A stretch of 53,383 bases of DNA from Escherichia phage FXie-2024a: the sequence record PP107930.1; one strand, written 5' to 3'. The notes under the pieces are model-generated. The model searched no databases and had not been told where the DNA came from. It worked only from the letters and a program-made list of their open reading frames with translations. This document shows positions 1 to 53,383 of this stretch, one piece after another. The position numbers and the translations under genes are program-made. How positions within the stretch are numbered: position 1 is the stretch's first letter; every line of letters begins with the position of its first letter.

Positions 1-127
1 TTATAATATTGCCACAATTCTAGTCTCGTTAATATTGAACAAATTCGAGTCTCCAATATCGTAACAATTCTAGTCTCTTTAATTCTGTAGCAATATTCGA
101 AATAAAAAAAAAATTATAAAAAAAAAA
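1..127. repeat. Left copy of 127-bp terminal direct repeat
   Basis: Bases 1..127 are identical to 53257..53383. Contains internal sub-repeats (CAATTCTAGTCTC twice) and two A-runs. Could be a true terminal redundancy or an assembly overlap. Confidence 0.6.
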
Positions 128-170
128 TTATTTCATAGTCGGATTTCTGTTCGAACAAATTTCGGCGAGA

Positions 171-221
171 TACAGTTGACCGACCGTGAACGAATCTATA
201 TCCAGGTACAGTTGACCGACC
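171..221. repeat. Subterminal direct repeat, TACAGTTGACCGACC x2
   Basis: Perfect 15-bp copies at 171..185 and 207..221, just inside the left terminal repeat. Confidence 0.5.
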
Positions 222-400
222 ATGTACCATTTGGTTTTGAACTTTACGCATTCCTAATATTACTCTTAATATTGTAGCAATATTGGGAATAAGTAATATT
301 TAACTTACTTATTTTATTCTAGCTTAAAGAGAAACGACGCTAACGCATCGAATCTCTTCTCGCATATTAACTGGCAAACGTCAGCCTTCACCATATCCAA

Positions 401-1510
401 TCATAATTCAAATCCACCTAGAGCATCGGTATCAACTTCGGAATCAATCTGCCCGACAAGGTACGAACTAATCTCTGTTTCTTGTGGAGCAACTTGTACA
501 GCATCCGAATTCAACCATGCGTTAATCCAAGGAATCGGGTTAGTTGCACCTTTGAATGGAGCATCCAATCCAACAGCTTGCATACGAATATTCGTGATGT
601 ATTCCACATATCCAGACAAAATTTGCTTGTTTAAGCCAATCATTGAGCCATCTTTGAACAAATAATCAGCCCATTCTTTCTCTTGTTGGGCCACATTTTC
701 GAACATTTCTTGGCACTCTTGACGGCATTCTTTGGCAATTTCTGCCATTTCTGGGTCATCAACGCCGCTTGCAAGAAGGTTCAGCATGTGCTGAGTTCCA
801 GTCAAATGGAGTGCTTCATCACGAGCAATTAAGCGGATAATCTTGGCATTTCCTTCCATCAACTTACGTTCAGCGAAGGCAAATGAGCAAGCAAAGCTGA
901 CATAGAAGCGAATTGCTTCCAGTGCATTGATGGACATGAGGCATAAATATAGCTTCTTCTTAAGCTCATGCAGACTAACTCCGTTGTTGCCTTCTCCGTA
1001 GAGATGCCACAAGGAAGATAGTTCCTGAAGCTCGTCATAATATTGTGAGATGCCAATTGCACGAGAACGAATATGCTCATTCTCTACAATTTCATCAAAG
1101 ATGGCGCTTGGGTCTGTAACAATATTACGAATAATATGAGTGTAAGAACGGGAGTGAATTGTCTCTGAGAAGGACCAAGTTTCAATCCAAGTTTCCAGTT
1201 CAGGAATGCTCACAATTGGCAGCAAAACTGTAGTTGGTCCACGTCCCTGAATGGAATCAAGTAAGATTTGGTATCGTAAATTACTGGTGAAGATGTGTTT
1301 CTCACACTCAGGCAGACCAGCATAGTCAATTCGGTCCTGGCTAACATCAACCTCTTCAGGTCGCCAAAAGAATGATAACTGCTTCTCGATTAACTTCTCG
1401 AATATGCTGTACTTCTGTTGGTCATATCGAGCAACGTTAACGTTCTGACCAAAGAACATTGGTTCTAATAGTTGGTTATTCTTGGTTTGTGAAAAGGTAG
1501 TGTAAGCCAT
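401..1510 (-). CDS. nrdB: Ribonucleotide reductase class Ia beta (R2) subunit
   Basis: 369 aa, near full-length resemblance to E. coli NrdB as recalled from memory ([11 protein letters not shown]..., ferritin-like diiron core, C-terminal NrdA-binding tail). Confidence 0.9.
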
Positions 1511-2064
1511 TACAGATTTCCTAGATACTCATAGAATTTATGTCCACCATAGCGGCCCAGACCTTTGACATTCTTGAAGTTGCACTTCTCTGATGCTGTA
1601 CAAAAGTGAGTTGCTTTGGTGACAGAGGGTTGATTAAATAGTACAAAAGAGATTGCAACATTAATGGTGTCCAGAACTTGTTGTTGTTCCGTGGCATAAT
1701 TAATCTTTGCTACATGCTTCCATTGAGCATTCTTCTTCTTTGCTTCTCGTGTCCATGCAAATTGATTGCGTTGATAGACAACATTACAAACGGTGTTAGC
1801 GAATGGCTTCCCGAACTCTGTTCTATTACGGACGACATTAGCTACCAGAATCTTTCCATGTTTATCTTCACCACGAGCTTCGTACCAGATTACTTTAGTA
1901 TAGCATTCTAGCTCTTTGCGTTGTGAAGAAGATAGTTTCAGACTTCCATTTAAATAGGAATGACTTGCAAAATCTGTAATAGCAGAATTCACTGCCCCAA
2001 CCGAAGCTGGGGCGTTGATGTGAACTAAAGCTGTCAGAAGTGCAAGAACTTTGAATGATAGCAT
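1510..2064 (-). CDS. Cell wall hydrolase (SleB family) endolysin with N-terminal signal or signal-anchor
   Basis: 184 aa; hydrophobic N-terminus [24 protein letters not shown]; SleB-like motifs [17 protein letters not shown]. Confidence 0.6.
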
Positions 2065-2081
2065 TCGAGTTCCTTATCATT

Positions 2082-2423
2082 TCATCGTGCCTTCTTGAAC
2101 CACGTCAAAGGATTAAGTTGTTTGATTGCGCCAGAGAAACTTTCCCTGACAGTTGTAATAATGAGGTTAGCACCGATGACACCAATCACAATAGCCAATA
2201 CTAACTGCATAGTGACGTTAGTCGTGAAAGTCTCAAATGTGCCAGCGACCTGAAATGCAAACAGGCCGATTAAGCTGCATAGCGTCGCATCCAGCAACGC
2301 CTTGCTTAAACCCTCACTCTCGTATGCCCCACGGATTAAAGCCGTCAGGCCAGCCAGCAATCCATGCCAAACGCCATATTGGTGCATGAGGTCGAGAAAC
2401 ATCTGGATAGATAAGCGTTCCAT
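2082..2423 (-). CDS. Putative holin
   Basis: 113 aa with three hydrophobic helices and a charged C-terminus (KKAR), immediately upstream of the endolysin. Confidence 0.45.
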   Translation of the reverse strand: MERLSIQMFLDLMHQYGVWHGLLAGLTALIRGAYESEGLSKALLDATLCSLIGLFAFQVAGTFETFTTNVTMQLVLAIVIGVIGANLIITTVRESFSGAIKQLNPLTWFKKAR

Positions 2424-2430
2424 GATTTCC

Positions 2431-3477
2431 TTAAGCCACTCGTTTCCAGAGGGCGTAGTAGTGAACGGAGTTGGTTACATCAAATGCCGTACCGCTTCCG
2501 GTTGAGGTTGTGGTGTTATTATTTGGGCCACCTGTAGTGAGGGCAGTCCCACCAGTGTTAGCAGCACTAGAGCCACCTGACGTGCCTTTAAAGTTGGGCA
2601 AGTCTACCTGGTGGAAGTGTACCCCACTTTCGCTAGCCGTACCATCCATGTCATGGTAGTGGTCGCCAGCCCACTCAACGTTACGCGTACCCACAGAGCC
2701 AGAGTTGGAGCCAGCAAACAGTACAGGACTGACGTTAGCGTTGTTACCAAACGTAGCTGCGTGGGTGTGGTTCCCGTTAGTTGTGGTACGTCCCGTCACT
2801 GCGTGGGAGTGTGCACCGTTGGGCGTTGAGTTGTGAAGTGGATGCTTGTGGTCTATGGCATGAGTATGCGTCATAGAGTGGGTGTGAGAGGCAATACCGT
2901 GCGTGTGGTTCTGCATTCCGTGAGTGTGTCCAGGAATGTTTGGCACAGCAAGAGTTACAGTATCAGAGCCACCAGTTGAGCCAATCTGACCTTCGGTTGT
3001 ACCAGCTTCGGCAGAGGTAGCAGCACGGACAGAACGACCATCGACAATTTGTTCCCACACAGTTCCTGTGAAGGAGTTGTTTGGGTTGGTGGCATTCTCG
3101 AACTTTAACACAATTCCAATTGGGTAGATGGCGTTGTAGATATTGTTGGCATTAATCAGTTCTCTCCACGGGGTCCAAGTCCGGACCCCAGCTCCCTGGT
3201 CTTGAGAACGAATCCACATACGGAGGTTGCCGAAGTTTGTATATCTCTGTATACAGTTGTCAGAAGTACCGGCATGGGTGAGAAGAACTTCCAAGTTGCC
3301 AGCTTCGGCACCAGCAGGGTATCCATTTGCCACTGTTGCGTTTGCGTTCTGGTTCTGGGGGAACGTACCTACATTATCTCTTCCCCACATATCGTTGATG
3401 TTCTTGGTCCCCAAGGAATCTACACTTTTAGCATAGTGTTCCTGGACCAGCGCATCTAAAGAATAACCTTTAGCCAT
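2431..3477 (-). CDS. Tail fiber protein, distal tip with His-x-His repeats
   Basis: 348 aa; run of HTHGMQNHTHGIASHTHSMTHTHAIDHKH resembling metal-binding HxH motifs of T4-type fiber tips; Gly/Thr-rich C-terminus. Confidence 0.6.
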   Translation of the reverse strand: MAKGYSLDALVQEHYAKSVDSLGTKNINDMWGRDNVGTFPQNQNANATVANGYPAGAEAGNLEVLLTHAGTSDNCIQRYTNFGNLRMWIRSQDQGAGVRTWTPWRELINANNIYNAIYPIGIVLKFENATNPNNSFTGTVWEQIVDGRSVRAATSAEAGTTEGQIGSTGGSDTVTLAVPNIPGHTHGMQNHTHGIASHTHSMTHTHAIDHKHPLHNSTPNGAHSHAVTGRTTTNGNHTHAATFGNNANVSPVLFAGSNSGSVGTRNVEWAGDHYHDMDGTASESGVHFHQVDLPNFKGTSGGSSAANTGGTALTTGGPNNNTTTSTGSGTAFDVTNSVHYYALWKRVA

Positions 3478-3485
3478 TTTGAATC

Positions 3486-4868
3486 CTATAAAGTTGAAAC
3501 TTGCTCATCTGTCAGTGCAGAGTTCCACATTCTGAACGAGCGTAGTGCAAACTCGGAGCTTGTGGCACTCAACAGTGACCAAGCTGATAAAGTAGGTCTG
3601 CGGTTATTTATACCTAATGCTGGCAAAGTATGTTGGATAAGCAGAACACCATCTATGAATATTCTTGCATAACCCCCGGATACAACTACACAGACCCTAA
3701 ACCACTTCCCTGTTCCCGGGGCACCAATCACCTTGTAAGTGTTGTTCAATACACCGTCTTGCCTTCTGTATCGCAGAACTATTCCACCATCGTAGCAAAC
3801 CAAAACCTTAAGAACTTCCATACCAAATCCGCACTGCCAGTTCCCATCTGCTGTTCCAGTGTGTGAGATACGCTGAAAGTCTGCACAAATGGTAAATTTA
3901 CCATTTGTGTCTGCTATCTGAGTGTTATTGTACCAGTTAAACCCGTTGCCTGTGGGGTTCGCATAGGACAGCACCCCACCCAAAGCTTCGTTATAATTTG
4001 GTACGTGATCGAAAGAGTTAAACACGCCATTACCCCGAATAATGTTCAAAGATTTAATCAAGGACATTTCGTATGACGGAGGTACGTGTGCATAGTTTGG
4101 TTCTTGTGCAGCCTTCAAACCTGGGAAGGTAAGCTCTGTAACAATCTTAGACTTACTTGAAGTGGTTCCAGTCTCGGCAAATCCTGTTGTATCATTGATA
4201 CCTATCAGGTAGTTACCATTCTTCAACCACAATCCATCACCGCGCAGTATTTGAGCAGTCTTGGACTCGTTGAAGTATGCAGTTGGCATAGTCACCGGAC
4301 CAGTATATGTCCCGCCAGTAACAGGAACAGCACCAACCTGAACAGCAGTCAGTTTGTGTGGGTTGTTGTAATCTGTTACGTGGGCCTGTACAAGAGCACG
4401 GTAGCTTGCAACTAGTGAGTCCATTTCTGCTCGGTTATATGTTCCAACCTGTGCAGCAGTTACTTGGTGTGGGTTTGCTCGGTTTGCAATATGACTGTTA
4501 ATTGCAGATACAATAGAATCATAGTTTGCACGAGATACCTGAATGGCGCTCGGACTCCATTGAGATGGGTTGGCACTTGGTGCCAGAGTCTTGCTTGGGT
4601 TTGTTACAGTACAAACATAAATAGTTTTGTTTGTTTCGTCCCAAGCCAAACTGCCAACACCGTAAGAAACATCACCACCCCATTCGAAGATTCCACGCTC
4701 TGCCTGAGCAAGCATTGTGGTATCAACTTTGTATTGGAGATAGTTTAAAACTTGGTAGGTTGGTATTTCAGCAACCCAACCTTGGAGATACTTCGCATCT
4801 CCTGGGTCACGTCTGGCTACACTGTTATTTGAAGTCCATACGCGGTTTAGTTTAGGACGTAATGCCAT
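3486..4868 (-). CDS. Tail fiber protein
   Basis: 460 aa; fiber-type repeats (NPHQVTAAQVG, NPHKLTAVQVG, GGTYTGPVTM) shared with the adjacent 381-aa protein. Confidence 0.55.
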   Translation of the reverse strand: MALRPKLNRVWTSNNSVARRDPGDAKYLQGWVAEIPTYQVLNYLQYKVDTTMLAQAERGIFEWGGDVSYGVGSLAWDETNKTIYVCTVTNPSKTLAPSANPSQWSPSAIQVSRANYDSIVSAINSHIANRANPHQVTAAQVGTYNRAEMDSLVASYRALVQAHVTDYNNPHKLTAVQVGAVPVTGGTYTGPVTMPTAYFNESKTAQILRGDGLWLKNGNYLIGINDTTGFAETGTTSSKSKIVTELTFPGLKAAQEPNYAHVPPSYEMSLIKSLNIIRGNGVFNSFDHVPNYNEALGGVLSYANPTGNGFNWYNNTQIADTNGKFTICADFQRISHTGTADGNWQCGFGMEVLKVLVCYDGGIVLRYRRQDGVLNNTYKVIGAPGTGKWFRVCVVVSGGYARIFIDGVLLIQHTLPALGINNRRPTLSAWSLLSATSSEFALRSFRMWNSALTDEQVSTL

Positions 4869-6014
4869 TTATGGCCTCATTAGCATTGATTGTTGATATG
4901 CGGTAAGTGTTGGGTAACAAATAATCTCTTCCACATACACAGCATTTGTAAAGCTCATGTTGGTAAGAAGGGTATTCATTGATGTGTATCCAGCAGACGG
5001 GGCCATTATAGACCTTGCCATAATGGCATTGCCAGATGCATCTCTCCCATACATGATTACTGATGTTGGACAGCTTACGTCAAAGCCTGTGAAAGTTACT
5101 GTGTTGTCATCCACCTTAAGCCCACCAGAGTTATGGAATACTGGTGTCCCTGAGGTAAATATTTTCCACCCACGTACAGAATACCCATCGTTCAAACTCC
5201 TCGACATGTTCATTCTGAGGTATGGTGTGGGTAGTGCGAATCTGTTTCCCCAACGAATCTGGAACTCACTGTAGTTGAGTTCTGTCATCACTTGGTACTC
5301 CACACCTCCAACACTCCAGGCCACATTGCCGAGGGCATCAATAGATAGAACCAAGTTACCACTTCTGAATTCGACTCGTCCAGTAGTACCATCCATGCTT
5401 ATTTTCTTGTTCGCTGCAAGAAGCATCCCATCAAGGAAAGTTACAGGGCCAGTGAACGTACCACCAGATGTTGGAAGAGTCCCAACCTGTTCTGGAGTTT
5501 CCTGGTGAACCTTACCTTCCTGTAGCTTATGATGTATGATAGTCTGTGGGTCGGTTGGACTTCCGAAAGCAGTATCTATATACTCTTTAGTCCGACTTTT
5601 GTCGGTGAGCGTTTCCACAGTATCTTGGTGTGGGTTTGTTGCTGCCATATGATTATCATAAATAAGTTTCAATGCTGAAACATCATTCAGATAATCAACA
5701 GTCTTCATGTCTAGGATTTGTTCCCATCCAGAGGCAACCTTGATTTGCACAACACCATTAAGAACAGACACTGCACCAGTTTGATAAGTAACACTGCTAT
5801 CAAACTCTGCCACACCAGAGAAGAGTAAAGATATAATCTTTAAATCACTAATCTGGGAAAGGAAGTTTTGCCACTCATTTGGTGGCTTCTCGACTTCCCA
5901 GCCCATGTCTGCATATCGGTTTGCAACATAACTTATGTTTGTTGTGTCCAAATCAGGGTCAGCAACTTCACCGTCTTGCGCCCAAGGGAATTTAAATGTT
6001 AAACGATTAGCCAT
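4869..6014 (-). CDS. Tail fiber protein (proximal)
   Basis: 381 aa; shares NPHQ and GGTFTGPVTF motifs with the 460-aa fiber; follows baseplate genes. Confidence 0.5.
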   Translation of the reverse strand: MANRLTFKFPWAQDGEVADPDLDTTNISYVANRYADMGWEVEKPPNEWQNFLSQISDLKIISLLFSGVAEFDSSVTYQTGAVSVLNGVVQIKVASGWEQILDMKTVDYLNDVSALKLIYDNHMAATNPHQDTVETLTDKSRTKEYIDTAFGSPTDPQTIIHHKLQEGKVHQETPEQVGTLPTSGGTFTGPVTFLDGMLLAANKKISMDGTTGRVEFRSGNLVLSIDALGNVAWSVGGVEYQVMTELNYSEFQIRWGNRFALPTPYLRMNMSRSLNDGYSVRGWKIFTSGTPVFHNSGGLKVDDNTVTFTGFDVSCPTSVIMYGRDASGNAIMARSIMAPSAGYTSMNTLLTNMSFTNAVYVEEIICYPTLTAYQQSMLMRP

Positions 6015-6655
6015 TATGTCTCCGGCGGATAGTCTTTAGAACTGAACACCAGGTCGATAACGCCATTGTTATCTTTAAGTGTTACAGTGATTCCAACGGG
6101 TTTAAATCTCGGAATCATGTGGGCCAGCATAACCTTGTCAGCAACTGACAAACTCTCATGAACTATGTAATCCATGCGCTTAAACCCTTCCTTAATCTCA
6201 AGGTCTAAGTCACGTCCAATTATAAGTTCAAGGTAAGTTATGATTTGTTCAATGTTGCAGTTGCCAGTTATCTTCGTAATCCTGGCATGTATTGCATTCT
6301 TAAGTTGCTCATCAGTACGGACAAAGTCCCCAGAGTCTCTGTCGTAGTCTGACTTCAAGATGCCGCCAACATCAGGATTATTATCATCCCCAGCTGGAAA
6401 TGCAGATGGCTCACGGTAGAAGCCAAAGTACCCAAGTGGCTTGGCACCAATTATGACACGCTCAGTTCCGACAATGTATGCAATATCGTCAACCATTACG
6501 CCAAACGAATCTGCTAGGTAACGATACTTAACAGAATCGGACATGGCTTGTTTAACTTCAGCAAACTCTTCTATGAAGATTGAGATATATTTCTTTAAGT
6601 TTGGTGAGTTGTAATACTGAGATAACAACATCCCCAAGCCATGTTTAATAGCCAT
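6014..6655 (-). CDS. Baseplate or tail-fiber attachment protein
   Basis: 213 aa; position between the baseplate J-like gene and the fibers. Confidence 0.35.
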   Translation of the reverse strand: MAIKHGLGMLLSQYYNSPNLKKYISIFIEEFAEVKQAMSDSVKYRYLADSFGVMVDDIAYIVGTERVIIGAKPLGYFGFYREPSAFPAGDDNNPDVGGILKSDYDRDSGDFVRTDEQLKNAIHARITKITGNCNIEQIITYLELIIGRDLDLEIKEGFKRMDYIVHESLSVADKVMLAHMIPRFKPVGITVTLKDNNGVIDLVFSSKDYPPET

Positions 6656-6656
6656 G

Positions 6657-7814
6657 TTACACCGTTATGTCAGTGAATGTGATATTAGCTTCCAGACCTT
6701 GAGCACGTTTATCAATGTCGAGTTCTATTGTTGCAGTACTTGTCGGATTTGCAGACAGGCCAATGAACAATGATTCAACCTCAATATATTGTACGGCAGA
6801 CATAATTGGTCCAAACATGTTTGACCAAACTACATCATCGCCAGGTTGTAGGCTATTCAAGTAACTTATCGCAGCAGCCTGTAATCTTTGTGCAGCATCG
6901 TTGGAACTAATGTTTGCAGAAGCCCTGCGACGGAAAGTACCTTTGACAAAGATTGGAGTACGAACTGGACGACTAAACTTGATTGGGTGTGGGTAGCCAC
7001 GAGAGTCGTTGATTGTGATTTCAATGTCACCATGAGTAGGAACACCACCAGTTTTGGCATTATAAATGCGTCGAGCAATGTCGTTACTCGTGCCACCATC
7101 AACTACAACAAAGACAGTGCCTGGAGGCTGACTGCCAATAGCAGCATCGGTATCATTATCACGAACACGAATGTAATCAATATCGAGGTCAGCGAGTGAA
7201 GCATAGATGGCTTCTGCCGTTGTGGCCGAATTGACTGCCGTTGTTTTGTCACGGCGTGCTCGGAGTTCTGGGTCAGACTCATAGTCTATTCCTGTTGTCC
7301 CAATTGTTGGGTTGGTTACAGAAGTCCAACCTGCAATAGGAGTCAGAATGTTAATGATTGTGTCGGCAGCAATGTAGTATTCACCAGGTTCAGTTGCAAC
7401 AGCAGTAACATCACCAGGCAGGGTTACATCTGTATCCAGCCTGAATTGACGACTGCCATCACTTACAAGCGAGCCAGCAGGAACCAGAGTGCCAGCAGTA
7501 CCATCGCAATACACAGTTGCTTGGGATGGCTTATTAACATATCGCTTAGTATTGGTAAGTTCGCAAACATTATCAAGTCCGACTCCTTCAACAGCGCCAG
7601 GTCGATATGCGTTGAACACTTGCTGGGCTTGTTCCCAACACGATGCAATCTCGTCTGATACTATCCCGATAACCTGCCCATCTGGGGACTCAGGACTTAC
7701 ATCAAAGTTGGCACCAAACGCTGCAATGAATTTGTTATTAAGGCTTTTAACAACTTCTGTGACGGGCTTTCTTACAAACCCGTCCTCTGTTACACCATAT
7801 TGTATTGTAGCCAT
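6657..7814 (-). CDS. Baseplate J-like protein
   Basis: 385 aa; size and position match baseplate J family of contractile-tail phages. Confidence 0.5.
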   Translation of the reverse strand: MATIQYGVTEDGFVRKPVTEVVKSLNNKFIAAFGANFDVSPESPDGQVIGIVSDEIASCWEQAQQVFNAYRPGAVEGVGLDNVCELTNTKRYVNKPSQATVYCDGTAGTLVPAGSLVSDGSRQFRLDTDVTLPGDVTAVATEPGEYYIAADTIINILTPIAGWTSVTNPTIGTTGIDYESDPELRARRDKTTAVNSATTAEAIYASLADLDIDYIRVRDNDTDAAIGSQPPGTVFVVVDGGTSNDIARRIYNAKTGGVPTHGDIEITINDSRGYPHPIKFSRPVRTPIFVKGTFRRRASANISSNDAAQRLQAAAISYLNSLQPGDDVVWSNMFGPIMSAVQYIEVESLFIGLSANPTSTATIELDIDKRAQGLEANITFTDITV

Positions 7815-8161
7815 GTTACAGTTTCCGAAATATCGCCATAGTCAGAGATGGCTACGAATGAAATATTAAGTTGGCGAGTCCTGAAATCAGCATCAATGTC
7901 AATAGACAAGAGTTGCTGAACACCCTCAGTACCACGGATAATGTTTGCAACTGCCGACTCTATGTCAGATACACGGACCTGCTTAGTGAAAATGGATTCA
8001 TACCAAGGAAGACCAATAGTGTCATCCAAAGCCCACTCACCAAATAATGTCAACAGTCTGCACTTAACCAACTGGGCCACCTGAGCGGCCCCTGATATAC
8101 GTGTTGCACCACGCCCAATAATAATGTCGTGGTTTGAATCTAAAGCTAAATTACCAGCCAT
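7790..8161 (-). CDS. Baseplate wedge protein (GPW/gp25-like)
   Basis: 123 aa; small protein immediately upstream of the J-like gene. Confidence 0.45.
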   Translation of the reverse strand: MAGNLALDSNHDIIIGRGATRISGAAQVAQLVKCRLLTLFGEWALDDTIGLPWYESIFTKQVRVSDIESAVANIIRGTEGVQQLLSIDIDADFRTRQLNISFVAISDYGDISETVTWLQYNMV

Positions 8162-8976
8162 TATTTCATCGGCCCAACATCGCCGCCTTCTGGGTTAGTG
8201 TGGGTGTGACCATCAACCTTAATACCATTAAGAGTGAGGGAGCCAGTTTGAGTCATGTTGCCGTCCATCTTGAAGTTGCCAGTGAACGTTGCAGTAGAAC
8301 CATCTTTAGTTCCAGATACAGCCATGCCACCTAAAACAGTTAAGGATTTGGTGACTGTTGTGTCGCCGTCCAATGTAATCTGCGGCGCTTTAACTGTTGC
8401 TTGCGACGTAACTTCAATTAAAATCTCCGAATCTTTCGTGATTTGAATCTTGGCAGCACCCGTAATGATTTCAATTAAACCACTTGAGTGCATTGTCAGT
8501 CGCTGGCTTCTGTCTGCGTTACGAAGTTCTGTAACCTCGCCAGCAAATCCGGCAATAACTTTTGGAATTGGTTGAGTACCAATTGTGCATACGGCAGCAT
8601 TGTGTGAGAACAATTGGCTGAATGCTGGTGAAGGTCTTGAACCAATCATGCCAGCAACATCTTTGTTCTCTGATAACCAGTGGTCGATGCCACGTTGTGA
8701 GAAGTGTACATAACATGGAGTGCCATCAGGAACAGGGTGGGTTAAACTCCAACCACCACCCTGAATAAACTGAACAGGAACTCCCTGCAATCTCTGCTTA
8801 GGTTGTAATGTATATGCTTCTGCATAACCAACAAATAAGTTTTCAATTGCAAGCTGCACTTCACACGTTTGTGTTACGGCATCGAAATTGTAAATATGCC
8901 CTGGATAACTGGTATTAATATCTGGAGCATTTTGATTGTTGTTATGACTAGCCACGTTCAAGAACACTCGCATCAA
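8161..8976 (-). CDS. Baseplate spike or hub protein (gpV-like)
   Basis: 271 aa; beta-rich C-terminus with GHTHT motif; position in baseplate cluster. Confidence 0.45.
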   Translation of the reverse strand: MMRVFLNVASHNNNQNAPDINTSYPGHIYNFDAVTQTCEVQLAIENLFVGYAEAYTLQPKQRLQGVPVQFIQGGGWSLTHPVPDGTPCYVHFSQRGIDHWLSENKDVAGMIGSRPSPAFSQLFSHNAAVCTIGTQPIPKVIAGFAGEVTELRNADRSQRLTMHSSGLIEIITGAAKIQITKDSEILIEVTSQATVKAPQITLDGDTTVTKSLTVLGGMAVSGTKDGSTATFTGNFKMDGNMTQTGSLTLNGIKVDGHTHTNPEGGDVGPMK

Positions 8977-9316
8977 TAACGAACAGTGAGAGTTGCTTGT
9001 AGCTTACAACCTCTTGTCCAGGGAATACCGTATTTGTTGCATACATGTTCGGAAGTGGCGTCGAGTATTGTTCAAGAATATCAACACCACAACGGATAGG
9101 GATTCCGAATATTTTATTCGTTGCTCCCCAAGCCAAATCAAACATGTAGCAGTTCAAATACGAGTTTAAATAAAGGGCAGACATTTTAACTGTGACGCCA
9201 GAGAACTCAAAGGATACATCCTTGGAAACATCAAACGGGACAGTCTTCACATAGCCTGTGGGAAGTAGGCTAATGATTTCATTAAATGCCTGTGCTTGTG
9301 TTTCAGCGTTTGTCAC
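8948..9316 (-). CDS. Hypothetical tail/baseplate protein
   Basis: 122 aa ORF in the tail operon; overlaps neighbours in operon style. Confidence 0.35.
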   Translation of the reverse strand: MTNAETQAQAFNEIISLLPTGYVKTVPFDVSKDVSFEFSGVTVKMSALYLNSYLNCYMFDLAWGATNKIFGIPIRCGVDILEQYSTPLPNMYATNTVFPGQEVVSYKQLSLFVIDASVLERG

Positions 9317-10215
9317 AGGAGAACACCCTTAACAGAAGATATTGGAGAATTAAGTAACTCAAGTTTGCCCTTGAGGTTGGCAAGTTGTGTCACAGAAGAT
9401 ACACCAAATACATCACCCAATCCTGGGAGAGGGACGCCACCAAGCGCACCCATACCTAAGTTTGTTGCAGTCTTGGCAAAGTCGGAATAGTCGTACATTG
9501 ATTCCATTGCCTTTCTTGCTTCCACCGCCAAGGCATCCGTGCCTATTGTTTGAAGCTCCTCCAACAGAATCTCAACTGCCAGCATTGACGAAGTGTTCTT
9601 GTCGTGCTTCGCCTTAATGGACGTCACTACACAGTTCAGGTACGGGCCGAGTATTGTGGAAATGTAGAGCTTCTTTCCCGTTGTTCGGAAATTGTTAAAC
9701 AAATCGTAGGTTGATTGAATTCGGTTGCTTGTTTCAAATGTTGAAGCAACAGCGCCAATTGCACTACCCATAACAGACAAAGCTGGGGAGTTGAAGATTG
9801 CACCAGTTGCTACAGACAAGCCTTGTAGTGAAGCAGACCACATTGAAGAGTTTTGCATGTTGACAGCAACAGCAGTCAGCTTCAAGACCCGGTTCTGTTT
9901 AATAACATGGTCACTGACAAGAAAGTTAGAGCTTACAGGGAACTTGGTTACAGTTGATGCGGCTTCGTGTTCCTCACTAACCATTGCATCAAATTTAAAA
10001 GAACTAAAACTTTCTGGAAGAGAATCGCCAACAAGCGGGATACTTTCCAGTGCACGAGATATGCCACCAGTTATGCTACCAAGGAAAGAGTCATCATCTT
10101 CCTTTTGGTCAACTTCTCCGTTGGACCACATAATAATTGAAGGGTGATGCCCATAGCTAAAGTTCTTTAGAACACCAGACGCACTCTCAATTAAGTTTGT
10201 ATCGAAAATAGACAT
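9313..10215 (-). CDS. Hypothetical tail/baseplate protein
   Basis: 300 aa ORF in the tail operon; 4-nt overlap with the downstream gene. Confidence 0.4.
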   Translation of the reverse strand: MSIFDTNLIESASGVLKNFSYGHHPSIIMWSNGEVDQKEDDDSFLGSITGGISRALESIPLVGDSLPESFSSFKFDAMVSEEHEAASTVTKFPVSSNFLVSDHVIKQNRVLKLTAVAVNMQNSSMWSASLQGLSVATGAIFNSPALSVMGSAIGAVASTFETSNRIQSTYDLFNNFRTTGKKLYISTILGPYLNCVVTSIKAKHDKNTSSMLAVEILLEELQTIGTDALAVEARKAMESMYDYSDFAKTATNLGMGALGGVPLPGLGDVFGVSSVTQLANLKGKLELLNSPISSVKGVLL

Positions 10216-11309
10216 TAGAATGACTCCATAGCCATGCCACTATTGGCATACATTTCTTGCCACGCAGCCTCTTTACCACCCATCATAGTATTGCCACCGA
10301 TTATTGCAGTGATGGAAGTCTTATAATCGATGGCGTGTGTAGAACCTTTATGAACAACTTCCATGATGAAGTATTTATCTTCAACAGCCCAACGAAATAC
10401 TGATTGGTCAGTGTTGAGAACAATGCCATCACCTTGTATTGCAGTCACACCATTTGCAAGGAGTTTTGTTCCCAGAAGTGGTGACACATCCAGAATCATA
10501 CCTGGTTGGTATGTTGGGTTCAGGAAGGTGTTAAGTGTGTAGGTACAGATTCCAGCGACAGGGTTCCCAATAACGGAGTTGGCATCCAACTTGATTGGTT
10601 CACGGTCTTTGGACATTCTGTTTACTGCATCTTTATCCCCAAACGTATCTGGGAATATTTGAATCTCACCAGTGGTTACAGAGAACAGGAGATTGTACTC
10701 TCCTAACATTGCACGAAACTCAATCAAGAATGTATCATGGAACACACGACCACGAGGCATAACTTGATTCATTACTCCATCTTCTACTCCAAACGTGGAA
10801 ATGGTATTAAAGCCATAGTCCAAACACATAGAGCGAATAGCATCCTTCAAGGTTGACCCAGGGGGAATCGCTTTCATTTGGGAGAATTTAGTTGATGCAC
10901 CATACGCTTTCGAAATACAGAATAATTGCGTAACATGTTCAGGGGGCTTTCTATAGCCAACTGCGTTAGTAATTACACCAGAGAAAATCGTAGGTAGTGA
11001 AGTATTTACTTCGATAACATTGCTGGAAGATTCTGACCTTCGGTAGTTCTTAACGCCACCAGAAGAAGCACTACGTTCATCTTCCGCATACCCTGCACGA
11101 ATTTCGATATACATACCTCCGTAGGACTTATCCTGCAAGAACTTAACTTCTTCCAAAGACAAGTTGAACAGAGTTACGTTTGCCGTATCGGCGGGCCACC
11201 CAACAGTAGAGCGAACTTCGAAATCAATTCGATGTGATTTGAATATCGTTTGCACACTTGGGTCATCTTTACGAGAAACAATTATCTCAACTCTGCGCAT
11301 CCACGGCAT
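10215..11309 (-). CDS. Tail protein (hub or late-control-type)
   Basis: 364 aa ORF immediately downstream of the tape measure gene. Confidence 0.4.
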   Translation of the reverse strand: MPWMRRVEIIVSRKDDPSVQTIFKSHRIDFEVRSTVGWPADTANVTLFNLSLEEVKFLQDKSYGGMYIEIRAGYAEDERSASSGGVKNYRRSESSSNVIEVNTSLPTIFSGVITNAVGYRKPPEHVTQLFCISKAYGASTKFSQMKAIPPGSTLKDAIRSMCLDYGFNTISTFGVEDGVMNQVMPRGRVFHDTFLIEFRAMLGEYNLLFSVTTGEIQIFPDTFGDKDAVNRMSKDREPIKLDANSVIGNPVAGICTYTLNTFLNPTYQPGMILDVSPLLGTKLLANGVTAIQGDGIVLNTDQSVFRWAVEDKYFIMEVVHKGSTHAIDYKTSITAIIGGNTMMGGKEAAWQEMYANSGMAMESF

Positions 11310-11382
11310 TGCGATATACCTATTGAAATTAATACACGTTCAACTAATGTAAAAGGAAAGCTGGGGATTTCTCCCCAACTCC

Positions 11383-14300
11383 TTATCTTCTTTGTTGCGC
11401 ACCATTGTGCATGTTCATTTGCTGAGTCACAGTCTGACCGCCAGGAACAGCTACAGTGGCAGATGCAGTTTGGTTATTAACCTTCGCATCAATCTTCACG
11501 TTAACAGTGGTTTGAGTTTGACCATAGGAGATACCATTCCGTGTGAATCCAGTCGCACCTTCATCCAAGCCTTTGGAAGACTTAGCCCAATCACGATACG
11601 CTTTAACACGTTTCTGAGCCTGAGCCGGGACAGCACTGAGCCAATCCATTCCAAACTTATCGACAGCCTTGTCAACAGTTCCAGCACCATCCGTATAAGC
11701 AGCCATCGCTTTCTCATGGTCGCCACCGAATCGTTTATACATTGCATCATAGTATTCACGACCAACACGAGCATCCTCTTTAGGACTTCCGTCAGAAGGT
11801 TTGATTCCATAACCTGGGTCACGGGCAGTAGAAGGAAGAACCTGCATGATTCCACGAGCACCAGTTGGGCTTGTAACTCGTGTACCATCCTTGTTATATT
11901 CCTTGCCACCAGACTCTTCACCAGCAATGAAATCATAAACGTTTGCAGCAACTTGTCGGGCTTGACTGTAGCCAGAGTTAGCAGCACCAGCAGCAGTGCT
12001 TCCAGCTTCGAACAGTGCAGCACCATGAGATAACACACTTTGTGGCACGTTATACCCTGGCAGAAGCTGTGCGCGCTCCACCTGCAACATTTCTGACTGA
12101 GCCATACCTTCGGCAAAGTCGGAGTTTCTACCGCTTTCTACCACCGAACCTGCTCGCTCATGGCTGTATTCCGTGCGGTCGAAGGCACGGGCCATGCCAT
12201 CCAGCCCAGCCATCTGCGCAGCACCAGCGATACGGGCCTGACTCCAGCCACGTTCCTTGCCTCTTTCCTGCATGATGCGAGCGAGGGCCACAGGGTCGCC
12301 GCCAGTCGAGCGAATATCACCTATGGTGAGCAATCCCCTACTGCCACGAACAATGTTCACAGCGGCGCTGGGGTCGCCGTTAAGCATGGTGTTGTAGGCA
12401 CTATGTGTGGTTTGATTCAAACGGCTAGCTTGCTGGGAGTTTAGCCCCAACATTTCCAAGCCTTGTGACATGGAAGAGTATTCATTTGGATTAGCTACGC
12501 CAGCATCAAGAGATTGACCAATGTAGTCATTCATGAAGCCAGCAGCTTCGTTACCAATCTGAATTGCACCAATACCAACTGCCGCCATACGTCCAGCAGG
12601 AGTTGCCATCAATGCTTGCATCACACCGTTTGATGCAGAAGATAAACTCCCACCAGCGATGCCAGAAGCAAGTGCACCACCTGCCTTTCCGAAGTCATCA
12701 CTAAAGTTTCCACCCGCCGAGAAATATCCTCGACCACCGCCGCCACCACTGCCGCCACCATTTGCTGCATCGAAACGTTCCTGATTCCAACCAACAGTGG
12801 AATCTTGTTTGCCATCGAAATCGGCATCTACGCCAGAGATACCTTTCTGTTTGTTCTCTTCCTGAGCAGCTAAGATACCACGCTTAACAGAAAGGGCCAT
12901 TGAGTCATTACTTCCATCACCAACTGTGGCCGGGAAGTTCTGCTCGTGCATAACAAAGTTTGGTTTGTAGTCAGAAGTGCCGCCAGGATTTGGGTCGAAA
13001 GAAGAACGAGAACCAATGAATGGGTCTTCTGACGTACCAGCAGCAGGACTAAACCCACGATTAGAGCGTTGCTTAACATCCTTCCAGATGCCATCACCCA
13101 TCACTGCACTACGAGCACCAGCGACAAGTTCTTCTCGGTCTAGTGAAGGATTGTTTCTAACAAACTCTCGCCCAGCATCAAGGCGACCAAGCACAGAATC
13201 AAGACGATTTCGGTTTCTTTCGTACCATCCTTCGTCTTTCTCAATCCATTGCGAACGGGTTTCGTTGTTGATAGTTTGAGAGAACAGAGCGCGGTTACGA
13301 CCAGATACATGCATACCAAATTGAACTTGGTCCATGTAGTCTGGATGGTCGCCACTAAGAAGGTCAGCAAACTTACCAGCCCTTTGCGGATTCTTATGCT
13401 CCCAAATGGCGTCATCACCAATAAGGCCGTCAGGAGAATACATAAAGGCGGGATAGTTATCATTTGTTATAGCGCCAGTTTGAGCAATATTGAATCCAAA
13501 TTCCTTACTTACGCGAGCGCGTGCTTCTTCTTCCGTTCTGTGACCATCAGCGAACATCTTCTTAGTGAAATCGCTTGGCTCTTTACTTCTGGATATTCCA
13601 AGTTTGTCAACCATCCCAGCCCAAGGTCGGGTGTATGCGTTGTTACCAAGGAACGTACCAACTGTAGAGCCAGTTACGTCGTACTGCTTACGAAAGTCTA
13701 ACCACTCTTGACTACCTTGCTCAAGGTCATGGAACTTGACTGGGGACTCGGACTTTCCAGTTCCGTAGTCTGATACATCCCTGAATCCTGCACTATCCAT
13801 GTTTGCAATCGCAAGTTCTTCACGACGCATTCTAGCAGAGTTCCAGTTGGTTGCTTCACCAAGTTGTGCAGTAAACTCTGTAGAAGTTGATTGTGCATCC
13901 TTAACAATCTTCTGTGACGCAGACTTCATTTCTGGAATGCGAATAGGTTCAGCATCCATTTTGTCATAAGTGTTTTCGAGAATTGTTCGAACACTTGATG
14001 CAGAATATGAAGGTTCGTCAGCAAGCTCTGATTTAAGGTTGGCATACCCACTACGAGCTTCTTCCAAATCTGCATAACGAGTAGCAGAATCCATAATCAT
14101 GTCACGGTCAGATACTTCATGACGCGTGTTGTTCATTCCGGTTTTGCCAGAGTAAACTTTAGCAGCAGACTTAACAGCCTCGCTGATAGATGAATACAAT
14201 GCCTTGCTTGGTTCGCTCCAGCCAGTGCCACCAGTTAATGATGCAGTGAGTGAGTATTCTGGATTGATGCCAGAACCATAAGAACCAAGAGGTAAGCCAG

Positions 14301-15102
14301 ACGCGTTAAGAGGTTGGCGAGGATGTGAGATGCCAGAAACAATTGTCGGAGAACCAATTTGCGGAAGTGCATCCATGTATGAAATATGTGGAGCCGATTT
14401 ATTTCCTACATTAGAGGCAGCGGTATACCCAATCTCCTTAAAGGAGGGAGGCAACTCTTGTTCCAGACGTTTGGCAACTCGACTAATGTCTCTTGCGTAT
14501 AATTCATGACTTGCATATTTCTCACGGTCAACATACATGTGGGCCATGTAGTTATAAGAGTCAGCAATGTTTCCACGGTTGGTGGAGTATTCTGCCATAA
14601 TATCACCAGTGTAATGTCCTGGGATTTCCGGCATAATATCTTGATGCCCTTGCAAAGTATCTCGCATATAGGCATTAAGCATGTTGAAGTTGCCTTGCGG
14701 CAAGTCTGGATTGGCTTTCGGCATGTGCATCCACACATCATCTGTGTTGACACCAAGCCTCTCCATATATGCATGAACTGCTTCTACATGGTGTTGCGGA
14801 CCGTTCATTGCATTGTGAAACGCTTCTGTGTAACCAGCGCTTGAAAGCATCTGAGCTACATGAGCAGCGTCTGAAATCATGGATGAATCACCAAAAGATT
14901 CTGTATAAACTTCACCAGTGTCTTCGAATGTTCCACCCATTAATTCTGCATTTGTTTCCATCCATCCAGAAGCAGCACTCGCACTAAGTTGTTGAACCAT
15001 GTGCGACTTCTTCATACCAGCATGGAAAGTCAGACCGCTCTGTGCACCAAGAGCAATTAACTCGCTAGTGCCTAACTTCATTAAATCTTTTTGATTAGCC
15101 AT
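11383..15102 (-). CDS. Tail tape measure protein with lytic transglycosylase domain
   Basis: 1239 aa; largest ORF; SLT-like segment GIMQVLPSTARDPGYGIK near the N-terminus; Gly-rich linker; located after sheath, tube and chaperone. Confidence 0.7.
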   Translation of the reverse strand: MANQKDLMKLGTSELIALGAQSGLTFHAGMKKSHMVQQLSASAASGWMETNAELMGGTFEDTGEVYTESFGDSSMISDAAHVAQMLSSAGYTEAFHNAMNGPQHHVEAVHAYMERLGVNTDDVWMHMPKANPDLPQGNFNMLNAYMRDTLQGHQDIMPEIPGHYTGDIMAEYSTNRGNIADSYNYMAHMYVDREKYASHELYARDISRVAKRLEQELPPSFKEIGYTAASNVGNKSAPHISYMDALPQIGSPTIVSGISHPRQPLNASGLPLGSYGSGINPEYSLTASLTGGTGWSEPSKALYSSISEAVKSAAKVYSGKTGMNNTRHEVSDRDMIMDSATRYADLEEARSGYANLKSELADEPSYSASSVRTILENTYDKMDAEPIRIPEMKSASQKIVKDAQSTSTEFTAQLGEATNWNSARMRREELAIANMDSAGFRDVSDYGTGKSESPVKFHDLEQGSQEWLDFRKQYDVTGSTVGTFLGNNAYTRPWAGMVDKLGISRSKEPSDFTKKMFADGHRTEEEARARVSKEFGFNIAQTGAITNDNYPAFMYSPDGLIGDDAIWEHKNPQRAGKFADLLSGDHPDYMDQVQFGMHVSGRNRALFSQTINNETRSQWIEKDEGWYERNRNRLDSVLGRLDAGREFVRNNPSLDREELVAGARSAVMGDGIWKDVKQRSNRGFSPAAGTSEDPFIGSRSSFDPNPGGTSDYKPNFVMHEQNFPATVGDGSNDSMALSVKRGILAAQEENKQKGISGVDADFDGKQDSTVGWNQERFDAANGGGSGGGGGRGYFSAGGNFSDDFGKAGGALASGIAGGSLSSASNGVMQALMATPAGRMAAVGIGAIQIGNEAAGFMNDYIGQSLDAGVANPNEYSSMSQGLEMLGLNSQQASRLNQTTHSAYNTMLNGDPSAAVNIVRGSRGLLTIGDIRSTGGDPVALARIMQERGKERGWSQARIAGAAQMAGLDGMARAFDRTEYSHERAGSVVESGRNSDFAEGMAQSEMLQVERAQLLPGYNVPQSVLSHGAALFEAGSTAAGAANSGYSQARQVAANVYDFIAGEESGGKEYNKDGTRVTSPTGARGIMQVLPSTARDPGYGIKPSDGSPKEDARVGREYYDAMYKRFGGDHEKAMAAYTDGAGTVDKAVDKFGMDWLSAVPAQAQKRVKAYRDWAKSSKGLDEGATGFTRNGISYGQTQTTVNVKIDAKVNNQTASATVAVPGGQTVTQQMNMHNGAQQRR

Positions 15103-15270
15103 TGTCTTCTTCTACTGGTTCGAGTTTCTTACGCAAATCGAGAATGTCATGGAATAACAACAAATCTATTAAAGAATAAGTTCCATCTTGTAACTCACGA
15201 AGAGTACAGAGGGAACTATCTTCAATAATAGGACGATGCAGAAAATACTTTATGTCTGGGAACAGGGATA

Positions 15271-15729
15271 CTAAACTGTCTCCGGACTCGAATTCTTCTG
15301 CTCTGCCAGCTTGGATGCTTCCTCCGCCTCCAACCGTCTCTGTTCGTTGATTTCGAGCCCTTGCTTGAAAAAATCAAGGAAGTTTGCTTCAAGAACAAAT
15401 GCAAAGACGTGGCAAGATAACATTAATTCGCCGTTGAATTGCATATCATATAAAGCTGGTTTGATTTCTTGACCATCTTTAGACGACTGCATACTGATAA
15501 CACGTTTGAATAATTCTGTGAATACGGTATGCTCTACTTGCTGCATCAGGTAGATAATATCAGCGAAGTTATATTTGCCTTCGATGAATGGAAATACCCG
15601 AGAGCCAATCTTGCTTACCAACTCCGCGTGAAGAGACAGTGCAGCCGAAGCCGACAATTGTCGAACAACGACTAGCACTGGTTCACCTTTGGAGTTTGTG
15701 AATTCACGTTGTAGCAATTCACAAGCCAT
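15271..15729 (-). CDS. Tail assembly chaperone (putative)
   Basis: 152 aa acidic protein between the tube and tape measure genes. Confidence 0.4.
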   Translation of the reverse strand: MACELLQREFTNSKGEPVLVVVRQLSASAALSLHAELVSKIGSRVFPFIEGKYNFADIIYLMQQVEHTVFTELFKRVISMQSSKDGQEIKPALYDMQFNGELMLSCHVFAFVLEANFLDFFKQGLEINEQRRLEAEEASKLAEQKNSSPETV

Positions 15730-15744
15730 GATTACTCCAAATAA

Positions 15745-16200
15745 TTAAACGCCAATTTCAGGATAAGAACCAGTCTTAATCTGAAGACGTTCTACAAAGA
15801 TAGCCCACACGTTAGACGTGAAGCTAACGCCACGCTGGATAGCGGGCTGTTGCAGAATTGCGCCGTTAACACCGTTAACAAGAACATCACCCATCTTGTC
15901 AACAATCTGAATCTGGAGCGGAGTCCAAAGAGATTTGTTGCCAGATAAGCCAGTTGCTTGAGTGAGCTGAGCACGGTTGTACAGAATCTCGTTCCAGTCT
16001 GCGGTTTGCAGAAGAGGGAACGTGATAGTACCAGACAAGTCAGCCGTGGTAGCCACAGCCAACTTACCATATGCATCAATCACTGGCAGGTGTTGAGGTG
16101 CGTTACGACGAGCAGTGATGATGGCATTACCAGAAGTAAAACCATCTACACGAGCACCGTCGATAATGAGGTCGGTATTATAGAAAGAATATTGTTTCAC
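15745..16200 (-). CDS. Tail tube protein
   Basis: 151 aa ORF immediately downstream of the sheath-like gene. Confidence 0.5.
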   Translation of the reverse strand: MKQYSFYNTDLIIDGARVDGFTSGNAIITARRNAPQHLPVIDAYGKLAVATTADLSGTITFPLLQTADWNEILYNRAQLTQATGLSGNKSLWTPLQIQIVDKMGDVLVNGVNGAILQQPAIQRGVSFTSNVWAIFVERLQIKTGSYPEIGV

Positions 16201-16211
16201 TTATCGCACCC

Positions 16212-17660
16212 TTACTGAACGAAGTTGCCGGAGATAACTGCACCCTGCAATGCGCCAGAGCCAATTGCAATGAAGGAAGTACCTTCCCAGATTCGAGCAC
16301 CTTTCTGCGACTGCATCAGTGCCAAATCGGTAGACAATACTTTGTAACCATCTGCGTAGAAGGTTCCTTCGTTGTCATAACCTGGGGCGATTAAGCCATT
16401 GGTTACAGCCAGTTCCAGTGCCAGAGTTACTTGCTGGTTGACCAGAGCAACACCAGTGTCCGTCCAAGGAATCTTGGTAGTGGAGGTGTAGAACAGATTG
16501 AACACGTTCGCGCGAATCTTAGCAGTCAGCCAAGACACACCCTGAACAGTATCGAACCAAGTACCGTCAGCCATTTTGCCGTTGTAGAACATAGTGTTCC
16601 CACCAACGTTGATGAATGCGTTACCATTTACACGTTCGAGAGCAGCAAGCTGGTTCGGCGACAGGTCAGCAGTCTTGATAGCCGGACCTTGTTTGAATGC
16701 CAGAACAAGCGCAGAGTTTGCAACGTTAAAGTTGACAGTCGATGCACGACCCAGGATAGAGATTTCTGGATACTCGTCACCATTATCAGATGCATCATAA
16801 ACCAGCAGAGTACGCTGGAGGTTCTGTTCTTTGGCACGCTTGAAGCTGGAGTCTGCGCCAACAACAAGAATGTTCGGGTCATTATCGGCCCAACCAAACA
16901 CCTTCTCGTTTGCTTCTGCCCACTTAGCCACAGTCATCTGGTTATCGCCTGCAGCACTGCCGCGATATTTGCGGTCGATAGCTACGAAGAAGAAGTCGAA
17001 AGTTGAGTCCAGAATTGCAGACAGGTCAGAGCCGATAGACTTCTCGTCAATACCCTGAACAAATACAGGATTGGAAGCCGAATCCAGCTTGAATGCAGAA
17101 GCAGCAGAACCATACACACCACCGATTGAAGAGGTGCTTCCAGTGCTCATCGCAGAAATCTTGAACGTACCAGTGGTCTGGGACATAGTTGCTTCAATAC
17201 CAGCAGTTGCAAATGCAGCATTGACCATTGAGGCAACAGCATTAAAGTCGTTGGCAGAAGAGAAGTTGATAGGTGCAGTGCTTAAGTCTTTGCCATCAAT
17301 GTTGATAGAGATGACACCAGAAGTCAGTGCCTTAATCGTATCAAGGGTTGCAGCAGAGGATGCAGTCACAGTACCGTGAGTTGCAGGAACCGAAGTTTCA
17401 TTGGTAATTGCACCTACCAGGAAATACTTCGGAGTGGGTTTTTGAGAATACCACGCCAAAGCTGCATTATAAATTTCACCAGACGGGAAATCCGCAGACA
17501 CCGCAGCCATGCTCGTATATTGACGAACAGGAACTACTTCAGCAGCAGTCGGTGAAAACTCCTTCGAAAGAAAGAGTAGAGGACCAAAACCTTCCACAGC
17601 AACAGCGTTCGGACTAACCGCGATGTTAACTTGGATGATATCGGAAATTGGAATTGCCAT
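16212..17660 (-). CDS. Tail sheath protein
   Basis: 482 aa; size and position before the tube gene match a contractile sheath. Confidence 0.55.
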   Translation of the reverse strand: MAIPISDIIQVNIAVSPNAVAVEGFGPLLFLSKEFSPTAAEVVPVRQYTSMAAVSADFPSGEIYNAALAWYSQKPTPKYFLVGAITNETSVPATHGTVTASSAATLDTIKALTSGVISINIDGKDLSTAPINFSSANDFNAVASMVNAAFATAGIEATMSQTTGTFKISAMSTGSTSSIGGVYGSAASAFKLDSASNPVFVQGIDEKSIGSDLSAILDSTFDFFFVAIDRKYRGSAAGDNQMTVAKWAEANEKVFGWADNDPNILVVGADSSFKRAKEQNLQRTLLVYDASDNGDEYPEISILGRASTVNFNVANSALVLAFKQGPAIKTADLSPNQLAALERVNGNAFINVGGNTMFYNGKMADGTWFDTVQGVSWLTAKIRANVFNLFYTSTTKIPWTDTGVALVNQQVTLALELAVTNGLIAPGYDNEGTFYADGYKVLSTDLALMQSQKGARIWEGTSFIAIGSGALQGAVISGNFVQ

Positions 17661-18173
17661 TTAGATTCCCTTTATGAGGATGGGTTCGTTGCCATCATAG
17701 AATATGCCGCCAACACTGGCATCAGACATTGTACCGATTGGCATAACATCTTCACGAAGAACATTAAATTTCATTTGGATTCCTTCACGGAATTCCCAAT
17801 TCGTTTCAAGTGTTGTCGAGGCAAGATTCAATTGTGTTTTGTCCAGTGCAGCAAAGCCTTTGCTCTTAAGCATGGCCAGTACATCAGGACGGAAGAAGGA
17901 ATTATCAAACTTCACATACTCACTCCCGCGACGCGAGAAGAGAATATAGAAAGTCAGTATTCGAATTCCTCTTGTTACAAATACTTCCTCGCCATTACGA
18001 ACTTCGATACGAGTTTCATCGAAGCCAGGGTTAACAGATGACGCACATTTAATTGCGGCATAGTTATCGGCAGGTCGAGGTGCGTTTAATTGCATCTCAT
18101 AAGAGAAGCGTGGAATGCCAACGCAAACATCCACAATATCTTTCATTGCCTGAATGTCGTCGTCATAAGTCAT
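17661..18173 (-). CDS. Head-tail joining or tail terminator protein (putative)
   Basis: 170 aa ORF between head and tail modules. Confidence 0.35.
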   Translation of the reverse strand: MTYDDDIQAMKDIVDVCVGIPRFSYEMQLNAPRPADNYAAIKCASSVNPGFDETRIEVRNGEEVFVTRGIRILTFYILFSRRGSEYVKFDNSFFRPDVLAMLKSKGFAALDKTQLNLASTTLETNWEFREGIQMKFNVLREDVMPIGTMSDASVGGIFYDGNEPILIKGI

Positions 18174-18583
18174 TTCTCTAACTCCTTGGCAGCAATTACT
18201 TCATAAAAGCCAGCGGCATTGTAGTCAGAGACTGAGACAACTTTGTAGCGTATGCCGTAGATAATCAACACAGACTTCATCGGCATTTCGGTTCGGGAAT
18301 GTACTTGCATGAATGCTGGTTGGCGTTCACCAATTTCCGTGGCCTTCAATGTTTGACCACTTACACCAGAATCACGGTCGCCGTAAGGTATGGGAGTACA
18401 TCGGATTGGTTTGGCAGGTGCAAAAGTATCTCCTACCCAATTATTCTTATCGTCGTAATGCCCCTCTTGATAAACTTCGAGAAGCATTCGTGTTGTTGTG
18501 TAGCGATTAAATGCTCGACGTTGGTTAATCAAAACTGGAACCCAGGAGAAACCCTCGGCCCAGCAAATGCCATACGCCGCCAT
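18170..18583 (-). CDS. Head-tail connector or neck protein (putative)
   Basis: 137 aa ORF; 4-nt overlap with the downstream gene; true start may be internal. Confidence 0.35.
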   Translation of the reverse strand: MAAYGICWAEGFSWVPVLINQRRAFNRYTTTRMLLEVYQEGHYDDKNNWVGDTFAPAKPIRCTPIPYGDRDSGVSGQTLKATEIGERQPAFMQVHSRTEMPMKSVLIIYGIRYKVVSVSDYNAAGFYEVIAAKELEK

Positions 18584-18918
18584 TGAATGTAACGTTGTCC
18601 GTAGACAGTTGACATGAAATCTGCTTCAACATACGGAATCGTTGAAATGATTCGGTCGCTAAATTCTACCTGTACATCGTCAACATCTGTACGACTTACA
18701 GGCATTGCTGGCATAGCAGCATCACCAGGCATTAGGTCATCAATTGTTGCAGACCAATGCGCTACCAGTGATGCCATTGCAGGGTCATAAAACCCACACC
18801 AACGCGATTCGATTGTACCCATTAGAAGTTTTGCATCTTCAACTAAGATATCAAAACGGTCTTGGGTCATGTCAGCCATTGCCGGATAACGCTTAACCAA
18901 ATCGGTTAGTGTTATCAT
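18529..18918 (-). CDS. Head-tail adaptor protein (putative)
   Basis: 129 aa ORF downstream of the head genes. Confidence 0.35.
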   Translation of the reverse strand: MITLTDLVKRYPAMADMTQDRFDILVEDAKLLMGTIESRWCGFYDPAMASLVAHWSATIDDLMPGDAAMPAMPVSRTDVDDVQVEFSDRIISTIPYVEADFMSTVYGQRYIQWRRMAFAGPRVSPGFQF

Positions 18919-19359
18919 TTACGCCAACTTATCGTAGAGGGCCAGTTTAGCATCGTCGGACATGTCTTTAGTCGAGATACCATTTTCAGCGAGAACTTTC
19001 TCAACTTCTGGCATACCAACTTTAGCACGCTCAACAATAGAAAGAGTACCTTTCTTGATTGCTTCGAGGACCAGGTTTACTTTACGAGTTTCACCAGTAT
19101 TGTAATACTCTTTAATTACAAGAGCTTCCTTACCAGTCTTAACATCAGCACCGATGTTGGAGTCATCCAGCGGAACTACTTCTTCACGCATTACTTCAAC
19201 TTCAGTTACAGAAGAGGTCAGTGCTTTATACACTGGGTCATCCAGTTCTACAGTAGCGCCACCAGGAATGTGTACGAAATCCAGTACAGCCTGTCCAGCC
19301 TTGTCTTTCTTGTAGAAGAAGAATTGAAGGTTACGTGTTTCGTTGTTCTTAATCTGCAT
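18919..19359 (-). CDS. Hypothetical head/neck structural protein
   Basis: 146 aa ORF immediately after the capsid gene. Confidence 0.35.
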   Translation of the reverse strand: MQIKNNETRNLQFFFYKKDKAGQAVLDFVHIPGGATVELDDPVYKALTSSVTEVEVMREEVVPLDDSNIGADVKTGKEALVIKEYYNTGETRKVNLVLEAIKKGTLSIVERAKVGMPEVEKVLAENGISTKDMSDDAKLALYDKLA

Positions 19360-19370
19360 TACTATTTCTC

Positions 19371-19390
19371 TTAGAGTTGTGGGCGAGATT
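19371..19390 (-). terminator. GC-rich hairpin downstream of capsid gene
   Basis: GGGCGAGATTGCTCCCGCCC lies 18 nt after the capsid stop; no clear U-run, so possibly a stabilizer or attenuator. Confidence 0.3.
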
Positions 19391-19407
19391 GCTCCCGCCC
19401 TGATTTA

Positions 19408-20418
19408 TTAGATGCCGGAGTTGATGCTGATTGCAGCCGGATACATGGTCTGGAAGCCAGCGAAACGACCACGGCCAGGGACTTCATAAATCAGACCGTG
19501 CAGCTGAACTGGTTGCCAAGTCAGAGCCAGCGGCTCACGCAGACGGAAAGTACGGTTGCCCATTGCTTGACGGCATACAACTACGAAGCAGTCAGAACCT
19601 GCATCACCATGACCTTTAATCGCGTTCAGACCTTTAATCTTCTCGCGGGAGTTGATGAACTGGTTGTTGTCAATGAAGAACTGACCAATCGTCTTGTCAG
19701 ACTGTACAGAACGTGCAGTGTTGAAGATGTACTGTTCATGTTCAACAGGCATCCAGATTTCGTCAGGACGCATAATCTTCAGGGTAGAAGCATACATTGC
19801 AGACACAGCAGTGGTCAGGTCAGCAATAACTTCGGTCGGAGTCTTGTCAACCCACTTGGTAGAACCGCCAACAGCAGCAGCAGCTACAGTAGCTTTGGTA
19901 ATGTCTGGATTCTCGAAGAAGCCAACGAAGCCGTTAGCAGCATCGCCGTACCATGCAGCAGAGTTTACATACTGTTCGTAACCACGGATAGCAGCGTTTG
20001 CTTTACGAGTTTCCAGCGGCAGACCAGTTACAGCAGCAGCGGCAACTTCGTCAATGTCGTAGTCGAATGCAGTACCAACTGACTTAACAGTTACGCTGTA
20101 TTCTTTACCAGAAATGCTGGACTTCGGCAGGTCGGTTGCACGAGCGTTGATTACCTGTGCTTTACCAACATGGTTGTATGAACGGTAGGTCAGGGTGTTA
20201 ACACCTGGGCCGCCAGTTGTATCTACGCCGAAAGCTGCACGAGCTTCCAGTTCAGGATACAGGGTGTCGTAAGTTTGAGCTTCAATGAACTCAAGCTGAC
20301 GTTGAAAGAACACTGCGTCGTCGTCATTCAAAACAACGGTGCCAGAGTCCTGGATACGGGTGATGGCATCATTCAGTTCAAATTCAGAACCGTCGGCCAG
20401 TTTAATCATCTTTGGCAT
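19408..20418 (-). CDS. Major capsid protein
   Basis: 336 aa; size and position after scaffold and decoration-like genes. Confidence 0.6.
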   Translation of the reverse strand: MPKMIKLADGSEFELNDAITRIQDSGTVVLNDDDAVFFQRQLEFIEAQTYDTLYPELEARAAFGVDTTGGPGVNTLTYRSYNHVGKAQVINARATDLPKSSISGKEYSVTVKSVGTAFDYDIDEVAAAAVTGLPLETRKANAAIRGYEQYVNSAAWYGDAANGFVGFFENPDITKATVAAAAVGGSTKWVDKTPTEVIADLTTAVSAMYASTLKIMRPDEIWMPVEHEQYIFNTARSVQSDKTIGQFFIDNNQFINSREKIKGLNAIKGHGDAGSDCFVVVCRQAMGNRTFRLREPLALTWQPVQLHGLIYEVPGRGRFAGFQTMYPAAISINSGI

Positions 20419-20461
20419 TAAATTATTCCATTAGGCGCAGATTATTCTACGCCAATTAAAC

Positions 20462-21228
20462 TTAAGGGTGCGTAATGGTGATTGCTTTAGTAGCAGTTAC
20501 ACCAGATGCAGTCTTATGGGTTGCTTTGATTGTTGCAGAGGTCGCAGTACCAATCGTCGCAGTTGCAACAGTTACAGTACCATTGGCCGCCACAGAGACT
20601 CCAGTGACCGCTGGGTCAACAGTGAAGTTGTAGTCGCTAGCAACAGAGTTTGCAAACGTAAACAGTTTATCAACAGTTACGGTAGCATTTGTAGTTGAAG
20701 CATCAGCAGTCACAGCCGCCGCTACCGCAGTAACGGTTGGTGCTGGAGGTGGCGTTACGACTTTGGGACGACGTTAATCATGACCGGAACAACTTCACCA
20801 GCAGCAGCCGGATAACGAAGTGCAGTCAGGTTGGTTGCCTTAGTATAGCCAGCACCAACGCCACCGAATTGACCAGTAGCAGATACGCCAATGTTCTTAT
20901 CAGTGATTGCAGTTACCAGTTTGACCATGATTGGACCAGACAGCATAACGCCCAGAGGCCAGCCAGCTTTGATAGCAACAGTGCCATCGCCAGGACGGGT
21001 AGCAGATTCGAGGTTAATCTGGCGCATAGTAATGCCCAGAACAGTACCGTCAGAACCAATACCAGGCTTAACCTGATTGTCAGCAGTACCTTGAACAACG
21101 GCCAGACCAAAGTTTGCCATTTCTACTTCGGCATTGTAGGTCAGACGCTGGGAGTTAGTGGTAGCAAGACCGTACTGCTCACCCGCGTAAGCTGCACCAG
21201 TATTGATAGACCATTCTTGTTTTGGCAT
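20462..21228 (-). CDS. Putative -1 frameshift fusion: decoration-like protein plus Ig-like (Big_2-type) domain
   Basis: Slippery heptamer C_CCA_AAG at 20761..20767 (minus-strand reading). The -1 frame is open from there through a Pro/Ala/Thr linker (KVVTPPPAPTVTAVAAAV) into the 83-aa Ig-like ORF ending at 20462. Confidence 0.6.
20755..21228 (-). CDS. Head decoration-like structural protein (zero-frame product)
   Basis: 157 aa Gly/Ala/Val-rich protein between scaffold and capsid genes; ends with slippery CCCAAAG. Confidence 0.5.
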   Translation of the reverse strand: MPKQEWSINTGAAYAGEQYGLATTNSQRLTYNAEVEMANFGLAVVQGTADNQVKPGIGSDGTVLGITMRQINLESATRPGDGTVAIKAGWPLGVMLSGPIMVKLVTAITDKNIGVSATGQFGGVGAGYTKATNLTALRYPAAAGEVVPVMINVVPKS

Positions 21229-21237
21229 TGTATTACC

Positions 21238-22377
21238 TTATAAAGAGTTGAAGCGTTCTAAACGACGTTTGTTTGCTTCGTCTGAAATAGATACTTTAGG
21301 TTTGCTATCTTCAGCAGCCTTCTTAGCAGAGAACTGCATAGACTGGTTCAGGGCATCACCCAGAGTAATGGAATCGCAGTCTTCAAGTGCTGCATCGAAA
21401 CGAGCAGAGATATAATCTTCACTCTTATCGCTGAAGTCCTTGTCATGCAACTTATTAACTACAGCCAACTTAACTTGTGCATCGGTCTTGCCAGCAAAGT
21501 CTAGTTGTGAGAATTCGTCACCCAGGCGAGCAACATCAATTAACAGTGCAGTACGAGCAACCACACGCTTGTCTACCTCAGCCTGAATAGCTTCATCGGA
21601 TAGGCGTGCAGATTCAGCATCTGCCAGTTTCTGCTCAAGTGCAGTAACCTTGTCAATTGCAGCATCACGTTCTGCTTCAACTACATCAAACGTGGCTTTA
21701 TCTACGATGGCAATCTCTTCACCAGAGTCGCCGATACGAGTTGTTTGAGCACGGCCACGAACTACAATAGCAGCGTGGTTAGGGATGATGCGAACTTTAT
21801 CAAAGTCTGCATCTGCATCTTGGCTTACTGCCAGTTCTGCATTGTGCCCTAAAGAGATTTGGTCAACGCCAGAATCAACTAATCGAATGGCTTGCTCGTC
21901 ATTTAAAACGATTGATGCAGCCAAGAAAGAACCGTCAGCAACTGGACGACCTTCGATAAAGCCTTTCTGCAACTCTTTGTTGTTCTTAATGCTCACATCA
22001 TCTTTCGGATGGCCGATAGTTACCGGAATTGAGCGACAACCTTCGATGGTTGCTTCATCAAATAATACTTCCGGCTTGGTGCGAACACGGCAAATAGATT
22101 CTGGGTCCAAATGCTTAGCAATGTCACCTAATTCTTTTGCTTTGTACAGCATGATGCCAGTACGAGCAATGGTGCATTCTGCAATCATTTCGCCAGAGTC
22201 ACGTAAACGGCGAGTCGTAAGTGTTGCTTTATCCGTTAACAGGACAACTTCACTTACAGTATCTTCGTCGTTAAGCTGAACCAGGTTTTGGTTTTGCTTC
22301 ACTTGCGTTACCCTTTTGTATGTTTGGTGGTTTAGGATTTGGCTTACCAAGGTCACACGTCCCGAACACTCCTGCAT
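21238..22377 (-). CDS. Scaffolding protein or prohead protease (putative)
   Basis: 379 aa acidic, coiled-coil-rich protein between portal and capsid genes; annotated start overlaps the portal end, so the true start is probably internal. Confidence 0.45.
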   Translation of the reverse strand: MQECSGRVTLVSQILNHQTYKRVTQVKQNQNLVQLNDEDTVSEVVLLTDKATLTTRRLRDSGEMIAECTIARTGIMLYKAKELGDIAKHLDPESICRVRTKPEVLFDEATIEGCRSIPVTIGHPKDDVSIKNNKELQKGFIEGRPVADGSFLAASIVLNDEQAIRLVDSGVDQISLGHNAELAVSQDADADFDKVRIIPNHAAIVVRGRAQTTRIGDSGEEIAIVDKATFDVVEAERDAAIDKVTALEQKLADAESARLSDEAIQAEVDKRVVARTALLIDVARLGDEFSQLDFAGKTDAQVKLAVVNKLHDKDFSDKSEDYISARFDAALEDCDSITLGDALNQSMQFSAKKAAEDSKPKVSISDEANKRRLERFNSL

Positions 22378-23590
22378 GGAACATTACATCGTTTGCAACT
22401 TCGGTTGTTATGGTGCCATTGTTAACCAACAGGTCAACAGCGAATGCCAAATCTTTGGCTCGCTTCGCTTTCTCAACATTGGATTCAGGGAAGATGTCCA
22501 ACCATTCATAGTCGTATTCTTCAATGCCAAAGTGCGCCTGAACAATCTTGTCTACCACATCTAAACGAGGGTCGAAGACAGATGTTTGCAAGCCAGTCAA
22601 CAAGTCGATATAGTTTACGAGGTCAGATTCGCCCGTAGCATTCATACCGTCTGGAGATGCAGAAAGGAAACGTGTTGCCGGAATACCTACAGCAGCAGCT
22701 ACAATCTTCAAGTATTCCCAAATCAAGTCTTTCACACCAGATAGTGCAATTGATTTGGTGTCATATTTCTCAGTGTTGTCGAGAATTAAAACATTATAAA
22801 TACTCTTTGCCAGCTTCATGAGTTTGAAGCGTTTCATCACAGCAGCTTCACCTTCCGATGATGTAAGCAGAGATTGTAAACCTTCGACAGTTACCACATC
22901 AATTGTGGCTTCTTGAGCAAGGCTGGCAGCAGCAGCGGCAGTTGTGTAAAACTGGTCAATCGTTTTCAGCAACGGGATAAGTACCGAATCAGAGTACCAC
23001 ATGTTACGTTGAAATTCGAACAGTGGGAGTTCAGTACCCTCGAATCGAAGAAAACGAGTGTAATGGATATAGCCGGGATACCCAGCCAAAGTGTAGAACT
23101 CTGGCAAACCATAGTGAGGACTCAAGGGGTCCAGAACCATAGTCCCTGCGGCAAATAAGCGTGAGCGGTCAATAACTCTCATGGATTTAATACATCCAGT
23201 CTTCAAGTTATCCAGACGTAATGGCGTATCAAGTTTGCCCGTCCCTTTCAGGTCGAGCAGAACAAATGAAGTCCCGTACAGTCTGGCCCATTGATATGCT
23301 TCACGGAACAGTTTACGGATTCGAAGTTTCTTATCCGCTTTACGCCCTTCTTCAGAATCAATATGCCGCCACTTACGCGTCATGTCTTGAGGTATTACAG
23401 TGCAAACCTTCTGGCTTACCCAATCCTCGCGGAAGCGGTTCATCAGTTCGCGATAGTTCGCGTTCTTATTTGAGAAAGTCCACTGGTTAAAAGTAGACTT
23501 ATCCGCTTGACCTCCTAAACCTGTTACAAGGTTCTCAAGGCCATCTGTAACCTTTACGGTTAAATTATTCTTTTTATCTTTGGAAGCCAT
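22271..23590 (-). CDS. Portal protein
   Basis: 439 aa; position between large terminase and scaffold. Confidence 0.55.
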   Translation of the reverse strand: MASKDKKNNLTVKVTDGLENLVTGLGGQADKSTFNQWTFSNKNANYRELMNRFREDWVSQKVCTVIPQDMTRKWRHIDSEEGRKADKKLRIRKLFREAYQWARLYGTSFVLLDLKGTGKLDTPLRLDNLKTGCIKSMRVIDRSRLFAAGTMVLDPLSPHYGLPEFYTLAGYPGYIHYTRFLRFEGTELPLFEFQRNMWYSDSVLIPLLKTIDQFYTTAAAAASLAQEATIDVVTVEGLQSLLTSSEGEAAVMKRFKLMKLAKSIYNVLILDNTEKYDTKSIALSGVKDLIWEYLKIVAAAVGIPATRFLSASPDGMNATGESDLVNYIDLLTGLQTSVFDPRLDVVDKIVQAHFGIEEYDYEWLDIFPESNVEKAKRAKDLAFAVDLLVNNGTITTEVANDVMFHAGVFGTCDLGKPNPKPPNIQKGNASEAKPKPGSA

Positions 23591-23802
23591 TATTTCTTCC
23601 TTAAGATTGTTCCGTTACCTTTAACAATTTGAATATTGTCGGAGGTATGGATACGCAGATTAGATTCGTGTTTCAATTTAACACAATCATTTTCCACGGT
23701 TGATACAGCCTCAACCACGCAGAGAATGTTGCCATCCAAATCTTGAATCTGGAGGGAATTGTTCTTACGTGAGCGGGCATCTAAGCGAGTGATAACCGCC
23801 AT
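23590..23802 (-). CDS. Small hypothetical protein (about 70 aa)
   Basis: ATG at 23800..23802 sits one base after the terminase stop (23804..23806); the longer 120-aa frame overlaps the terminase. Confidence 0.35.
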   Translation of the reverse strand: MAVITRLDARSRKNNSLQIQDLDGNILCVVEAVSTVENDCVKLKHESNLRIHTSDNIQIVKGNGTILRKK

Positions 23803-23803
23803 A

Positions 23804-25849
23804 TTACATCCATGCCGAGTAGTTGGCACTTGGGCCGGAGAATTCGATTGCAACCATATCTGAGACGTTATCGACGCAATCGTCGTGCCCAGTACCGCTA
23901 CCCAAAGAAGTGAATCCAAGTATTTCACGTCTAACGTGGTCGATGTGTTCATGACCAGCAGGGAAGAATATTCTCTTTTGTGAGAAATATGGGATTGCGT
24001 TAAGGAATCGAGTTACCTTGTCGTTACCATTTACACCATCACGGGGTAGAGGTAAGACTCGGACACTCCCATCTCTAATAAATTGTTGGTTCAAGAATTG
24101 TCCAGCAGACTTATCTTCCATGTACAATGCACGAGGAATACAGCCTACACACTTCAAGTCCAACTTGTTGCATTTGTTCCAGAAGTCGATGATAGCAGTC
24201 TTGAGTTCTGGAGTTTCAAACTTACCAAGCATGATATCTAAACAATAAACATCTCGCTCTTTAGTCACGCCCCAATGCTTCAGGACCGAATAATCAGAAT
24301 AAGATTTGGCAGTTGATGCCGTATCCGCTGTGATAAAACTTCTGACTATGCGACTTCTGTCGAAAGCATCCGGTTCATACTCTTGCCACCAATCTTCTTT
24401 AACGAGGCCGTGGCCTTGTGCAGATGGGTCGCCAGCATACTGTGAATTGTATGTGTATGGGTTGGACTCTTTCATTGCCTCCAGAGAATCTAAACTCTTA
24501 CGTGAAGGCCACAATGCAGACTTCTCTTCCTTCCTATTCAAATCATACAGAATCGGGATAGCATGAGTGTAGTTCTGCTTCTTAATTAACTTGTCATACC
24601 ACTGAGCACTCCCAACTCCTTTCTCGATAATGGCTGGGATGTTGAGATAGTGGTACTTATCAGACGAGCCACCACGAAGTATATATCCAACTAAATCTTG
24701 GTCATGCACCCTCTGCATAATGATAACCATTGGTGTACGAGCACACTTAATTTGATTACCACGAGAGTCGGTTATGCAACCATCATTCGCAAGACGGGAC
24801 ATAAAGGTGTTATCGAATCGGTCGTTAATCTCCGCTCGAACTGTGTCTGAATATGCATCTTTAGGCTTGATTACGTCATCGACCACGAAGCAGCCGGAAT
24901 AGTTTGCAACCAACAGGCCAGCACCTTTACCAGTTAGTTTACCACCAGTAGGAACAGCGTGCATTACACCAGCTTTGGTCGTACCCCAACGCTCAAGAGA
25001 ACGTTTGTTCGGGTCTATTCTCACCTTCGGGAATATGCGTTGGAACAGTGGGTCCATCATTACTGCACGGATATAACCACTTGATTCAAGAACAACGTCT
25101 TCTGCATACGAGGTGATAATGTTATGGCTTGATTCATTGTGGCAAAATGAATACAAGGGCAATGCAATACTCATAAGCTGGGTCTTAGAGTGTCGTGGAG
25201 GAATGGTCACTATTAAGCGGTCAATCTCACCATCAACAACCTTCTGACCAACACTGAATATTACATCGTGAAAGTCTTGTGCCTGGAATGGGAATCCCAT
25301 TTGAATATGGAACTGCCATTTACCAAAGGCTTCGAAACTTTTCATCAAGATTTTGCGAACACGTTCTGCAACCTTGGCAGGGATTACAGTTGGGTCCACG
25401 TTGTGTGGGTCATGCAGAATCTTGTCTACAAGTTCTTCGGTGTTATCGTGTTCAGAGTTTGGCTCCTCTAATGTGGAACCTGCAACACGGTCAGTAACAC
25501 CTGCTTGAATACCTTTCTTCAACTCGTCTGCATAGGCAGTTGAGTCTTTCTTATCGCCAGAGCGAAGACGCTCAAGTTGTGCTTTGAAAACGGAACGAAG
25601 AACCGCATCGTTTTCCAGACCCTGGCCTTCTAACTCTGCTTGAATTTGTTCTTCATAGCTGTCAACTATTGCAGTATTTTCTGAAATATATCGACGGAGC
25701 AATGGCAAAGATAGAATACAGAATCTCTCTCTTGAGACTTTTAAAACGTCACCATAGTTCTTAACGAGATAGCTGGCAACTGTATCGTTAAACTCTGGTC
25801 CGAGGTCATCAGTCTTTGACATTGATTCGTTCTCTTTGGTTTTAATCAC
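23804..25849 (-). CDS. Terminase large subunit
   Basis: 681 aa; deviant Walker A-like PPRHSKT; C-terminal Asp-rich nuclease-like region (GHDDCVDNVSD); upstream of portal. Confidence 0.6.
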   Translation of the reverse strand: MIKTKENESMSKTDDLGPEFNDTVASYLVKNYGDVLKVSRERFCILSLPLLRRYISENTAIVDSYEEQIQAELEGQGLENDAVLRSVFKAQLERLRSGDKKDSTAYADELKKGIQAGVTDRVAGSTLEEPNSEHDNTEELVDKILHDPHNVDPTVIPAKVAERVRKILMKSFEAFGKWQFHIQMGFPFQAQDFHDVIFSVGQKVVDGEIDRLIVTIPPRHSKTQLMSIALPLYSFCHNESSHNIITSYAEDVVLESSGYIRAVMMDPLFQRIFPKVRIDPNKRSLERWGTTKAGVMHAVPTGGKLTGKGAGLLVANYSGCFVVDDVIKPKDAYSDTVRAEINDRFDNTFMSRLANDGCITDSRGNQIKCARTPMVIIMQRVHDQDLVGYILRGGSSDKYHYLNIPAIIEKGVGSAQWYDKLIKKQNYTHAIPILYDLNRKEEKSALWPSRKSLDSLEAMKESNPYTYNSQYAGDPSAQGHGLVKEDWWQEYEPDAFDRSRIVRSFITADTASTAKSYSDYSVLKHWGVTKERDVYCLDIMLGKFETPELKTAIIDFWNKCNKLDLKCVGCIPRALYMEDKSAGQFLNQQFIRDGSVRVLPLPRDGVNGNDKVTRFLNAIPYFSQKRIFFPAGHEHIDHVRREILGFTSLGSGTGHDDCVDNVSDMVAIEFSGPSANYSAWM

Positions 25850-26027
25850 AATCCACTAATGGCAAAGTTTGCACGGGATTAATGCGAATGATGCTGCCTA
25901 AACCAGAATCAGCCTTTAAGTACAGGCGGTTTAGTGGCATGTATGAATCACAGATAGGACATTGTTGCGTTATGAAATCATCTTCAGCAATTTCATAATG
26001 ACAGTTAGGACATTGTATTGTGCGCAT
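25842..26027 (-). CDS. Zinc-ribbon protein
   Basis: 61 aa with CPNC...CPIC. Confidence 0.4.
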   Translation of the reverse strand: MRTIQCPNCHYEIAEDDFITQQCPICDSYMPLNRLYLKADSGLGSIIRINPVQTLPLVDCD

Positions 26028-26081
26028 AAGCGACTCCGAATAAGATAGGAGGCCAGATAGCCTCCCTATTATGCGTGCCGC

Positions 26082-26411
26082 TTAATATTTAATATCGCTC
26101 CAGGCCATATCTTTATAGAAATCTTCAAGATATGCTTGGGTAGAACCAACAACCACCACAATCTTAAATGGCAGTATCAGCGGCTTAACAGCCGACATTA
26201 AATCTTCGCGCCCACGCTTGATACGTTCGACGTTCTTGATTGTGTTTTCACCACGAGGAAGCATGAAAACGATAACATCCGCACCTGTTTCGTTGCGAAC
26301 TGCAAGTGCACGGGTGAGATAAGTCCCGCCACCAGTGGAGGTGACTTTAGACTTGAGATATGCAAACTTAACTTTGCGGTTATTTACTACAACAGGTGAG
26401 GACAGTTTCAT
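26082..26411 (-). CDS. Hypothetical protein
   Basis: 109 aa ORF with STGGGT-containing segment; function unassigned. Confidence 0.4.
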   Translation of the reverse strand: MKLSSPVVVNNRKVKFAYLKSKVTSTGGGTYLTRALAVRNETGADVIVFMLPRGENTIKNVERIKRGREDLMSAVKPLILPFKIVVVVGSTQAYLEDFYKDMAWSDIKY

Positions 26412-26412
26412 T

Positions 26413-26769
26413 TCAGATAGGTTTCCAGGTAGTTACTGTAACTGTTTCGGTGACTTTGTGTACCTTAAAGATTTCACTTACAGAATCCCAATAGATGCCG
26501 TTAGAATAATCTTGAGTACACTCCATCATCCAAGTTCCTACAAGTTGCTCTGGAGTCAATGACGTACCTTTAAAGCAGTCAAGAATCTCCTTAGCCAATT
26601 CCAAGTCAATCTCCTGAATATACTTTACAAAGCATTCAGAGTATTTCCTGTGAACAGACTCAACTTCTGTAGGGTCTTCAAAGATATTACGAACAAAGGA
26701 TTTAAACTGCGCAGACGTAACATCTGCACCGTATTTTTTAATCTTCATTGGATGCTCCGCGAAGGCCAT
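26413..26769 (-). CDS. Hypothetical protein
   Basis: 118 aa ORF tightly packed between dUTPase and the 109-aa gene. Confidence 0.4.
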   Translation of the reverse strand: MAFAEHPMKIKKYGADVTSAQFKSFVRNIFEDPTEVESVHRKYSECFVKYIQEIDLELAKEILDCFKGTSLTPEQLVGTWMMECTQDYSNGIYWDSVSEIFKVHKVTETVTVTTWKPI

Positions 26770-27362
26770 TACTTATAAAGTTCAGCGCCGTGGGTGTGGG
26801 CACCGATTGAAGTTGTGCCTGAAACAAAGGCCGTTGTGCCTTCGCCAACGACAGAGAGGCTGTGTGAGTGTGAACCGTCAGGAATATGCGGCCTTTCATG
26901 TTGTCCAAGTTCCACACGACCAGTTGAGCCAAACCCACCTTCGCCACGACCAGTTGCATTCAGGCGGTCAACTTCAACGAAATGGTGTTGAGTAGCTTTA
27001 CTAACTTGCACCTGACAAATACGTTCACCTGGCTGAACCACAAAGGCTGTGTCCGAATCGTTGTGCAACTTAACCATAAGATTACCACGATAATCGGAGT
27101 CCAGAATTCCTGTACAGTTTGCCAGGCGAATACCAGACTTAAAGCCATGACCAGAACGGCTATGCACTTTGAGTTCGTATCCAATTGGAACCTCGAACTG
27201 GAGGCCAGTATCGAAAACAGCAGAGCAGCCGGGATTGATAACAACAGTGCTATCGGAGATAGTGCAAACGTCAGCAGCAGCAGCGCCAGCAGTAGCGTAC
27301 ACAGGTAATTTCGCATGAGGATGCACTCGCTTTACAGCAACAACTTGAGTCATACAAGACAT
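26769..27362 (-). CDS. dut: dUTP diphosphatase with C-terminal extension
   Basis: dUTPase motifs HSRSGHGFK, GILDSDYRGN, RGEGGFGSTGR; frame continues about 45 aa past the usual end. Confidence 0.8.
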   Translation of the reverse strand: MSCMTQVVAVKRVHPHAKLPVYATAGAAAADVCTISDSTVVINPGCSAVFDTGLQFEVPIGYELKVHSRSGHGFKSGIRLANCTGILDSDYRGNLMVKLHNDSDTAFVVQPGERICQVQVSKATQHHFVEVDRLNATGRGEGGFGSTGRVELGQHERPHIPDGSHSHSLSVVGEGTTAFVSGTTSIGAHTHGAELYK

Positions 27363-27364
27363 GA

Positions 27365-28093
27365 TTATTTCTCTACTTGATGAGTTACGCGCTCAATCCA
27401 GTTGAACACTTTGAATACAGAATCACCCACTTTACCATCAATTAGATGTTCATCCACTGTTACGCGGGTAGGTGTGTTTGGGAGTTCGATGTATCTGCGA
27501 GAATCGCCCTTGAAATCATAACCATCACGATGCAAACGCACAATGATAACAAAATCATAAGCAGACTCAATGGCAACGACTTCATCGCCAAAACCGCCAT
27601 CGGGATAAATGACATTAACAACGCCACCCATACGCCCCGTGAGTTCTTTAACACGAGCCGCTTCAACTTGACCAAAATAGTCTTGTCCGTGGCGAGGCTT
27701 ACATACATCTTCGCTAACATGAATAAGAGCTTGACGAGGTGTTCTGCCACCAAGACCTGCAAGGGAGATAGAGTCTTTGAGGTCACGGTCCGAAGCATAG
27801 TGAATAAACTTGTCCACATCGACTTGGAAGTGTTTGGCAGTGTGCTCATACAGTGCATCCTTAAACTGGTGTTTAATGAATTTGCGTCTGCCAAGGAAGT
27901 AGGGTTCCTCAGCAGCAACAATCTTATTTGCAATGGTGTCTTTACCACAGCCAGGAGGTCCATTAAGAATTACAGCTAGTCGCTTAATCAAAACTTTCCT
28001 CACTCTTGTCTGCACGTAAACGAACGAGTGACGGGAACCGGAACTTTCCAGCTTCTGTTTTCTCGCGATAACGAACTTGCATAATCGAACCAA
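27365..28093 (-). CDS. P-loop kinase, dNMP kinase-like
   Basis: Walker A GPPGCGKDT; annotated start overlaps the ligase end, so the true start is probably internal. Confidence 0.45.
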   Translation of the reverse strand: MVRLCKFVIARKQKLESSGSRHSFVYVQTRVRKVLIKRLAVILNGPPGCGKDTIANKIVAAEEPYFLGRRKFIKHQFKDALYEHTAKHFQVDVDKFIHYASDRDLKDSISLAGLGGRTPRQALIHVSEDVCKPRHGQDYFGQVEAARVKELTGRMGGVVNVIYPDGGFGDEVVAIESAYDFVIIVRLHRDGYDFKGDSRRYIELPNTPTRVTVDEHLIDGKVGDSVFKVFNWIERVTHQVEK

Positions 28094-28739
28094 TCAGCTC
28101 GTGACGGTGTTCCCACAACCACTTGCGAATCAATGGGTTAGACTCAGGAATACCGTGGTCTGCCAGACAATCTTTCACCATTGAACCAGCACTGCCGTAG
28201 TTCGAGGAAATAGAACCACACATACCTTTAAGAGCACCAGTACCTTCTTTCATACCAGTAATCTTTACATCGGCGTATTTGTATGGTACAATTTTCCACC
28301 ATTTACCTTTTGCATCACGGACAATAATACCTTCATGACCAAGCGCCAGATATTTATCCATCAATGCCTTAAGGTTTTCATTGCTTGGGTCCTTGCACCA
28401 GCCGATGTACAGGCGTGGGTCAACAGCACCATCGCTCAACTCGTAAACATTTTCTTGCGATAGCGGTACGGTCGGAGGGTCGATACGCCCAAGGATAGAT
28501 GAAGTCTCGTTCCAGGAACCGCGAAAGATTTCTGCATCTTTAAATTCGAGATGGTCGCAGTGAGGGAGAGGTTTAGAGTTGCGGCTCCATACCTTACCAG
28601 AAGCATTACGAATCGCTCGTATGCCGTCAATTTTGATGTACAGTTCACATCGACCACGAATAAGACAGTCTGGGTCTTCCCAATCATGTGCGTGGGCCTT
28701 TGTGTAGCGTGTACCATCGTCGAGGAGCTTAATAGACAT
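27984..28739 (-). CDS. ATP-dependent DNA ligase
   Basis: 251 aa; adenylation motif KIDGIR (KxDGxR). Confidence 0.65.
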   Translation of the reverse strand: MSIKLLDDGTRYTKAHAHDWEDPDCLIRGRCELYIKIDGIRAIRNASGKVWSRNSKPLPHCDHLEFKDAEIFRGSWNETSSILGRIDPPTVPLSQENVYELSDGAVDPRLYIGWCKDPSNENLKALMDKYLALGHEGIIVRDAKGKWWKIVPYKYADVKITGMKEGTGALKGMCGSISSNYGSAGSMVKDCLADHGIPESNPLIRKWLWEHRHELIGSIMQVRYREKTEAGKFRFPSLVRLRADKSEESFD

Positions 28740-29253
28740 TAAGATTCTTTCTCAGATATTCTCGAACAGCATTCTTGCGTCCGATTTTGGTTTTAGGAAC
28801 TGGCTCTATTTTGGCAAGATTGCACTTGGCAATTTGCTCTTCGTCAGTTAGTTTGGCAAATGCAATACACTTCTTCTCAATGACTGCATCACGACGTGAC
28901 ACACCATATCGTTCCATGTATGTGATAATGCTGTGACAATCTTTACACAGCAGTTCCAAATCTTCTGGCTGAACCAATAGTAGGTTGTCCACAAAGCGGT
29001 GTAAATCTTCCAACTTAAGGAGGCCACCAACTTGAACTTTGTGGTTTACTTCAATATCTTTGAGCTTATACAACTTCTTGCAATGGTAACATTGAATGTG
29101 GAAGATTGGTTTCTTTGAGTCACCGACCTTCAATGCAATGCGACGAGATTGTATCAGCGAAAGTTTGCTTGGGTGTTTAGACCAAACACTTCGAATAGCA
29201 GATTGGAGCCAAGATACGAACTTGGCTTCCGTTCCACAATAACCGTAAGCCAT
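28729..29253 (-). CDS. HNH endonuclease
   Basis: 174 aa; CYHC...EVNHK...CKDCH pattern. Confidence 0.6.
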   Translation of the reverse strand: MAYGYCGTEAKFVSWLQSAIRSVWSKHPSKLSLIQSRRIALKVGDSKKPIFHIQCYHCKKLYKLKDIEVNHKVQVGGLLKLEDLHRFVDNLLLVQPEDLELLCKDCHSIITYMERYGVSRRDAVIEKKCIAFAKLTDEEQIAKCNLAKIEPVPKTKIGRKNAVREYLRKNLNVY

Positions 29254-29264
29254 TTCAACTCCAA

Positions 29265-30302
29265 TTATTTCTGGAGGTACTCTTCTTGAGTGAGGATACG
29301 ATTCTCTTTAAGGTCAAAGTATTCGTTAATGTTCTTGTAATGCCACAAGCGAACACAATTTCCCTTTTCAACTTGATGGTGCATGTAAACAAGACGACCC
29401 ACTTTGAGCAGCTCCTGTTCCCAACCATCTCCGAAGCGCATAATAAATGCACCAATAACTTTCTTCAAACCTTCTGCATAGGAGGTTGTACCATCCAGCA
29501 TCTCGAATGAAGCAACTGCACCAACGCCATCACGACGGAAATAAGTTTCTCCGGCTTTGGCACCAGTTTTGTAAATCTTTTCTTCAAGAACACCGCAACC
29601 CATAACGTTATCCGTTGAGTCGCCAATAAGCAATTGATGCAGGAAGAATTTGGGGCCATTGCCTTTAACTTCTTTCTTCTTCGTTTTGCCATTGTCCTTG
29701 ATTATTAATTTGAGTTCACCATAATCTTTAGGGATTATAATTTTCTCACCAATGCCCTGGGTTTCACGTTCCCATTGGTAATGCTTGATTACCGGACCAA
29801 CACAACCGTTCTGCCCGATTTGGCGCAAGTCTTTGTCCAACGATGCAATCCAGACTTCATCATATGTGCACGGACCAATACGAGTGAGGCTCTTAATCTC
29901 ATTACGTTTACCCATTGTCATGTCGTATTCATGACGTGCGAATACTGCGAGAAGGTCATCTGCTTCCAGACCTTTCATCCACACACCGTTCCAAGCAACC
30001 ATGAGATGTGCTTTCGCATTCTTCAAGTTCTCTGGTCGCCAAACATTATCACGGTTGCCTTTGTAGTCTTCGGCAAGAACGTTACGCAATGTTTTGGATG
30101 GTGAAATGCAGGTAATTACTTCTGTGGCTCCTGCACGTTTCGCAAGGAATTCCATCTTGGAATCCATTGACATTTGAATCTTAGCAAAGTTAATATCTTC
30201 TGCATCTTTGCCGTATTCTTCAGCAGCACAGTGACTGAATGCAACCATGTCGCCGTCAACCAGCAACAATACTCGTTTCTTACTCACTTTGGTAAGCTCC
30301 AA
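29265..30302 (-). CDS. 5'-3' exonuclease (FEN-like)
   Basis: 345 aa; LLLVDGDMVAFS and LEADDLLA acidic clusters typical of FEN/Pol I 5'-nuclease fold. Confidence 0.7.
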   Translation of the reverse strand: MELTKVSKKRVLLLVDGDMVAFSHCAAEEYGKDAEDINFAKIQMSMDSKMEFLAKRAGATEVITCISPSKTLRNVLAEDYKGNRDNVWRPENLKNAKAHLMVAWNGVWMKGLEADDLLAVFARHEYDMTMGKRNEIKSLTRIGPCTYDEVWIASLDKDLRQIGQNGCVGPVIKHYQWERETQGIGEKIIIPKDYGELKLIIKDNGKTKKKEVKGNGPKFFLHQLLIGDSTDNVMGCGVLEEKIYKTGAKAGETYFRRDGVGAVASFEMLDGTTSYAEGLKKVIGAFIMRFGDGWEQELLKVGRLVYMHHQVEKGNCVRLWHYKNINEYFDLKENRILTQEEYLQK

Positions 30303-30334
30303 AATTAAAGGCTCCCGAAGGAGCCATATTACAG

Positions 30335-31201
30335 TTAGAACGGCATACCCGTACCGCCAGCAGCACCACCTTCAGCTTCACGCTGTGCTTTCGCAGCAGC
30401 TTGTGCTTCCAGTTCAGCTTTCATGGCTGCATCAACTTCTTCATCAGAAGCCTGATTCGGTACAGCACCATCATCAGCAGGTTTGCCACCTAACAGAGCA
30501 GACAGCTTGGTCTTGTAGAAATCAACACCGGAAGTAATACGGTTCTTGATTGCATACGGAGATTCGCCACCAGGCAGCTTGTTGAATACTTCCAGGTCTG
30601 GCTCAGACATGTCGAAGAAGACAGTCGGGTTCACCAGAGCTTTAGCTTCTTTCTTCTCTTTGGACTTCATCGGAGAGAAGGTAGCAACCTTGTTCGCAAC
30701 CTGACCAGCATTCTTGCCGGACTGCTTGGTGTATTGAACAATGCCAACAACCAGAGGTTCGGTCAACCAATCTGGAAGGTTCTTGGCAGGATGGCCCTGA
30801 ATACCTTGTTCCAGGTTAGGTTTAACTTCCAGTGCATCAATCGCTTTAGCGAATTTGTAGATGTGGGAGTTGTCACCCATGAAGCCATCGGCATTGTAGG
30901 TAAACTCAAAGTCAAACCAGCGTGGCTTGTCTTCAAGATTCTTCGCCATCATGATGCCGTCATCTTCGTCTGGGTCTTGAACCATGACCATTTTACCTTC
31001 GCCATCAACTTCTTTCATATACTCATCGAGCAGCTCGAAAGTAACCAGAAGTTTCAGAGACGGGGTAGGATATTTAGCAGAACCAGGCTGTAAGCCCAGG
31101 TCGATAATACGGCAAACACGAGCAGGATAACCACCCGCTTCCAGTAATGGTGCAGCAGAAGGAGTCTTGTTCGAGGCCAGGGTAGGAGCAGCAAATGCCA
31201 T
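30335..31201 (-). CDS. Hypothetical protein, possible ssDNA-binding or annealing protein
   Basis: 288 aa; acidic Ala-rich C-terminus ending in F; sits between DNA polymerase and exonuclease. Confidence 0.3.
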   Translation of the reverse strand: MAFAAPTLASNKTPSAAPLLEAGGYPARVCRIIDLGLQPGSAKYPTPSLKLLVTFELLDEYMKEVDGEGKMVMVQDPDEDDGIMMAKNLEDKPRWFDFEFTYNADGFMGDNSHIYKFAKAIDALEVKPNLEQGIQGHPAKNLPDWLTEPLVVGIVQYTKQSGKNAGQVANKVATFSPMKSKEKKEAKALVNPTVFFDMSEPDLEVFNKLPGGESPYAIKNRITSGVDFYKTKLSALLGGKPADDGAVPNQASDEEVDAAMKAELEAQAAAKAQREAEGGAAGGTGMPF

Positions 31202-31229
31202 TTTGAGTACCTTTAAGTTTCAGTTTTGG

Positions 31230-31502
31230 TTAATCGACTTGCAACATTGCAAGACGGAAGTCATATCCAACTAATGCTTCGGACAGCTCTTCAATTGAAG
31301 TTGTTGCCGAGATTAAAGTTTGGAGGTTTTTAAATGTCTCATCGTTAAATGCTTGAGACTGTGTGTCGGACGAATAGAATACTTTGTCCTTAATCTTTTC
31401 AAGGAACGCCATTACAGCGTCCTTTGCGAGAACTTCGGAATCGGTAGCAAACATATGGTGCTCTGATTCCTGCACATCAAAAATAGAATATACAGTTTGC
31501 AT
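31230..31502 (-). CDS. Hypothetical protein
   Basis: 90 aa ORF directly downstream of the DNA polymerase gene. Confidence 0.4.
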   Translation of the reverse strand: MQTVYSIFDVQESEHHMFATDSEVLAKDAVMAFLEKIKDKVFYSSDTQSQAFNDETFKNLQTLISATTSIEELSEALVGYDFRLAMLQVD

Positions 31503-33436
31503 TAGTGAATCTCTGCGTAGTTATCGCCAAATTGTACATCACATGCACAATCACGATTGAGTTTAAGTTCTTTGTTGGTCCGGTCCATTGCTTCATTAAG
31601 CAAGTCCGTCCACAAATCACGGAAACCTTTCTTAACTTGGAGAATCAATTCATCATGGAATTGTCCAGACAGAAGCGGGTCACAGCCCCAACGTTCATTA
31701 CAAATTGCGATAATGTTGTTACACCAAATATCAAACACATATGCACCAGTACCCTGACACAATGTGGAGAAGCGGTCTTTCTCTGTACGCAATGAATACC
31801 AGAATTTGTTTACTGGATTCTGTTGCCACATCTGACCATCAACTGTGATAACTTTAGTGTTAGCAGCAATTTCTTTGATGGACCAGTTCAAGTCCCAATA
31901 TGCTTTATGCAGTCGTGCAGCAGTGGCCTGGTCACAGTCAGCAGAACGGGCAACTGTTGGAATACCAGCACCATACTGACAAGCATAGTTTGTGGTCTTA
32001 AACATTGGACGTTGCTTACATTTCTGTATGCCGTCTTTGTGGTCCTGAGATTCTTTCTCTGTGATAAATCCACCGATTACGCCAATTGCAAGGTGGGCAT
32101 CATAGTCTGGTGCCAACTGCTTCTTAACATATTCAGGGTCATACATCCATTGGAAGTGGTGTTTACAACGGTCTTCCAAGGAACACAAGTCAGAACCTAA
32201 CTGTTCGTAGTCTTCGCGAAACGCTTCCAACATTGAACGCAGTTCTTCACCGCCAAATACACGAATAGAAGGGAGGTTAACAAGTTCGCGATGTTTAAGG
32301 CGTAAAGTATTGGTAAGGCCACCGCATCGTGCAGTAAGGTATCCGTCTTCATCGACGTCGCGAAGAAAACCATTAACAACAGAGAGACGGTGTTTATACA
32401 CGCCCATCCCAATAAGATGTTGAATACCAGATTCGGGGTTTCTTTCTGCCAACTTATGGAGGCTTGGACATATTTCAGGATTGCCATCTTCATCCTTAAC
32501 AGTGATTTGAGGAATCTGGCGAGTCTCACCTGTTTCCTTGTTGCGGTCGAACTTAAATGTTTCTGGCACCCAGCCTAAGCTGAACAACCAATCTTTAATC
32601 TGTACGTGAGAACCGGCGTTTGGTTCTTTATAACCCTTCAAGACTTTGATAGCTAAGTCTGGGTCTTTCCAGTCTAAACCGTTTGCATCACAAACAGCTT
32701 TCCACTTAATACCAGTGGAAGACAATTGTCCGTTTAGCTTGTGGCATTTAGCTGGACGGGTCTTGATTACATATTCAGGAATACGTGGCATTGATGCTTC
32801 CAATGCGTCCGTCTTCTCTTTAATCATTGGTTCCAGCTTGGCCTTAAATGCCAATGCCTTCTCGATGTTCAACTTCCAACGAGTACGTTGCTGAATAACC
32901 TGTTGGCGAGCTTTCGTCATCAAGTATTCAATGAAGCGTTTGACTTCAGATGGAGTCTTATAAATCTTGAGTAACTGGATGTACTGTTGTTCCCACAATT
33001 TGTGCTGAATCTTACAGTCTTCCAGTACACGATGGTTGTATTCTTCTTGTGTTTGGTTTTCCCAATCATCAATGACTGGTTTAGGCACACCAAACTCTTC
33101 ACCATAACCTTCAAGTCCATGCTTAACACGACGAGGTTGGAGATACCAACTGATAAATAGCGTATCAATCAGAGTACATTTTGAAACGTCATAACCAAGG
33201 AACTTCAATGCTTCAAAGTCAAAGGTTGCGCCGTTGTGCATGATTAGTGTTGGACCTGTGTCCAGAAAGTCTTGAATGGATTTTCGTTGCGTCCACTCAA
33301 TTACAGTTTCTTCACGAGTTTGAACATCAATGTATCCAATGTTGTGAAGACGTGGTGCAGCCTGTTTCTTCATCTGCTCCAACAAACCAGTTGTTTCAAT
33401 GTCACTGGCATACATATTTTCCCAAGGATACAACAC
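31502..33436 (-). CDS. DNA polymerase, family A, with 3'-5' exonuclease domain
   Basis: 644 aa; exo motif DIETTGL; motif B-like KTTNYACQYGAG; motif C-like QFHDELILQV. Confidence 0.75.
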   Translation of the reverse strand: MLYPWENMYASDIETTGLLEQMKKQAAPRLHNIGYIDVQTREETVIEWTQRKSIQDFLDTGPTLIMHNGATFDFEALKFLGYDVSKCTLIDTLFISWYLQPRRVKHGLEGYGEEFGVPKPVIDDWENQTQEEYNHRVLEDCKIQHKLWEQQYIQLLKIYKTPSEVKRFIEYLMTKARQQVIQQRTRWKLNIEKALAFKAKLEPMIKEKTDALEASMPRIPEYVIKTRPAKCHKLNGQLSSTGIKWKAVCDANGLDWKDPDLAIKVLKGYKEPNAGSHVQIKDWLFSLGWVPETFKFDRNKETGETRQIPQITVKDEDGNPEICPSLHKLAERNPESGIQHLIGMGVYKHRLSVVNGFLRDVDEDGYLTARCGGLTNTLRLKHRELVNLPSIRVFGGEELRSMLEAFREDYEQLGSDLCSLEDRCKHHFQWMYDPEYVKKQLAPDYDAHLAIGVIGGFITEKESQDHKDGIQKCKQRPMFKTTNYACQYGAGIPTVARSADCDQATAARLHKAYWDLNWSIKEIAANTKVITVDGQMWQQNPVNKFWYSLRTEKDRFSTLCQGTGAYVFDIWCNNIIAICNERWGCDPLLSGQFHDELILQVKKGFRDLWTDLLNEAMDRTNKELKLNRDCACDVQFGDNYAEIH

Positions 33437-33502
33437 AGTATGGCTCCAATGGATTTAAGGAGGGCCGCGCTGGTGGGCGAACCATGCAGCGCAGCAGCTC
33501 TG

Positions 33503-35266
33503 TTATTGGTGTGGACCGTTCTTCTTAGTAAGTTGAACAATCTCTTTAGTTTCGAACAGCGAGTCTTCCCAAGAACGTTGAATGATTCGACCTGAGTCTG
33601 TGTCATAGTACGTCTTGAAGCCTTCTGTTTTACCACTCTTACGAGCTTTGATGGAACGAATAATAGAACAGTTTGGGTCTACTGCCTGACTATTACGTTC
33701 AAAGCCAAACATACCATGAGAATACTTAGCAGCAGCACGAGAGCCAGTAAAGTCTGACTTCTTGATACGTCCACCATCTTCATGAGGTCGCTGACCTTTT
33801 GCCACAGGGTTAAGGTGCGACAGAATATTAACGTGGAACTGGTACTGGTCTGCTAACTTTGTAATGTCTGCATACAGCTTACCTAAGAAGTCGTTCTTCT
33901 CTGAGGCAGAAATCCCTTCCGATAAGTAGGTTAAGTTATCAAGAACAAACATATCAATGTCTGGACCAATCTGACGAAGAATCGTCTTCAACCCATCCCA
34001 AGTTTCATAAGGGTCTTCTCCAGCTTGCTTGCGGTCCCAAATCTCCATGTTACGAAGCATCTTCGCAGCAGTTTGACGGAACTTCACTTCATCGTATCGA
34101 GGGTCTTCACGAGTAAACGCAGGTTCCCAATACGGCAAGTTGTCATTAAGGCCAGCCATACGGCGTAATGTTTCCGCAGGAGTTTCTTCCATGTATGCAG
34201 TAAACACTCCCCAATCATGCTGAATAATATTGTGATGCACAATCTGACGAGAAAGTGTAGTCTTACCACCACCTTCTGCACCACCGATTGAGATAACTTC
34301 GGCACGACGTTGACCAAACATTAAGTCGGTTAACTTAGTCCAGGGATAGTCCACACCCTGTTCAACTTCGTCATCAAGCTCTTCCATAAGAAGTTCTTTA
34401 TCGACAAGAGCTGTGGGCAGAGGTCGGGCAGCACGGAATACAACAGCAGATTGAGTAGCTTTAAGCAAGCCACGCTTCAGACAATCGTTGGCATCATTAG
34501 CTGGAAGAGTTGCAATCATTGCACCAGGCAACAATCGGCACGCTTCCTTAGCAGCTTTACGCCCAGGTTCATCATCATCAAATACGATAACAACCTGCTC
34601 CCAACGTTGCTTAATTTCTTCTGCAACTGGTGACAAACATTTGTGTACGGAATCGCTTCCATCACTCAAACTAATTACAGCAAAATCCAAATCTTCATAT
34701 GCACCACCACGGTTCATGGTCTTCAAGATTTGACGCAATGCGATACAGTCTTCTTCACCTTCTGTGATGAACAGTGTCTTACCGCCAATTGCTTTTGCGG
34801 CCATCCAGTTGTAAGGGTCGTTACCCTGGGTGTCGCCAACCGACCACATAACTTTCTTGTTCAGAAGTTTAATCTTCCAACGAACAAGTTTACCATTTTT
34901 GGTGTAGCCATGTGCCAGAGCATTTGGAGTCTTTCCATCATACTCTGAATACAGAAGTCGGACACCAGCAGCTTTCCAGAAATCTGGTTCAATACTGCGA
35001 TGGTCTAAATCAAACGGAGGACAAGCAGTGACTTCATCAATTTCTTCCTGAATTTCTTCTGGAGTTTTGACTTTAATCTCTGGAATGTTCTCCGGATTAT
35101 TGCCATAAGGATTTGGTACTAGAACGCCACATGCAAAGCAGTAACCAGAAAAGTTCTTATTACCAGCTTCATCGACATTCAACCAAACCTGTAAAGACTT
35201 GCCAGATGTGGATTTACAGTCTGGTACATCGTGCTTAATCTTAGCCACACATTGCTTGACGTTCAT
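33503..35266 (-). CDS. Primase-helicase (T7 gp4-like)
   Basis: 587 aa; N-terminal Cys-rich zinc-binding region; helicase Walker A GGAEGGGKTT. Confidence 0.75.
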   Translation of the reverse strand: MNVKQCVAKIKHDVPDCKSTSGKSLQVWLNVDEAGNKNFSGYCFACGVLVPNPYGNNPENIPEIKVKTPEEIQEEIDEVTACPPFDLDHRSIEPDFWKAAGVRLLYSEYDGKTPNALAHGYTKNGKLVRWKIKLLNKKVMWSVGDTQGNDPYNWMAAKAIGGKTLFITEGEEDCIALRQILKTMNRGGAYEDLDFAVISLSDGSDSVHKCLSPVAEEIKQRWEQVVIVFDDDEPGRKAAKEACRLLPGAMIATLPANDANDCLKRGLLKATQSAVVFRAARPLPTALVDKELLMEELDDEVEQGVDYPWTKLTDLMFGQRRAEVISIGGAEGGGKTTLSRQIVHHNIIQHDWGVFTAYMEETPAETLRRMAGLNDNLPYWEPAFTREDPRYDEVKFRQTAAKMLRNMEIWDRKQAGEDPYETWDGLKTILRQIGPDIDMFVLDNLTYLSEGISASEKNDFLGKLYADITKLADQYQFHVNILSHLNPVAKGQRPHEDGGRIKKSDFTGSRAAAKYSHGMFGFERNSQAVDPNCSIIRSIKARKSGKTEGFKTYYDTDSGRIIQRSWEDSLFETKEIVQLTKKNGPHQ

Positions 35267-35270
35267 TTAT

Positions 35271-35921
35271 TTATTCCTGGTTGGTCAGAGCCTTCCAACA
35301 AATTGGGAACAGTTCTGACATAATTTTATTCACTTCTTCCGCAAACAAGCGAACTTCATATTGCGCATGTTCGGAGGAACGTTGATTATACATAGATGCC
35401 CAGCCATAAAGTGAGCCAGTCCAAATCCATTCAGTCATCATGGATTGTGGAAGAACCATGCGAGCTTGCTCTGGGGCAATCCCCAAACCAATTAACGTTT
35501 CATACTCTGCAATGCAAGCCTTGTTGTGGCTTTCCATGCGATAATGAATGTCATCAGCAAAATCTTGCGGCAACGGTTGTGCAGTCTGAGTCATCAACTT
35601 CTCAGGACGACCGAATACAACACCTGGTACAAAGCATTCAATCGAGATTGCTTCACCATCTTTGTAACGACGGCTAACCTCATTCCAACTAAAGCCAGTT
35701 TGGTGTTTGCCAAGCTGACGTGCAATGAAGATTGGGGCCTTGCAGCGAAGAGTTACCTGTGCGTGACGAAATGGAGTAATGTGCTTATGCTTTGCAAGAA
35801 ACTCAATCAGCTTCTCGTCTCGCAAGGACATTTCATGCGACTCTGCACCATAGGAAACTCGTGCAGCATTAACAGTTGTAAGGTCGTCGCCCATGCGGTC
35901 GACAAGTGTTGCAGTAATCAT
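35271..35921 (-). CDS. ThyX-family protein with altered nucleotide-binding motif
   Basis: 216 aa; aligns along its length with flavin-dependent thymidylate synthase as recalled (AARVSY, KAPIFIARQ, SEHAQYE), but the RHR motif reads KHQ. Confidence 0.65.
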   Translation of the reverse strand: MITATLVDRMGDDLTTVNAARVSYGAESHEMSLRDEKLIEFLAKHKHITPFRHAQVTLRCKAPIFIARQLGKHQTGFSWNEVSRRYKDGEAISIECFVPGVVFGRPEKLMTQTAQPLPQDFADDIHYRMESHNKACIAEYETLIGLGIAPEQARMVLPQSMMTEWIWTGSLYGWASMYNQRSSEHAQYEVRLFAEEVNKIMSELFPICWKALTNQE

Positions 35922-35977
35922 TTGCTCTCCGGTTCATATGGTGGGAGATTAATTAGCTCCGCACCATAACAATGGTA

Positions 35978-36208
35978 TTATTTTAATGACGCCTGGATTT
36001 CTTTCATAGACGCATTTAGTACAGAACGCTTTTCATATTCGCGTTGATTGTACGTGTTTGTCAGTGCTTCCGCAGCTTCTATTGACAAGATTGCAAAACC
36101 ACCAAAGGCATTGCGAACTTCTTCAATATCCATGTGCAGGACTTCACTTGTGATTTGGCTTGCTATTACGGCCTTATAAATCTCTTCGGCAATTTCAGCA
36201 GTTTTCAT
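35978..36208 (-). CDS. Hypothetical protein
   Basis: 76 aa ORF. Confidence 0.4.
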   Translation of the reverse strand: MKTAEIAEEIYKAVIASQITSEVLHMDIEEVRNAFGGFAILSIEAAEALTNTYNQREYEKRSVLNASMKEIQASLK

Positions 36209-36605
36209 GTTTCTCTCCAGTTAAAATTTAAGTAAGTGTCCTGACGTGAACTGTTACAAAACACTTATTAAATTTGATTCGAACCGCCCAAGTGAATCAG
36301 CCTTGTTTATGGGGGACCATCGGGGAAAAGTATAAACCCGCTTAATGCTCGCATCATGTTTGAACATTAAGAACCCTCGACTTGCATATTTCATGTGTAT
36401 AGGAACATAGTCTGGATTTTGAATCCAGCTAACTTCGGATGAGGAGTAACCCAAATAAAAGCCTGAACTTTCTTTCTGCACAACACAATCAGCGCAACTA
36501 AGCCGTATCGCTACGGTATGCCAGACGCTCGCTTGAGCCTTTTGAACAGAGGCATAACTGTTGGAGGAAAATGGTAGCCGATACGTTGGCCAGACGCTGT
36601 GATAT

Positions 36606-36806
36606 TTAACAAGGGTCACTATCAGGTTCTGTCAACTTCTTGCGAAGGAATGTGTCTTCTGCGTTATACAGAAATGCGTAATAAAGCTGCTTTGCCTTAT
36701 GTCGGCTACAACCTAGAGCTACCTGAATTTCTTGATACTGATATGTACGCACCTCATTATTAATGATTGCGTTACGAATGATTGCACGAATGCTAATTTT
36801 GTCCAT
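36606..36806 (-). CDS. Hypothetical small protein
   Basis: 66 aa ORF preceded by AAGGTAG ribosome-binding site. Confidence 0.3.
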   Translation of the reverse strand: MDKISIRAIIRNAIINNEVRTYQYQEIQVALGCSRHKAKQLYYAFLYNAEDTFLRKKLTEPDSDPC

Positions 36807-37417
36807 AGAAGACTACCTTATATGTGATTGAGGTTGCGGCCTTTACGCGGCCAACGTGCCATTAATGCTGGCAAGACAGAGCTAACGTTCTCAAGCACTT
36901 TGGCGAGGATGTTCTCGGACACTGTTTTAGGAAGTGACCACCTGAACGTCTCGTGTTCATTACGTTGACTTTACGGAGTCATCGGAGCTTCGTTCTCAAG
37001 CACGCCGTTTTCTTCTTTGGCCGGAGTCAAGCCGCAAGCCTTTGTCTCGGTGGACTAACCTTCTCACACTAACGATGTGTAGCGGGACGTTCCAATCCTA
37101 GGAGGCAGCAATTTTAATTGTTATGCCCAGAGCAACGTGCGGGCTTTCACCGACTTCCTCGAAAGGTTGGGTTCACGTTATTTATAGTCGCGCATCCCAC
37201 TCGACTGCCAAATGTTGTTGATGCGATGGCGAGCATTTGTTTCACTGTACTTGTTTATAGATGCAACAGGCTCATCTTGTTCACTCACTGTCGGGTAAGT
37301 TTAGAACACTTTTGTGCCCACGTTTCATTGTGGACTAAAATCTGTGTTTTGGTTTCGCGTGACAAAACTTTTACTTCTGCAACATCCAAATAGATTGGTT
37401 GTGCAATCAAGCAGTAG

Positions 37418-37654
37418 TCACTTACGAACCCACTTTGAGAGCAACTCGTTATCGACATTGCTATCAGAACTGCTGCTAACTTCTTTCTGAACATGCGATT
37501 TAATCTCGATAGATTCTTTTAACGAATCGAATTGCTTCTCTTTGGCTTCCTGACGCTCCTCGGCTTTGCCTGAGCTTTTGCCTTTGAGGAACACTGCAAG
37601 GAGAATGCCCAATGCAGTCAAGACGCCAAGAAAGATTGACTTAAGCTGTTGCAT
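37418..37654 (-). CDS. Small membrane protein (N-terminal TM helix plus charged tail)
   Basis: 78 aa; hydrophobic IFLGVLTALGILLAVFL then a Lys/Glu-rich region. Confidence 0.45.
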   Translation of the reverse strand: MQQLKSIFLGVLTALGILLAVFLKGKSSGKAEERQEAKEKQFDSLKESIEIKSHVQKEVSSSSDSNVDNELLSKWVRK

Positions 37655-37661
37655 GAATCAC

Positions 37662-37802
37662 CTTAGATGGCGCACGCACCACTTGAGCAGTCGTTATCAC
37701 CAGCACCAGGAACGATTGCTTCTTCGTCCTGCTTCTTCTTGAGTTCTTCAATTGCTTCTTCGGCAGCACCGAAGTCCAAATTGTCTAATGCATCAAAATC
37801 CA
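37662..37802 (-). CDS. Unlisted 46-aa acidic peptide
   Basis: ATG at 37800..37802 to TAA at 37662..37664; MDFDALDNLDFGAAEEAIEELKKK...DCSSGACAI; between the tRNA-like element and the membrane-protein gene. Confidence 0.25.
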
Positions 37803-37831
37803 TGAGGACTCCATGTTTGTTGTTGAGAGTG

Positions 37832-37924
37832 GCGGACGAGGTTGGGTTCGAACCAACGACACATCTGTCTTACAGATTGCTCTACCTGACTAAGCTCTGG
37901 AGCAGACCTTCTGAGCTACTCGTC
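37832..37924 (-). tRNA. tRNA-like element with non-canonical D region
   Basis: 7-bp acceptor pairing (GGACGAG / CTCGTCC), canonical T arm GTTGG-TTCGAAC-CCAAC, discriminator G and encoded CCA. About 93 nt; D and anticodon arms do not fold canonically. Confidence 0.4.
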
Positions 37925-38305
37925 CAGAATAAGGTGGGGGGTTTTGGTAACGCAGGTTTTCCCAAACTGCGAGGCTTGTAGCAAGACAGTCGCATTACTT
38001 TGCGAATGCCAGCAGGATTGATGGTCCGACCGTCTTTGCTTAGGCAACCTGATTTAATCTACCTTTGTAGATACCATCGGTTAGAGTAGTTTATTTCCAT
38101 GCTCAGGGCAATTCACTTATGCGAATTAGGTTACGCAGTGCAGCTTCGAAGTCACTGCCACAGGTTTGAGGTTTCCTGTGTGGAGGGAAATCCAGAGGAG
38201 CACTTCCTCAAGGAGTTACGTTTCATATTGGCATAGCTTCTCACACTAAACCAATTGAAGACATTCCAGTGTGCTCGTCCGTCCTCTAGAAATATCCAAC
38301 TGCAT

Positions 38306-38465
38306 AATTAAGTTTGTACTCTGTCACATCCCCACGCGCACTGAGGGACTTAAGCCTGCATTGCATCGCAGAATACAAATTGATAATTAAGTTTGTACTC
38401 TGTCACACTGCATCGCCAAGATGTGCAGCCTAAGGTTATCGGTTCATCGCAGAATACAAATTAAT
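38306..38465 (-). repeat. Tandem pair of ~80-bp imperfect palindromic elements
   Basis: Two adjacent units with conserved ends (AAGTTTGTACTCTGTCACA ... CATCGCAGAATACAAATT) that are inverted repeats of each other, enclosing different ~45-nt cores. Confidence 0.5.
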
Positions 38466-38635
38466 TATTGCTCCGATTTATTAATCACATCTCGAAGCCA
38501 CAATGCGCCAAATTTGGTTACATGGGATTGGAAGACCACGGAGAGAACTTAAATCTAATTAAGCTGCAACTCGCATTTCAGAATCATTTGCACTTGTGTT
38601 TAGTGTTTAAAACAGTCGCATAATAACGAAATGAA

Positions 38636-38691
38636 AACTACTTCAATAACACCACTCGTAAGTAATGTTATTGAAGCCCTCTCGTAAGAGG
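38636..38691 (-). terminator. Putative intrinsic terminator (double hairpin)
   Basis: Immediately after the stop of the 38703..39041 gene: CCTCT-TACG-AGAGG hairpin, then a 10-bp stem CTTCAATAAC / GTTATTGAAG, then a U-rich tract. Confidence 0.4.
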
Positions 38692-38702
38692 ACTCCATTG
38701 TC

Positions 38703-39041
38703 TTAGAATACCGGAGCTTCTTCAACAGCAGCTTCGGCAGCTTCGGCAACACTTGCGTCAGCAACTTTAGCTTCTTTCGGAGTGTCGAACGCAACACGTT
38801 CAACTTCAGGACAACCAGCTTCAACCCACGGCAGGTAGAATGCCAGGAAGGATGCAACGGTGTTGCTCTGCATGGAGCGAGAACGGTCAACCAGTTTCAT
38901 GGTGTTAGCAAATGCTTCAACAGCTGCGTCGATTTTAGCACCGTTTTCCAGTTTAAAATCGTGTGCGTTACATTCTGCTTCGCTCAGGAACAGGGAACCA
39001 TCGTTAGCTTCGTACTGGGTTACGGTTACAATCTTAGCCAT
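38703..39041 (-). CDS. Hypothetical acidic protein
   Basis: 113 aa from MAKIVTV (ATG 39039..39041) with AAGGT ribosome-binding site; the annotated longer start overlaps an upstream motif. Confidence 0.45.
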   Translation of the reverse strand: MAKIVTVTQYEANDGSLFLSEAECNAHDFKLENGAKIDAAVEAFANTMKLVDRSRSMQSNTVASFLAFYLPWVEAGCPEVERVAFDTPKEAKVADASVAEAAEAAVEEAPVF

Positions 39042-39116
39042 TTGTATATACCTTATATTAAATAGTTTTGCACGCCACGGTGACGTGACTGTAGATAGAT
39101 TAAAGAGCCTTTCTCT

Positions 39117-39134
39117 TTTCACATCCAATTAATG
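39117..39134 (-). promoter_or_regulatory. Copy of recurrent 18-bp motif, about 76 nt upstream of the 38703..39041 gene
   Basis: Plus strand TTCACATCCAATTAATGT. Confidence 0.35.
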
Positions 39135-39164
39135 TGTCAGGACTGCTCTGATTTAACAAACAAC

Positions 39165-39839
39165 TCAATACATATTGAATCGTTCGATTGATTTAATCAC
39201 TAAATCCTTTGTCTCAGCGACAGTGAGTTCAGTTGTAATCGAGTCGTCAATGCCCTCGATTTGAATTGCAACAAAACGTCCCACACCTGTTACAGTCATG
39301 CGGTTGGTTCGGTCACGGATAATCACACCAGCTTCACCCTCAACAGCACGAAGCAGTTTCCAACGAAGTGTGCGATTCGGCACAGCAAAGCCCTTTGTCG
39401 AGAACAACTCTTTCATGAGTTCCCCAAGGCAAACAGCTTCAATGTTCATTCCTCTTCCAACTAATTCTTGCAACAGGCACAATGTCAACATTTCTAAATT
39501 GTTGAAGTGTCCAGCGCGCTCCAGATTAAAGAACTCTGGAGGAACAGTTGAGCGGGATTTAACAGCTTGCTTATATGCACGTTCTTCTTCTTGTGCAGCA
39601 AGCATGAGCATCTCTGGTTTGATGTATTTCATCGCAGAGAAGCCAGCGCGAGTGGCTTTAATGATTCGGCAAGCCTCTTTCATTTTGTAGCGTTGCCACT
39701 CACCGCGTTTAGATTCTGGATTAAAATGGACCCACATGATGATAACATCTTCCTTGGCAAGATAGACGGCATCATTATCATTGAGCCACTGCTTGCACGT
39801 AGAAAGTGCAATTTCTTTGTCATCATCATGATAAGACAT
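39165..39839 (-). CDS. Hypothetical protein
   Basis: 224 aa early ORF. Confidence 0.45.
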   Translation of the reverse strand: MSYHDDDKEIALSTCKQWLNDNDAVYLAKEDVIIMWVHFNPESKRGEWQRYKMKEACRIIKATRAGFSAMKYIKPEMLMLAAQEEERAYKQAVKSRSTVPPEFFNLERAGHFNNLEMLTLCLLQELVGRGMNIEAVCLGELMKELFSTKGFAVPNRTLRWKLLRAVEGEAGVIIRDRTNRMTVTGVGRFVAIQIEGIDDSITTELTVAETKDLVIKSIERFNMY

Positions 39840-39841
39840 TA

Positions 39842-40237
39842 TTAATGGCCTTGTAAGATTCGGTGATTTGCTTCTTCAGCAGGAATTCCCATATCAACTA
39901 ATTTCACCAAGCACTGCGAAATACGCTCTTGCGCCACTTTCTCAATGGTTTGGTAATCTTCGTTGTTTACTCCCAACACATTCTTGGCATGAATGAGTGT
40001 GGTCATAAGGCCATGACCTAAAGCAATGGCTTGCATTGCCTGGAGTTCAAAGTTAATCGTGATGCCAGCCAACTCATGTTCCTGGTCGGCAGCAGATTTG
40101 ATTTCACGAATTTGTTTGCGAAGCTTTTGCTTCAATGTTTTGCGAGCCACTAAAATAGTTCTCCATAAACTCGTTGATTTGACGTCCACTCGCGTGTTGC
40201 AATTTGAATGGACTTGTTTGGGCCGTGGTAGAAACAT
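39842..40237 (-). CDS. Hypothetical protein
   Basis: 131 aa early ORF; annotated start overlaps the upstream gene, so the true start is probably internal. Confidence 0.35.
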   Translation of the reverse strand: MFLPRPKQVHSNCNTRVDVKSTSLWRTILVARKTLKQKLRKQIREIKSAADQEHELAGITINFELQAMQAIALGHGLMTTLIHAKNVLGVNNEDYQTIEKVAQERISQCLVKLVDMGIPAEEANHRILQGH

Positions 40238-40491
40238 CTTTTTATTTCACCGAGGCTGAACTTTGGACCATCTTCGAGAATATATTTAATATCATATTCC
40301 CAAAAACCATCTTTGTGAGACTTACTCAAATAGTTTAATTTAGATGTGCCATTGTAATACCATGACCCACCAATAAGTACGAAGTGTAGTGTTTCTTCAA
40401 CATTATCACTAAAAGCTCTTTCAACATTTCTTAACGTCAAAACTTTAGCAGAATGCTTACGAACCATTTTGCAACTCCTTAATTTTGGCAA
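40150..40491 (-). CDS. Hypothetical protein
   Basis: 113 aa early ORF. Confidence 0.35.
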   Translation of the reverse strand: MPKLRSCKMVRKHSAKVLTLRNVERAFSDNVEETLHFVLIGGSWYYNGTSKLNYLSKSHKDGFWEYDIKYILEDGPKFSLGEIKRCFYHGPNKSIQIATREWTSNQRVYGELF

Positions 40492-40666
40492 TTAAGTCGC
40501 GCATAATTTTGGGTCCAATAGCCAAGTCACCAGTCATGTCACCAATGTCACTGCCTATTGCTTCCGCATTCATCTCCCAACCTTCAATAAGTTCTAACAA
40601 TTCTTCAATTGTGTAGCCTTTAAACTGAAAGTTTTCGTGATTAATTACACCATATTTTTGAACCAT
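40457..40666 (-). CDS. Hypothetical protein
   Basis: About 70 aa from MVQKYGV (ATG 40664..40666) with GGAGAG ribosome-binding site; the annotated longer N-terminus runs into the ORF-free structured region. Confidence 0.4.
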   Translation of the reverse strand: MVQKYGVINHENFQFKGYTIEELLELIEGWEMNAEAIGSDIGDMTGDLAIGPKIMRDLIAKIKELQNGS

Positions 40667-41310
40667 AGGAACTCTCCAATTTTCGATTCGGTGTTTGTGA
40701 CTTCTCTTCTCATCTTTTGGCCTATGAAACAGGCCACAGAGTAGCGCAGGAAGGCCGAAAATCGGACCACTGCCTACCGTTTGTGTCAATTCTGGATAAC
40801 TGCATTGGCGAAGGGTTACTCCCGTTAGGGTGCGACCCGCGCATCATAACTGCATAGCAGTCTGGCAAGCTGCGGAGGTCACAGAGGCTTTGCAACCCTT
40901 CCCAATACATTCACCCAACCTACCCGCTTTGGTATAGCTGGCGGCGCGGTTTTGTGCGGATTATGCCACTCTAAGCCCTGTTTGCCCGACTTCCTCGGAG
41001 CACCAGCAGCTTGTGGCACAAACCTATTTTCGAATGACTAACATAAGCATGAGGCACAACCCTCTAATTATTCAGCCCTAACAGCTTGCTTATTCAGTAC
41101 CAATTCATCCCAATACATCGCTATAACAAGTGAACAGCTTTCTGCGAAGAAGTATTCCGGCCCTTTGGCCTATGTTAAAAGTTAAATGTATGTGATGGAA
41201 ACATTCCATCGAAAAGAACTTTGTAGAACGAATCGAACGTTCTCACACGCCCTGGTACCAGACGGACTACCTAGTTACAAAGTTCTTATCTGATGTTGTT
41301 TCAATTCCAA

Positions 41311-41487
41311 CTAATGTCGAATGTCTTTCTTGCAAACAGGACAAGTGATAAATCTATATGCGAAATATCCTCGGTCATTCTTCCCTGTGTATATCTTTAA
41401 GTCTGAGAATTCATAAGACACAACAGAAGCACATAACCGACATTGGCGTGTGAAGGTTACTGTATCTTTTTCCAGAACTTTAATCAT
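41311..41487 (-). CDS. Zinc-ribbon protein
   Basis: 58 aa from MIKVLEKD; CRLC...CPVC; ribosome-binding GGAG lies inside the upstream 18-bp motif copy. Confidence 0.45.
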   Translation of the reverse strand: MIKVLEKDTVTFTRQCRLCASVVSYEFSDLKIYTGKNDRGYFAYRFITCPVCKKDIRH

Positions 41488-41713
41488 TTCATCTCCAATT
41501 AATGTTTCAGAATTATTCCAATATTCCAAATAAAAAGAATAATAAGAATAAATTAAATAAATGAAGAAAGTGCTTGACACCCATTTGGCGATAAGTGTAT
41601 AATGCCTTTCTTCCCTAAGAGGTCAGAATCAAATCCCACTAATGTTTCAGAATTACGCCGAAGGCCAATGCGAGCACAAAACCCGCTTGGCACTTCGACG
41701 GAACAGCTTGGAA

Positions 41714-41956
41714 CTATTCCAGAACCTTCCAGTCAGAGTCGAATAACTCCTTTGGTCGTGTGTAAATAGTAGAGGAATCAATACTCAAGAAAGTATGATT
41801 CCCATACTTCTTAACTTCCTGGTAAGCAAACCCATCTACCCAACTGCCGCAATGAGTTTTAATCTTTGTAGGCCCAAGAATACGATAGAAAGTGTTTCGA
41901 GGCTGGTGGTGGACAATCAATCCAGCCTCCAGCTCAGCAATATTTAAATCACGCAT
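41714..41956 (-). CDS. Hypothetical protein
   Basis: 80 aa early ORF. Confidence 0.4.
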   Translation of the reverse strand: MRDLNIAELEAGLIVHHQPRNTFYRILGPTKIKTHCGSWVDGFAYQEVKKYGNHTFLSIDSSTIYTRPKELFDSDWKVLE

Positions 41957-42566
41957 TTAAGAACAACACTCCTTCAGAGAAGATGTAGTCGCTGCCGAAG
42001 TCTTTTACAATTGCATCCCAATCAATGTACGGTGCAAGGCGGTCTGGAATATCCAGTGCTTCACTTTGCTTGAAGTAGTCTGCAATTGAGTCACAACGAG
42101 TAATGAACATGTCGTTCAAACTGTTCACAGTGAAAATATCAATTTCACCACTACGGAATGCAGCAAGAATTAAATCCAAGTCAGTGTCAACAAGTAGTTC
42201 ATTGAATTTATCATACTTGCGAATACTGAATAGGCCATTAGCAAAGCAAACTTCGGTAACATCTTCTTCGTTTGATTCAATTACGTCATGTGTACCGTCT
42301 TCTGGATAATCAATGCCGTATTCTTCATGCAAATACTCCCGCATGTCGAAATCATAGTGACGCCAAGACAGGCCATCAATCCACGCATCTACAAATTCAG
42401 AATTAGTTTCGCCTGTGTAGAAACGAACCAATAAGGTTTCATCTCTACGCCAGGACTTTAGCTGTTCTACTGCTTTAGTAATGTTATCGTTTTGCATTGA
42501 GTTTCTCCCACATACCTTGAAGTTCCGCATTAAGGATTTTGAGCTGTTCGATTCGCTCTTTTCCAC
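41949..42566 (-). CDS. Highly acidic protein (possible DNA mimic)
   Basis: 205 aa with dense Asp/Glu; early-region position. Confidence 0.4.
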   Translation of the reverse strand: MEKSESNSSKSLMRNFKVCGRNSMQNDNITKAVEQLKSWRRDETLLVRFYTGETNSEFVDAWIDGLSWRHYDFDMREYLHEEYGIDYPEDGTHDVIESNEEDVTEVCFANGLFSIRKYDKFNELLVDTDLDLILAAFRSGEIDIFTVNSLNDMFITRCDSIADYFKQSEALDIPDRLAPYIDWDAIVKDFGSDYIFSEGVLFLNA

Positions 42567-42774
42567 CCTTTACTAATATGTCTAAGATGGCGGTCTTCTC
42601 TTCGTATGTTACCGGATAGCAACAACCATCAACCGAAATCTCGTACCTTAGATTTCGAGAATCGTACACATAGTTTGACAAATGCTGGTGCAGTTCTGCC
42701 TCTGCACGAGACGTACGCGCTTGCATACGCTCTAACTCTTTCGGTATTTCCTGATATTCCATCGGATGCTCCAT
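42484..42774 (-). CDS. Hypothetical protein
   Basis: 96 aa early ORF. Confidence 0.35.
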   Translation of the reverse strand: MEHPMEYQEIPKELERMQARTSRAEAELHQHLSNYVYDSRNLRYEISVDGCCYPVTYEEKTAILDILVKGGKERIEQLKILNAELQGMWEKLNAKR

Positions 42775-42782
42775 TGATGAAG

Positions 42783-43199
42783 TTATGCTGGAAGTTCGAA
42801 GTGTGGCATATCAATCAGCTTCTTCTTACCTGGTGCGAGTGGTGGATACGGCTGATTTTCATCAATACGGCTCCAGTTTCCACCCCAACGAATGGTAATT
42901 CCAAGCTCTTTTGCAGCCTTGAACATGTGATGAGCTAAAACTTTGAATCGTTCGAGGTCATTCCAGTCAATTGGATATGGTGCAATGTCCAAAGCATTGC
43001 CTGACATGTGTCGGCTAACTGAAACTTTGGTTGCACCCTTCTTTAACAGCTCTTGCTGACGTTCATAGGAGCGTAAACCTTCAAGAACAGTTACATCAAA
43101 CGGCATTGTTTCACATGCACGCTTGAAAACCGCCACTAATGAAGGATTTACACCCTTTAATCTGTCAAGCGAGCGTTGGCCCAACTTAACATTAGACAT
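42783..43199 (-). CDS. Peptidase M15-like peptidoglycan peptidase
   Basis: 138 aa; VSRHMSGNALDIAP and C-terminal DMPHFEL resemble zinc D,D- or L,D-peptidase motifs. Confidence 0.55.
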   Translation of the reverse strand: MSNVKLGQRSLDRLKGVNPSLVAVFKRACETMPFDVTVLEGLRSYERQQELLKKGATKVSVSRHMSGNALDIAPYPIDWNDLERFKVLAHHMFKAAKELGITIRWGGNWSRIDENQPYPPLAPGKKKLIDMPHFELPA

Positions 43200-43458
43200 T
43201 GCTCAGCTCCTGGTCTAGTGTGGCTTGCAAAGTTTTCAGTAAACTCTCATAACTGGCGACTCGCTGTTCCAGTTCAGCCAAACGTTGGTCCTGAATCTCA
43301 ATAAACTGCTTGCGATTCATGGTAAACCAAATATTGTCTGTGAATAGTGAGATTTCCTCACCAGAGGGAAGTTCTTTAAGAACGCTAACACGTACAGAAT
43401 GTGTTGCAAGCTCTTTCTTTGCTGCCGCAAGGCGGTCTGCAAGTTCTTCAACTTTCAT
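43192..43458 (-). CDS. Hypothetical coiled-coil protein
   Basis: 88 aa; heptad-like Leu/Glu pattern. Confidence 0.4.
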   Translation of the reverse strand: MKVEELADRLAAAKKELATHSVRVSVLKELPSGEEISLFTDNIWFTMNRKQFIEIQDQRLAELEQRVASYESLLKTLQATLDQELSNV

Positions 43459-43697
43459 CGGAAGTTATTACCCTGTGGGTTGATGGTTAATTTAAAAGAA
43501 ACACGCTCTTTATTGATTGATGTGCTACCTTCAACGGTTGCTTCAAACAATACTGCGGTTGCTTTCCCTACACGCTCCAAATATTTTACAACTCGGTCGT
43601 GTATTACTGACCAATGGCGGTATTCGCAATTGGATTCGAGTAAGTATGGTACTCCATCAATGGTAAATTCGGCTGACGTCATTTTCTCTCCAAACAT
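43455..43697 (-). CDS. Hypothetical protein
   Basis: 80 aa; 4-nt overlap with the downstream gene. Confidence 0.4.
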   Translation of the reverse strand: MFGEKMTSAEFTIDGVPYLLESNCEYRHWSVIHDRVVKYLERVGKATAVLFEATVEGSTSINKERVSFKLTINPQGNNFR

Positions 43698-44020
43698 CTT
43701 AAACTATGTTGAGGCTGGTGGGCCTTATAGAAGTCATAATCGCGATAAATTTGCAGGAATAGCGAGCCATGATGGTCCATACCCATAACTGCAAGTTTGC
43801 TATTGACTATGTTGAATAGGTGGATGGTGTTTGAATCTCCACTTTCCGGAACTTCAACCCAAGTACCTGGCTCAAATGTGATTGATGCTACAATAGGCCT
43901 GTTTTCAAACTGGTCTAAAGTTACATCAAAGCCGTCACAACCAAATTTAACCTGTTTGGCTTCAGATTTAAAGGTTAAGACGCCGAAAAAGACAACTAAG
44001 AAGATATAAAACGTTTTCAT
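43679..44020 (-). CDS. Secreted or periplasmic small protein
   Basis: 113 aa; N-terminal signal-like MKTFYIFLVVFFGVLTFKSEA. Confidence 0.45.
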   Translation of the reverse strand: MKTFYIFLVVFFGVLTFKSEAKQVKFGCDGFDVTLDQFENRPIVASITFEPGTWVEVPESGDSNTIHLFNIVNSKLAVMGMDHHGSLFLQIYRDYDFYKAHQPQHSLRCLERK

Positions 44021-44250
44021 TTAAACCTCAAGCAATTAATAATTAATCGAGGCCACTCGAAGTGGAATGACCTCTGTTAATTACTGCTGGTTATTTTGCA
44101 TAACACACTGCGCACTTTCAACAACAAGTTTGCCATTTGCTTTTATGTTGTTAATTTGTTGTACGCACTCTTGATGGGAGATGTTTGGCACAACTGCCGT
44201 AGTCAACATATCCGAATAAGTTGCTGATAATATTAACAATAGTGTATACA

Positions 44251-45168
44251 TTACAGCTTCTTAGTCAGTTCAGACGCTTTGCTGTAGGCAACTTCCATTT
44301 CGTCTCGCGTTACCTTAACAACTGTTGCCTTATCAACACGAAACGATGTTTTTGCTACGGCAATCTTGCCATCTTCTCCTGGCTCAAGCAGGATTGCTTC
44401 TAGCATTTGTTCCAGCTTTTGCAGAAGAATACGTTGTGCTTCGATTGCATTTTGAATATTTAATGTTTCCATTACTGCTTTTACCTTTCTCGAATAAGTT
44501 CCATATAATGTCAGGAGCACTTGCAAACCTTTTACACCATCATGGTCAATATTGACTTTATTGTATTTGGAGTACGGATGCTTGTACGTAGTTGTAACAG
44601 TTGCCCAATTGCCCTTATACCAAATAACATCACCAACTTCTACATCAGCACCTTTAACATCCTCTTCGTCTGAGAATGGTTTCACTGCTTCTTCATATGG
44701 AAGGAATGTTGGATTTATTTGAGTATCGAACTTCACTGTGGGAGTTTCCTGTGCTGGTGGCGTATTAACAATGTGGACTATGCGGTTGGGTGAAAAGTCA
44801 AAGTATCCTGTTACATGGGTTAATCGAACTACATTTTCAGGTATTTCCCCAAGGTCTTTAACTTCCTTTATCTCAAAGAATCTGATTCCGTAAGATAAGA
44901 TGTTTCCAGGTCGTACTTCATGCGCCAATACTGCACGGGTTGTGGTAGGCTTTGTAAAAGATTCTGTAGTGGGACGTTTTTCCAATACTCTGACTATACG
45001 GCCCAACTCAAAATTAAAGAATCCGCCAGAGTATTGTAGCTGAACTACATCACTAAGTCTGTTGATGTGTACAATCGGATACCCTCTACCATCATGAAAT
45101 ACAATGTCGCCAGTTTTAACCAAGTTGGCAGGTATTTCGACAACCTTATTGTCCATGATATTCCTCAC
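44251..45168 (-). CDS. Hypothetical protein with internal repeats
   Basis: 305 aa; repeated beta-hairpin-like segments (GDIVFHDGRGYPIVHI, NRIVHIV, GDVIWYKGNWATV). Confidence 0.45.
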   Translation of the reverse strand: MRNIMDNKVVEIPANLVKTGDIVFHDGRGYPIVHINRLSDVVQLQYSGGFFNFELGRIVRVLEKRPTTESFTKPTTTRAVLAHEVRPGNILSYGIRFFEIKEVKDLGEIPENVVRLTHVTGYFDFSPNRIVHIVNTPPAQETPTVKFDTQINPTFLPYEEAVKPFSDEEDVKGADVEVGDVIWYKGNWATVTTTYKHPYSKYNKVNIDHDGVKGLQVLLTLYGTYSRKVKAVMETLNIQNAIEAQRILLQKLEQMLEAILLEPGEDGKIAVAKTSFRVDKATVVKVTRDEMEVAYSKASELTKKL

Positions 45169-45277
45169 GCATTGCTGAACAGTGTTTGCATACCCAAATG
45201 GTTACATAATCGTTTTCGTGTGAAATTTCCCAATTATGTAGCCCTATAAAACATAAAATTTTCATAGGGCATCTCCA

Positions 45278-45655
45278 TTAAAACGGAATGTCGTCGTCGA
45301 AGTCTTTCGGCTCATTTGGGTTGTATGTAGAATTACCCTGGGATTGCTGAGCAGGAGCTTGCTGTTGCTGAGTTGGCTGCTGACGTGGCTGTTGCTGTTG
45401 AGCGGCAGCTTGAGGTTGAGCTTTGGCTTTAGCTTTCTCTTCACGCTTACGCATCATTTCGTCAACTTGTTCCTGAGTCATGATGGTGAGTGCCAACGAG
45501 GTAAATTCGGTGTTGCCAGCTTTCTTATTCCAGCCAGACACCCAATACCAGATACCTTCTACGTTAATGCGGCCACGAACGTCTGGATGATTTTCAGCTT
45601 TCTTAAAGCCATTGGAACCTAGAATACCAGTGTTTAAATCGTTAAATTGTGCCAT
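45278..45655 (-). CDS. Small SSB-like protein with E. coli SSB C-terminal tail
   Basis: 125 aa; Gln/Pro/Ala-rich linker and terminal DFDDDIPF, matching the last eight residues of E. coli SSB as recalled. Confidence 0.55.
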   Translation of the reverse strand: MAQFNDLNTGILGSNGFKKAENHPDVRGRINVEGIWYWVSGWNKKAGNTEFTSLALTIMTQEQVDEMMRKREEKAKAKAQPQAAAQQQQPRQQPTQQQQAPAQQSQGNSTYNPNEPKDFDDDIPF

Positions 45656-45729
45656 GATTAAATTCTCTTTAAGTTAATTACAGTTTAAGTTTCAGTGACA
45701 TTGCTAACCACGGAATAGCTTTGTCTCTC

Positions 45730-45747
45730 TTCAAATCCAACTAATGT
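45730..45747 (-). promoter_or_regulatory. Copy of recurrent 18-bp motif, about 75 nt upstream of the SSB-like gene
   Basis: Plus strand TTCAAATCCAACTAATGT. Confidence 0.35.
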
Positions 45748-45789
45748 TAGATTAATCATGGACACCTACAGAAGATGCCCATTGTTAAT

Positions 45790-45972
45790 TTAACAGGATT
45801 TACAATATTTGGTAAAACTCCTGCGCAATTTGCGGATTTGCTTTTTGGTTGGCTTTACTGGAAGGTGTATTACCTGACAATTGTCTAAGTATGAGTTTCC
45901 AAAAGACTCTCTAAACCACAACGTCCAACCAGCCTCACCAACGGTATTATATAAACGAGTGGATATAATCAT
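45790..45972 (-). CDS. Hypothetical small protein
   Basis: 60 aa basic ORF. Confidence 0.3.
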   Translation of the reverse strand: MIISTRLYNTVGEAGWTLWFRESFGNSYLDNCQVIHLPVKPTKKQIRKLRRSFTKYCKSC

Positions 45973-46259
45973 TACATCACCTTTGAGATAGGAATTGGGT
46001 CTATTGATGATTCAGGTTTATACCAACTAACTTCACCAGAATCTTTCACAAGTTCCCAATTATCGGAGAATGTACGATAAGATAAATTGCGGTTATCATC
46101 ATTAACGACAAAACCCAAAGGAGATTGAATATACGCACCGAGTGTACCGTTGTTACGAGGAACTCCGTCACCACGACCTGCGACGATTTTGTACTTCTTA
46201 CCGTAGGTAAAGCTGTAATTAGTTTTACCAACATAACGCAAAATTGAATTCTTGTTCAT
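45972..46259 (-). CDS. Hypothetical protein
   Basis: 95 aa early ORF. Confidence 0.4.
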   Translation of the reverse strand: MNKNSILRYVGKTNYSFTYGKKYKIVAGRGDGVPRNNGTLGAYIQSPLGFVVNDDNRNLSYRTFSDNWELVKDSGEVSWYKPESSIDPIPISKVM

Positions 46260-46489
46260 TGCTTTAATTTCTCCAAAGCGGATAATACGGAATCGCCAGA
46301 ACCACTAATTACAAGCGTTTCTCCTGGAAGATTGTAAGAGATATAAGAGAACGTCCATTTTACAATAGTTCTCTGATATGATGAACTGTATCTATCAGAC
46401 AATTCAATATCTTGTCTTGCATCGTTTAGCAAGAACTCCTGCCCATTGATGGACAATCTCTTAAACATTTCGATATAATTCTTACCCAC
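46256..46489 (-). CDS. Hypothetical protein
   Basis: 77 aa; 4-nt overlap with the downstream gene. Confidence 0.4.
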   Translation of the reverse strand: MGKNYIEMFKRLSINGQEFLLNDARQDIELSDRYSSSYQRTIVKWTFSYISYNLPGETLVISGSGDSVLSALEKLKQ

Positions 46490-46772
46490 ACTTCACCTTC
46501 TCCCATTTGGATAATCCACCTTCAAGACTGAAGATGCGGTTACAACCAGAATCATCTTTAATGACGAACTGAGTTCCTGTTAACTGGATTGGCTCAAGAG
46601 AGCCAAACAAAACTTTAGGCTTTGATAAGCTGGTGGCAAGAACAACATAGGCTTTGCTTGGGCAAATATCAAAAGCAAAGTCACGAGTATAGACTAAGTC
46701 ACCAACTTTCAAATATGCTGGCAAGATACGACCTGTGGCTGGGTCACGTTGTAAACGAGTACACTGTTTCAT
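46482..46772 (-). CDS. Hypothetical protein
   Basis: About 97 aa from MKQCTRL (ATG 46770..46772, GGAG ribosome-binding site); the annotated longer start overlaps the upstream hairpin. Confidence 0.4.
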   Translation of the reverse strand: MKQCTRLQRDPATGRILPAYLKVGDLVYTRDFAFDICPSKAYVVLATSLSKPKVLFGSLEPIQLTGTQFVIKDDSGCNRIFSLEGGLSKWEKVKCG

Positions 46773-46802
46773 AAATGCTCCAAGTTGATTAATAATATTC
46801 AG

Positions 46803-46829
46803 CAACCACTCTCATTACAAAAGTGGTTG
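46803..46829 (-). terminator. Hairpin downstream of paralog A
   Basis: CAACCACT / AGTGGTTG stem 6 nt after the stop at 46836; same element repeated at 47101..47127. Confidence 0.35.
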
Positions 46830-46835
46830 AGGAAA

Positions 46836-47072
46836 TTATTTAACTTCTTCCCACACAAACAGGAATCCAACTACAGGCACATTTTCACCAATATTCCAAT
46901 ACGGACGGCCACGCCCATTGCTTCGCATTCGATTCCCACTATTGGTTATAGTAATGTATGGCTGTAATTCACCATTTACTTCAAGGTCAATCAAATCACC
47001 CTCAAGTTCATCTCCAACCTGAACTGATTTAGAACCTATTGGTGCTTTAATACAAACAAACTTCTTTGCCAT
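46836..47072 (-). CDS. Small paralogous protein A (78 aa)
   Basis: Shares PYWNIGE...VP...W.EEVK C-terminus with the 83-aa neighbour. Confidence 0.5.
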   Translation of the reverse strand: MAKKFVCIKAPIGSKSVQVGDELEGDLIDLEVNGELQPYITITNSGNRMRSNGRGRPYWNIGENVPVVGFLFVWEEVK

Positions 47073-47100
47073 TTTTGATACTCCGATTAATAATATTCAG

Positions 47101-47127
47101 CAACCACTCTCGCTATAAGAATGGTTG
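47101..47127 (-). terminator. Hairpin downstream of paralog B
   Basis: CAACCACT / ATGGTTG stem with the same flanks as 46803..46829. Confidence 0.35.
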
Positions 47128-47133
47128 AGGAAA

Positions 47134-47385
47134 TTATTTAACTTCTTCCCAGGTCCAAATACTACCTTTTAATGGGACTTTTTCGCCAATGTTCCAATAG
47201 GGTCTGCCATTGACAGCCATTCGGTTTCCAACATCCGAAATAATTATTCGAGTGTCGATTCCGTGTTTTCGCTGTATGTTGATAAGTTCTCCTTCAATCA
47301 CATCTCCAACTTTTGGAGTATGTTCGGATGAAGAGGTTGATTTCACACATTTAAACTTTGTCATTGCAATAAACCTTGTTCGCAA
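47134..47385 (-). CDS. Small paralogous protein B (83 aa)
   Basis: Paralog of 46836..47072 (KFKCV, VGNRMAVNGRPYWNIGEKVP, WTWEEVK). Confidence 0.5.
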   Translation of the reverse strand: MRTRFIAMTKFKCVKSTSSSEHTPKVGDVIEGELINIQRKHGIDTRIIISDVGNRMAVNGRPYWNIGEKVPLKGSIWTWEEVK

Positions 47386-47588
47386 ATGTCTGCAAACTCC
47401 GCACGATGGTCACGCTGCCATGTCCAGAATGCACCATTCATCGGAACGACAGCACCTTTACGGAATGCCGGAGAAATGCTTTCAGCAGATTTGGTTACTT
47501 TAAATTCCAAAGGCGAAATAGCTTCACCTTCAATGATTAAGCCAACTGGAACGTAGTCTTTGTTGGAAGCAACACATTTAAATTTCAT
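47361..47588 (-). CDS. Small paralogous protein C (75 aa)
   Basis: KFKCV start and W.W motif suggest a distant third paralog. Confidence 0.4.
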   Translation of the reverse strand: MKFKCVASNKDYVPVGLIIEGEAISPLEFKVTKSAESISPAFRKGAVVPMNGAFWTWQRDHRAEFADICEQGLLQ

Positions 47589-47590
47589 GG

Positions 47591-47773
47591 TTATCCTCTT
47601 GGTGGAATATTTCCACTGTTATCTATAAGTTTACCGCGATAAATATTTAAACCACAATCTACACAGAATGCGTTATCCAGAACTACGGGACCATACATTC
47701 CCACAGCTTCATGAGCCACATGGTCTACATTATTGCTGCCACACTTTGGGCAAACAACATCATCCTCATTCAT
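47591..47773 (-). CDS. Zinc-ribbon protein
   Basis: 60 aa; CPKC...CVDC. Confidence 0.4.
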   Translation of the reverse strand: MNEDDVVCPKCGSNNVDHVAHEAVGMYGPVVLDNAFCVDCGLNIYRGKLIDNSGNIPPRG

Positions 47774-48038
47774 GGTATAAAACTCCTAATTCAGATTTGA
47801 GGTTAAATTCACGAAAGAAATCCATTGTTACAAAACGGATTTTACCTTCATCATCAACTACGTTACAGGAGATTTCGGAGTGGACCATACGGCCCAACTT
47901 CAAAGCAACTTCTGACAGGTTTGCTTCACCAGTGCCAGAAATTACTTCATAGATTTTATATGGAGTAAAGCCGCTTAAAGAGTTATTACGGCTTGGGACA
48001 ATCATCATTCCGGTCTTAGTAGCCATAATAACTCCCAA
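47766..48038 (-). CDS. Hypothetical protein
   Basis: 90 aa early ORF. Confidence 0.4.
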   Translation of the reverse strand: MGVIMATKTGMMIVPSRNNSLSGFTPYKIYEVISGTGEANLSEVALKLGRMVHSEISCNVVDDEGKIRFVTMDFFREFNLKSELGVLYHE

Positions 48039-48041
48039 TTG

Positions 48042-48338
48042 TTATTTGGTTGGAGGTGTTAGCCTTTCGATTTCTTCAAGTGCATCTGCAAGCCGTTGTT
48101 GCAAATTGTTTCGGTCTTCTTGCAGAGCATCGTAAGATTTCTGGAACTCAATCAACACGTCTGCTCGACGGTCTGATTCAGTTTGTAAGTCATACACTTG
48201 CCTTTCAAGTACATTGATGTGCTCACCAGCCAAAGCCAGAATTGCAACATCAACACGCATTGAGGTGAGAATGTCGGGATTGCTTGGAATCGAATTCTTA
48301 GCAACGTTCGTTACATCAAGGAATTTCTGAATTGACAT
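48042..48338 (-). CDS. Hypothetical coiled-coil protein
   Basis: 98 aa; coiled-coil-like C-terminal half. Confidence 0.4.
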   Translation of the reverse strand: MSIQKFLDVTNVAKNSIPSNPDILTSMRVDVAILALAGEHINVLERQVYDLQTESDRRADVLIEFQKSYDALQEDRNNLQQRLADALEEIERLTPPTK

Positions 48339-48433
48339 TGAATTACCTTATTAAAAGATTAAGAAGCTGCCCACAACGAGCAGCACCAGAGGGAACATCA
48401 GAATACAGAATACGAGCTTCTTTACAATATCCA

Positions 48434-48610
48434 TTATTTCACCAGGAAGTAGAGAACAATAGCAACACCAACACATGCAATGATTGTTGGCATATAATTA
48501 TCAATTTTACGATATTGACGTTCGACTGGCTTCTTGCCTTTGATGGCATCCATCAGTTCTTGATGATTAATTTGCTGCATGAATGTGTTGAATTGCTGGT
48601 CATTCATCAT
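48434..48610 (-). CDS. Small tail-anchored membrane protein
   Basis: About 58 aa from MMNDQQ; C-terminal TM helix IIACVGVAIVLYFLV; ATGA-type overlap with the upstream ORF. Confidence 0.4.
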   Translation of the reverse strand: MMNDQQFNTFMQQINHQELMDAIKGKKPVERQYRKIDNYMPTIIACVGVAIVLYFLVK

Positions 48611-48789
48611 TTGTTCCTTAACTTTACATTCTTCCCAACAAGTGCACAATCTTTAAGCCATCGTGTTTTTAGACTTGCTGGGAACCAAGTTTTAAATTCT
48701 TCGGAGTAAACCTTTGTGAAATGGAACTCTGGTGTGGTCAGTATGAGCATCCCACCACCAGTTCTTAGTAGCAGATTCTCATAACTCAC
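48607..48789 (-). CDS. Hypothetical small protein
   Basis: 60 aa; stop overlaps the next start. Confidence 0.3.
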   Translation of the reverse strand: MSYENLLLRTGGGMLILTTPEFHFTKVYSEEFKTWFPASLKTRWLKDCALVGKNVKLRNK

Positions 48790-48950
48790 TTAATACTCCA
48801 AATATCCATAAATTGATTTAATGCGTCTTGCCACTTCACGAGCAGGCATACGTGGATTGGCCTCTTTAGCCATTTTCTTCAAACGTTTGTTTGAGCCACC
48901 GTAGGCAACAGCGTAAACACAGGATTTAAAAGATTTGAAATGAGATAGTT

Positions 48951-49139
48951 TCATTTTGCTTCCAGAATTTGATTTAATCCACTGAACACGATTTCTTCAT
49001 GTTCGTCAGTTGTACATGCGTTGATGTACTCAAAGTCATAGCCAACAAACTTCTCCGCCCACTCCTGTAAACGAAGTAAAGAATTGAAGTATAACCTTTG
49101 CTCTACACCATTTAATTTGAAGAAGACGATGAAGTCCAT
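48951..49139 (-). CDS. Hypothetical small protein
   Basis: 62 aa early ORF. Confidence 0.35.
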   Translation of the reverse strand: MDFIVFFKLNGVEQRLYFNSLLRLQEWAEKFVGYDFEYINACTTDEHEEIVFSGLNQILEAK

Positions 49140-49140
49140 A

Positions 49141-49383
49141 TTAACCTCTTACTTTCAGGAAATCTGGATGTGCGGCAGTTGCCACAACTTTGTGATGTTT
49201 GTCATTCTGGATTGCTTGCCAAACATATTCAGGATATGCGGCATTATTCCACACCAGCTTGTTTTCGTAAATTGATGTATAAGATATTAAGTCTGCCAAC
49301 ATTATTGCTCTGGTTTCAGTATTAACCAAAGCATGAGAAACAACACCATCACGATTGATGTATTGATACAGTGCATAATTCAT
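49141..49383 (-). CDS. Hypothetical protein
   Basis: 80 aa early ORF. Confidence 0.4.
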   Translation of the reverse strand: MNYALYQYINRDGVVSHALVNTETRAIMLADLISYTSIYENKLVWNNAAYPEYVWQAIQNDKHHKVVATAAHPDFLKVRG

Positions 49384-49632
49384 TTAGAATCCCTCGTTAT
49401 ACCCAGCAGTGTTACGAAGAGTCACTTCAACATCTTCGTCATCAGGAATTAATTCGACTTCAATATTGACAACAATATTGTCACTAAAAGTACATGCCTT
49501 ACTTGAATCAAAGAACTTTACAGCATTGTACTTATCTGACTCATTTACTTTAATCCACTTCACAGAACGAACAGTGAAGATTTGACCATCTTGCAGGTCT
49601 TTGAAACAAGCAGCTTTAATCACAGTATCCAT
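49384..49632 (-). CDS. First early protein after the iteron region
   Basis: About 82 aa from MDTVIK (ATG 49630..49632) with GGAG ribosome-binding site; preceded by a long hairpin leader. Confidence 0.4.
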   Translation of the reverse strand: MDTVIKAACFKDLQDGQIFTVRSVKWIKVNESDKYNAVKFFDSSKACTFSDNIVVNIEVELIPDDEDVEVTLRNTAGYNEGF

Positions 49633-49656
49633 TTTATTCTCCAAAGTTAAAGGAAA

Positions 49657-49722
49657 ACTCCCTACAGAACGATTGTGGAGGTCTTGTCTTACCTCAATCC
49701 ACCTTAAAGTTGTAGGGAGTAT
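49657..49722 (-). promoter_or_regulatory. Structured leader hairpin before the first early gene
   Basis: 10-bp inverted repeat ACTCCCTACA / TGTAGGGAGT enclosing an inner stem, followed by a U-run, a ribosome-binding site and the ATG. Confidence 0.35.
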
Positions 49723-49779
49723 GTGACACAACAAGTGCCGAAAACTACAATGATTAGCTTGGAGACATAATCTCTCTAA

Positions 49780-50650
49780 AATCTGTCACAGAATTTACAG
49801 AGATTTGGTCTTATTCACATGCAACTAATGATAAATGAACATGCTTAATTGCAACTAATTCATCTGCCAAATAGACGAATTTTGTCACAATCAAACATGC
49901 ATCATTAATTATAGGTTTACACCTATCTTGGAATGTATTTGGCACATCAAGAAGTGGCGCAATAGGTACGGAAAACCGACCATGTACAGCATAATAAAAC
50001 CAATTAAATAAAGGGTTTTATCCCAATATTGTCACAATATTTACATGCGATGATAAAGCCTTCGCTTGGCTGGAAGCCAGTATTCATGCGGGTTGCAAGA
50101 ATATTGGGTCATTGCTGATACAGCTATTACATGCGAAATTGGCACAAATACTGTTACAAAATTAACATGCCAGATTGGCAGACGATTGTATCTTCGAGGT
50201 GATTAGTCCTCTAACAATTCTGCCACATTCCAACATGCCAATTTGTAGCAATATTTACATGCCATACTGCGACGCAATTGTCACAATATTTGTTGCTCAA
50301 AATCGGGGCGGCTTCTGCGTGCAAACGAGAGGCTTAGTCCGACTTCTTCTCTTCTTTCGATTTCTGATTGAAAGAAAGAAGCATGTCCAAAAGTTCCAAT
50401 ATTACCAAAGTTATCTCCCGGCTTGTGGGTGGGCCTTTATAATAGGAGATGGAGCAATATTGTCGCAATTGAACATGCCATAGGTGAAGTACAAGTTTCG
50501 GATAGATATTCCTACTCTGTGTCATGGTTGCTGGAACTATAGGTGGCCTACCTAGGGAGTTCAATGATTGCCACATCATTACAACACTGTAACTCAAAGC
50601 TGACATGCTGAATGTTTCTAGAATGATTCAACATTACATGCGGAATATTT
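49780..50650. repeat. Iteron-like repeat cluster (candidate origin or promoter array)
   Basis: ORF-free ~0.9 kb with about 10 to 12 copies of a 18-19 bp motif near TTGTCACAATATTTACATGC (examples 49882..49900, 50029..50048, 50151..50170, 50221..50238, 50243..50262, 50460..50478). Confidence 0.55.
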
Positions 50651-50721
50651 CTCCGTATTCTTTTACTTCACATCCAACTAATGTAAGAGTTGTGTAACGA
50701 TATTGAAGACAGCTCTTAAAT

Positions 50722-50752
50722 TAATTGAAACAAGAAAAGGGAGCCGAAGCTC
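50722..50752 (-). terminator. Intrinsic terminator after the RNA polymerase operon
   Basis: Minus strand reads GGGAGCTTCGGCTCCC followed by TTTTCTTGTTTC, just after the 66-aa ORF stop at 50760. Confidence 0.5.
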
Positions 50753-50759
50753 CCAAGTA

Positions 50760-50960
50760 TCAGAACGGTATCTCTGTATCAAAGTACCCAGAATTGTGTA
50801 AGAATGAGTGCAATAATACATGCGATTCTTGCTTATATTCTGCTAACAATTCTAAGAAGTCTTTAGTCTCCTCCACTGTAGGACGAGATAAGTTGCTCAT
50901 GTCACAGGTGTGATGAGGATTGAAACAGTTTTCGATTTGATTGATTTGTTGAATGTTCAT
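50760..50960 (-). CDS. Hypothetical small protein
   Basis: 66 aa ORF immediately downstream of the RNA polymerase gene. Confidence 0.4.
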   Translation of the reverse strand: MNIQQINQIENCFNPHHTCDMSNLSRPTVEETKDFLELLAEYKQESHVLLHSFLHNSGYFDTEIPF

Positions 50961-51009
50961 TATAAGTCTCCAAGTTTGTGGTCATCCTTGACCCAATTAG
51001 TGTCACTGA

Positions 51010-52950
51010 TTATTGACAGAAGTAGTAAGCGTGTTCGCTCATCAGAAGCTCTTCAGTTACGATGTTCTCGTGATACATCTGAATGCCGCCAAGTTGCTTA
51101 GACAGATTCTCGAATTGATTGTTGGTTACAAAGATTTCAACATATGCTGCACGAATAACTTCCATCATACGTGGAGCATCAGCTAAGCAGCAACGGAAAC
51201 AATCATGGATTGAAGTGAAGCCACGAAGACCAGCTTCTTTAGCTTTAACTGCAACAGTACGAGCAACAAGTGCATCAATACCTTGAATGTAGTTAACAAC
51301 GAAGGTGCGTTTAAATTCTTCCTTAGTTGGATTGGATTCACGAATGGTCCAAGGCTTGTTCTCCTGAATCTGGCCAAAGATAACACGAGTTTGGCTGTCA
51401 ACACGGATGCTGAATGCCTCACAGATTTCACGAGATGGGAAGCAAGGCTTCATTACAACCTGACCATCAGTGTGACGATATGTGATGTACTCTTTGTTGA
51501 GTTCAACACAACGGTTGTATGCAGCATCAGCAGCTTTCTCGATGAACATGTTAATCTTAGCACCCAATGCGTTATGGATTGCTTCTACACACAGTTCAGC
51601 AAATGCCTCAGCTTTCTCCATAGGAATCTGGAGAGATGCAGTCATGTATGCAATGAAGTCAGAAGAACCAGTCAATGCAGCTTTACCACCACCGTATTGA
51701 ATAGCCATATACGGAGTTTTGATAAACTTACGACCAGCTTTCGGATTCAAGAATTCATCCATGATTTCAGGAGATGGTTTCATTGAAGAACGGTCGAGCA
51801 GCTTCAACAGTTCACGAAGACTCAACTGGTATGGGTCAGATGCTTTAGTCTCAGAATCAACCAGACCTGTTGCACGAGCCATTTCCATGTTACCAGCAAT
51901 GAATGCCAGATATTGAGTACCAGAACATTTAGCATCTAAACCAAAGCCTACACGAGAATCGCACTCACCTGTAGTCTCAAACTTGAACCAATCCAGAGCC
52001 AGACGAACATAAGTGAATGGCTTAGAAGGACGTTCAGATTTGTCCATGTTCATCATGCGAGCAAGTGAACCAGCTGGATTTGATGCAACATAAGTTAATC
52101 GCTTAGCAGAAGCCCATTCACCACCAGAAATATCTTCCAGCTCTGCCATGAACATGTTGTATGCAATGGTAGTAGAACCATCTTCGTTAAACTTCTTAAC
52201 GATGTTCTCAACATTGTGAGAATACAAGCAACGAGCAAAGTCAGATGATTGTGGGTTAGGACCAGCACATGCTACATGATACAGACGACCACGGTTATCA
52301 GCAAAGTAGTCAGAGTACAGTGTATCCTGAGTCATCATTGCTACAGCATTGTTCCAAACATGGAGTTCAGTCTGGATTGCTTCTGGCATCTGCAAGCCAC
52401 CATAAGTACGCTGCTCAATCATGGACTGGATGATGCGAACCATCTCAGTCTCCACATGGTACTCAGTATCTTGCAGGAATTCGATTGCAGCTTTCAGAGT
52501 CTTGGATGGCTTAACTTTGCCACCTTTAACGAAAGGCTTGCGACGAGATTCAGTGGTAACACGCTCAGTGAATGGCACTGAGGTATCTTTGGTTGTAACC
52601 AGCTCAACCCATGCATCAGTTTGTTGGAACGACTTATCTTCGTTCATGGTGATGAAGCCAAAGTGTTTAGCCAGACCAATCAGGTTGATAGCTGGGTCAA
52701 CATAGTGCATTGCTTTCAAATCGTTGTTATAACGGTTGGCATCAGCAATAGAAGCAGAAGCCAGTTCAACCATCGAGATGGCAGGTACAACATCGTCACG
52801 AGTGAAAGACGTCATCATCTTGAAGATGGCTAACGCAGCAATAGCACAAGTCTGAGGCTGCATATAGTTCTGTTTCTCTTTGGCACGGTATACCAGAGCA
52901 GTGATAGCAGGAACAACGGATTTGATAGTTTGAGTAGAGATAGTAGTCAT
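51010..52950 (-). CDS. Single-subunit DNA-dependent RNA polymerase, compact form
   Basis: 646 aa from MTTIST (GGAG ribosome-binding site). T7-RNAP-like motifs: DNRGRLY, motif A GLDAKCSG, motif B KTPYMAIQYGGGK, motif C SIHDCF. N-terminal domain much shorter than T7 RNAP. Confidence 0.8.
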   Translation of the reverse strand: MTTISTQTIKSVVPAITALVYRAKEKQNYMQPQTCAIAALAIFKMMTSFTRDDVVPAISMVELASASIADANRYNNDLKAMHYVDPAINLIGLAKHFGFITMNEDKSFQQTDAWVELVTTKDTSVPFTERVTTESRRKPFVKGGKVKPSKTLKAAIEFLQDTEYHVETEMVRIIQSMIEQRTYGGLQMPEAIQTELHVWNNAVAMMTQDTLYSDYFADNRGRLYHVACAGPNPQSSDFARCLYSHNVENIVKKFNEDGSTTIAYNMFMAELEDISGGEWASAKRLTYVASNPAGSLARMMNMDKSERPSKPFTYVRLALDWFKFETTGECDSRVGFGLDAKCSGTQYLAFIAGNMEMARATGLVDSETKASDPYQLSLRELLKLLDRSSMKPSPEIMDEFLNPKAGRKFIKTPYMAIQYGGGKAALTGSSDFIAYMTASLQIPMEKAEAFAELCVEAIHNALGAKINMFIEKAADAAYNRCVELNKEYITYRHTDGQVVMKPCFPSREICEAFSIRVDSQTRVIFGQIQENKPWTIRESNPTKEEFKRTFVVNYIQGIDALVARTVAVKAKEAGLRGFTSIHDCFRCCLADAPRMMEVIRAAYVEIFVTNNQFENLSKQLGGIQMYHENIVTEELLMSEHAYYFCQ

Positions 52951-53006
52951 TTGTAAGTCTCCAAGATTGTGTATGATTTGAATGAAACGGATTATAATAG
53001 CGTAGC

Positions 53007-53024
53007 CATTACACAATTCACGTC
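53007..53024 (-). promoter_or_regulatory. Copy of recurrent 18-bp motif, about 60 nt upstream of the RNA polymerase ATG
   Basis: Plus strand TTCACGTCCAACTAATAT; family consensus TTCACATCCAACTAATGT. Confidence 0.35.
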
Positions 53025-53181
53025 CAACTAATATCACAAACCTGTGCCATTGTTACAACAGCACGGAGACTTTGACCTTGACTCATAAGCGAAGCGCCTA
53101 ACTTGGTGTTGATTGAAAGCCGATAGGCTGTAGGAAAAAGTTGGGGTAGGGACCGTATTTTAAGTCCGATAGGACGTTGGG

Positions 53182-53240
53182 CTTCCCCTCCTCGGAGATA
53201 AAAATTTTAAAATAATAATGTTACAACTTCCCCTCCTCGC
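53182..53240. repeat. Subterminal direct repeat, CTTCCCCTCCTCG x2
   Basis: Perfect 13-bp copies at 53182..53194 and 53228..53240, just inside the right terminal repeat. Confidence 0.5.
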
Positions 53241-53256
53241 CGTCCCAAAAATAAAA

Positions 53257-53383
53257 TTATAATATTGCCACAATTCTAGTCTCGTTAATATTGAACAAAT
53301 TCGAGTCTCCAATATCGTAACAATTCTAGTCTCTTTAATTCTGTAGCAATATTCGAAATAAAAAAAAAATTATAAAAAAAAAA
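53257..53383. repeat. Right copy of 127-bp terminal direct repeat
   Basis: Identical to 1..127; the window ends exactly at the repeat end. Confidence 0.6.

Follow-up and report, generated by a model that had tools for sequence, protein, structure and literature searches.

The phage protein of 125 amino acids (aa) described here is probably a small single-stranded DNA (ssDNA) binding protein without an OB fold, in which a PC4-like half-domain acting as a homodimer is joined to a linker of the SSB type and to the same C-terminal tip as in E. coli SSB. This DFDDDIPF tip is, in E. coli SSB, the docking peptide for the SSB partner proteins. The gene lies in a stretch of 53,383 nucleotides from Escherichia phage FXie-2024a (PP107930.1), hereafter called the window, which is the genome of a Carltongylesvirus (phiEcoM-GJ1-like) of the Chaseviridae. 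The region is 84-90% identical to the Escherichia phages Bp7, EcoM1, Bp10, ST32, SA91KD and phiEcoM-GJ1. All long open reading frames (ORFs) of the window are on the minus strand, and the window is therefore the reverse complement of the published orientation.

The ORF list and the sequence place the gene on the minus strand, with the ATG at 45655-45653 and the TAA at 45280-45278, whereas the same interval read on the plus strand contains stops throughout. The encoded protein of 125 aa is MAQFNDLNTGILGSNGFKKAENHPDVRGRINVEGIWYWVSGWNKKAGNTEFTSLALTIMTQEQVDEMMRKREEKAKAKAQPQAAAQQQQPRQQPTQQQQAPAQQSQGNSTYNPNEPKDFDDDIPF. The gene, the parts of its product and the upstream signals are located as follows.

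45278..45655, minus strand: coding sequence of the 125-aa protein including the stop codon (ORF list, PHROG 7364 match, annotated orthologues, 64 homologues)
45476..45655, minus strand: residues 1-60, conserved folded domain with four beta-strands, the proposed PC4-like ssDNA-binding core
45419..45475, minus strand: residues 61-79, amphipathic alpha-helix (TQEQVDEMMRKREEKAKAK), from the AlphaFold2 secondary structure and the comparison of close homologues with the broader set
45305..45418, minus strand: residues 80-117, Gln/Pro/Ala-rich disordered linker (pLDDT <50, variable among homologues)
45281..45304, minus strand: residues 118-125, DFDDDIPF tip (alignments to 1eqq and 7f2n; IPF invariant in the close homologues)
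45662..45669, minus strand: stretch rich in purines (AAAGAGAA) at 6 nt in front of the ATG, taken from the sequence itself
45731..45748, minus strand: copy of the phage promoter motif of 18 bp (AACATTAGTTGGATTTGA), with the ATG 75 nt downstream

Judged by its sequence, the purine-rich stretch is probably a weak ribosome-binding site. The window contains eight copies of the 18-bp motif (up to 3 mismatches), every one on the minus strand, against an expectation of 0.11. The copy in front of our gene is equivalent to a promoter annotated in SA91KD and to the 'putative phage promoter 3' of phiEcoM-GJ1, which lies 73-92 nt upstream of the orthologous gene. A scan of the surroundings of the gene for sigma-70 promoters and intrinsic terminators yielded nothing relevant on the coding strand. 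Since a phage-type promoter motif precedes the gene, it is probably transcribed by the phage RNA polymerase and not as an immediate-early gene by the host enzyme.

The last eight residues are exactly those of E. coli SSB, as seen in alignments to the PDB chains 1eqq and 7f2n, and in the relatives from Erwinia and Pantoea phages as many as 13 residues, NEPPMDFDDDIPF, are identical to the end of E. coli SSB. In an alignment of 27 close homologues the I-P-F is invariant and the preceding Asp is more than 90% conserved, so that the tail must be under selection and is no chance match. The linker in front of it resembles that of bacterial SSBs and differs between homologues both in length and in sequence. 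We also considered whether the tail was recently captured from a host ssb gene. A blastn search of 5,426 E. coli genomes matched the last 27 nt only, with 25/27 identical positions and E = 5, mostly in plasmid ssb genes, which speaks neither for nor against such a capture; the 125-aa gene itself was found by blastn in none of these genomes.

An earlier note on this DNA, written from the sequence, had described a 125-aa ORF with a globular N-terminus, a disordered Gln/Pro/Ala-rich linker, the exact E. coli SSB tail and the 18-bp motif about 75 nt upstream, and all of this holds, with the gene and the motif copy both on the minus strand. It had also called the protein early. This is right as far as the position is concerned, in a block of small genes upstream of the replication genes, whereas immediate-early transcription by the host is made improbable by the phage-type promoter motif.

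Identification of the gene product as an SSB is not new, because every relative already annotates the gene in this way. The orthologues of phiEcoM-GJ1 (ABR68727.1) and ST32 (gp19), and likewise that of SA91KD, are named 'single strand DNA binding protein'; the RefSeq entry of ST32 gp19 bears the remark 'No experimental evidence', and in the ST32 paper the gene is merely listed among the replication genes. Pfam has no family for the 125-aa protein and gave only low-complexity matches below threshold, and a search of PDB sequences gave bacterial SSB tails and nothing else. The NCBIfam SSB models PRK09010 and TIGR00621 align with residues 40-125 only, through their C-terminal linker and tip region, with 24-27 bits where the cut-offs are 260 and 54, respectively. 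Two PHROGs, both named 'single strand DNA binding protein', were matched: PHROG 7364 (E 1.4e-39, 137 bits), for which residues 1-89 are the best-scoring of two stretches, and PHROG 18154 (E 2e-16). The protein is a full-length member of PHROG 7364, and its distant relatives fall into both PHROGs, but these families carry a name only. As the Pfam result is blank and the PDB and NCBIfam matches are confined to the linker and tail, the SSB name derives, on the evidence of these searches, from the linker and tip and not from a recognisable DNA-binding domain, and homology to classical SSBs was rejected on the same grounds. Two other candidates were discarded. DUF736 (PF05284) does not match the 125-aa protein and matches weakly only 3 of the 94 diverse family members aligned (best E 0.0039), and any relationship would be a distant one; the literature mentioning DUF736 does not appear to characterise it. 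A weak match of the family profile to the Shiga toxin B subunit in the PDB (E 0.14) was taken as chance.

The earlier note had suggested a structure prediction of the N-terminal part. With the alignment of 27 sequences as input, AlphaFold2 predicts for the single chain a folded domain of four beta-strands (residues 10-14, 26-32, 35-46 and 49-58) followed by a helix (61-79), the remainder being disordered; pLDDT is >90 at approximately residues 11-60 and <50 over most of 85-112. No OB fold is present in the model. For this reason the protein, as modelled, is no shortened classical SSB. It shares with bacterial SSBs (E. coli Ssb; PF00436, TIGR00621) the general layout, a putative DNA-binding domain followed by a Gln-rich and Pro-rich disordered linker (Gln/Pro/Gly-rich in the bacterial proteins) and an acidic I-P-F tip, but the OB fold is replaced by the predicted four-stranded sheet and helix. 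Conservation within the protein is highest in the N-terminal domain. Its residues G10, N15, G28, W38, W42 and S53 do not vary among the 27 close homologues, and across the 94 diverse members only G10, G28 and W42 are invariant. The helix is absent from many members of the wider family, which have 'PKD/PKE' at that position. In the 125-aa protein it completes the beta4-alpha unit and likely serves as a dimerisation element.

The topology beta-beta-beta-beta-alpha, which is that of the AlphaFold2 model, defines the PC4-like binders of ssDNA and RNA (PMC7549692). This class (CATH 2.30.31) includes PC4, its phage T5 homologue (4bg7), YdbC, Pur-alpha and Whirly, which form intermolecular dimers or tandem repeats (PMC7549692). 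When the profile of the 94-member family was compared with the C-terminal domain of human PC4 (query sequence verified as 1pcf), hhalign gave a probability of 75%, an E value of 2.6e-5 and a score of 28.7, against a mean of 10.4 (sd 2.3, maximum 18.3) for 300 shuffled PC4 sequences. With a small PC4 profile including two phage members as the target, the E value was 3.6e-5 and the score 28.6, with a maximum of 23 in 150 column shuffles; over the two comparisons the probability was 72-75%. This profile is shallow, the search for PC4 homologues having yielded almost only vertebrate sequences. Alignments to T5 4bg7, to its verified homologue from Vibrio phage VspSw_1 and to Rhizobium phage TM39 fall into this register again, but the T5 score (18.9, null maximum 18.8) is at the edge of the distribution and the other two are not significant.

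In this register D25-x-R27-G28-R29 of the family falls on D76-F77-K78-G79-K80 of PC4, Y37-W38 on Y88-W89 and S53-L54 on S104-L105. F77 and W89 contact bases in the crystal structure of PC4 with ssDNA, where W89 carries a stacked base and F77 and P98 enclose two nucleotides (PMC7145681). We regard the residue equivalences, which come from profile alignment, as tentative, because the register puts the conserved 'V-x-G' of the family into strand beta-3 of PC4, where AlphaFold2 predicts a hairpin turn. None of the 94 family members matches Pfam PF02229 at E <0.01, a search of PDB sequences with the family profile gave SSB tails only and no PC4-like match, and the structural matches of the predicted domain to PC4-like proteins have weak scores. 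Taken with the profile scores, a PC4-like fold of the N-terminal domain is what we consider probable.

A close parallel is the T5 PC4 homologue, proposed to be the SSB of T5 replication and recombination. The two have a similar unit size (~65-80 residues) and the beta-beta-beta-beta-alpha order, the profile similarity of the family to PC4, although remote, covers the region of strands 2-4 including the D-x-K/R-G and Y-W motifs, and both are phage-encoded and tied to recombination and replication genes. They differ at the C-terminus, where the T5 group (4bg7 residues 7-92, full-length VspSw_1) has neither a Gln-rich linker nor an x-P-F tip, VspSw_1 ending in ...QDEDE, and also in the helix, which belongs to the PC4-like unit and is missing from many members of our family.

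The family is large. When 1.84 billion cluster representatives (50% identity) were searched with the family profile, 4,683 were matched at E <=0.001 and 887 at E <=1e-10. Among the best 147 of the 4,683, most are 80-150 aa long and 105 have the C-terminal pattern acidic-x-hydrophobic-P-F, with DIPF as the commonest ending. In cultured phages the family is present in Chaseviridae of Escherichia, Yersinia, Erwinia, Pantoea, Pectobacterium and Proteus, in the Vibrio phages VP2, VP5, phiVC8 and VpV262, in several Acinetobacter phages, in Salmonella phage PMBT28, in Klebsiella phage VLCpiS6a and in a Microcystis phage. Some relatives, such as those of VP2, VP5 and phiVC8, contain two domains in tandem, which matches the intramolecular-dimer form of PC4-like folds.

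The genomic surroundings were studied in 80 related viral loci (77 without duplicate neighbourhoods), found with patterns from the alignment of close homologues and hence biased towards members with YW-SGW and DIPF. In 48 of them a gene of at least 150 aa, mostly of 170-250 aa, lies upstream on the same strand at a distance of at most 30 nt, often with an overlap of 3-7 nt. After removal of redundancy, 33 such neighbours from viral loci outside the Chaseviridae remained, including ERF (16/33), YqaJ exonuclease (9/33) and Sak (3/33). Similarly, one of the distant members (P0062) overlaps an ERF gene at the stop codon of the latter, and the gene before another (P0063) matches an exonuclease PHROG. 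The tandem member of phiVC8, the only annotated SSB of that phage, is located between helicase/Pam3-gp34-like genes and endonuclease, DNA polymerase and primase genes. A jackhmmer search seeded with the OB domain of E. coli SSB (verified as 1eqq) found no match in the window, in the phiVC8 genome, in the other fetched loci or in the flanks of the 80 loci. The family occupies the genomic slot that normally is that of a phage SSB. Phage SSBs typically adjoin annealases, which need the SSB tip (PMC5928155; PMC12054835), annealases are stimulated by their cognate SSB, and operons of annealase (SSAP) and SSB genes are frequent (PMC12054835). The SSB of HK620, whose last six residues are needed to load the Sak4 annealase (PMC5928155), is likewise a phage ssDNA-binding protein encoded beside an annealase and offers a working model for the family in temperate-type phages, but it is a 21-kDa tetramer of another fold family, a distant homologue of classical SSBs, and it ends in NDYPPF.

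We propose that the sheet and helix of approximately 60 residues would dimerise and bind ssDNA through a conserved surface of Trp, Arg and Lys residues, while the disordered linker, built as in bacterial SSBs, would present the DFDDDIPF tip. During infection the protein would coat ssDNA arising in phage replication and recombination, and the tip would draw proteins with an SSB-tip pocket to this DNA. Candidate partners are the host proteins ExoI, RecQ, PriA and chi, the phage annealase in temperate-type relatives and, in the phage studied here, the T7-like polymerase and helicase. We infer ssDNA binding, dimerisation and the tip partners from the comparisons above; the tandem relatives support the dimer indirectly.

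In this phage the gene is not beside annealase or replisome genes. It belongs to a block of small early genes of unknown function; the gene for the RNA polymerase lies ~5 kb upstream of it, and the replication genes follow downstream. This location would also fit a host-takeover factor. The genes concerned are the following.

51010-53037, minus strand: RNA polymerase, T7-like
33503-35266, minus strand: primase-helicase, T7-like
31502-33436, minus strand: DNA polymerase, family-A
30335..31201, minus strand: 288-aa OB-fold protein, a second SSB-like protein, between the DNA polymerase and exonuclease genes
29265-30302, minus strand: exonuclease
27984-28739, minus strand: ligase

The 288-aa protein has no match in Pfam or among PDB sequences, and its orthologues, including ST32 gp42, are annotated as hypothetical. 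AlphaFold2 models it as an OB fold with a mean pLDDT of 89, and the structures that match it best are those of OB proteins that bind ssDNA. The NCBIfam model 'phage replication initiation protein, NGO0469 family' was matched with 57.5 bits, below its cut-off of 75. Sequence similarity to T7 gp2.5 was rejected (hhalign probability 0.3%); the two proteins are alike in having an OB fold and in their place among T7-like replisome genes. The C-terminus in this second family is almost always aromatic, x-P-F in the Chaseviridae and a strongly acidic D/E-rich stretch with -P-Y or -W in distant members. The latter thus share the acidic, aromatic-ended tail of gp2.5, whereas the copy in the window ends in ...GGTGMPF (...EAEGGAAGGTGMPF), with its acidic stretch near the C-terminus but further upstream. 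It is likely an SSB of replication analogous to gp2.5, and the 125-aa protein is probably not the only ssDNA-binding protein of this phage. Outside the Chaseviridae the two families did not co-occur in the fetched 5-kb flanks, which is weak evidence because the flanks are merely 5 kb long.

A different reading would make the 125-aa protein the sole replicative SSB, in the role of T7 gp2.5, with a tip that docks the T7-like polymerase and primase-helicase of the phage and not host proteins. Kong and Richardson reportedly found in 1998 that gp2.5 has an acidic tail with a terminal Phe, which touches both polymerase and helicase and for which the tail of E. coli SSB can substitute, a precedent that would suit this reading, as does the presence of a T7-like primase-helicase and a family-A polymerase in the phage. 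Ours is, moreover, the only gene annotated as SSB in the genus, and the phiVC8 member adjoins polymerase and primase genes. We nevertheless consider this reading unlikely. The confidently modelled 288-aa protein is the more obvious gp2.5 analogue, and 10 kb separate the 125-aa gene from the replisome genes. If the 288-aa protein is indeed the gp2.5 analogue, there is no need for the 125-aa protein to act as the replicative SSB here. The small non-OB binder that we favour probably works beside the OB-fold protein and not as a lone SSB. As both proteins end in hydrophobic-P-F, they may share a docking site.

The earlier note had weighed a minimal phage SSB that uses the host SSB interactome against a decoy. 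In the pure form of the latter, the folded domain would serve oligomerisation or solubility only, and the tip would saturate the binding pockets of host proteins such as ExoI, RecQ, RecJ, PriA, Pol III chi, DnaG and Ung, either shutting down host replication and repair or shielding phage ssDNA ends from SSB-stimulated nucleases. The tip is that of E. coli SSB, with the 13-residue identity of the Erwinia and Pantoea relatives in the same sense, and the gene is near an anti-restriction gene in the small-gene block, outside the replication module, while the separate OB-fold protein could meet the SSB needs of the phage. There is also the precedent of Bas52_0087, a coliphage protein likewise ending in FDDDIPF and proposed to interfere with ExoI and the ssDNA metabolism of the host (bioRxiv 10.64898/2026.04.29.721553). 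This SSB-like trigger of DRT10 is, however, a large protein (it has a residue 351) with two predicted OB folds (bioRxiv 10.64898/2026.04.29.721553) and is not homologous to the 125-aa protein. A bare decoy would have no use for a conserved fold of 60 residues, and it is this domain that is best conserved in thousands of clusters, with Trp, Arg and Lys residues that align with DNA-contact residues of PC4. Outside the genus the gene is moreover found inside the replication module or translationally coupled to annealase and exonuclease genes, which points to cooperation on ssDNA rather than to host shut-off. A pure decoy is, in our opinion, quite improbable. The minimal SSB is favoured because of the conserved N-terminal domain, the SSB-typical gene positions and the lack of an E. 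coli-type SSB domain nearby, with the amendments that it has no OB fold and is probably not the only ssDNA binder of the phage.

To our knowledge the SSB tip has no role in transcription, and the family occurs mostly in phages without an RNA polymerase of their own, beside recombination genes, which makes it very improbable that the protein is a transcription cofactor, a PC4-like ssDNA binder aiding the single-subunit phage polymerase or the host polymerase in opening or using promoters, by analogy with eukaryotic PC4 and with SSB and Drc of N4-like phages. In its favour are the PC4-like similarity, the T7-like RNA polymerase and dedicated promoter motif of this phage, and the ssDNA-binding transcription cofactors known from N4-related phages (PMC7145618).

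Returning to the small non-OB binder, we see about an even chance that the family constitutes a widespread 'mini-SSB' class, in which the OB fold is replaced by a PC4-like half-domain of ~60 residues, acting as a dimer or in tandem, and the SSB linker and tip are kept. It has no Pfam family and owes its SSB label to the tail only. Phage proteins with host SSB tips are already known, as are PC4-like phage SSBs (T5); the fusion of a PC4-like half-domain to an SSB linker and tip, and the size of the family, appear to be undescribed in the literature searched. If the mini-SSB reading is true, it would be a second, independent SSB architecture connecting to the host SSB interactome and to phage annealases. 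An ssDNA module of 80-125 residues with a host-type tip would then be a compact annealase partner for recombineering, and a model for what the linker and tip of an SSB do in the absence of an OB tetramer. Several defence systems (Retron-Eco8, DRT10) are triggered by SSB-like proteins of phages, and the distinct structure of the family therefore matters for predicting which phages are triggers. For the phiEcoM-GJ1-like phages the old annotation is corrected in that their 'SSB' is not a classical one and that a second, unannotated OB-fold candidate is encoded next to the polymerase gene. Across the cultured phages the genes of the family are labelled variously as SSB or as hypothetical.

The window appears to be an essentially whole Carltongylesvirus genome, presented in reverse-complement orientation. 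All gene-like ORFs of at least 150 aa between positions 1 and 53383 are carried by the minus strand, the RNA polymerase gene (51010-53037) lies at the high-coordinate end, and the relatives measure 52-54 kb. The 18-bp motif AACATTAGTTGGATTTGA was found eight times in this genome when up to 3 mismatches were allowed, against an expected number of 0.11, and every copy lies on the coding strand. Three of the copies are clustered within 350 bp at 41.3-41.6 kb, and in the annotation of the relative phiEcoM-GJ1 the counterparts of the copies are putative promoters of the phage RNA polymerase.

Copies of the 18-bp motif in the window
31261-31278, minus strand
39119-39136, minus strand
41301-41318, minus strand
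41489-41506, minus strand
41629-41646, minus strand
45731-45748, minus strand
49815-49832, minus strand
50668-50685, minus strand

Several genes lie upstream or downstream of the gene of the SSB-like 125-aa protein.

Genes near the SSB-like gene
47134-47385, minus strand, 83-aa paralogue, just upstream
46836-47072, minus strand, 78-aa paralogue, just upstream, in tandem with the former
45146-45265, minus strand, 39-aa ORF MKILCFIGLHNWEISHENDYVTIWVCKHCSAMREEYHGQ, immediately downstream
42783-43199, minus strand, endolysin-like gene
41949-42566, minus strand, anti-restriction gene (phrog_14321)

The two upstream paralogues share 47% identity (E 4e-23) and the pattern GNRM..NGRPYWNIGE.VP..G..W.WEEVK, and neither had a match in Pfam. 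Judged by eye, a distant likeness suggests that the neighbouring ORF at 47361-47588 (minus strand) is possibly a third paralogue. The 39-aa ORF, which includes a C-x2-C pair, shares 23 nt with the beginning of the gene that follows it; an ORF of equal size is annotated at its position in both phiEcoM-GJ1 and SA91KD. The endolysin-like gene, assigned by position from the annotations of these same two phages (L-Ala-D-Glu peptidase type), and the anti-restriction gene both belong to the early/middle region: the SSB-like gene lies a few kb upstream of them, and the structural genes are far away.

The C-terminal tip varies among the homologues of the SSB-like protein. In one clade of environmental relatives, consisting of viral metagenome contigs (loci L015, L017, L021, L023, L025-L029, L033, L034 and L040), DDIPF is replaced by a tail ending in FDDLDF or FLDIDF, and the endings DDIPW and DDLPW occur in further relatives. 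The tip of the family may follow that of SSB in different hosts.

A tandem member of the family, with two copies of the domain, is encoded by Vibrio phage phiVC8 (locus L091).

28677-29192, minus strand, tandem two-domain family member

This gene is adjoined by endonuclease, DNA polymerase and primase genes, and a gene of the Pam3_Gp34 family (PF23977) lies upstream of it. phiVC8 is a 2-aminoadenine (Z-genome) phage, and the tandem version is its only annotated SSB.

What the first reader, a model, noticed from the sequence alone, without database searches (positions are those of the whole stretch)
46803..47588. Tandemly duplicated small-gene module with its hairpin
Two adjacent genes encode clearly paralogous 78-aa and 83-aa proteins, and a third 75-aa gene upstream looks distantly related. 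The first two are each followed 6 nt after the stop by nearly identical hairpins with identical flanks and a GGAG ribosome-binding site for the next gene. This indicates recent duplication of a gene-plus-terminator cassette, typical of fast-evolving early host-interaction genes.
Basis: seen in the sequence. Interest (0 to 1): 0.45.

Follow-up and report, generated by a model that had tools for sequence, protein, structure and literature searches.

The report
Hairpin-bounded extra paralog gene cassette
A coliphage early operon carries three related tiny genes of unknown function; the third is an old, divergent paralog that has recently spread between related phages as a 298-base unit bounded by two copies of a conserved RNA hairpin, so it is not a recent duplication.

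Summary
g76 and g78 are each followed by the same hairpin inside a 67-nt direct repeat that is 93% identical.

The 'recent duplication' reading fails. The gene bodies are about 50% identical in DNA and 47% in protein. The hairpin element is almost invariant across the whole genus Carltongylesvirus (pi 0.043, against 0.24 at third codon positions of the next gene), so its near-identity says nothing about age.

g78 is accessory. It is absent from all 45 related phage records. It is 98.7-100% identical in DNA across metagenomic contigs whose flanking genes differ by up to about 15%, and the block of identity starts and ends at the hairpins. g76 is deleted or frameshifted in some g78 carriers. A different paralog sits at the same junction in another lineage.

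The proteins are confidently predicted small beta-barrels (pLDDT 91) with a hypervariable hairpin tip and no known function.

The hairpin lacks a U-tract. Its two-tier shape resembles T7 early RNase III sites, and a hairpin with the exact T7 R1.1 upper stem lies 2.7 kb away. Its role is inferred, not shown.

The parts
47361..47588 (-). g75: the conserved first paralog (75 aa), orthologous to ST32 gp12. Its TGA stop overlaps the g76 ATG as ATGA.
   Evidence: ORF; phrog_18786 E=7e-33; 92-98% DNA identity among contigs; pN 0.036.
47134..47364 (-). g76: the hypervariable second paralog (76 aa from ATG), orthologous to ST32 gp13.
   Evidence: More than 35 distinct 90%-identity clusters of this slot's alleles, with conserved ends and a variable centre. 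AF2 pLDDT 91.4.
47085..47151 (-). Upstream copy of the 67-nt direct repeat: the last 15 sense nt and stop codon of g76, hairpin HP2 and an AU-rich tail.
   Evidence: the repeat finder family D1; alignment.
47089..47138 (-). HP2, a two-tier RNA hairpin: 9-bp AU lower stem that includes the stop codon, a 2x2 internal loop, an 11-bp upper stem (47101-47127) and a 5-nt loop.
   Evidence: RNAfold -18.0 kcal/mol, z=-3.1; geometry scan; the TATAGCG apical allele was seen only upstream of g78.
47081..47084 (-). GGAG ribosome-binding site of g78, 8 nt before its ATG. It is the first base of the 298-nt unit.
   Evidence: The junction AATC|GGAGTATCAAAA (three or five A in some carriers) is present in every g78 carrier whose upstream side is on the contig.
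46836..47072 (-). g78: the accessory third paralog (78 aa).
   Evidence: No match above 49% identity in 50,697 phage records. Identical protein on 8 contigs, plus five variants within its 90%-identity cluster (95-97% identical where aligned). 98.7-100% DNA identity across backgrounds. AF2 pLDDT 90.8.
46787..47084 (-). The 298-nt exchangeable unit: RBS, g78, HP1 and the AU-rich tail.
   Evidence: The repeat spacing is 298 nt. The near-identity block among contigs begins at the g76 3' end/HP2 and ends at HP1, or about 130 nt into the next gene.
46787..46853 (-). Downstream copy of the 67-nt direct repeat.
46791..46840 (-). HP1, the same two-tier hairpin (upper stem-loop 46803-46829). This allele is the one found in ST32, flopper and phiEcoM-GJ1.
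   Evidence: RNAfold -18.8 kcal/mol, z=-4.2.
46482..46772 (-). gp14-like gene (96 aa, phrog_21002), the conserved right-hand neighbour. Its GGAG lies at 46778-46781.

Best explanation
The window is the genome of Escherichia phage FXie-2024a (Chaseviridae, Carltongylesvirus). Its early operon has a 'slot' between conserved gp12 (g75) and gp14 that holds hypervariable members of one small beta-barrel family. g78 is an old, divergent paralog. It now sits as a 298-nt unit (own RBS, gene, 3' hairpin) inserted right after the hairpin that follows gp13 (g76), so the unit is flanked by direct repeats of that hairpin element.

Because the roughly 55-67-nt element is nearly invariant across the genus, it offers homology on both sides of the unit. 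I infer that homologous recombination during co-infection moves g78 in and out of otherwise diverged genomes. Once g78 is present, g76 becomes dispensable and decays in some carriers.

I infer that the hairpin acts in the sense-strand mRNA as a processing or 3'-end-stabilising element (RNase III-like, or RNase E cutting in the AU tail), rather than as a canonical terminator. Each unit would then yield a protected mRNA.

I infer that the proteins are early host- or defence-binding factors whose variable beta2-beta3 tip is under diversifying pressure, and that extra paralogs widen the range of targets.

Shown: paralogy, the fold prediction, presence/absence polymorphism, breakpoints at the hairpins, and conservation of the element. 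Inferred: the recombination mechanism, the RNA function and the protein function.

The confidence of 0.6 applies to the evolutionary and architectural account. The RNA-processing role taken alone is about 0.45, and the protein role about 0.3.
For: Identity of the phage.

g78 is accessory. The megablast search found 45 related phage records. The 30 records matched by tblastn with g78 each hold a single gp13-type match, and none exceeds 49% identity to g78. Every related record whose locus was read has one gp13-type gene and one hairpin.

The arrangements seen are:
- 75-76-HP-gp14;
- 75-76-HP-78-HP (window, L010, L012, L014, L015, L033);
- 75-HP-78-HP, with g76 removed exactly at an AAT microhomology (L013, L032, L034, L035, L039);
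- g76 frameshifted (L011);
- 75-HP-gp14 (L009).

Recent spread: g78 is 98.7-100% identical in DNA, while g76 is 85-99% and gp14 87-96% among the same contigs. The identity block is bounded by the hairpins. Hairpin alleles are shuffled on both sides of g78.

Old origin: about 50% DNA identity between the gene bodies. The closest relative of g78 is domain 2 of fused protein P0052, which sits in the same slot (53% identity; clade support 94/100).

Hot spot: a different paralog (P0061 type) lies between the hairpin and gp14 in L040 and L028.

Element constraint: pi is 0.043, against 0.24 at gp14 third positions and 0.43 in the gp13 3' end. Three variable pairs in the upper stem stay paired through G-U, C-G, U-G and U-A. 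The G-U pairs work only on the sense strand.

Not a canonical terminator.

The two-tier geometry resembles T7 sites R0.5 and R1.1. The exact upper stem of R1.1 is present at 44050-44073 and in relatives. RNase III substrates span about two helical turns, and internal loops give single cuts that leave protective 3' hairpins (PMC1540722).

Fast evolution of the slot.
Against: - No transcript or cleavage data exist for any Chaseviridae phage.
- Covariation in the hairpin is not statistically significant: 342 of 500 shuffles reach the observed score.
- Three variants break a lower-stem pair without compensation (L035, L036/L037, L040). The 20-bp helix that RNase III would need is therefore supported only in its upper 11 bp.
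- A covariance model built from the hairpin variants does not find the T7 sites, and it scores the R1.1-like hairpin at only 12 bits.
- The low diversity of the element could partly reflect repeated recombinational homogenisation rather than function.
- Ancient tandem duplication followed by differential loss cannot be fully separated from horizontal spread.
Confidence: 0.6

Rival explanations
1. This is the first reader's model: a recent in-situ tandem duplication of gene plus terminator inside this phage. On this view the near-identical hairpins are leftovers of the young copy.
For: A 67-nt repeat at 93% identity with identical flanks, 298 nt apart. Both window copies end in AATC, whereas most single-copy relatives read AATT.
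Against: The gene bodies are about 50% identical in DNA and 47% in protein. The same hairpin is near-identical in about 38 loci whatever the neighbouring gene is. HP2 and HP1 carry different population alleles (MLP1-like against ST32-like stems). AATC also occurs in single-copy genomes (BSBP01, L024, L027). g78 forms its own old clade.
Confidence: 0.04
2. An ancient in-situ tandem duplication in the Carltongylesvirus ancestor gave gp13-HP-g78-HP. The pattern seen today would then come from repeated loss of one or the other copy by recombination between the flanking hairpin repeats. Horizontal spread of g78 would not be needed.
For: The flanking direct repeats make pop-out deletion easy. The g78-like lineage is old, and a fused tandem (P0052) occupies the same slot in another lineage.
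Against: g78 is 98.7-100% identical in DNA across backgrounds whose flanking genes differ by up to about 15%, with a sharp boundary at the hairpins. Vertical descent predicts that g78 diverges in step with its flanks. None of the 30 gp13-bearing phage records retains any g78 remnant.
Confidence: 0.2
3. The hairpin is a transcription terminator or attenuator, possibly a composite terminator/promoter like a T4-type PeSL. It would insulate each small gene and restart transcription for the next one.
For: The homologous hairpin in phage SA91KD is annotated as a rho-independent terminator by WebGeSTer/TransTermHP. [quoted passage not shown] Indels are bounded by the element.
Against: There is no U-tract: the 8 nt after the stem are CUGAAUAU. 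The site is not listed by the consensus terminator scan, and promoter-like hits in the region are no more frequent than in shuffles (21 against 24.3). The -35-like hexamer lies in the variable loop (TTATAG, TTATAA, TTACAA and TTATAT in other alleles). A strong terminator would starve at least four downstream genes that have no other conserved promoter. The element has only 1-2 copies per genome, whereas RB49 and phi1 each carry about 50 PeSLs.
Confidence: 0.22
4. The inverted repeat works at the DNA level, as a protein-binding operator, a recombination site or a cruciform. Its RNA fold would then be incidental.
For: The 3' arm and both flanks are extremely conserved, more than pairing alone would require. 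Recombination breakpoints cluster at the element.
Against: Every stem variant keeps pairing only if G-U is allowed, which works on the sense RNA. On the antisense strand or in DNA these positions are A-C mismatches. The invariant U23-G29 pair means the DNA palindrome is never perfect. No recombinase or site-specific nuclease gene is consistently adjacent.
Confidence: 0.08

Closest known systems
PeSL (promoter-early stem-loop) cassettes of T4-type phages (Arbiol et al. 2010, PMC2839356; Comeau et al. 2014, PMC4122927)
   Same: A short conserved intergenic motif that contains a stem-loop. It begins at the upstream gene's stop codon in an AT-rich stretch and ends at the SD and start codon of the next gene. 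It flanks small non-essential ORFs of unknown function in a plastic early region, and indels between close relatives are bounded by it. This fits homologous recombination between copies.
   Different: The phage family is different (Chaseviridae, 53 kb, with its own T7-like RNA polymerase). There are only 1-2 copies of this element per genome rather than about 50. There is no conserved sigma-70 promoter and no poly-G/poly-C stem. Terminator activity is untested and unlikely to be strong. The cargo is always a member of one paralogous family.
Host RNase III processing sites of the T7 early region (R0.3, R0.5, R1, R1.1, R1.3)
   Same: Intergenic, on the sense strand, between small early genes of a phage that encodes a single-subunit RNA polymerase. 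The hairpin is two-tiered, with about 9-bp lower and 10-11-bp upper stems split by a small internal loop and closed by a 4-6-nt loop. The 3' arm starts GAGUGG and is followed by GA(A/U)UAU. A sister hairpin in the same genome (44050-44073) has the exact T7 R1.1 upper stem.
   Different: The internal loop here is symmetric (2x2), whereas in T7 it is asymmetric. Comparative data do not support the lower stem. A covariance model of the hairpin does not retrieve the T7 sites. Cleavage has not been tested.
Morons of lambdoid and other phages (gene plus own signals inserted between two genes)
   Same: A single accessory gene with its own RBS and a 3' hairpin, inserted between two genes that are adjacent in most relatives.
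   Different: g78 has no promoter of its own and is a paralog of its neighbour. It lies in a lytic phage's early operon. The flanking sequence is a duplicated resident element rather than foreign DNA.
PHROG 18786 / 24403 (phage protein families of unknown function)
   Same: All three window proteins match phrog_18786, and more weakly phrog_24403.
   Different: The PHROG carries no function. This work adds a confident all-beta, SH3-like model; the hypervariable beta2-beta3 tip; tandem and fused arrangements; the fusion to DUF7279; and occurrence in the early region of an N4-like phage.

Membership tests
phrog_18786 small phage protein family | Significant profile match over the full length of the protein | tested here: met
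   g75 E=7e-33, g76 E=5e-20, g78 E=2e-6. A profile search of 1.84 billion representatives returns only 38 proteins, including all three types.
SH3-like small beta-barrel fold | Five-strand barrel that superposes on SH3, KOW or Tudor domains with a significant score | tested here: inconclusive
Intrinsic (rho-independent) terminator | G+C-rich stem followed at once by a run of U (at least 5 U in 8 nt) | tested here: not met
   The tail is CUGAAUAU, with 3 U in 8 nt. The site is absent from the 12 terminator-like sites that one search lists. The stem has 5 G-C pairs among 11.
Intrinsic (rho-independent) terminator | Measured termination of transcription | not testable with these tools
   The only support is an in-silico annotation in the SA91KD record.
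T4-type PeSL | Strong conserved sigma-70 promoter inside the motif | tested here: not met
   Only the HP1 allele gives TTGTAA-17-TATTAT (9/12). The -35 hexamer lies in the variable loop and degrades in other alleles.
T4-type PeSL | Many dispersed copies in hyperplastic regions | tested here: not met
   The hairpin pattern with up to 3 mismatches occurs at two sites in 53 kb. The covariance model finds nothing else.
T4-type PeSL | Indels or replacements between close relatives are bounded by the motif | tested here: met
   g78 presence/absence, the g76 deletion and the P0061-type insertion all abut the element.
E. coli RNase III processing site (T7 early type) | About two helical turns (roughly 20-22 bp) of dsRNA, often with an internal loop at the cleavage site | tested here: inconclusive
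   The predicted structure has 9 + 11 bp with a 2x2 loop, and its geometry resembles T7 R0.5 and R1.1. However, three natural variants break lower-stem pairs, and covariation is not significant.
E. coli RNase III processing site (T7 early type) | Sequence and structure similarity to known sites detectable by a model | tested here: not met
   Model R1, built from the hairpin variants, finds no T7 site, and there is no Rfam match. The shared features are the GAGUGG start of the 3' arm and the general shape. The neighbouring hairpin at 44050-44073, which is not this one, matches R1.1 at 18 of 18 positions.
E. coli RNase III processing site (T7 early type) | Cleavage by RNase III in vivo or in vitro | not testable with these tools
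   No transcript data for Chaseviridae were found. The ICTV profile says that even the promoters are unidentified.

The most novel reading that the evidence does not exclude
In Chaseviridae, mRNA-processing hairpins related to the T7 RNase III sites may double as portable homology arms. One 'processing unit' (RBS, gene, 3' hairpin) would then be the unit of horizontal exchange. This would allow a hypervariable family of small beta-barrel early proteins, possibly defence or host-factor binders, to be stacked, swapped and pruned at a single slot across a phage genus.
Probability: 0.2. Interest if true: 0.6.

Novelty: new variant of a known kind. Interest (0 to 1): 0.4.

Why it matters
The locus is a compact natural example of how a lytic phage gains, swaps and prunes early accessory genes. 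The slot has one conserved left edge and one near-invariant RNA element as its right edge. At least five kinds of content were seen in it:
- gp13 alleles,
- g78,
- a P0061-type paralog,
- a fused two-domain form,
- empty.

Three things follow if the explanation holds.
- The locus gives a handle on a protein family with no known function. The family is confidently folded, has a hypervariable tip, is fused to DUF7279 in some phages, and also occurs in the early region of an N4-like phage.
- The R1.1-identical hairpin and its relatives are the first concrete leads to transcript architecture in Chaseviridae, whose promoters the ICTV profile calls unidentified.
- The conserved 55-67-nt element is a ready-made landing pad for engineering extra genes into these therapeutic-candidate phages.

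It is also a caution for annotation: near-identical flanks around a divergent paralog are not evidence of recent duplication.

Tried and rejected
- Pfam gave nothing for the three proteins.
- A profile search against PDB sequences found nothing meaningful.
- Rfam at a permissive threshold over 45500-49500 gave no match.
- A covariance model from 12 hairpin variants recovered only HP1, HP2 and their antisense. It was too sequence-specific to link the hairpin to T7 sites.
- Covariation tests on 12 and then 16 variants were not significant.
- A sliding-window MFE scan of the whole genome was too noisy (232 hits). A geometry-specific scan replaced it and gave 11 hits against 2.55 in shuffles.
- Jamalludeen et al. 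2008, which reports the phiEcoM-GJ1 promoters and terminators, is not held in the library.
- Literature searches for Chaseviridae transcriptomics or gene function found nothing relevant.
- The first bootstrap tree run timed out and was redone on fewer sequences.
- I considered a sigma-70 promoter inside HP1 and rejected it as a conserved feature.
- I considered gene conversion between the two window copies to explain the shared AATC. It is not needed, because AATC also occurs in single-copy genomes.

Full report
**1. What the window is**

The 78-aa protein is recorded as a hypothetical protein of Escherichia phage FXie-2024a, and its longest contig (53,383 bp) equals the window length. DNA of 46400-48100 matches 45 phage records at 85-90.5% identity. 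The records whose taxonomy was read are all Chaseviridae, Cleopatravirinae, and those classified to genus are Carltongylesvirus (ST32, flopper, MLP1, SA91KD, the Yersinia PYps phages and others).

The genes of interest are on the minus strand. They lie downstream of the single-subunit RNA polymerase gene (51010-52950, PF00940), inside a run of about 17 small genes.

**2. Check of the observation**

- The three ORFs are g75 (47361-47588), g76 (47134-47364 from ATG; 83 aa only if the upstream TTG at 47385 is used) and g78 (46836-47072).
- g75 and g76 overlap as ATGA, and relatives annotate the 76-aa form.
- g78 against g76 is 47% identical (E=4e-23). g75 against g76 is 32% identical (E=4e-9).
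- All three match phrog_18786.
- A 67-nt direct repeat (46787-46853 and 47085-47151) is 93% identical.
- The hairpin pattern occurs only at these two sites, with 0.02 expected by chance.
- Each stem begins 6 nt after its TAA, and a GGAG precedes each downstream ATG.

**3. Why this is not a recent duplication**

Aligning the two 298-nt units shows about 50% identity through the coding bodies. Identity then steps abruptly to about 100% from TGGGAAGAAGTTAAATAA onward. All five differences inside the repeat fall in the loop or the apical 5' arm.

The same element follows gp13 in every relative examined, with almost the same sequence. Across 22 distinct loci, nucleotide diversity is:

| Region | pi |
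|---|---|
| 68 nt from stop codon to next ATG | 0.043 |
| gp14 third codon positions | 0.24 |
| gp14 first and second positions | 0.106 |
| last 120 nt of the gp13-slot gene | 0.43 |

. So the identity of the two window hairpins reflects conservation across the genus, not youth.

The two copies also carry different population alleles. HP1 has the ST32-type stem (CAACCACTTTT). HP2 has the MLP1-type stem (CAACCATTCTT) with a loop that was seen only upstream of g78.

**4. g78 is an accessory unit that has moved between backgrounds**

tblastn of g78 against 50,697 phage records finds one gp13-type match per genome and nothing above 49% identity. In the large protein collection, g78 forms a single tight cluster of six sequences that are at least 95% identical where aligned.

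Contigs carrying g78 or its close variant P0002 show these arrangements:
- 75-76-HP-78-HP (window, L010, L012, L014, L015, L033);
- 75-HP-78-HP, with g76 excised exactly (CAAT|AATTTCC; L013, L032, L034, L035, L039);
- g76 frameshifted to 60 aa (L011).

An IMG/VR genome has 75-HP-gp14 with the same deletion junction and no gp13 at all (L009).

Among five contigs, g78 is 98.7-100% identical in DNA. In the same contigs g76 is 85-99%, gp14 87-96% and g75 92-98% identical. A mismatch map shows that the near-identical block begins at the last 35 nt or so of g76, at HP2. It ends at HP1 in three contigs and about 130 nt into gp14 in two. Hairpin alleles are found in different combinations on both sides of g78, and the base after the tail (AATC or AATT) varies.

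I read this as recent horizontal spread by homologous recombination that uses the conserved element as the homology arm. The mechanism is inferred. The incongruence and the breakpoints are shown.

**5. Origin of g78 and the nature of the slot**

The gp13 slot is extraordinarily polymorphic. More than 35 clusters at 90% identity span 55-91% identity to g76. The ends are conserved (residues 1-26 and 60-76), and the centre is variable and prone to indels.

Pairwise Nei-Gojobori values are pN 0.195 and pS 0.524 for gp13. Its neighbours give pN 0.036-0.055 and pS 0.25-0.39. The pN/pS ratio for gp13 is 0.49 in codons 27-58, against 0.25 and 0.29 at the two ends. This shows faster and deeper divergence, but not dN/dS above 1.

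A profile search of 1.84 billion representative proteins finds only 38 members. One of them, P0052, is a 147-aa fused two-domain protein in the same slot of another Carltongylesvirus-like contig. Its second domain is the closest relative of g78 (53% identity). In a neighbour-joining tree, g78 and P0052 domain 2 form a clade (94/100 bootstraps) that is sister to all gp13 alleles. g78 falls outside the gp13 clade in 59/100 replicates.

In yet another lineage (L040, L028), a very different family member (P0061 type) lies between the hairpin and gp14. It uses gp14's own RBS, has no second hairpin, and is fused to gp14 in L028. The junction between hairpin and gp14 has therefore received a family paralog at least twice.

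**6. The proteins**

AlphaFold2 with a 45-sequence alignment gives confident all-beta models:
- g76: pLDDT 91.4, strands 2-9, 22-32, 35-44, 62-64 and 70-74.
- g78: pLDDT 90.8, with the same strand order.

The hypervariable block (about residues 28-38) is the tip of the beta2-beta3 hairpin. It is also where the 68-aa alleles lack eight residues.

Family members also occur between homologs of N4 gp1 and gp2 in an N4-like contig (L030). In two proteins the domain is fused to DUF7279, and a free-standing DUF7279 gene lies four genes downstream in this window (45790-45972).

Function remains unknown. My working hypothesis is an early host- or defence-binding module under diversifying pressure. This is inference only.

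**7. The hairpin**

On the sense RNA the element folds as follows:
- a 9-bp AU lower stem that includes the stop codon;
- a 2x2 internal loop;
- an 11-bp upper stem;
- a 5-nt loop.

The energies are -18.8 and -18.0 kcal/mol (z = -4.2 and -3.1).

Among 16 distinct variants, 99.4% of cells pair. Three upper-stem pairs vary and always stay paired (A-U/G-U; C-G/U-G/U-A; U-G/C-G). The G-U states work only on the sense strand. However, shuffles reach the covariation score 342 times in 500. In addition, three natural variants break a lower-stem pair. Only the upper stem therefore has comparative support, and that support is modest.

There is no U-tract, the consensus scan does not list the site as terminator-like, and promoter-like hits are no more frequent than in shuffles. 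The SA91KD record nevertheless labels the homologous hairpin a rho-independent terminator, from software prediction.

The shape resembles the T7 early RNase III sites when they are folded in the same way. The 3' arm starts GAGUGG, as in T7. A sister two-tier hairpin at 44038-44085 carries AGGTCATTC...GAGTGGCCT, which is identical to the upper stem of T7 R1.1. That motif is conserved in phiEcoM-GJ1 and in other relatives.

E. coli RNase III substrates span about two helical turns. Internal loops restrict cutting to one strand, which leaves a protective 3' hairpin (PMC1540722). I therefore favour an mRNA processing or stabilising role, at roughly even odds. A weak attenuator or a PeSL-like element is the main rival.

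A covariance model of the hairpin did not retrieve the T7 sites, and Rfam has no match.

**8. Comparison with what is known, and verdict**

The closest analogue in behaviour is the PeSL cassette of T4-type phages. That is a conserved intergenic stem-loop motif which bounds small ORFans and mediates modular shuffling (PMC2839356, PMC4122927). This element fails two defining PeSL features, a conserved strong promoter and many dispersed copies. It works like a PeSL in the recombination sense but is not one. The arrangement also resembles a moron.

The finding is real and tidy but not revolutionary. It is a new variant of a known kind. Its value lies in the population-level picture of one hypervariable slot, and in the lead it gives to RNase III-type sites in Chaseviridae.

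Noticed in passing
window 44038-44085 (-), core 44050-44073: An intergenic two-tier hairpin lies between a 56-aa gene (44081-44251) and a 113-aa gene (43679-44020). Its upper stem, AGGTCATTC...GAGTGGCCT, is identical (18 of 18 positions) to the T7 RNase III site R1.1. None is expected by chance. It is conserved in phiEcoM-GJ1 (L007) and in L005 and L010-L012.
   Followed up: partly
window 45744-45799 (-), and 45730-45749 / 50667-50686 (-): A third two-tier hairpin (stop codon in an AU lower stem, a 2x2 loop, a 10-bp upper stem) follows the DUF7279 gene. It is followed at once by the motif ACATTAGTTGGAT(G/T)TGAA. That motif recurs after a classical terminator at 50739-50754, and SA91KD annotates it as a phiEcoM-GJ1-type promoter. 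A third, more divergent copy (CATTAGTTGCATGTGAA) lies in the 49633-50333 spacer. These are candidate phage-RNAP promoters in a family whose promoters the ICTV profile calls unidentified.
   Followed up: partly
window 49633-50333 (-): A stretch of about 700 nt with no ORF of 40 aa or more lies between a 90-aa and an 82-aa gene. It is full of repeated GCATGT and TGTGACA motifs and long inverted repeats (predicted MFE -236 kcal/mol). It could be a cluster of early promoters or an origin region.
   Followed up: no
window 45790-45972 (-); P0062, P0064; L030, L040: A 60-aa DUF7279 protein is encoded four genes downstream of g78. In other phages the same small beta-barrel domain is fused at its C-terminus to DUF7279 (E=4e-9 and 4e-8). 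DUF7279 genes also lie near family members in an N4-like contig and in L040. This suggests a functional link between the two unknown families.
   Followed up: partly
L013, L009, L032, L034, L035, L039 (gp12-hairpin junction): g76 (gp13) is removed by a deletion that joins CAAT of the gp12 end to AATTTCC after the gp13 stop. This gives gp12 a new TAA stop and keeps the hairpin's lower stem complete. The same junction occurs with and without g78, so either a single event has spread or the deletion recurs.
   Followed up: partly
L040 1204-1485; L028 1350-1850; L024 1066-1509: There are read-through and fusion variants in the slot. In L040 the gp13 stop is mutated (TAA to GAA), so translation runs through the hairpin to give 93 aa. 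In L028 a P0061-type paralog is fused in frame to gp14 (166 aa). In L024 two family domains are fused (147 aa).
   Followed up: partly
L011 2044-2472 and L033/L040 (142-aa gene); window 47591-47773: Some relatives carry an HNH-type endonuclease gene (142 aa, with CxxC pairs and an HH motif) just upstream of gp12. The window has a 60-aa zinc-ribbon gene in that place. A homing endonuclease next to the slot could stimulate local recombination.
   Followed up: no
search result H15: A record named Staphylococcus phage Pel53 (host S. hyicus, 53,660 bp) matches this coliphage region at 87.6% identity. This is unexpected for a Carltongylesvirus-like genome and may be a mislabelled host or a contaminant.
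   Followed up: no

What the first reader, a model, noticed from the sequence alone, without database searches (positions are those of the whole stretch)
49780..50650. Dense iteron array in the ORF-free region just downstream of the RNA polymerase gene
About 0.9 kb without credible ORFs carries roughly a dozen copies of an 18-19 bp motif (TTGTCACAATATTTACATGC and variants). The hexamer ACATGC is heavily over-represented here. Related TGTAGCAATATT-type words recur in the terminal repeat (88..99) and at 270..281. The location mirrors the T7 primary origin, which sits right after its RNA polymerase gene. The array could be a replication origin, a promoter cluster or binding sites for a phage regulator.
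Basis: seen in the sequence. Interest (0 to 1): 0.7.

Follow-up and report, generated by a model that had tools for sequence, protein, structure and literature searches.

The report
Repeat array flanking phage terminal-repeat boundary
A non-coding kilobase just after this phage's RNA polymerase gene holds about a dozen same-strand copies of a 23-bp unit ending in ACATGC, and in related phages the edge of the roughly 3-kb terminal repeat falls in the middle of this array, so it probably marks where the genome end is cut rather than being a simple origin or promoter cluster.

Summary
ACATGC occurs 11 times on the + strand in 49780-50650, against 0.18 expected, and once on the other strand. About seven copies carry the full unit AATATTGTCACAATATT-ACATGC.

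The window is a Chaseviridae (phiEcoM-GJ1/ST32-like) genome with all genes on the - strand, so every unit is antisense to transcription. The array is conserved as invariant islands in every Chaseviridae relative I examined. Its hexamer changes with phage lineage, not host: ACATGC, ACATAC, TCATAC, TCACAC.

In seven relatives the inner boundary of the 2.6-3.4 kb direct terminal repeat (DTR) maps into the largest gap of the array, at window ~50341. A shorter array with the same 5' module but a different hexamer lies 100-200 bp outside the other boundary.

The general candidate promoter for the phage RNA polymerase is a different motif (CATTAGTTGGAnnTGAA). It has 10 strong copies, all sense and intergenic, and two of them bracket the array.

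Best explanation (confidence ~0.35): binding sites for a phage-encoded protein that marks the DTR cut site for concatemer maturation and packaging. Rivals are an iteron or T7-type origin, an operator or polymerase-binding array, and a T5-like injection-stop region. No function was tested experimentally. The closest described analogue is T5 "Repeat Region 3".

The parts
49877..49900 (+). A-type unit GAATTTTGTCACAATCAAACATGC (5' module plus ACATGC)
   Evidence: Weight-matrix score 20.9. TGTCACAA and ACATGC are invariant across the 10-phage alignment.
49821..49844 (+). A-type unit with a degenerate 5' module, ending in ACATGC (hexamer at 49839)
   Evidence: score 12.2. The hexamer is largely conserved in the alignment.
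50025..50048 (+). Best A-type unit: a perfect 17-bp palindrome AATATTGTCACAATATT, then T, then ACATGC
   Evidence: Conserved in nearly all relatives.
50111..50134 (+). A-type unit with variant box CTGATACAG, ending in ACATGC
50147..50170 (+). A-type unit AATACTGTTACAAAATTAACATGC
   Evidence: score 19.5. Conserved.
50177..50229 (.). Conserved imperfect inverted repeat between two A-type units. Its arms TGGCAG / CTGCCA co-vary across genera.
   Evidence: There are 14 distinct versions, each 73-75 nt from the first base of one ACATGC to the last base of the next. 86.6% of cells pair, against 78.4 +/- 1.4 in shuffles (0/500). Seven pairs changed on both sides (3/500). Slid controls give 30-51%. 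Wobble pairs are equal on both strands, so this is not a strand-specific RNA.
50215..50238 (+). A-type unit CAATTCTGCCACATTCCAACATGC, in the most conserved part of the array
   Evidence: score 18.3.
50239..50262 (+). A-type unit CAATTTGTAGCAATATTTACATGC, in tandem 24 bp after the previous unit
   Evidence: score 19.6.
50274..50290 (+). 5' module alone (GCAATTGTCACAATATT) with no hexamer; the last element before the boundary
   Evidence: TGTCACAATATTT conserved.
50336..50346 (.). Inferred inner boundary of the direct terminal repeat (cut site); GTCCGA at 50337-50342
   Evidence: Boundaries of Y2 and PM1 (both repeat copies present in the records) map to window 50341. Mangalitsa maps to 50346 and 4HA13 to 50336 (both from PhageTerm annotations). 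The Faunus record starts at the equivalent of 50345. GTCCGA occurs 9 times on the + strand of the window, and two of those lie at the two inferred boundaries.
50346..50381 (.). Tract just inside the repeat that is pyrimidine-rich on the + strand and purine-rich on the gene strand. In this genus it is part of an inverted repeat.
   Evidence: Purine content of the last 40 nt is 0.68-0.80 in 4 of 7 phages.
50381..50404 (-). Single inverted A-like unit pointing at the cut. Its ACATGC is genus-specific, but the box ATTGGAAC is conserved more widely.
   Evidence: (score 16.0).
50416..50448 (.). Block TCCCGGCTTGTGGGTGGGCCTTTATAATAGGAG, nearly invariant in all genera. On the gene strand it supplies the -10 element (TATTAT) of a sigma-70-like promoter whose -35 element (TTGCGA) lies in the next A-type unit.
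   Evidence: conservation. (promoter-like site 50468..50439 on the - strand).
50455..50478 (+). A-type unit inside the terminal repeat: CAATATTGTCGCAATTGAACATGC
   Evidence: best score, 21.6..
50585..50608 (+). A-type unit with a degenerate 5' module (..GCTGACATGC), inside the repeat
   Evidence: TTGACATGCTG conserved.
50618..50641 (+). A-type unit with a degenerate 5' module (..ACATTACATGC), inside the repeat
   Evidence: score 14.9.
50667..50683 (-). P1: promoter-like motif CATTAGTTGGATGTGAA on the gene strand, equivalent to 'putative phage promoter 1' in phiEcoM-GJ1
49814..49830 (-). P2: promoter-like motif CATTAGTTGCATGTGAA, about 85 nt upstream of the first early gene
50730..50754 (-). 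Intrinsic terminator ending the RNA polymerase / small-ORF transcription unit
   Evidence: Annotated at the same place in SA91KD.
49964..49987 (+). Element C (AGGTACGGAAAACCGACCATGTAC). Two more copies lie at 168-191 and 204-227, near the other boundary.
   Evidence: family D13. AACCGACCA is conserved in all genera. Related GTCGACC elements occur in distant relatives.
5..103 (+). L-type array: four tandem 23-bp units with the same 5' module. Three end in AGTCTC; the fourth ends in CGAAAT. Period 24-26 bp. The array lies 100-200 bp outside the left repeat boundary and is duplicated at 53261-53359.
53160..53169 (.). Inferred outer (left-end) boundary of the terminal repeat; GTCCGA at 53164-53169 within the palindrome GTCCGATAGGAC
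   Evidence: Left ends of Mangalitsa, 4HA13, Y2 and PM1 agree within about 4 nt..

Best explanation
The array is a set of binding sites on duplex DNA for a phage-encoded, sequence-specific protein. Its role is to mark the inner boundary of the long direct terminal repeat (DTR), so that replicated concatemers are recognised and cut there to make the right genome end. In other words, it acts as a pac/cos-like recognition platform.

Each 23-bp unit has two parts. The first is a shared, partly palindromic module (AATATTGyCACAATATT). The second is a 3' hexamer specific to one end: ACATGC around the inner boundary, and AGTCTC in the small array outside the other boundary. The uniform orientation would give the process its polarity. 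The largest gap in the array holds the cut site itself (around GTCCGA), a purine-rich tract and an invariant block.

Shown here: the array, its strand bias and its conservation; its lineage-specific hexamer; the position of the DTR boundary inside it in relatives; and the sister array at the other boundary.

Inferred, not shown: that a protein binds the units, that this protein is part of the terminase or maturation machinery, and that the boundary in this particular genome is the same as in its relatives.
For: 1. In seven relatives the inner DTR boundary falls in the largest gap of the array.
- Y2 (2608 bp) and PM1 (2665 bp) carry both repeat copies in their records, and both map to the same alignment column, window 50341.
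- Mangalitsa and 4HA13 have PhageTerm-based annotations that map to 50346 and 50336.
- The Faunus record starts at the equivalent of 50345.
- In Myduc the boundary at 3202 lies between sites at 3003 and 3304.
- ZPAH14 is a distant relative (about 34% RNA polymerase identity) with a different hexamer. Its boundary at 3373 lies between TCATAC sites at 3298 and 3423.

2. A second array with the same 5' module, strand and roughly 25-bp period lies 100-200 bp outside the other DTR boundary. Element C is also shared between the two regions.

3. The same hexamer GTCCGA sits at both inferred boundaries. It occurs only 9 times on that strand in 53 kb.

4. The hexamer follows phage lineage, not host. 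Aeromonas phage phiA050 has ACATGC while Aeromonas phages ZPAH14 and pAh6-C have TCATAC. This argues for a phage-encoded reader.

5. Hexamer columns are 94% identical and 59% invariant across 10 phages, against 73% and 19% for other columns.

6. Precedents (from my own knowledge): P1 pac has hexamers on both sides of its cut, and SPP1 has pacL and pacR flanking pacC. From a paper read here: T5 has a 1.2-kb untranslated repeat region that straddles its long-repeat boundary.
Against: - No small terminase subunit or DNA-binding domain was identified next to the large terminase subunit or among the early genes, so the reader protein is unknown.
- Twelve or more sites spread over 1 kb is larger than any characterised pac or cos site.
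- The cut has to lie somewhere in non-coding DNA after the polymerase gene, and the array fills most of that space. Co-location could therefore be partly forced.
- Units on both sides of the cut point the same way, and most lie on the unique-sequence side. No known packaging model requires this arrangement.
- One experimental study (PYps23T, PMC8762354) places both repeat ends elsewhere, inside copies of the promoter-like motif.
- The termini of this particular phage were not measured.
Confidence: 0.35

Rival explanations
1. Replication origin. In one version the units are iterons for a phage-encoded initiator. In the other, the region is a T7-type origin in which transcription from P1 by the phage polymerase opens or primes the DNA, and primase sites and accessory sites lie downstream.
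For: - The region sits right after the RNA polymerase gene, as the T7 primary origin does (T7 facts from my own knowledge).
- The annotated replication genes in the relative 4HA13 include a primase/helicase, DNA polymerase, SSB, exonuclease and ligase.
- The units are direct repeats about 23 bp long, all in one orientation, and some are in tandem at 22-26 bp.
- Two arrays flank one gene, as in the P1 plasmid replicon (my own knowledge).
- A promoter-like motif, P1, fires into the array.
- The conserved element C contains TGGTC on the gene strand, a T7-primase-type site, and is found family-wide.
- A purine-rich tract in the P1 transcript could favour R-loop formation.
Against: - The array has no DnaA-box cluster and no strongly AT-rich unwinding element. 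AT content peaks at 75% in 40-bp windows.
- No initiator-like protein was found near the array.
- T7-type origins, as I know them, do not use iterons.
- This reading does not explain why the DTR boundary sits in the central gap in all lineages, or why a sister array flanks the other boundary.
- Spacing is irregular overall.
Confidence: 0.2
2. Transcription control. The units are operators for a phage repressor or roadblock protein, or they are promoter-like sites that bind, pause or titrate the phage polymerase. This could include antisense promoters. The role would be to control expression of the polymerase gene and the switch to early genes.
For: - The 5' module is a 17-bp palindrome in its best copy, typical of sites bound by a protein dimer. 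Upstream parts are more palindromic than shuffles (4.93 vs 4.26 +/- 0.09 symmetric pairs).
- Units lie between promoter-like P1 and P2, and so inside the P1 transcript.
- One unit (50455-50478) supplies the -35 element of a sigma-70-like promoter whose -10 element lies in an invariant block. The first L-type unit overlaps a promoter-like site upstream of the polymerase gene.
- Unit length (23 bp) and the invariant 3' end resemble single-subunit polymerase promoters. The hexamer variants keep a pyrimidine-purine step (WCAYRC).
- According to the ICTV profile, Chaseviridae polymerase promoters have not yet been identified.
Against: - All units are antisense to every gene.
- None lies upstream of a gene cluster elsewhere in the genome.
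- A different motif, with 10 strong sense-strand intergenic copies 30-90 nt upstream of gene starts, fits the promoter role better.
- No enrichment of sigma-70-type sites was found.
- Sixteen sites is many for an operator.
- No helix-turn-helix protein was found among neighbouring genes.
- The link to the DTR boundary would be a coincidence under this reading.
Confidence: 0.25
3. A T5-like injection-stop region. DNA entry would pause after the terminal repeat, which carries the polymerase gene, has entered the cell. The repeat array would hold the DNA until the polymerase or another pre-early product resumes transfer.
For: The architecture closely matches T5 Repeat Region 3. That region is a 1.2-kb untranslated stretch lying mostly in the long terminal repeat and overrunning 270 bp into unique DNA. 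It has nine direct repeats plus inverted repeats and is conserved across T5-like phages. Here the terminal repeat carries the one gene needed first.
Against: - The T5 proposal relies on host DnaA boxes. None is clustered here.
- The lineage-specific hexamer argues against a host reader.
- No two-step DNA transfer is reported for Chaseviridae in any paper I found.
- The T5 signal itself has not been assigned to particular repeats.
Confidence: 0.08
4. A structured or sponge-like non-coding RNA made from P1, with the repeated units acting at the RNA level.
For: The array lies in an approximately 850-nt leader between P1 and the first gene. RNAalifold finds helices in it, some with compensatory changes.
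Against: - No Rfam family matches.
- Conservation appears as short invariant islands separated by spacers rich in insertions and deletions.
- The hexamer's self-complementarity is lost in the TCATAC and TCACAC lineages.
- In the one well-supported helix set, wobble pairs are equally frequent on both strands (10 vs 11). This fits duplex DNA symmetry rather than one RNA strand.
Confidence: 0.04

Closest known systems
Phage T5 'Repeat Region 3' (candidate injection stop signal) at the inner end of the long terminal repeat
   Same: Both are roughly 1-kb untranslated regions that lie mostly at the inner end of a long direct terminal repeat and overrun into unique DNA. Both are packed with direct repeats (nine DRD copies in T5) and inverted repeats, and both are conserved across the family more strongly than many neighbouring genes. 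In both phages the repeat carries the first-expressed genes.
   Different: T5 has paired DnaA boxes, and its proposed reader is the host DnaA protein. Here there is no DnaA-box cluster, and the motif follows phage lineage. The repeat is about 2.8 kb here against 10 kb in T5. The units are bipartite 23-mers, all on one strand. There is no sequence similarity between the two regions, and two-step transfer is not known for Chaseviridae.
pac sites with repeated elements flanking the cut (P1 pac with its TGATCA/G hexamers; SPP1 pacL-pacC-pacR)
   Same: An invariant short motif is repeated on both sides of the site where a virion DNA end is made, and a phage-specific reader is expected. (Facts about P1 and SPP1 are from my own knowledge.)
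   Different: Those sites span 100-300 bp with 3-7 elements and serve headful packaging. Here 12 or more units span 1 kb, the genome has exact long terminal repeats, a second array marks the other end, and no small terminase subunit was identified.
T7 primary origin and the T7 concatemer-junction signals (phiOR/pacB, polymerase pause site)
   Same: The location is directly after the polymerase gene, and a phage-type promoter (P1) fires into the region. The replication genes annotated in a relative are of the kinds used by T7. In T7, transcription signals next to the terminal repeat are needed for maturation. (T7 facts are from my own knowledge.)
   Different: The T7 origin consists of promoters plus a 61-bp AT-rich stretch, with no iteron array. 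The T7 repeat is 160 bp and does not contain gene 1. The T7 pause sequence ATCTGTT is absent from this region. The polymerase here is so distant from T7's that phmmer finds no solved relative.
Plasmid and phage iteron origins (P1 oriR/incA, F, R6K, lambda ori)
   Same: Direct repeats of about 20 bp in one orientation, some in tandem at about two helical turns, and two clusters flanking one gene.
   Different: No adjacent Rep or O-type initiator gene, no DnaA boxes and no AT-rich unwinding element were found. Spacing is mostly irregular, with conserved unique blocks between units.

Membership tests
Iteron-type replication origin | Multiple direct repeats of about 17-23 bp in one orientation | tested here: met
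   Eleven to thirteen units on the + strand, plus four L-type units.
Iteron-type replication origin | Adjacent AT-rich unwinding element and/or DnaA boxes | tested here: not met
   One DnaA-like 9-mer (up to 1 mismatch) lies in the region, at 49811. AT content peaks at 75% in 40-bp windows. A poly-A tract exists only near the other array (100-135).
Iteron-type replication origin | Cognate initiator gene next to the iterons | tested here: inconclusive
   Pfam and PHROG scans of 10 early ORFs and the 66-codon ORF found no Rep, O-type or helix-turn-helix domain. Many are proteins of unknown function.
Iteron-type replication origin | Replication initiates there | not testable with these tools
   Needs marker-frequency sequencing or 2D gels.
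T7-type primary origin | Phage-polymerase promoter(s) followed by an AT-rich region, just after the polymerase gene | tested here: inconclusive
   Position is met. P1 is a candidate promoter only. No pronounced AT-rich stretch follows it.
Single-subunit RNA polymerase promoter cluster | Conserved motif of about 20 bp with an invariant 3' (initiation) part | tested here: met
   23-bp unit. The hexamer is 94% identical across 10 phages.
Single-subunit RNA polymerase promoter cluster | Oriented with the genes it serves and spread upstream of gene clusters | tested here: not met
   All units are antisense to the genes and confined to 49474-50823. The CATTAGTTGGA motif meets this feature instead.
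Single-subunit RNA polymerase promoter cluster | Transcription starts at each copy | not testable with these tools
   I found no transcript-mapping study of Chaseviridae.
pac/cos-type terminase recognition site | Lies at the site where a virion DNA end is generated | tested here: met
   By homology mapping of repeat boundaries from seven relatives to window 50336-50346. Not measured for this phage. PYps23T disagrees.
pac/cos-type terminase recognition site | Repeated short recognition elements next to or flanking the cut | tested here: met
   About eight units lie outside the cut and about four inside it. Related units lie near the other cut.
pac/cos-type terminase recognition site | Bound by terminase (small subunit) and required for packaging | not testable with these tools
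   No small terminase subunit was recognised. The ORFs upstream of the large subunit have no known domain.
T5 Repeat Region 3 / injection stop signal | Roughly 1-kb untranslated, repeat-rich region at the inner end of a long terminal repeat that overruns into unique DNA and is conserved family-wide | tested here: met
   compared with the T5 description.
T5 Repeat Region 3 / injection stop signal | Paired DnaA boxes | tested here: not met
T5 Repeat Region 3 / injection stop signal | Two-step DNA transfer stopping at the region | not testable with these tools
   Needs infection experiments.
Known non-coding RNA family (Rfam) | Match to a curated covariance model | tested here: not met
   The only match is a chance-level miRNA hit (25 bits against a gathering score of 74).

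The most novel reading that the evidence does not exclude
Chaseviridae define the two ends of their long terminal repeat with a modular address code. It uses 23-bp units that share one protein-binding module and carry an end-specific hexamer: ACATGC-type around the inner cut and a fast-evolving hexamer near the outer cut. A single phage protein, possibly the unusually long N-terminal part of the large terminase subunit or the phage polymerase itself, would read these units. This would be a previously undescribed mechanism for specifying and duplicating a kilobase-scale direct terminal repeat. It may also be related in principle to the unexplained repeat region at the T5 repeat boundary.
Probability: 0.2. 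Interest if true: 0.8.

Novelty: new variant of a known kind. Interest (0 to 1): 0.6.

Why it matters
To my knowledge, how phages with kilobase-long exact terminal repeats (T5, SPO1, Chaseviridae) choose and duplicate their ends is still unresolved, and the T5 repeat region has stayed unexplained for decades. This array offers a compact and testable handle on that question. It has an invariant hexamer, a clear polarity, and a cut site mapped to within about 10 bp in several relatives. It also comes with natural specificity variants (ACATGC, ACATAC, TCATAC, TCACAC) that could be swapped between phages. It bears on the statement in the ICTV profile that Chaseviridae polymerase promoters have not yet been identified, because it separates a sense-strand promoter candidate from this antisense array. 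There is a practical benefit as well. Many database records of this family start at arbitrary points or annotate spurious genes across this region, and the array together with the GTCCGA sites would let genomes be oriented and their repeats predicted from sequence alone.

Tried and rejected
- **Rigid 20-mer search.** The pattern TTGYNRCAANNNNNACATGC with up to 2 mismatches gave 4 hits against 2.8 expected. It is too strict because the spacing varies between 13 and 14 nt, so I replaced it with hexamer statistics and a weight matrix.
- **Sigma-70 promoters.** No enrichment was found (8 sites against 10.4 expected). Individual units lack a -10 element at the right distance, apart from the one next to the invariant block.
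- **Known RNA families.** Nothing was found in Rfam.
- **Strand-specific RNA structure.** Rejected, because wobble pairs are balanced between the strands and hexamer self-pairing is lost in other lineages.
- **Hairpin promoters like those of the N4 virion polymerase.** Only about half the units have the palindrome at the expected offset.
- **Host-factor sites.** DnaA boxes are absent. From my own knowledge of their consensus sequences, Chi and Ter do not match either. The motif also differs between phages of the same host genus.
- **T7 class II pause sequence ATCTGTT.** Not present in the region.
- **Primase sites in the units.** The GTC trinucleotide is not kept in variant boxes, so this applies at most to element C.
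- **Search for the reader protein.** Pfam and PHROG scans of four ORFs around the large terminase subunit, ten early ORFs and the 66-codon ORF gave no DNA-binding domain.
- **Comparison of the polymerase with solved structures.** phmmer found no hit.
- **Literature.** The phiEcoM-GJ1 (2008) and Y2 (2011) papers are not held in the library. I found no paper mentioning the ACATGC array.
- **Coding potential.** The ORFs inside the region are not conserved.
Full report
**What the window is.** The region and the whole window match Chaseviridae phages of the phiEcoM-GJ1/ST32 group (Carltongylesvirus) at 85-95% identity. All long ORFs lie on the - strand, so the window is the reverse complement of the usual map. 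The single-subunit RNA polymerase gene is at 51010-53037 on the - strand, and the true start codon is probably the ATG at 52953. The first and last 127 bases are identical. This is most simply the overlap left by a circular assembly, not the biological terminal repeat. According to the ICTV profile, the family has non-permuted genomes with terminal repeats of about 3 kb, and its polymerase promoters "have not yet been identified".

**Checking the observation.**
- ACATGC occurs 11 times on the + strand and once on the - strand in 49780-50650. The expectation is 0.18 (Poisson P ~1.6e-16).
- Genome-wide the hexamer is not enriched (33 observed, 41 expected). The signal is therefore local clustering plus strand bias.
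- Two further copies, at 49492 and 50818, extend the cluster.
- The full unit is about 23 bp, AATATTGTCACAATATT-ACATGC. In the best copy the first 17 bp form a perfect palindrome (50025-50041).
- About seven copies have a recognisable 5' module. The rest have the hexamer with a degenerate 5' part. The spacing between the two parts is 13 or 14 nt.
- A weight matrix trained only on six other species or genera places its 12 best hits in the window all within 49474-50823. Eleven are on the + strand.
- ORFs inside the region are interrupted in relatives, while flanking genes are intact. The region is non-coding.

**Conservation.** In a 10-phage alignment covering Escherichia, Yersinia, Aeromonas, Pectobacterium, Erwinia and Proteus phages, the hexamers and TGTCACAA boxes stand out as invariant islands among spacers rich in insertions and deletions. 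Hexamer columns are 94% identical and 59% invariant, against 73% and 19% for other columns.

Every relative has 7-14 copies, always on the strand antisense to the genes. Most of the distant family members examined, with about 34% polymerase identity, have the same ORF-free kilobase after the polymerase gene, with a strand-specific array in the same orientation but a shifted hexamer:
- ACATAC in a metagenomic contig
- TCATAC in Aeromonas phages ZPAH14 and pAh6-C and in Vibrio phage VPs20
- TCACAC in Shewanella phages Spp001 and SppYZU05

One distant contig (L041) showed no hexamer reaching five copies. The variants are single-step neighbours of one another (consensus WCAYRC). Aeromonas phages carry either ACATGC (phiA050) or TCATAC (ZPAH14). 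The motif therefore follows phage lineage rather than host, which argues for a phage-encoded reader.

**What surrounds the array.** Reading in the gene direction, the order is:
1. Polymerase gene
2. A 66-codon ORF (50960-50760)
3. A strong intrinsic terminator (50754-50730)
4. Motif P1, CATTAGTTGGATGTGAA (50683-50667)
5. Three to four A-type units
6. A block that is nearly invariant in all genera (50448-50416)
7. A purine-rich tract
8. Eight A-type units
9. Motif P2 (49830-49814)
10. The first early gene

P1 and P2 are annotated as "putative phage promoters" in phiEcoM-GJ1 and SA91KD. The same motif has 10 strong copies in the window. All are on the gene strand, and all are intergenic, 30-90 nt upstream of gene starts. 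This matches the eight to nine promoters proposed for this group (and my recollection of the 2008 phiEcoM-GJ1 abstract). The general promoter candidate is therefore a different motif, and the ACATGC array is a separate feature.

**The key finding: the terminal-repeat boundary.**
- The Y2 and PM1 records contain both repeat copies (2608 and 2665 bp). Their inner boundaries map to the same alignment column, window 50341.
- PhageTerm-based annotations for Mangalitsa (3234 bp) and 4HA13 (3120 bp) map to 50346 and 50336.
- The Faunus record begins at the equivalent of 50345.
- In Myduc the boundary (3202) lies between sites at 3003 and 3304.
- In the distant ZPAH14 a 3373-bp repeat ends between TCATAC sites at 3298 and 3423.

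In each of the five relatives where I compared the gaps (Y2, PM1, Myduc, ZPAH14 and the window-equivalent position) the boundary falls in the largest gap of the array. By homology, the repeat in this window spans about 50345-53163, or 2.8 kb, and contains the polymerase gene.

The outlier is PYps23T. Ligation-PCR and run-off sequencing gave a repeat of 2339 bp. Both of its ends fall at the same position inside two copies of the P motif, CATTAGTTGGA|. I cannot explain this. An 11-bp repeat at both ends makes such a junction ambiguous.

**A sister array at the other boundary.** About 100-200 bp outside the left boundary lie four tandem 23-bp units with a period of 24-26 bp, at window 5-103 and duplicated at 53261-53359. 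They have the same strand and the same 5' module. Three end in AGTCTC and the fourth in CGAAAT. In PM1 the corresponding hexamer is GAGCCG, and in Y2 it is CGAATC. This hexamer therefore evolves quickly, whereas ACATGC is fixed across these genera.

The two flanking regions share two other features:
- Element C (GGTACAGTTGACCGACCATGTAC) occurs at 168, 204 and 49964.
- The hexamer GTCCGA sits exactly at both inferred boundaries (50337 and 53164). It occurs only nine times on that strand in the whole window.

**Further anatomy.** Between the units at 50165 and 50233 lies an imperfect inverted repeat whose arms co-vary across genera (TGGCAG/CTGCCA, TGCCA/TGGCA, TGACA/TGTCA, TGACC/GGTCA).
- Over 14 distinct versions, 86.6% of cells pair, against 78.4 +/- 1.4 in shuffles (0/500).
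- Seven pairs changed on both sides (3/500).
- Slid controls give 30-51%.
- Wobble pairs are equally frequent on the two strands.

The balanced wobble favours a symmetry or cruciform-type element in duplex DNA over a strand-specific RNA. Rfam finds nothing in the region.

**Interpretation.** The facts to explain are these:
- A polar array of bipartite units
- A reader that evolves with the phage
- The cut site in the central gap across the whole family
- A related array at the other cut

I think a role in genome-end formation, meaning terminase or maturation recognition, is the single best fit (about 0.35). It resembles P1 pac and SPP1 pac (my own knowledge), where repeated elements flank the cut. 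Architecturally it is closest to T5 Repeat Region 3, a 1.2-kb untranslated repeat region that straddles the long-repeat boundary and whose function is still debated.

The weaknesses are real:
- No small terminase subunit or DNA-binding protein was identified.
- The array is larger than any known pac site.
- Its co-location with the cut could be partly forced by the shortage of other non-coding DNA.

The rivals are as follows:
- **Origin (~0.2).** Position, the kinds of replication genes annotated in a relative, P1 and a conserved TGGTC-containing element speak for it. The absence of an AT-rich element, DnaA boxes or an initiator gene speaks against it.
- **Operator, polymerase-binding or pause array (~0.25).** The palindromic module, the overlap of two units with sigma-70-like promoters and the promoter-like unit size speak for it. 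The antisense orientation and the existence of the P motif speak against it.
- **T5-like injection stop (~0.08).**
- **RNA-level function (~0.04).**

These functions need not exclude one another. In T7, origin, promoter and packaging signals overlap next to the terminal repeat (my own knowledge).

**Novelty.** The non-coding region, P1 and P2, and the repeat boundaries are annotated in public records. I found no description of the ACATGC array, its family-wide variants or its relation to the boundary. The two oldest papers could not be read. I rate it a new variant of a known kind: a repeat array at a genome-end, packaging or origin control region.

Noticed in passing
window 1-127 and 53257-53383: The two ends are 100% identical over exactly 127 bp. 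This is most likely a circular-assembly overlap and not the biological terminal repeat. By homology, the biological repeat is about 2.8 kb (about 50345-53163) and contains the RNA polymerase gene.
   Followed up: yes
window, - strand: 53023, 50673, 49820, 45736, 41634, 41494, 41306, 39124, 31266, 11339: The motif CATTAGTTGGAnnTGAA has 10 strong copies. All are on the gene strand and intergenic, 30-90 nt upstream of gene starts. It is the best candidate for the phage polymerase promoter, which the ICTV profile says has not yet been identified for this family.
   Followed up: partly
window 50337-50342 and 53164-53169: GTCCGA occurs 9 times on the + strand of the window. Two of those sit exactly at the two inferred terminal-repeat boundaries, which suggests a short shared cut-site sequence.
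   Followed up: partly
L011/L012 (Yersinia phage PYps23T), equivalent to window 50673 and 53022: The published 2339-bp terminal repeat of PYps23T begins and ends at the same position inside two copies of the promoter-like motif (CATTAGTTGGA|). Six relatives in five other genera of the same subfamily, plus distant ZPAH14, place the inner boundary about 330 bp away. The difference could be real or an artefact of the 11-bp repeat at the junction. I could not resolve it.
   Followed up: partly
window 50416-50448 with 50439-50468 (- strand): The block TCCCGGCTTGTGGGTGGGCCTTTATAATAGGAG is nearly invariant in all genera. On the gene strand it reads as the -10 element (TATTAT) of a sigma-70-like promoter, TTGCGA-18-TATTAT, pointing toward the early genes. 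It may be a host-polymerase early promoter inside the terminal repeat.
   Followed up: partly
window 50177-50229: A conserved inverted repeat whose arms co-vary across genera (G:C, C:G and A:T at the central pair). It lies in a spacer of constant length: 73-75 nt from the first base of one ACATGC to the last base of the next.
   Followed up: yes
window 50760-50960 (- strand): A 66-residue acidic ORF lies between the polymerase gene and the terminator, inside the terminal repeat. It is conserved at 88% in 4HA13 but absent or replaced in several close relatives. It has no Pfam family. Its size and position recall small host-takeover proteins.
   Followed up: partly
window 46787-46853 and 47085-47151; ORFs 47134-47385 and 47361-47588 (- strand): A 67-nt direct repeat (93% identical) lies near two adjacent ORFs that both hit phrog_18786. 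Together these look like a tandem duplication among the small early genes.
   Followed up: no
window 100-135 and 168-227: Near the left repeat boundary lie a 35-bp run that is almost pure A/T, made of poly-A tracts, and two copies of the palindromic element GGTACAGTTGACCGACCATGTACC. The core GTCGACC/GGTCGG is kept even in Aeromonas, Vibrio and Shewanella relatives and contains a T7-primase-type TGGTC.
   Followed up: partly
window 23804-25849 (- strand): The large terminase subunit is unusually long (681 residues), with about 190 N-terminal residues that have no domain match. No small terminase subunit could be recognised among the three small ORFs upstream.
   Followed up: partly
whole window: ARAGORN finds no tRNA gene. 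Some relatives are reported to carry one.
   Followed up: no

What the first reader, a model, noticed from the sequence alone, without database searches (positions are those of the whole stretch)
51010..52950. Compact T7-like RNA polymerase as the first gene of a contractile-tail phage genome
The polymerase has the catalytic motifs of single-subunit RNA polymerases but is about 240 residues shorter than T7 RNAP, mostly at the N-terminus where T7 carries promoter-recognition elements. It sits directly after the right terminal repeat and has its own terminator. The structural module encodes sheath, tube and baseplate proteins, an uncommon pairing with a T7-style transcription and replication module.
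Basis: partly seen in the sequence, partly recalled or inferred. Interest (0 to 1): 0.65.

Follow-up and report, generated by a model that had tools for sequence, protein, structure and literature searches.

The report
Known chasevirus compact T7-like RNA polymerase
The gene is a real, compact T7-type RNA polymerase in a contractile-tail E. coli phage, but this pairing is the long-known hallmark of the family Chaseviridae (first described in 2008), so the finding is correct in substance and ordinary.

The parts
51010..52950 (-). Single-subunit (T7-family) RNA polymerase gene, 646 aa, 72.7 kDa
52959..52962 (-). GGAG ribosome-binding site, 8 nt upstream of the ATG at 52950
   Evidence: Sequence. 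ST32 Table 2 lists the same SD/start, TGGAGACttacaaATG.
53017..53034 (-). Promoter-like site ATATTAGTTGGACGTGAA, 84 nt upstream of the RNAP start codon
   Evidence: An ATTAGTTG site sits upstream of the RNAP gene in most relatives (alignment). It is not among the nine promoters annotated in GJ1.
50760..50960 (-). Small ORF (66 aa, unknown function) between the RNAP gene and the terminator; likely co-transcribed with it
   Evidence: phrog_20790 at 1.3e-17. Homologous to gp2 of Mangalitsa and JL1.
50725..50754 (-). Intrinsic-terminator-like hairpin GGGAGC-UUCG-GCUCCC plus U-run, ending the RNAP/gp2 unit
   Evidence: Fold -12.1 kcal/mol, z -3.16.
50667..50684 (-). Candidate phage-RNAP promoter ACATTAGTTGGATGTGAA (equals GJ1 'putative phage promoter 1')
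49814..49831 (-). Candidate phage-RNAP promoter TCATTAGTTGCATGTGAA (equals GJ1 'putative phage promoter 2')
45730..45747 (-). Candidate phage-RNAP promoter upstream of the SSB gene (equals GJ1 promoter 3)
41300..41645 (-). Three candidate promoters (41645-41628, 41505-41488, 41317-41300)
   Evidence: GJ1 promoters 4 and 5 lie in the syntenic region.
39118..39135 (-). Candidate phage-RNAP promoter (equals GJ1 promoter 7)
31260..31277 (-). Candidate phage-RNAP promoter downstream of the DNA polymerase gene (equals GJ1 promoter 8)
11333..11350 (-). Candidate phage-RNAP promoter directly after a terminator-like hairpin and 41 nt before the baseplate hub gene (equals GJ1 promoter 9)
50341..53168 (.). 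Inferred physical direct terminal repeat (about 2.8 kb), collapsed to one copy in this assembly. It contains the RNAP gene, gp2, the terminator and two promoter-like sites.
   Evidence: Mapping of the exact 2995-bp DTR of JL1 and of the Mangalitsa PhageTerm DTR. ICTV profile: about 3 kb. Inferred by homology, not measured for this phage.
53257..53383 (.). Exact 127-nt copy of window 1-127; an overlap from a circular assembly, not a biological terminal repeat
   Evidence: Present as a single copy in ST32 and JL1.
53259..53288 (-). Sigma-70-like promoter TTAACG-18-TATTAT, homologous to the 'putative host sigma70 promoter' annotated in GJ1. It lies outside the inferred DTR.
15745..17660 (-). Tail sheath (16212-17660) and tail tube (15745-16200) genes
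   Evidence: phrog_205 tail sheath at 5e-99 and phrog_280. Mangalitsa annotation.
6657..11309 (-). Baseplate module (hub 10215-11309, Baseplate_J wedge 6657-7814)
31502..35266 (-). T7-like replication genes: primase-helicase (33503-35266) and family A DNA polymerase (31502-33436)
   Evidence: phrog_239 at 2e-143 and phrog_17 at 5e-97. Toprim+DnaB_C and DNA_pol_A.

Best explanation
The gene encodes the single-subunit, T7-family DNA-dependent RNA polymerase that every member of the phage family Chaseviridae carries as its first gene. The window is a Carltongylesvirus-like E. coli myophage.

Shown here: the protein has the complete palm, fingers and thumb catalytic core, a specificity-loop-like beta-hairpin region (residues about 500-540), a cut-down N-terminal domain of about 150 aa (about 317 aa in T7) and a shortened thumb. 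In size and in what has been trimmed it resembles the 'minimal' N4 RNAPII, but it is a single polypeptide and is closer to T7 RNAP.

Inferred mechanism: after an initial round of expression, probably by the host RNA polymerase, the enzyme transcribes the unidirectional genome from about ten sequence-specific double-stranded promoters. Their consensus is ACATTAGTTGGATGTGAA, with an invariant core ATTAGTTG. They lie almost only in intergenic DNA on the coding strand, often just after terminator hairpins, and one lies in front of the RNAP gene itself.

Inferred by homology: the gene lies inside the roughly 2.8-kb direct terminal repeat, so packaged genomes would carry two copies.
For: Identity and family. 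The gene is 95% identical in nucleotides and 97-98% in amino acids to the RNAP of ST32, PO103-1 and Mangalitsa. Taxonomy lines of those records place them in the Chaseviridae. The ICTV profile and other papers describe this RNAP as the family trait.

Fold and motifs..

Promoter candidates. CATTAGTTGGAT with at most 1 mismatch gives 8 hits where 0.25 are expected, and 7 of the 8 are on the coding strand. The 18-mer with at most 4 mismatches gives 10 hits on the coding strand and 0 on the other, and the sites are syntenic in Mangalitsa. In 14 relatives (201,690 nt), ATTAGTTG occurs 65 times on the coding strand and 7 times on the other, against about 5 expected. By the Mangalitsa annotation, 9 of 11 sites are intergenic. 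The sites are the same sequences annotated as 'putative phage promoter 1-9' in the GJ1 record. Eight consensus promoters were proposed for PP101. The specificity-loop region is conserved in the genomes that have the motif and differs in the clade that lacks it.

Terminal repeat..
Against: No transcription start sites or enzyme assays exist for any chasevirus RNAP in the literature I could search. The ICTV profile states that the promoters 'have not yet been identified', so the promoter role of the motif remains a prediction.

The source of the first RNAP transcripts is unclear. The sigma-70-like promoter homologous to the one annotated in GJ1 (53288-53259) lies outside the inferred left genome end. 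The scan found no sigma-70-like site in the 215 nt between that end and the RNAP start.

The repeat borders are transferred from relatives and were not measured on this phage.

Confidence: 0.85

Rival explanations
1. The enzyme works like N4 RNAPII. It would be a minimal polymerase unable to open duplex promoters by itself, needing single-stranded or pre-melted templates plus a phage cofactor. The conserved motif would then be something else.
Confidence: 0.08
2. The ACATTAGTTGGATGTGAA element is not the RNAP promoter. It would be a binding site for another phage regulator or an RNA-level signal, and the polymerase would use different, still unrecognised start sites.
For: No experimental start sites exist, and the ICTV profile says the promoters are unidentified. 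Two sites fall inside annotated small ORFs. Few strong copies precede the head and tail genes.
Against: The element's strand specificity, its intergenic placement just after terminators, its copy number of about ten, its length, and its loss together with changes in the specificity loop all fit T7-type promoters. There is no fixed -10 element downstream that would suggest a host promoter (my reading of the sequences) and no hairpin. Two earlier groups read the element the same way.
Confidence: 0.12
3. One reading: a previously unrecognised hybrid phage in which a truncated RNAP, sitting directly after a short terminal repeat and with its own terminator, marks an unusual new transcription strategy.
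For: The gene, its shortness and the myovirus genes are all real.
Against: The phage is about 95% identical to many sequenced phages of a named family whose defining trait is this pairing. The 127-nt repeat is an assembly overlap. The terminator is not adjacent to the RNAP gene.
Confidence: 0.02
4. The polymerase is packaged in the virion and injected, as in N4. That would explain a phage-type promoter in front of its own gene and the lack of a clear host promoter inside the left end.
For: A promoter-like site is conserved upstream of the RNAP gene. No sigma-70-like site was found in the first 215 nt of the inferred genome.
Against: The virion proteins named in the text and figure legends of the 4HA13 mass-spectrometry study do not include the RNAP. 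I did not read the full supplementary list. The protein lacks the large flanking domains of N4 vRNAP and is a weaker structural match to it.
Confidence: 0.03

Closest known systems
RNA polymerases of Chaseviridae phages (phiEcoM-GJ1 gp01, ST32 ORF1, Mangalitsa gp01, PO103-1)
   Same: They are 92-98% identical in protein sequence, the same length (646-648 aa), and occupy the same position as first gene. They share the same downstream small ORF and terminator, the same promoter-like motif, the same myovirus structural module and the same T7-like replication genes.
   Different: Only sequence divergence at strain or species level (about 5% at the nucleotide level in this gene) and small indels in the flanking non-coding DNA.
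T7 RNA polymerase (Autographiviridae gene 1; PDB 1CEZ, 3E2E)
   Different: It is 237 aa shorter. The N-terminal domain is about 150 aa instead of about 317, the thumb is about 39 aa shorter, and about 34 aa are missing from the fingers and C-terminus. T7 H784 is replaced by an invariant Q556. The candidate promoter is unrelated in sequence to the T7 promoter. The gene lies inside a roughly 3-kb terminal repeat and is preceded by a phage-type promoter-like site. The virion is a myovirus.
Bacteriophage N4 RNAPII (gp15+gp16; PDB 6DT7)
   Same: It is a minimal member of the T7 family of similar total size (673 aa) with a truncated N-terminal domain and thumb. There is detectable similarity in sequence and structure.
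   Different: N4 RNAPII is a heterodimer and recognises only a minimal AT-rich -7 to +2 promoter. From my own knowledge, not checked here, it also needs N4 gp2 and single-stranded template. The window's enzyme is one chain, is closer to T7, and is associated with a long conserved sequence motif.
N4 virion RNA polymerase (mini-vRNAP; PDB 3Q0A)
   Different: There is no sequence-profile hit at E<=1. vRNAP is a roughly 3500-aa virion protein that uses DNA hairpin promoters. The candidate promoters here form no hairpins.

Membership tests
T7-like single-subunit RNA polymerases (Pfam PF00940) | Sequence match above the curated threshold | tested here: met
   65.2 bits against a cutoff of 22, E 6.7e-18. 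Profile against T7 RNAP gives 2e-17.
T7-like single-subunit RNA polymerases (Pfam PF00940) | Catalytic motifs: DxxGR, motif A Asp, motif B Lys/Tyr, motif C His-Asp | tested here: met
   D218-R222, D339, K411/Y419 and H582-D583. All are invariant in 57 homologues.
T7-like single-subunit RNA polymerases (Pfam PF00940) | Right-hand polymerase fold superimposable on T7 RNAP | tested here: met
T7-like single-subunit RNA polymerases (Pfam PF00940) | Specificity loop (beta-hairpin in the fingers that reads promoter bases) | tested here: inconclusive
   Beta-strands at 506-537 align with T7 739-770, and R515 aligns with T7 R746. Contacts with bases cannot be tested with these tools.
T7-like single-subunit RNA polymerases (Pfam PF00940) | Full T7-type N-terminal promoter-binding domain (AT-rich recognition loop, intercalating hairpin) | tested here: not met
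   Only about 150 aa precede the thumb, against about 317 in T7. A weak alignment puts a loop 11 aa shorter where T7 has the AT-rich loop (probability 2.5%). One beta-hairpin at 100-110 may or may not be the intercalating hairpin.
T7-like single-subunit RNA polymerases (Pfam PF00940) | Rifampicin-resistant, promoter-specific transcription by one polypeptide | not testable with these tools
   Needs enzyme assays or infection experiments.
Chaseviridae (Cleopatravirinae, Carltongylesvirus) | High nucleotide identity to type members across the genome | tested here: met
   The RNAP gene is 95.6% identical to PO103-1 and 95.4% to ST32. The genome is collinear with Mangalitsa in blocks of 76-98% identity, with the large blocks at about 88-94%.
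Chaseviridae (Cleopatravirinae, Carltongylesvirus) | 52-56 kb genome, unidirectional genes, myovirus structural genes plus a single-subunit RNAP and its own DNA polymerase and primase-helicase | tested here: met
   53,256 bp without the overlap. All large ORFs are on one strand. Gene content is shown. Family description.
Chaseviridae (Cleopatravirinae, Carltongylesvirus) | Long (about 3 kb) direct terminal repeat | tested here: inconclusive
   The assembly holds one copy. Homologous borders map to 50341 and 53163-53168. Raw reads would be needed to confirm.
N4 RNAPII-type minimal polymerase | Two-subunit enzyme split between the thumb/DxxGR part and the palm/fingers part | tested here: not met
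   There is a single uninterrupted 646-aa ORF.
N4 vRNAP-type polymerase | Hairpin-form promoters and a giant virion-packaged protein | tested here: not met
   The ten motif sites share no hairpin, with z-scores from -2.1 to +1.5. The protein is 646 aa. There is no profile hit to vRNAP.

The most novel reading that the evidence does not exclude
The compact N-terminal domain (residues about 1-120: a helical bundle plus one beta-hairpin) may be a winged-helix-like DNA-binding module that replaced T7's larger promoter-binding domain. Working with the specificity loop, it would read a short promoter whose 8-bp core ATTAGTTG has stayed fixed while the polymerase diverged to about 40% identity. A conserved copy in front of the RNAP gene, inside the terminal repeat, would give positive autoregulation from two gene copies. 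If so, this would be among the smallest single-chain, promoter-specific RNAPs in the T7 family, and a useful orthogonal expression tool.
Probability: 0.25. Interest if true: 0.45.

Novelty: already known. Interest (0 to 1): 0.15.

Why it matters
For this window it matters little. The gene, its unusual host virion type and even its putative promoters were described with phiEcoM-GJ1 in 2008 and now define a recognised phage family.

What remains open, and would interest people who work on phage transcription or on in-vitro transcription enzymes, is biochemical. No chasevirus RNAP has been characterised in the literature I could search. The promoters are still only predicted. How a 646-aa enzyme with half of T7's N-terminal domain recognises and melts a promoter is unknown.

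The analysis here gives a concrete consensus (ACATTAGTTGGATGTGAA) that is conserved across the subfamily. It also shows that the gene sits inside the terminal repeat and has a promoter-like site of its own. Both points can be tested directly.

Tried and rejected

(2) I looked for a motif equivalent to ATTAGTTG in the more distant clade (L030-L035, 36-39% RNAP identity). The candidate k-mers were not convincing.

(3) I looked for a host sigma-70 promoter between the inferred left genome end and the RNAP start. The scan found none. A perfect TATAAT there is not conserved in relatives.

(4) I tested whether the motif could be a sigma-70 or sigma-54 promoter or a hairpin promoter. There is no fixed -10 element at the right distance. 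A TGGCAC-like string upstream of the RNAP gene is not conserved. There are no hairpins.

(5) Rfam and tRNA scans of the window found nothing.

(6) The phiEcoM-GJ1 paper itself is not held, so I used its GenBank annotation instead.

(7) I searched four recent papers on new phage RNAPs for any chasevirus enzyme and found none. A full-text search for the motif string returned nothing relevant.

Full report
What is there. The minus strand carries an ORF at 51010-53037. Its biologically sensible start is the ATG at 52950, which is preceded by GGAG at 52959-52962. This gives a 646-aa, 72.7-kDa protein. ST32 lists the same start and Shine-Dalgarno sequence. The longer 705-aa start annotated in Mangalitsa and JL1 is not supported by the more distant homologues, which align from residues 1-10. 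All large ORFs of the window are on the minus strand, so this is the first gene in the direction of transcription.

The catalytic residues are all present and are invariant in the family: DxxGR D218-R222, motif A D339, motif B K411/Y419, motif C H582-D583.

Where the missing residues are. The offsets to T7 are 203 at DxxGR, 198 at motif A, 220 at motif B, 229 at motif C and 237 at the C-terminus. With residue 153 matching T7 317, about 164 of the missing residues come from the N-terminal domain. About 39 come from the thumb and about 34 from the fingers and C-terminus.

A beta-hairpin region at about 500-540 aligns with the T7 specificity loop.

What phage this is. The RNAP gene is 95-96% identical in nucleotides to Escherichia phages PO103-1, Bp10, ST32, flopper and Mangalitsa. 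It matches 56 phage records at the DNA level and 93 at the protein level over at least 80% of its length, nearly all annotated 'RNA polymerase'. These phages belong to the Chaseviridae, subfamily Cleopatravirinae, genus Carltongylesvirus. The window is collinear with Mangalitsa along its length.

Tail sheath, tube, baseplate hub and Baseplate_J genes are present. So are a T7 gp4-like primase-helicase, a family A DNA polymerase, a 5'-3' exonuclease and a ligase.

[quoted passage not shown] The 'uncommon pairing' is therefore the known hallmark of a named family.

Compact polymerases of this kind are also not rare. A search of 1.84 billion cluster representatives gave 690 hits at E<=1e-3 and 118 at E<=1e-10, many of them 600-730 aa long.

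Genome ends. The only end repeat is an exact 127-nt duplication, 1-127 = 53257-53383. ST32 and JL1 read through this sequence once, so it is the overlap of a circularised assembly.

The real ends can be inferred from relatives. The JL1 record carries an exact 2995-bp direct terminal repeat with the RNAP gene at both ends, and it maps to window 50341-53168. The PhageTerm-predicted repeat of Mangalitsa (1-3234) maps to about 50347-53163. Y2 and a PM1-like contig also hold the gene at both ends (loci L018/L019 and L016/L026). ICTV gives repeats of about 3 kb.

The RNAP gene is therefore inside the terminal repeat, not after it, and would be present twice in packaged DNA. This is inferred by homology and was not measured for this phage.

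Terminator. The 52 nt after the RNAP stop codon fold no better than shuffled sequence (z -0.75). A good intrinsic-terminator-like hairpin, GGGAGC-UUCG-GCUCCC followed by UUUUCUUGUUU at 50754-50725 (z -3.2), follows the next ORF, a conserved 66-aa protein of unknown function. The transcription unit is therefore RNAP, then the small ORF, then the terminator.

How it probably works. Looking for repeats, I found a strand-specific element with consensus ACATTAGTTGGATGTGAA. It starts at 53034, 50684, 49831, 45747, 41645, 41505, 41317, 39135, 31277 and 11350 (all minus strand). A weaker gapped copy lies at 25862, just before the terminase gene.

- The 12-mer CATTAGTTGGAT with at most 1 mismatch occurs 8 times against 0.25 expected, and 7 of the 8 are on the coding strand.
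- The 18-mer with at most 4 mismatches occurs 10 times on the coding strand and never on the other. Mangalitsa has the same sites at syntenic positions, and 9 of its 11 sites are in annotated intergenic DNA.
- Several sites sit directly after terminator-like hairpins, for example 11350 and 50684.
- In 14 relatives spanning RNAP identities from 92% down to 39%, the core ATTAGTTG occurs 65 times on the coding strand and 7 times on the other, against about 5 expected. The flanks are also conserved, giving C-ATTAGTTG-GAwGTGA.
- The core is absent from the most distant clade (36-39% identity), whose specificity-loop region also differs.
- The sites show no common hairpin. On my reading of the sequences, there is no fixed -10 element downstream.

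These are the properties of T7-type promoters.

The promoters are not new either. The GJ1 GenBank record annotates nine 'putative phage promoters' whose sequences (CGACATTAGTTGGATGTGAA, TATCATTAGTTGCATGTGAA) are this motif, at the syntenic places. Eight were proposed for PP101. None has been tested, and ICTV still lists the promoters as unidentified.

One small addition is that a copy lies 40-110 nt upstream of the RNAP gene in most relatives (window 53034). It is not annotated in GJ1. This suggests the enzyme also transcribes its own gene.

Open point. The sigma-70-like promoter that GJ1 annotates upstream of the RNAP gene corresponds to window 53288-53259. That is about 95 nt outside the inferred left genome end. 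No sigma-70-like site was found in the 215 nt between that end and the RNAP start. It is therefore unclear how the first RNAP transcripts are made from the entering left end. The virion proteins named in the text and legends of the 4HA13 proteomics study do not include the RNAP, so injection of the enzyme is unlikely but not excluded.

Comparison with known systems. The closest relatives are simply the other chasevirus RNAPs, and membership of that family is met on every feature testable here. Against T7 RNAP, the core is the same, but the N-terminal promoter-binding domain is halved and the thumb is shortened. In that respect it parallels N4 RNAPII, which is described as one of the smallest family members, with truncated N-terminal and thumb domains. 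Unlike N4 RNAPII, it is a single chain, it is closer to T7, and it is associated with a long conserved promoter-like sequence. It does not resemble N4 virion RNAP in sequence, size or promoter type.

Verdict. The interpretation as a compact T7-like RNAP in a myophage is right but has been known since 2008. Interest is low. The unresolved biochemistry of this compact enzyme is the only part that might repay further work.

Noticed in passing
window 1-127 and 53257-53383: The two ends of the window are an exact 127-nt duplicate. ST32 and JL1 carry this sequence only once, so it looks like the overlap left by a circularised assembly rather than a biological repeat.
   Followed up: yes
window 49740-50700 (minus strand): The roughly 1-kb non-coding stretch that spans the inner border of the inferred terminal repeat holds 11 of the 22 coding-strand copies of GCATGT in the whole window, against 1 on the other strand. 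They often occur as GCATGTAAATATTG. Relatives show a related repeated word, TGTCAATATTG, in the same place. The function is unknown; early host promoters, an origin or a packaging signal are possibilities.
   Followed up: partly
window 53261-53350 (minus strand): Two 40-nt direct repeats (78% identical) lie just outside the inferred left genome end. One carries the sigma-70-like promoter annotated in GJ1. In packaged DNA they would precede only the right-hand copy of the RNAP gene.
   Followed up: partly
window about 53100-53175 (minus strand): Two similar 12-nt palindromes, GTCCTATCGGAC and AGCCTATCGGCT, occur here. The JL1 and Mangalitsa genome ends map inside or next to the first one. The block is conserved as far as Faunus and L013, so it may be a terminase cutting signal.
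   Followed up: no
locus L036 (Hafnia alvei GCA_002206365.2, NJFP02000002.1 2778075-2800021); also L037 and L025: A 52%-identical RNAP gene lies in a bacterial chromosome next to a tyrosine integrase, a holin and a hydrolase, flanked by host genes, with ArdA and other chasevirus-like genes downstream. This looks like an integrated chasevirus-like element, although the family is described as strictly lytic. Similar chromosomal hits occur in Pseudomonas brenneri, Lelliottia wanjuensis and P. laurylsulfatiphila.
   Followed up: partly
window 46787-46853 and 47085-47151: Two copies of a 67-nt repeat (93% identical, 298 nt apart). Each contains an 8-bp stem hairpin (CAACCACT...AGTGGTTG on the coding strand) with no U-run after it.
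   Followed up: no
window 53017-53034 (minus strand): A promoter-like site sits in front of the RNAP gene itself and is conserved in most relatives, but it is absent from the nine promoters annotated in GJ1. It is followed by a conserved block, GGCTACGC...TAATCCGTTTCA, that would lie in the 5' leader if the site is a promoter.
   Followed up: partly
Mangalitsa NC_048799.1 211-2325 and JL1 OR791690.1 666-2780: These records annotate the RNAP as 705 aa. The extra N-terminal stretch is not shared by other homologues. In Mangalitsa it includes a roughly 170-nt insertion that looks like a separate small ORF, so these starts are probably over-extended.
   Followed up: partly
window 11383-15102 (minus strand): The 1239-aa tape-measure-like virion protein gives PHROG hits to endolysin and lytic tail-fibre families in its C-terminal part, and RecE-like exonuclease hits at residues about 450-645.
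   Followed up: no
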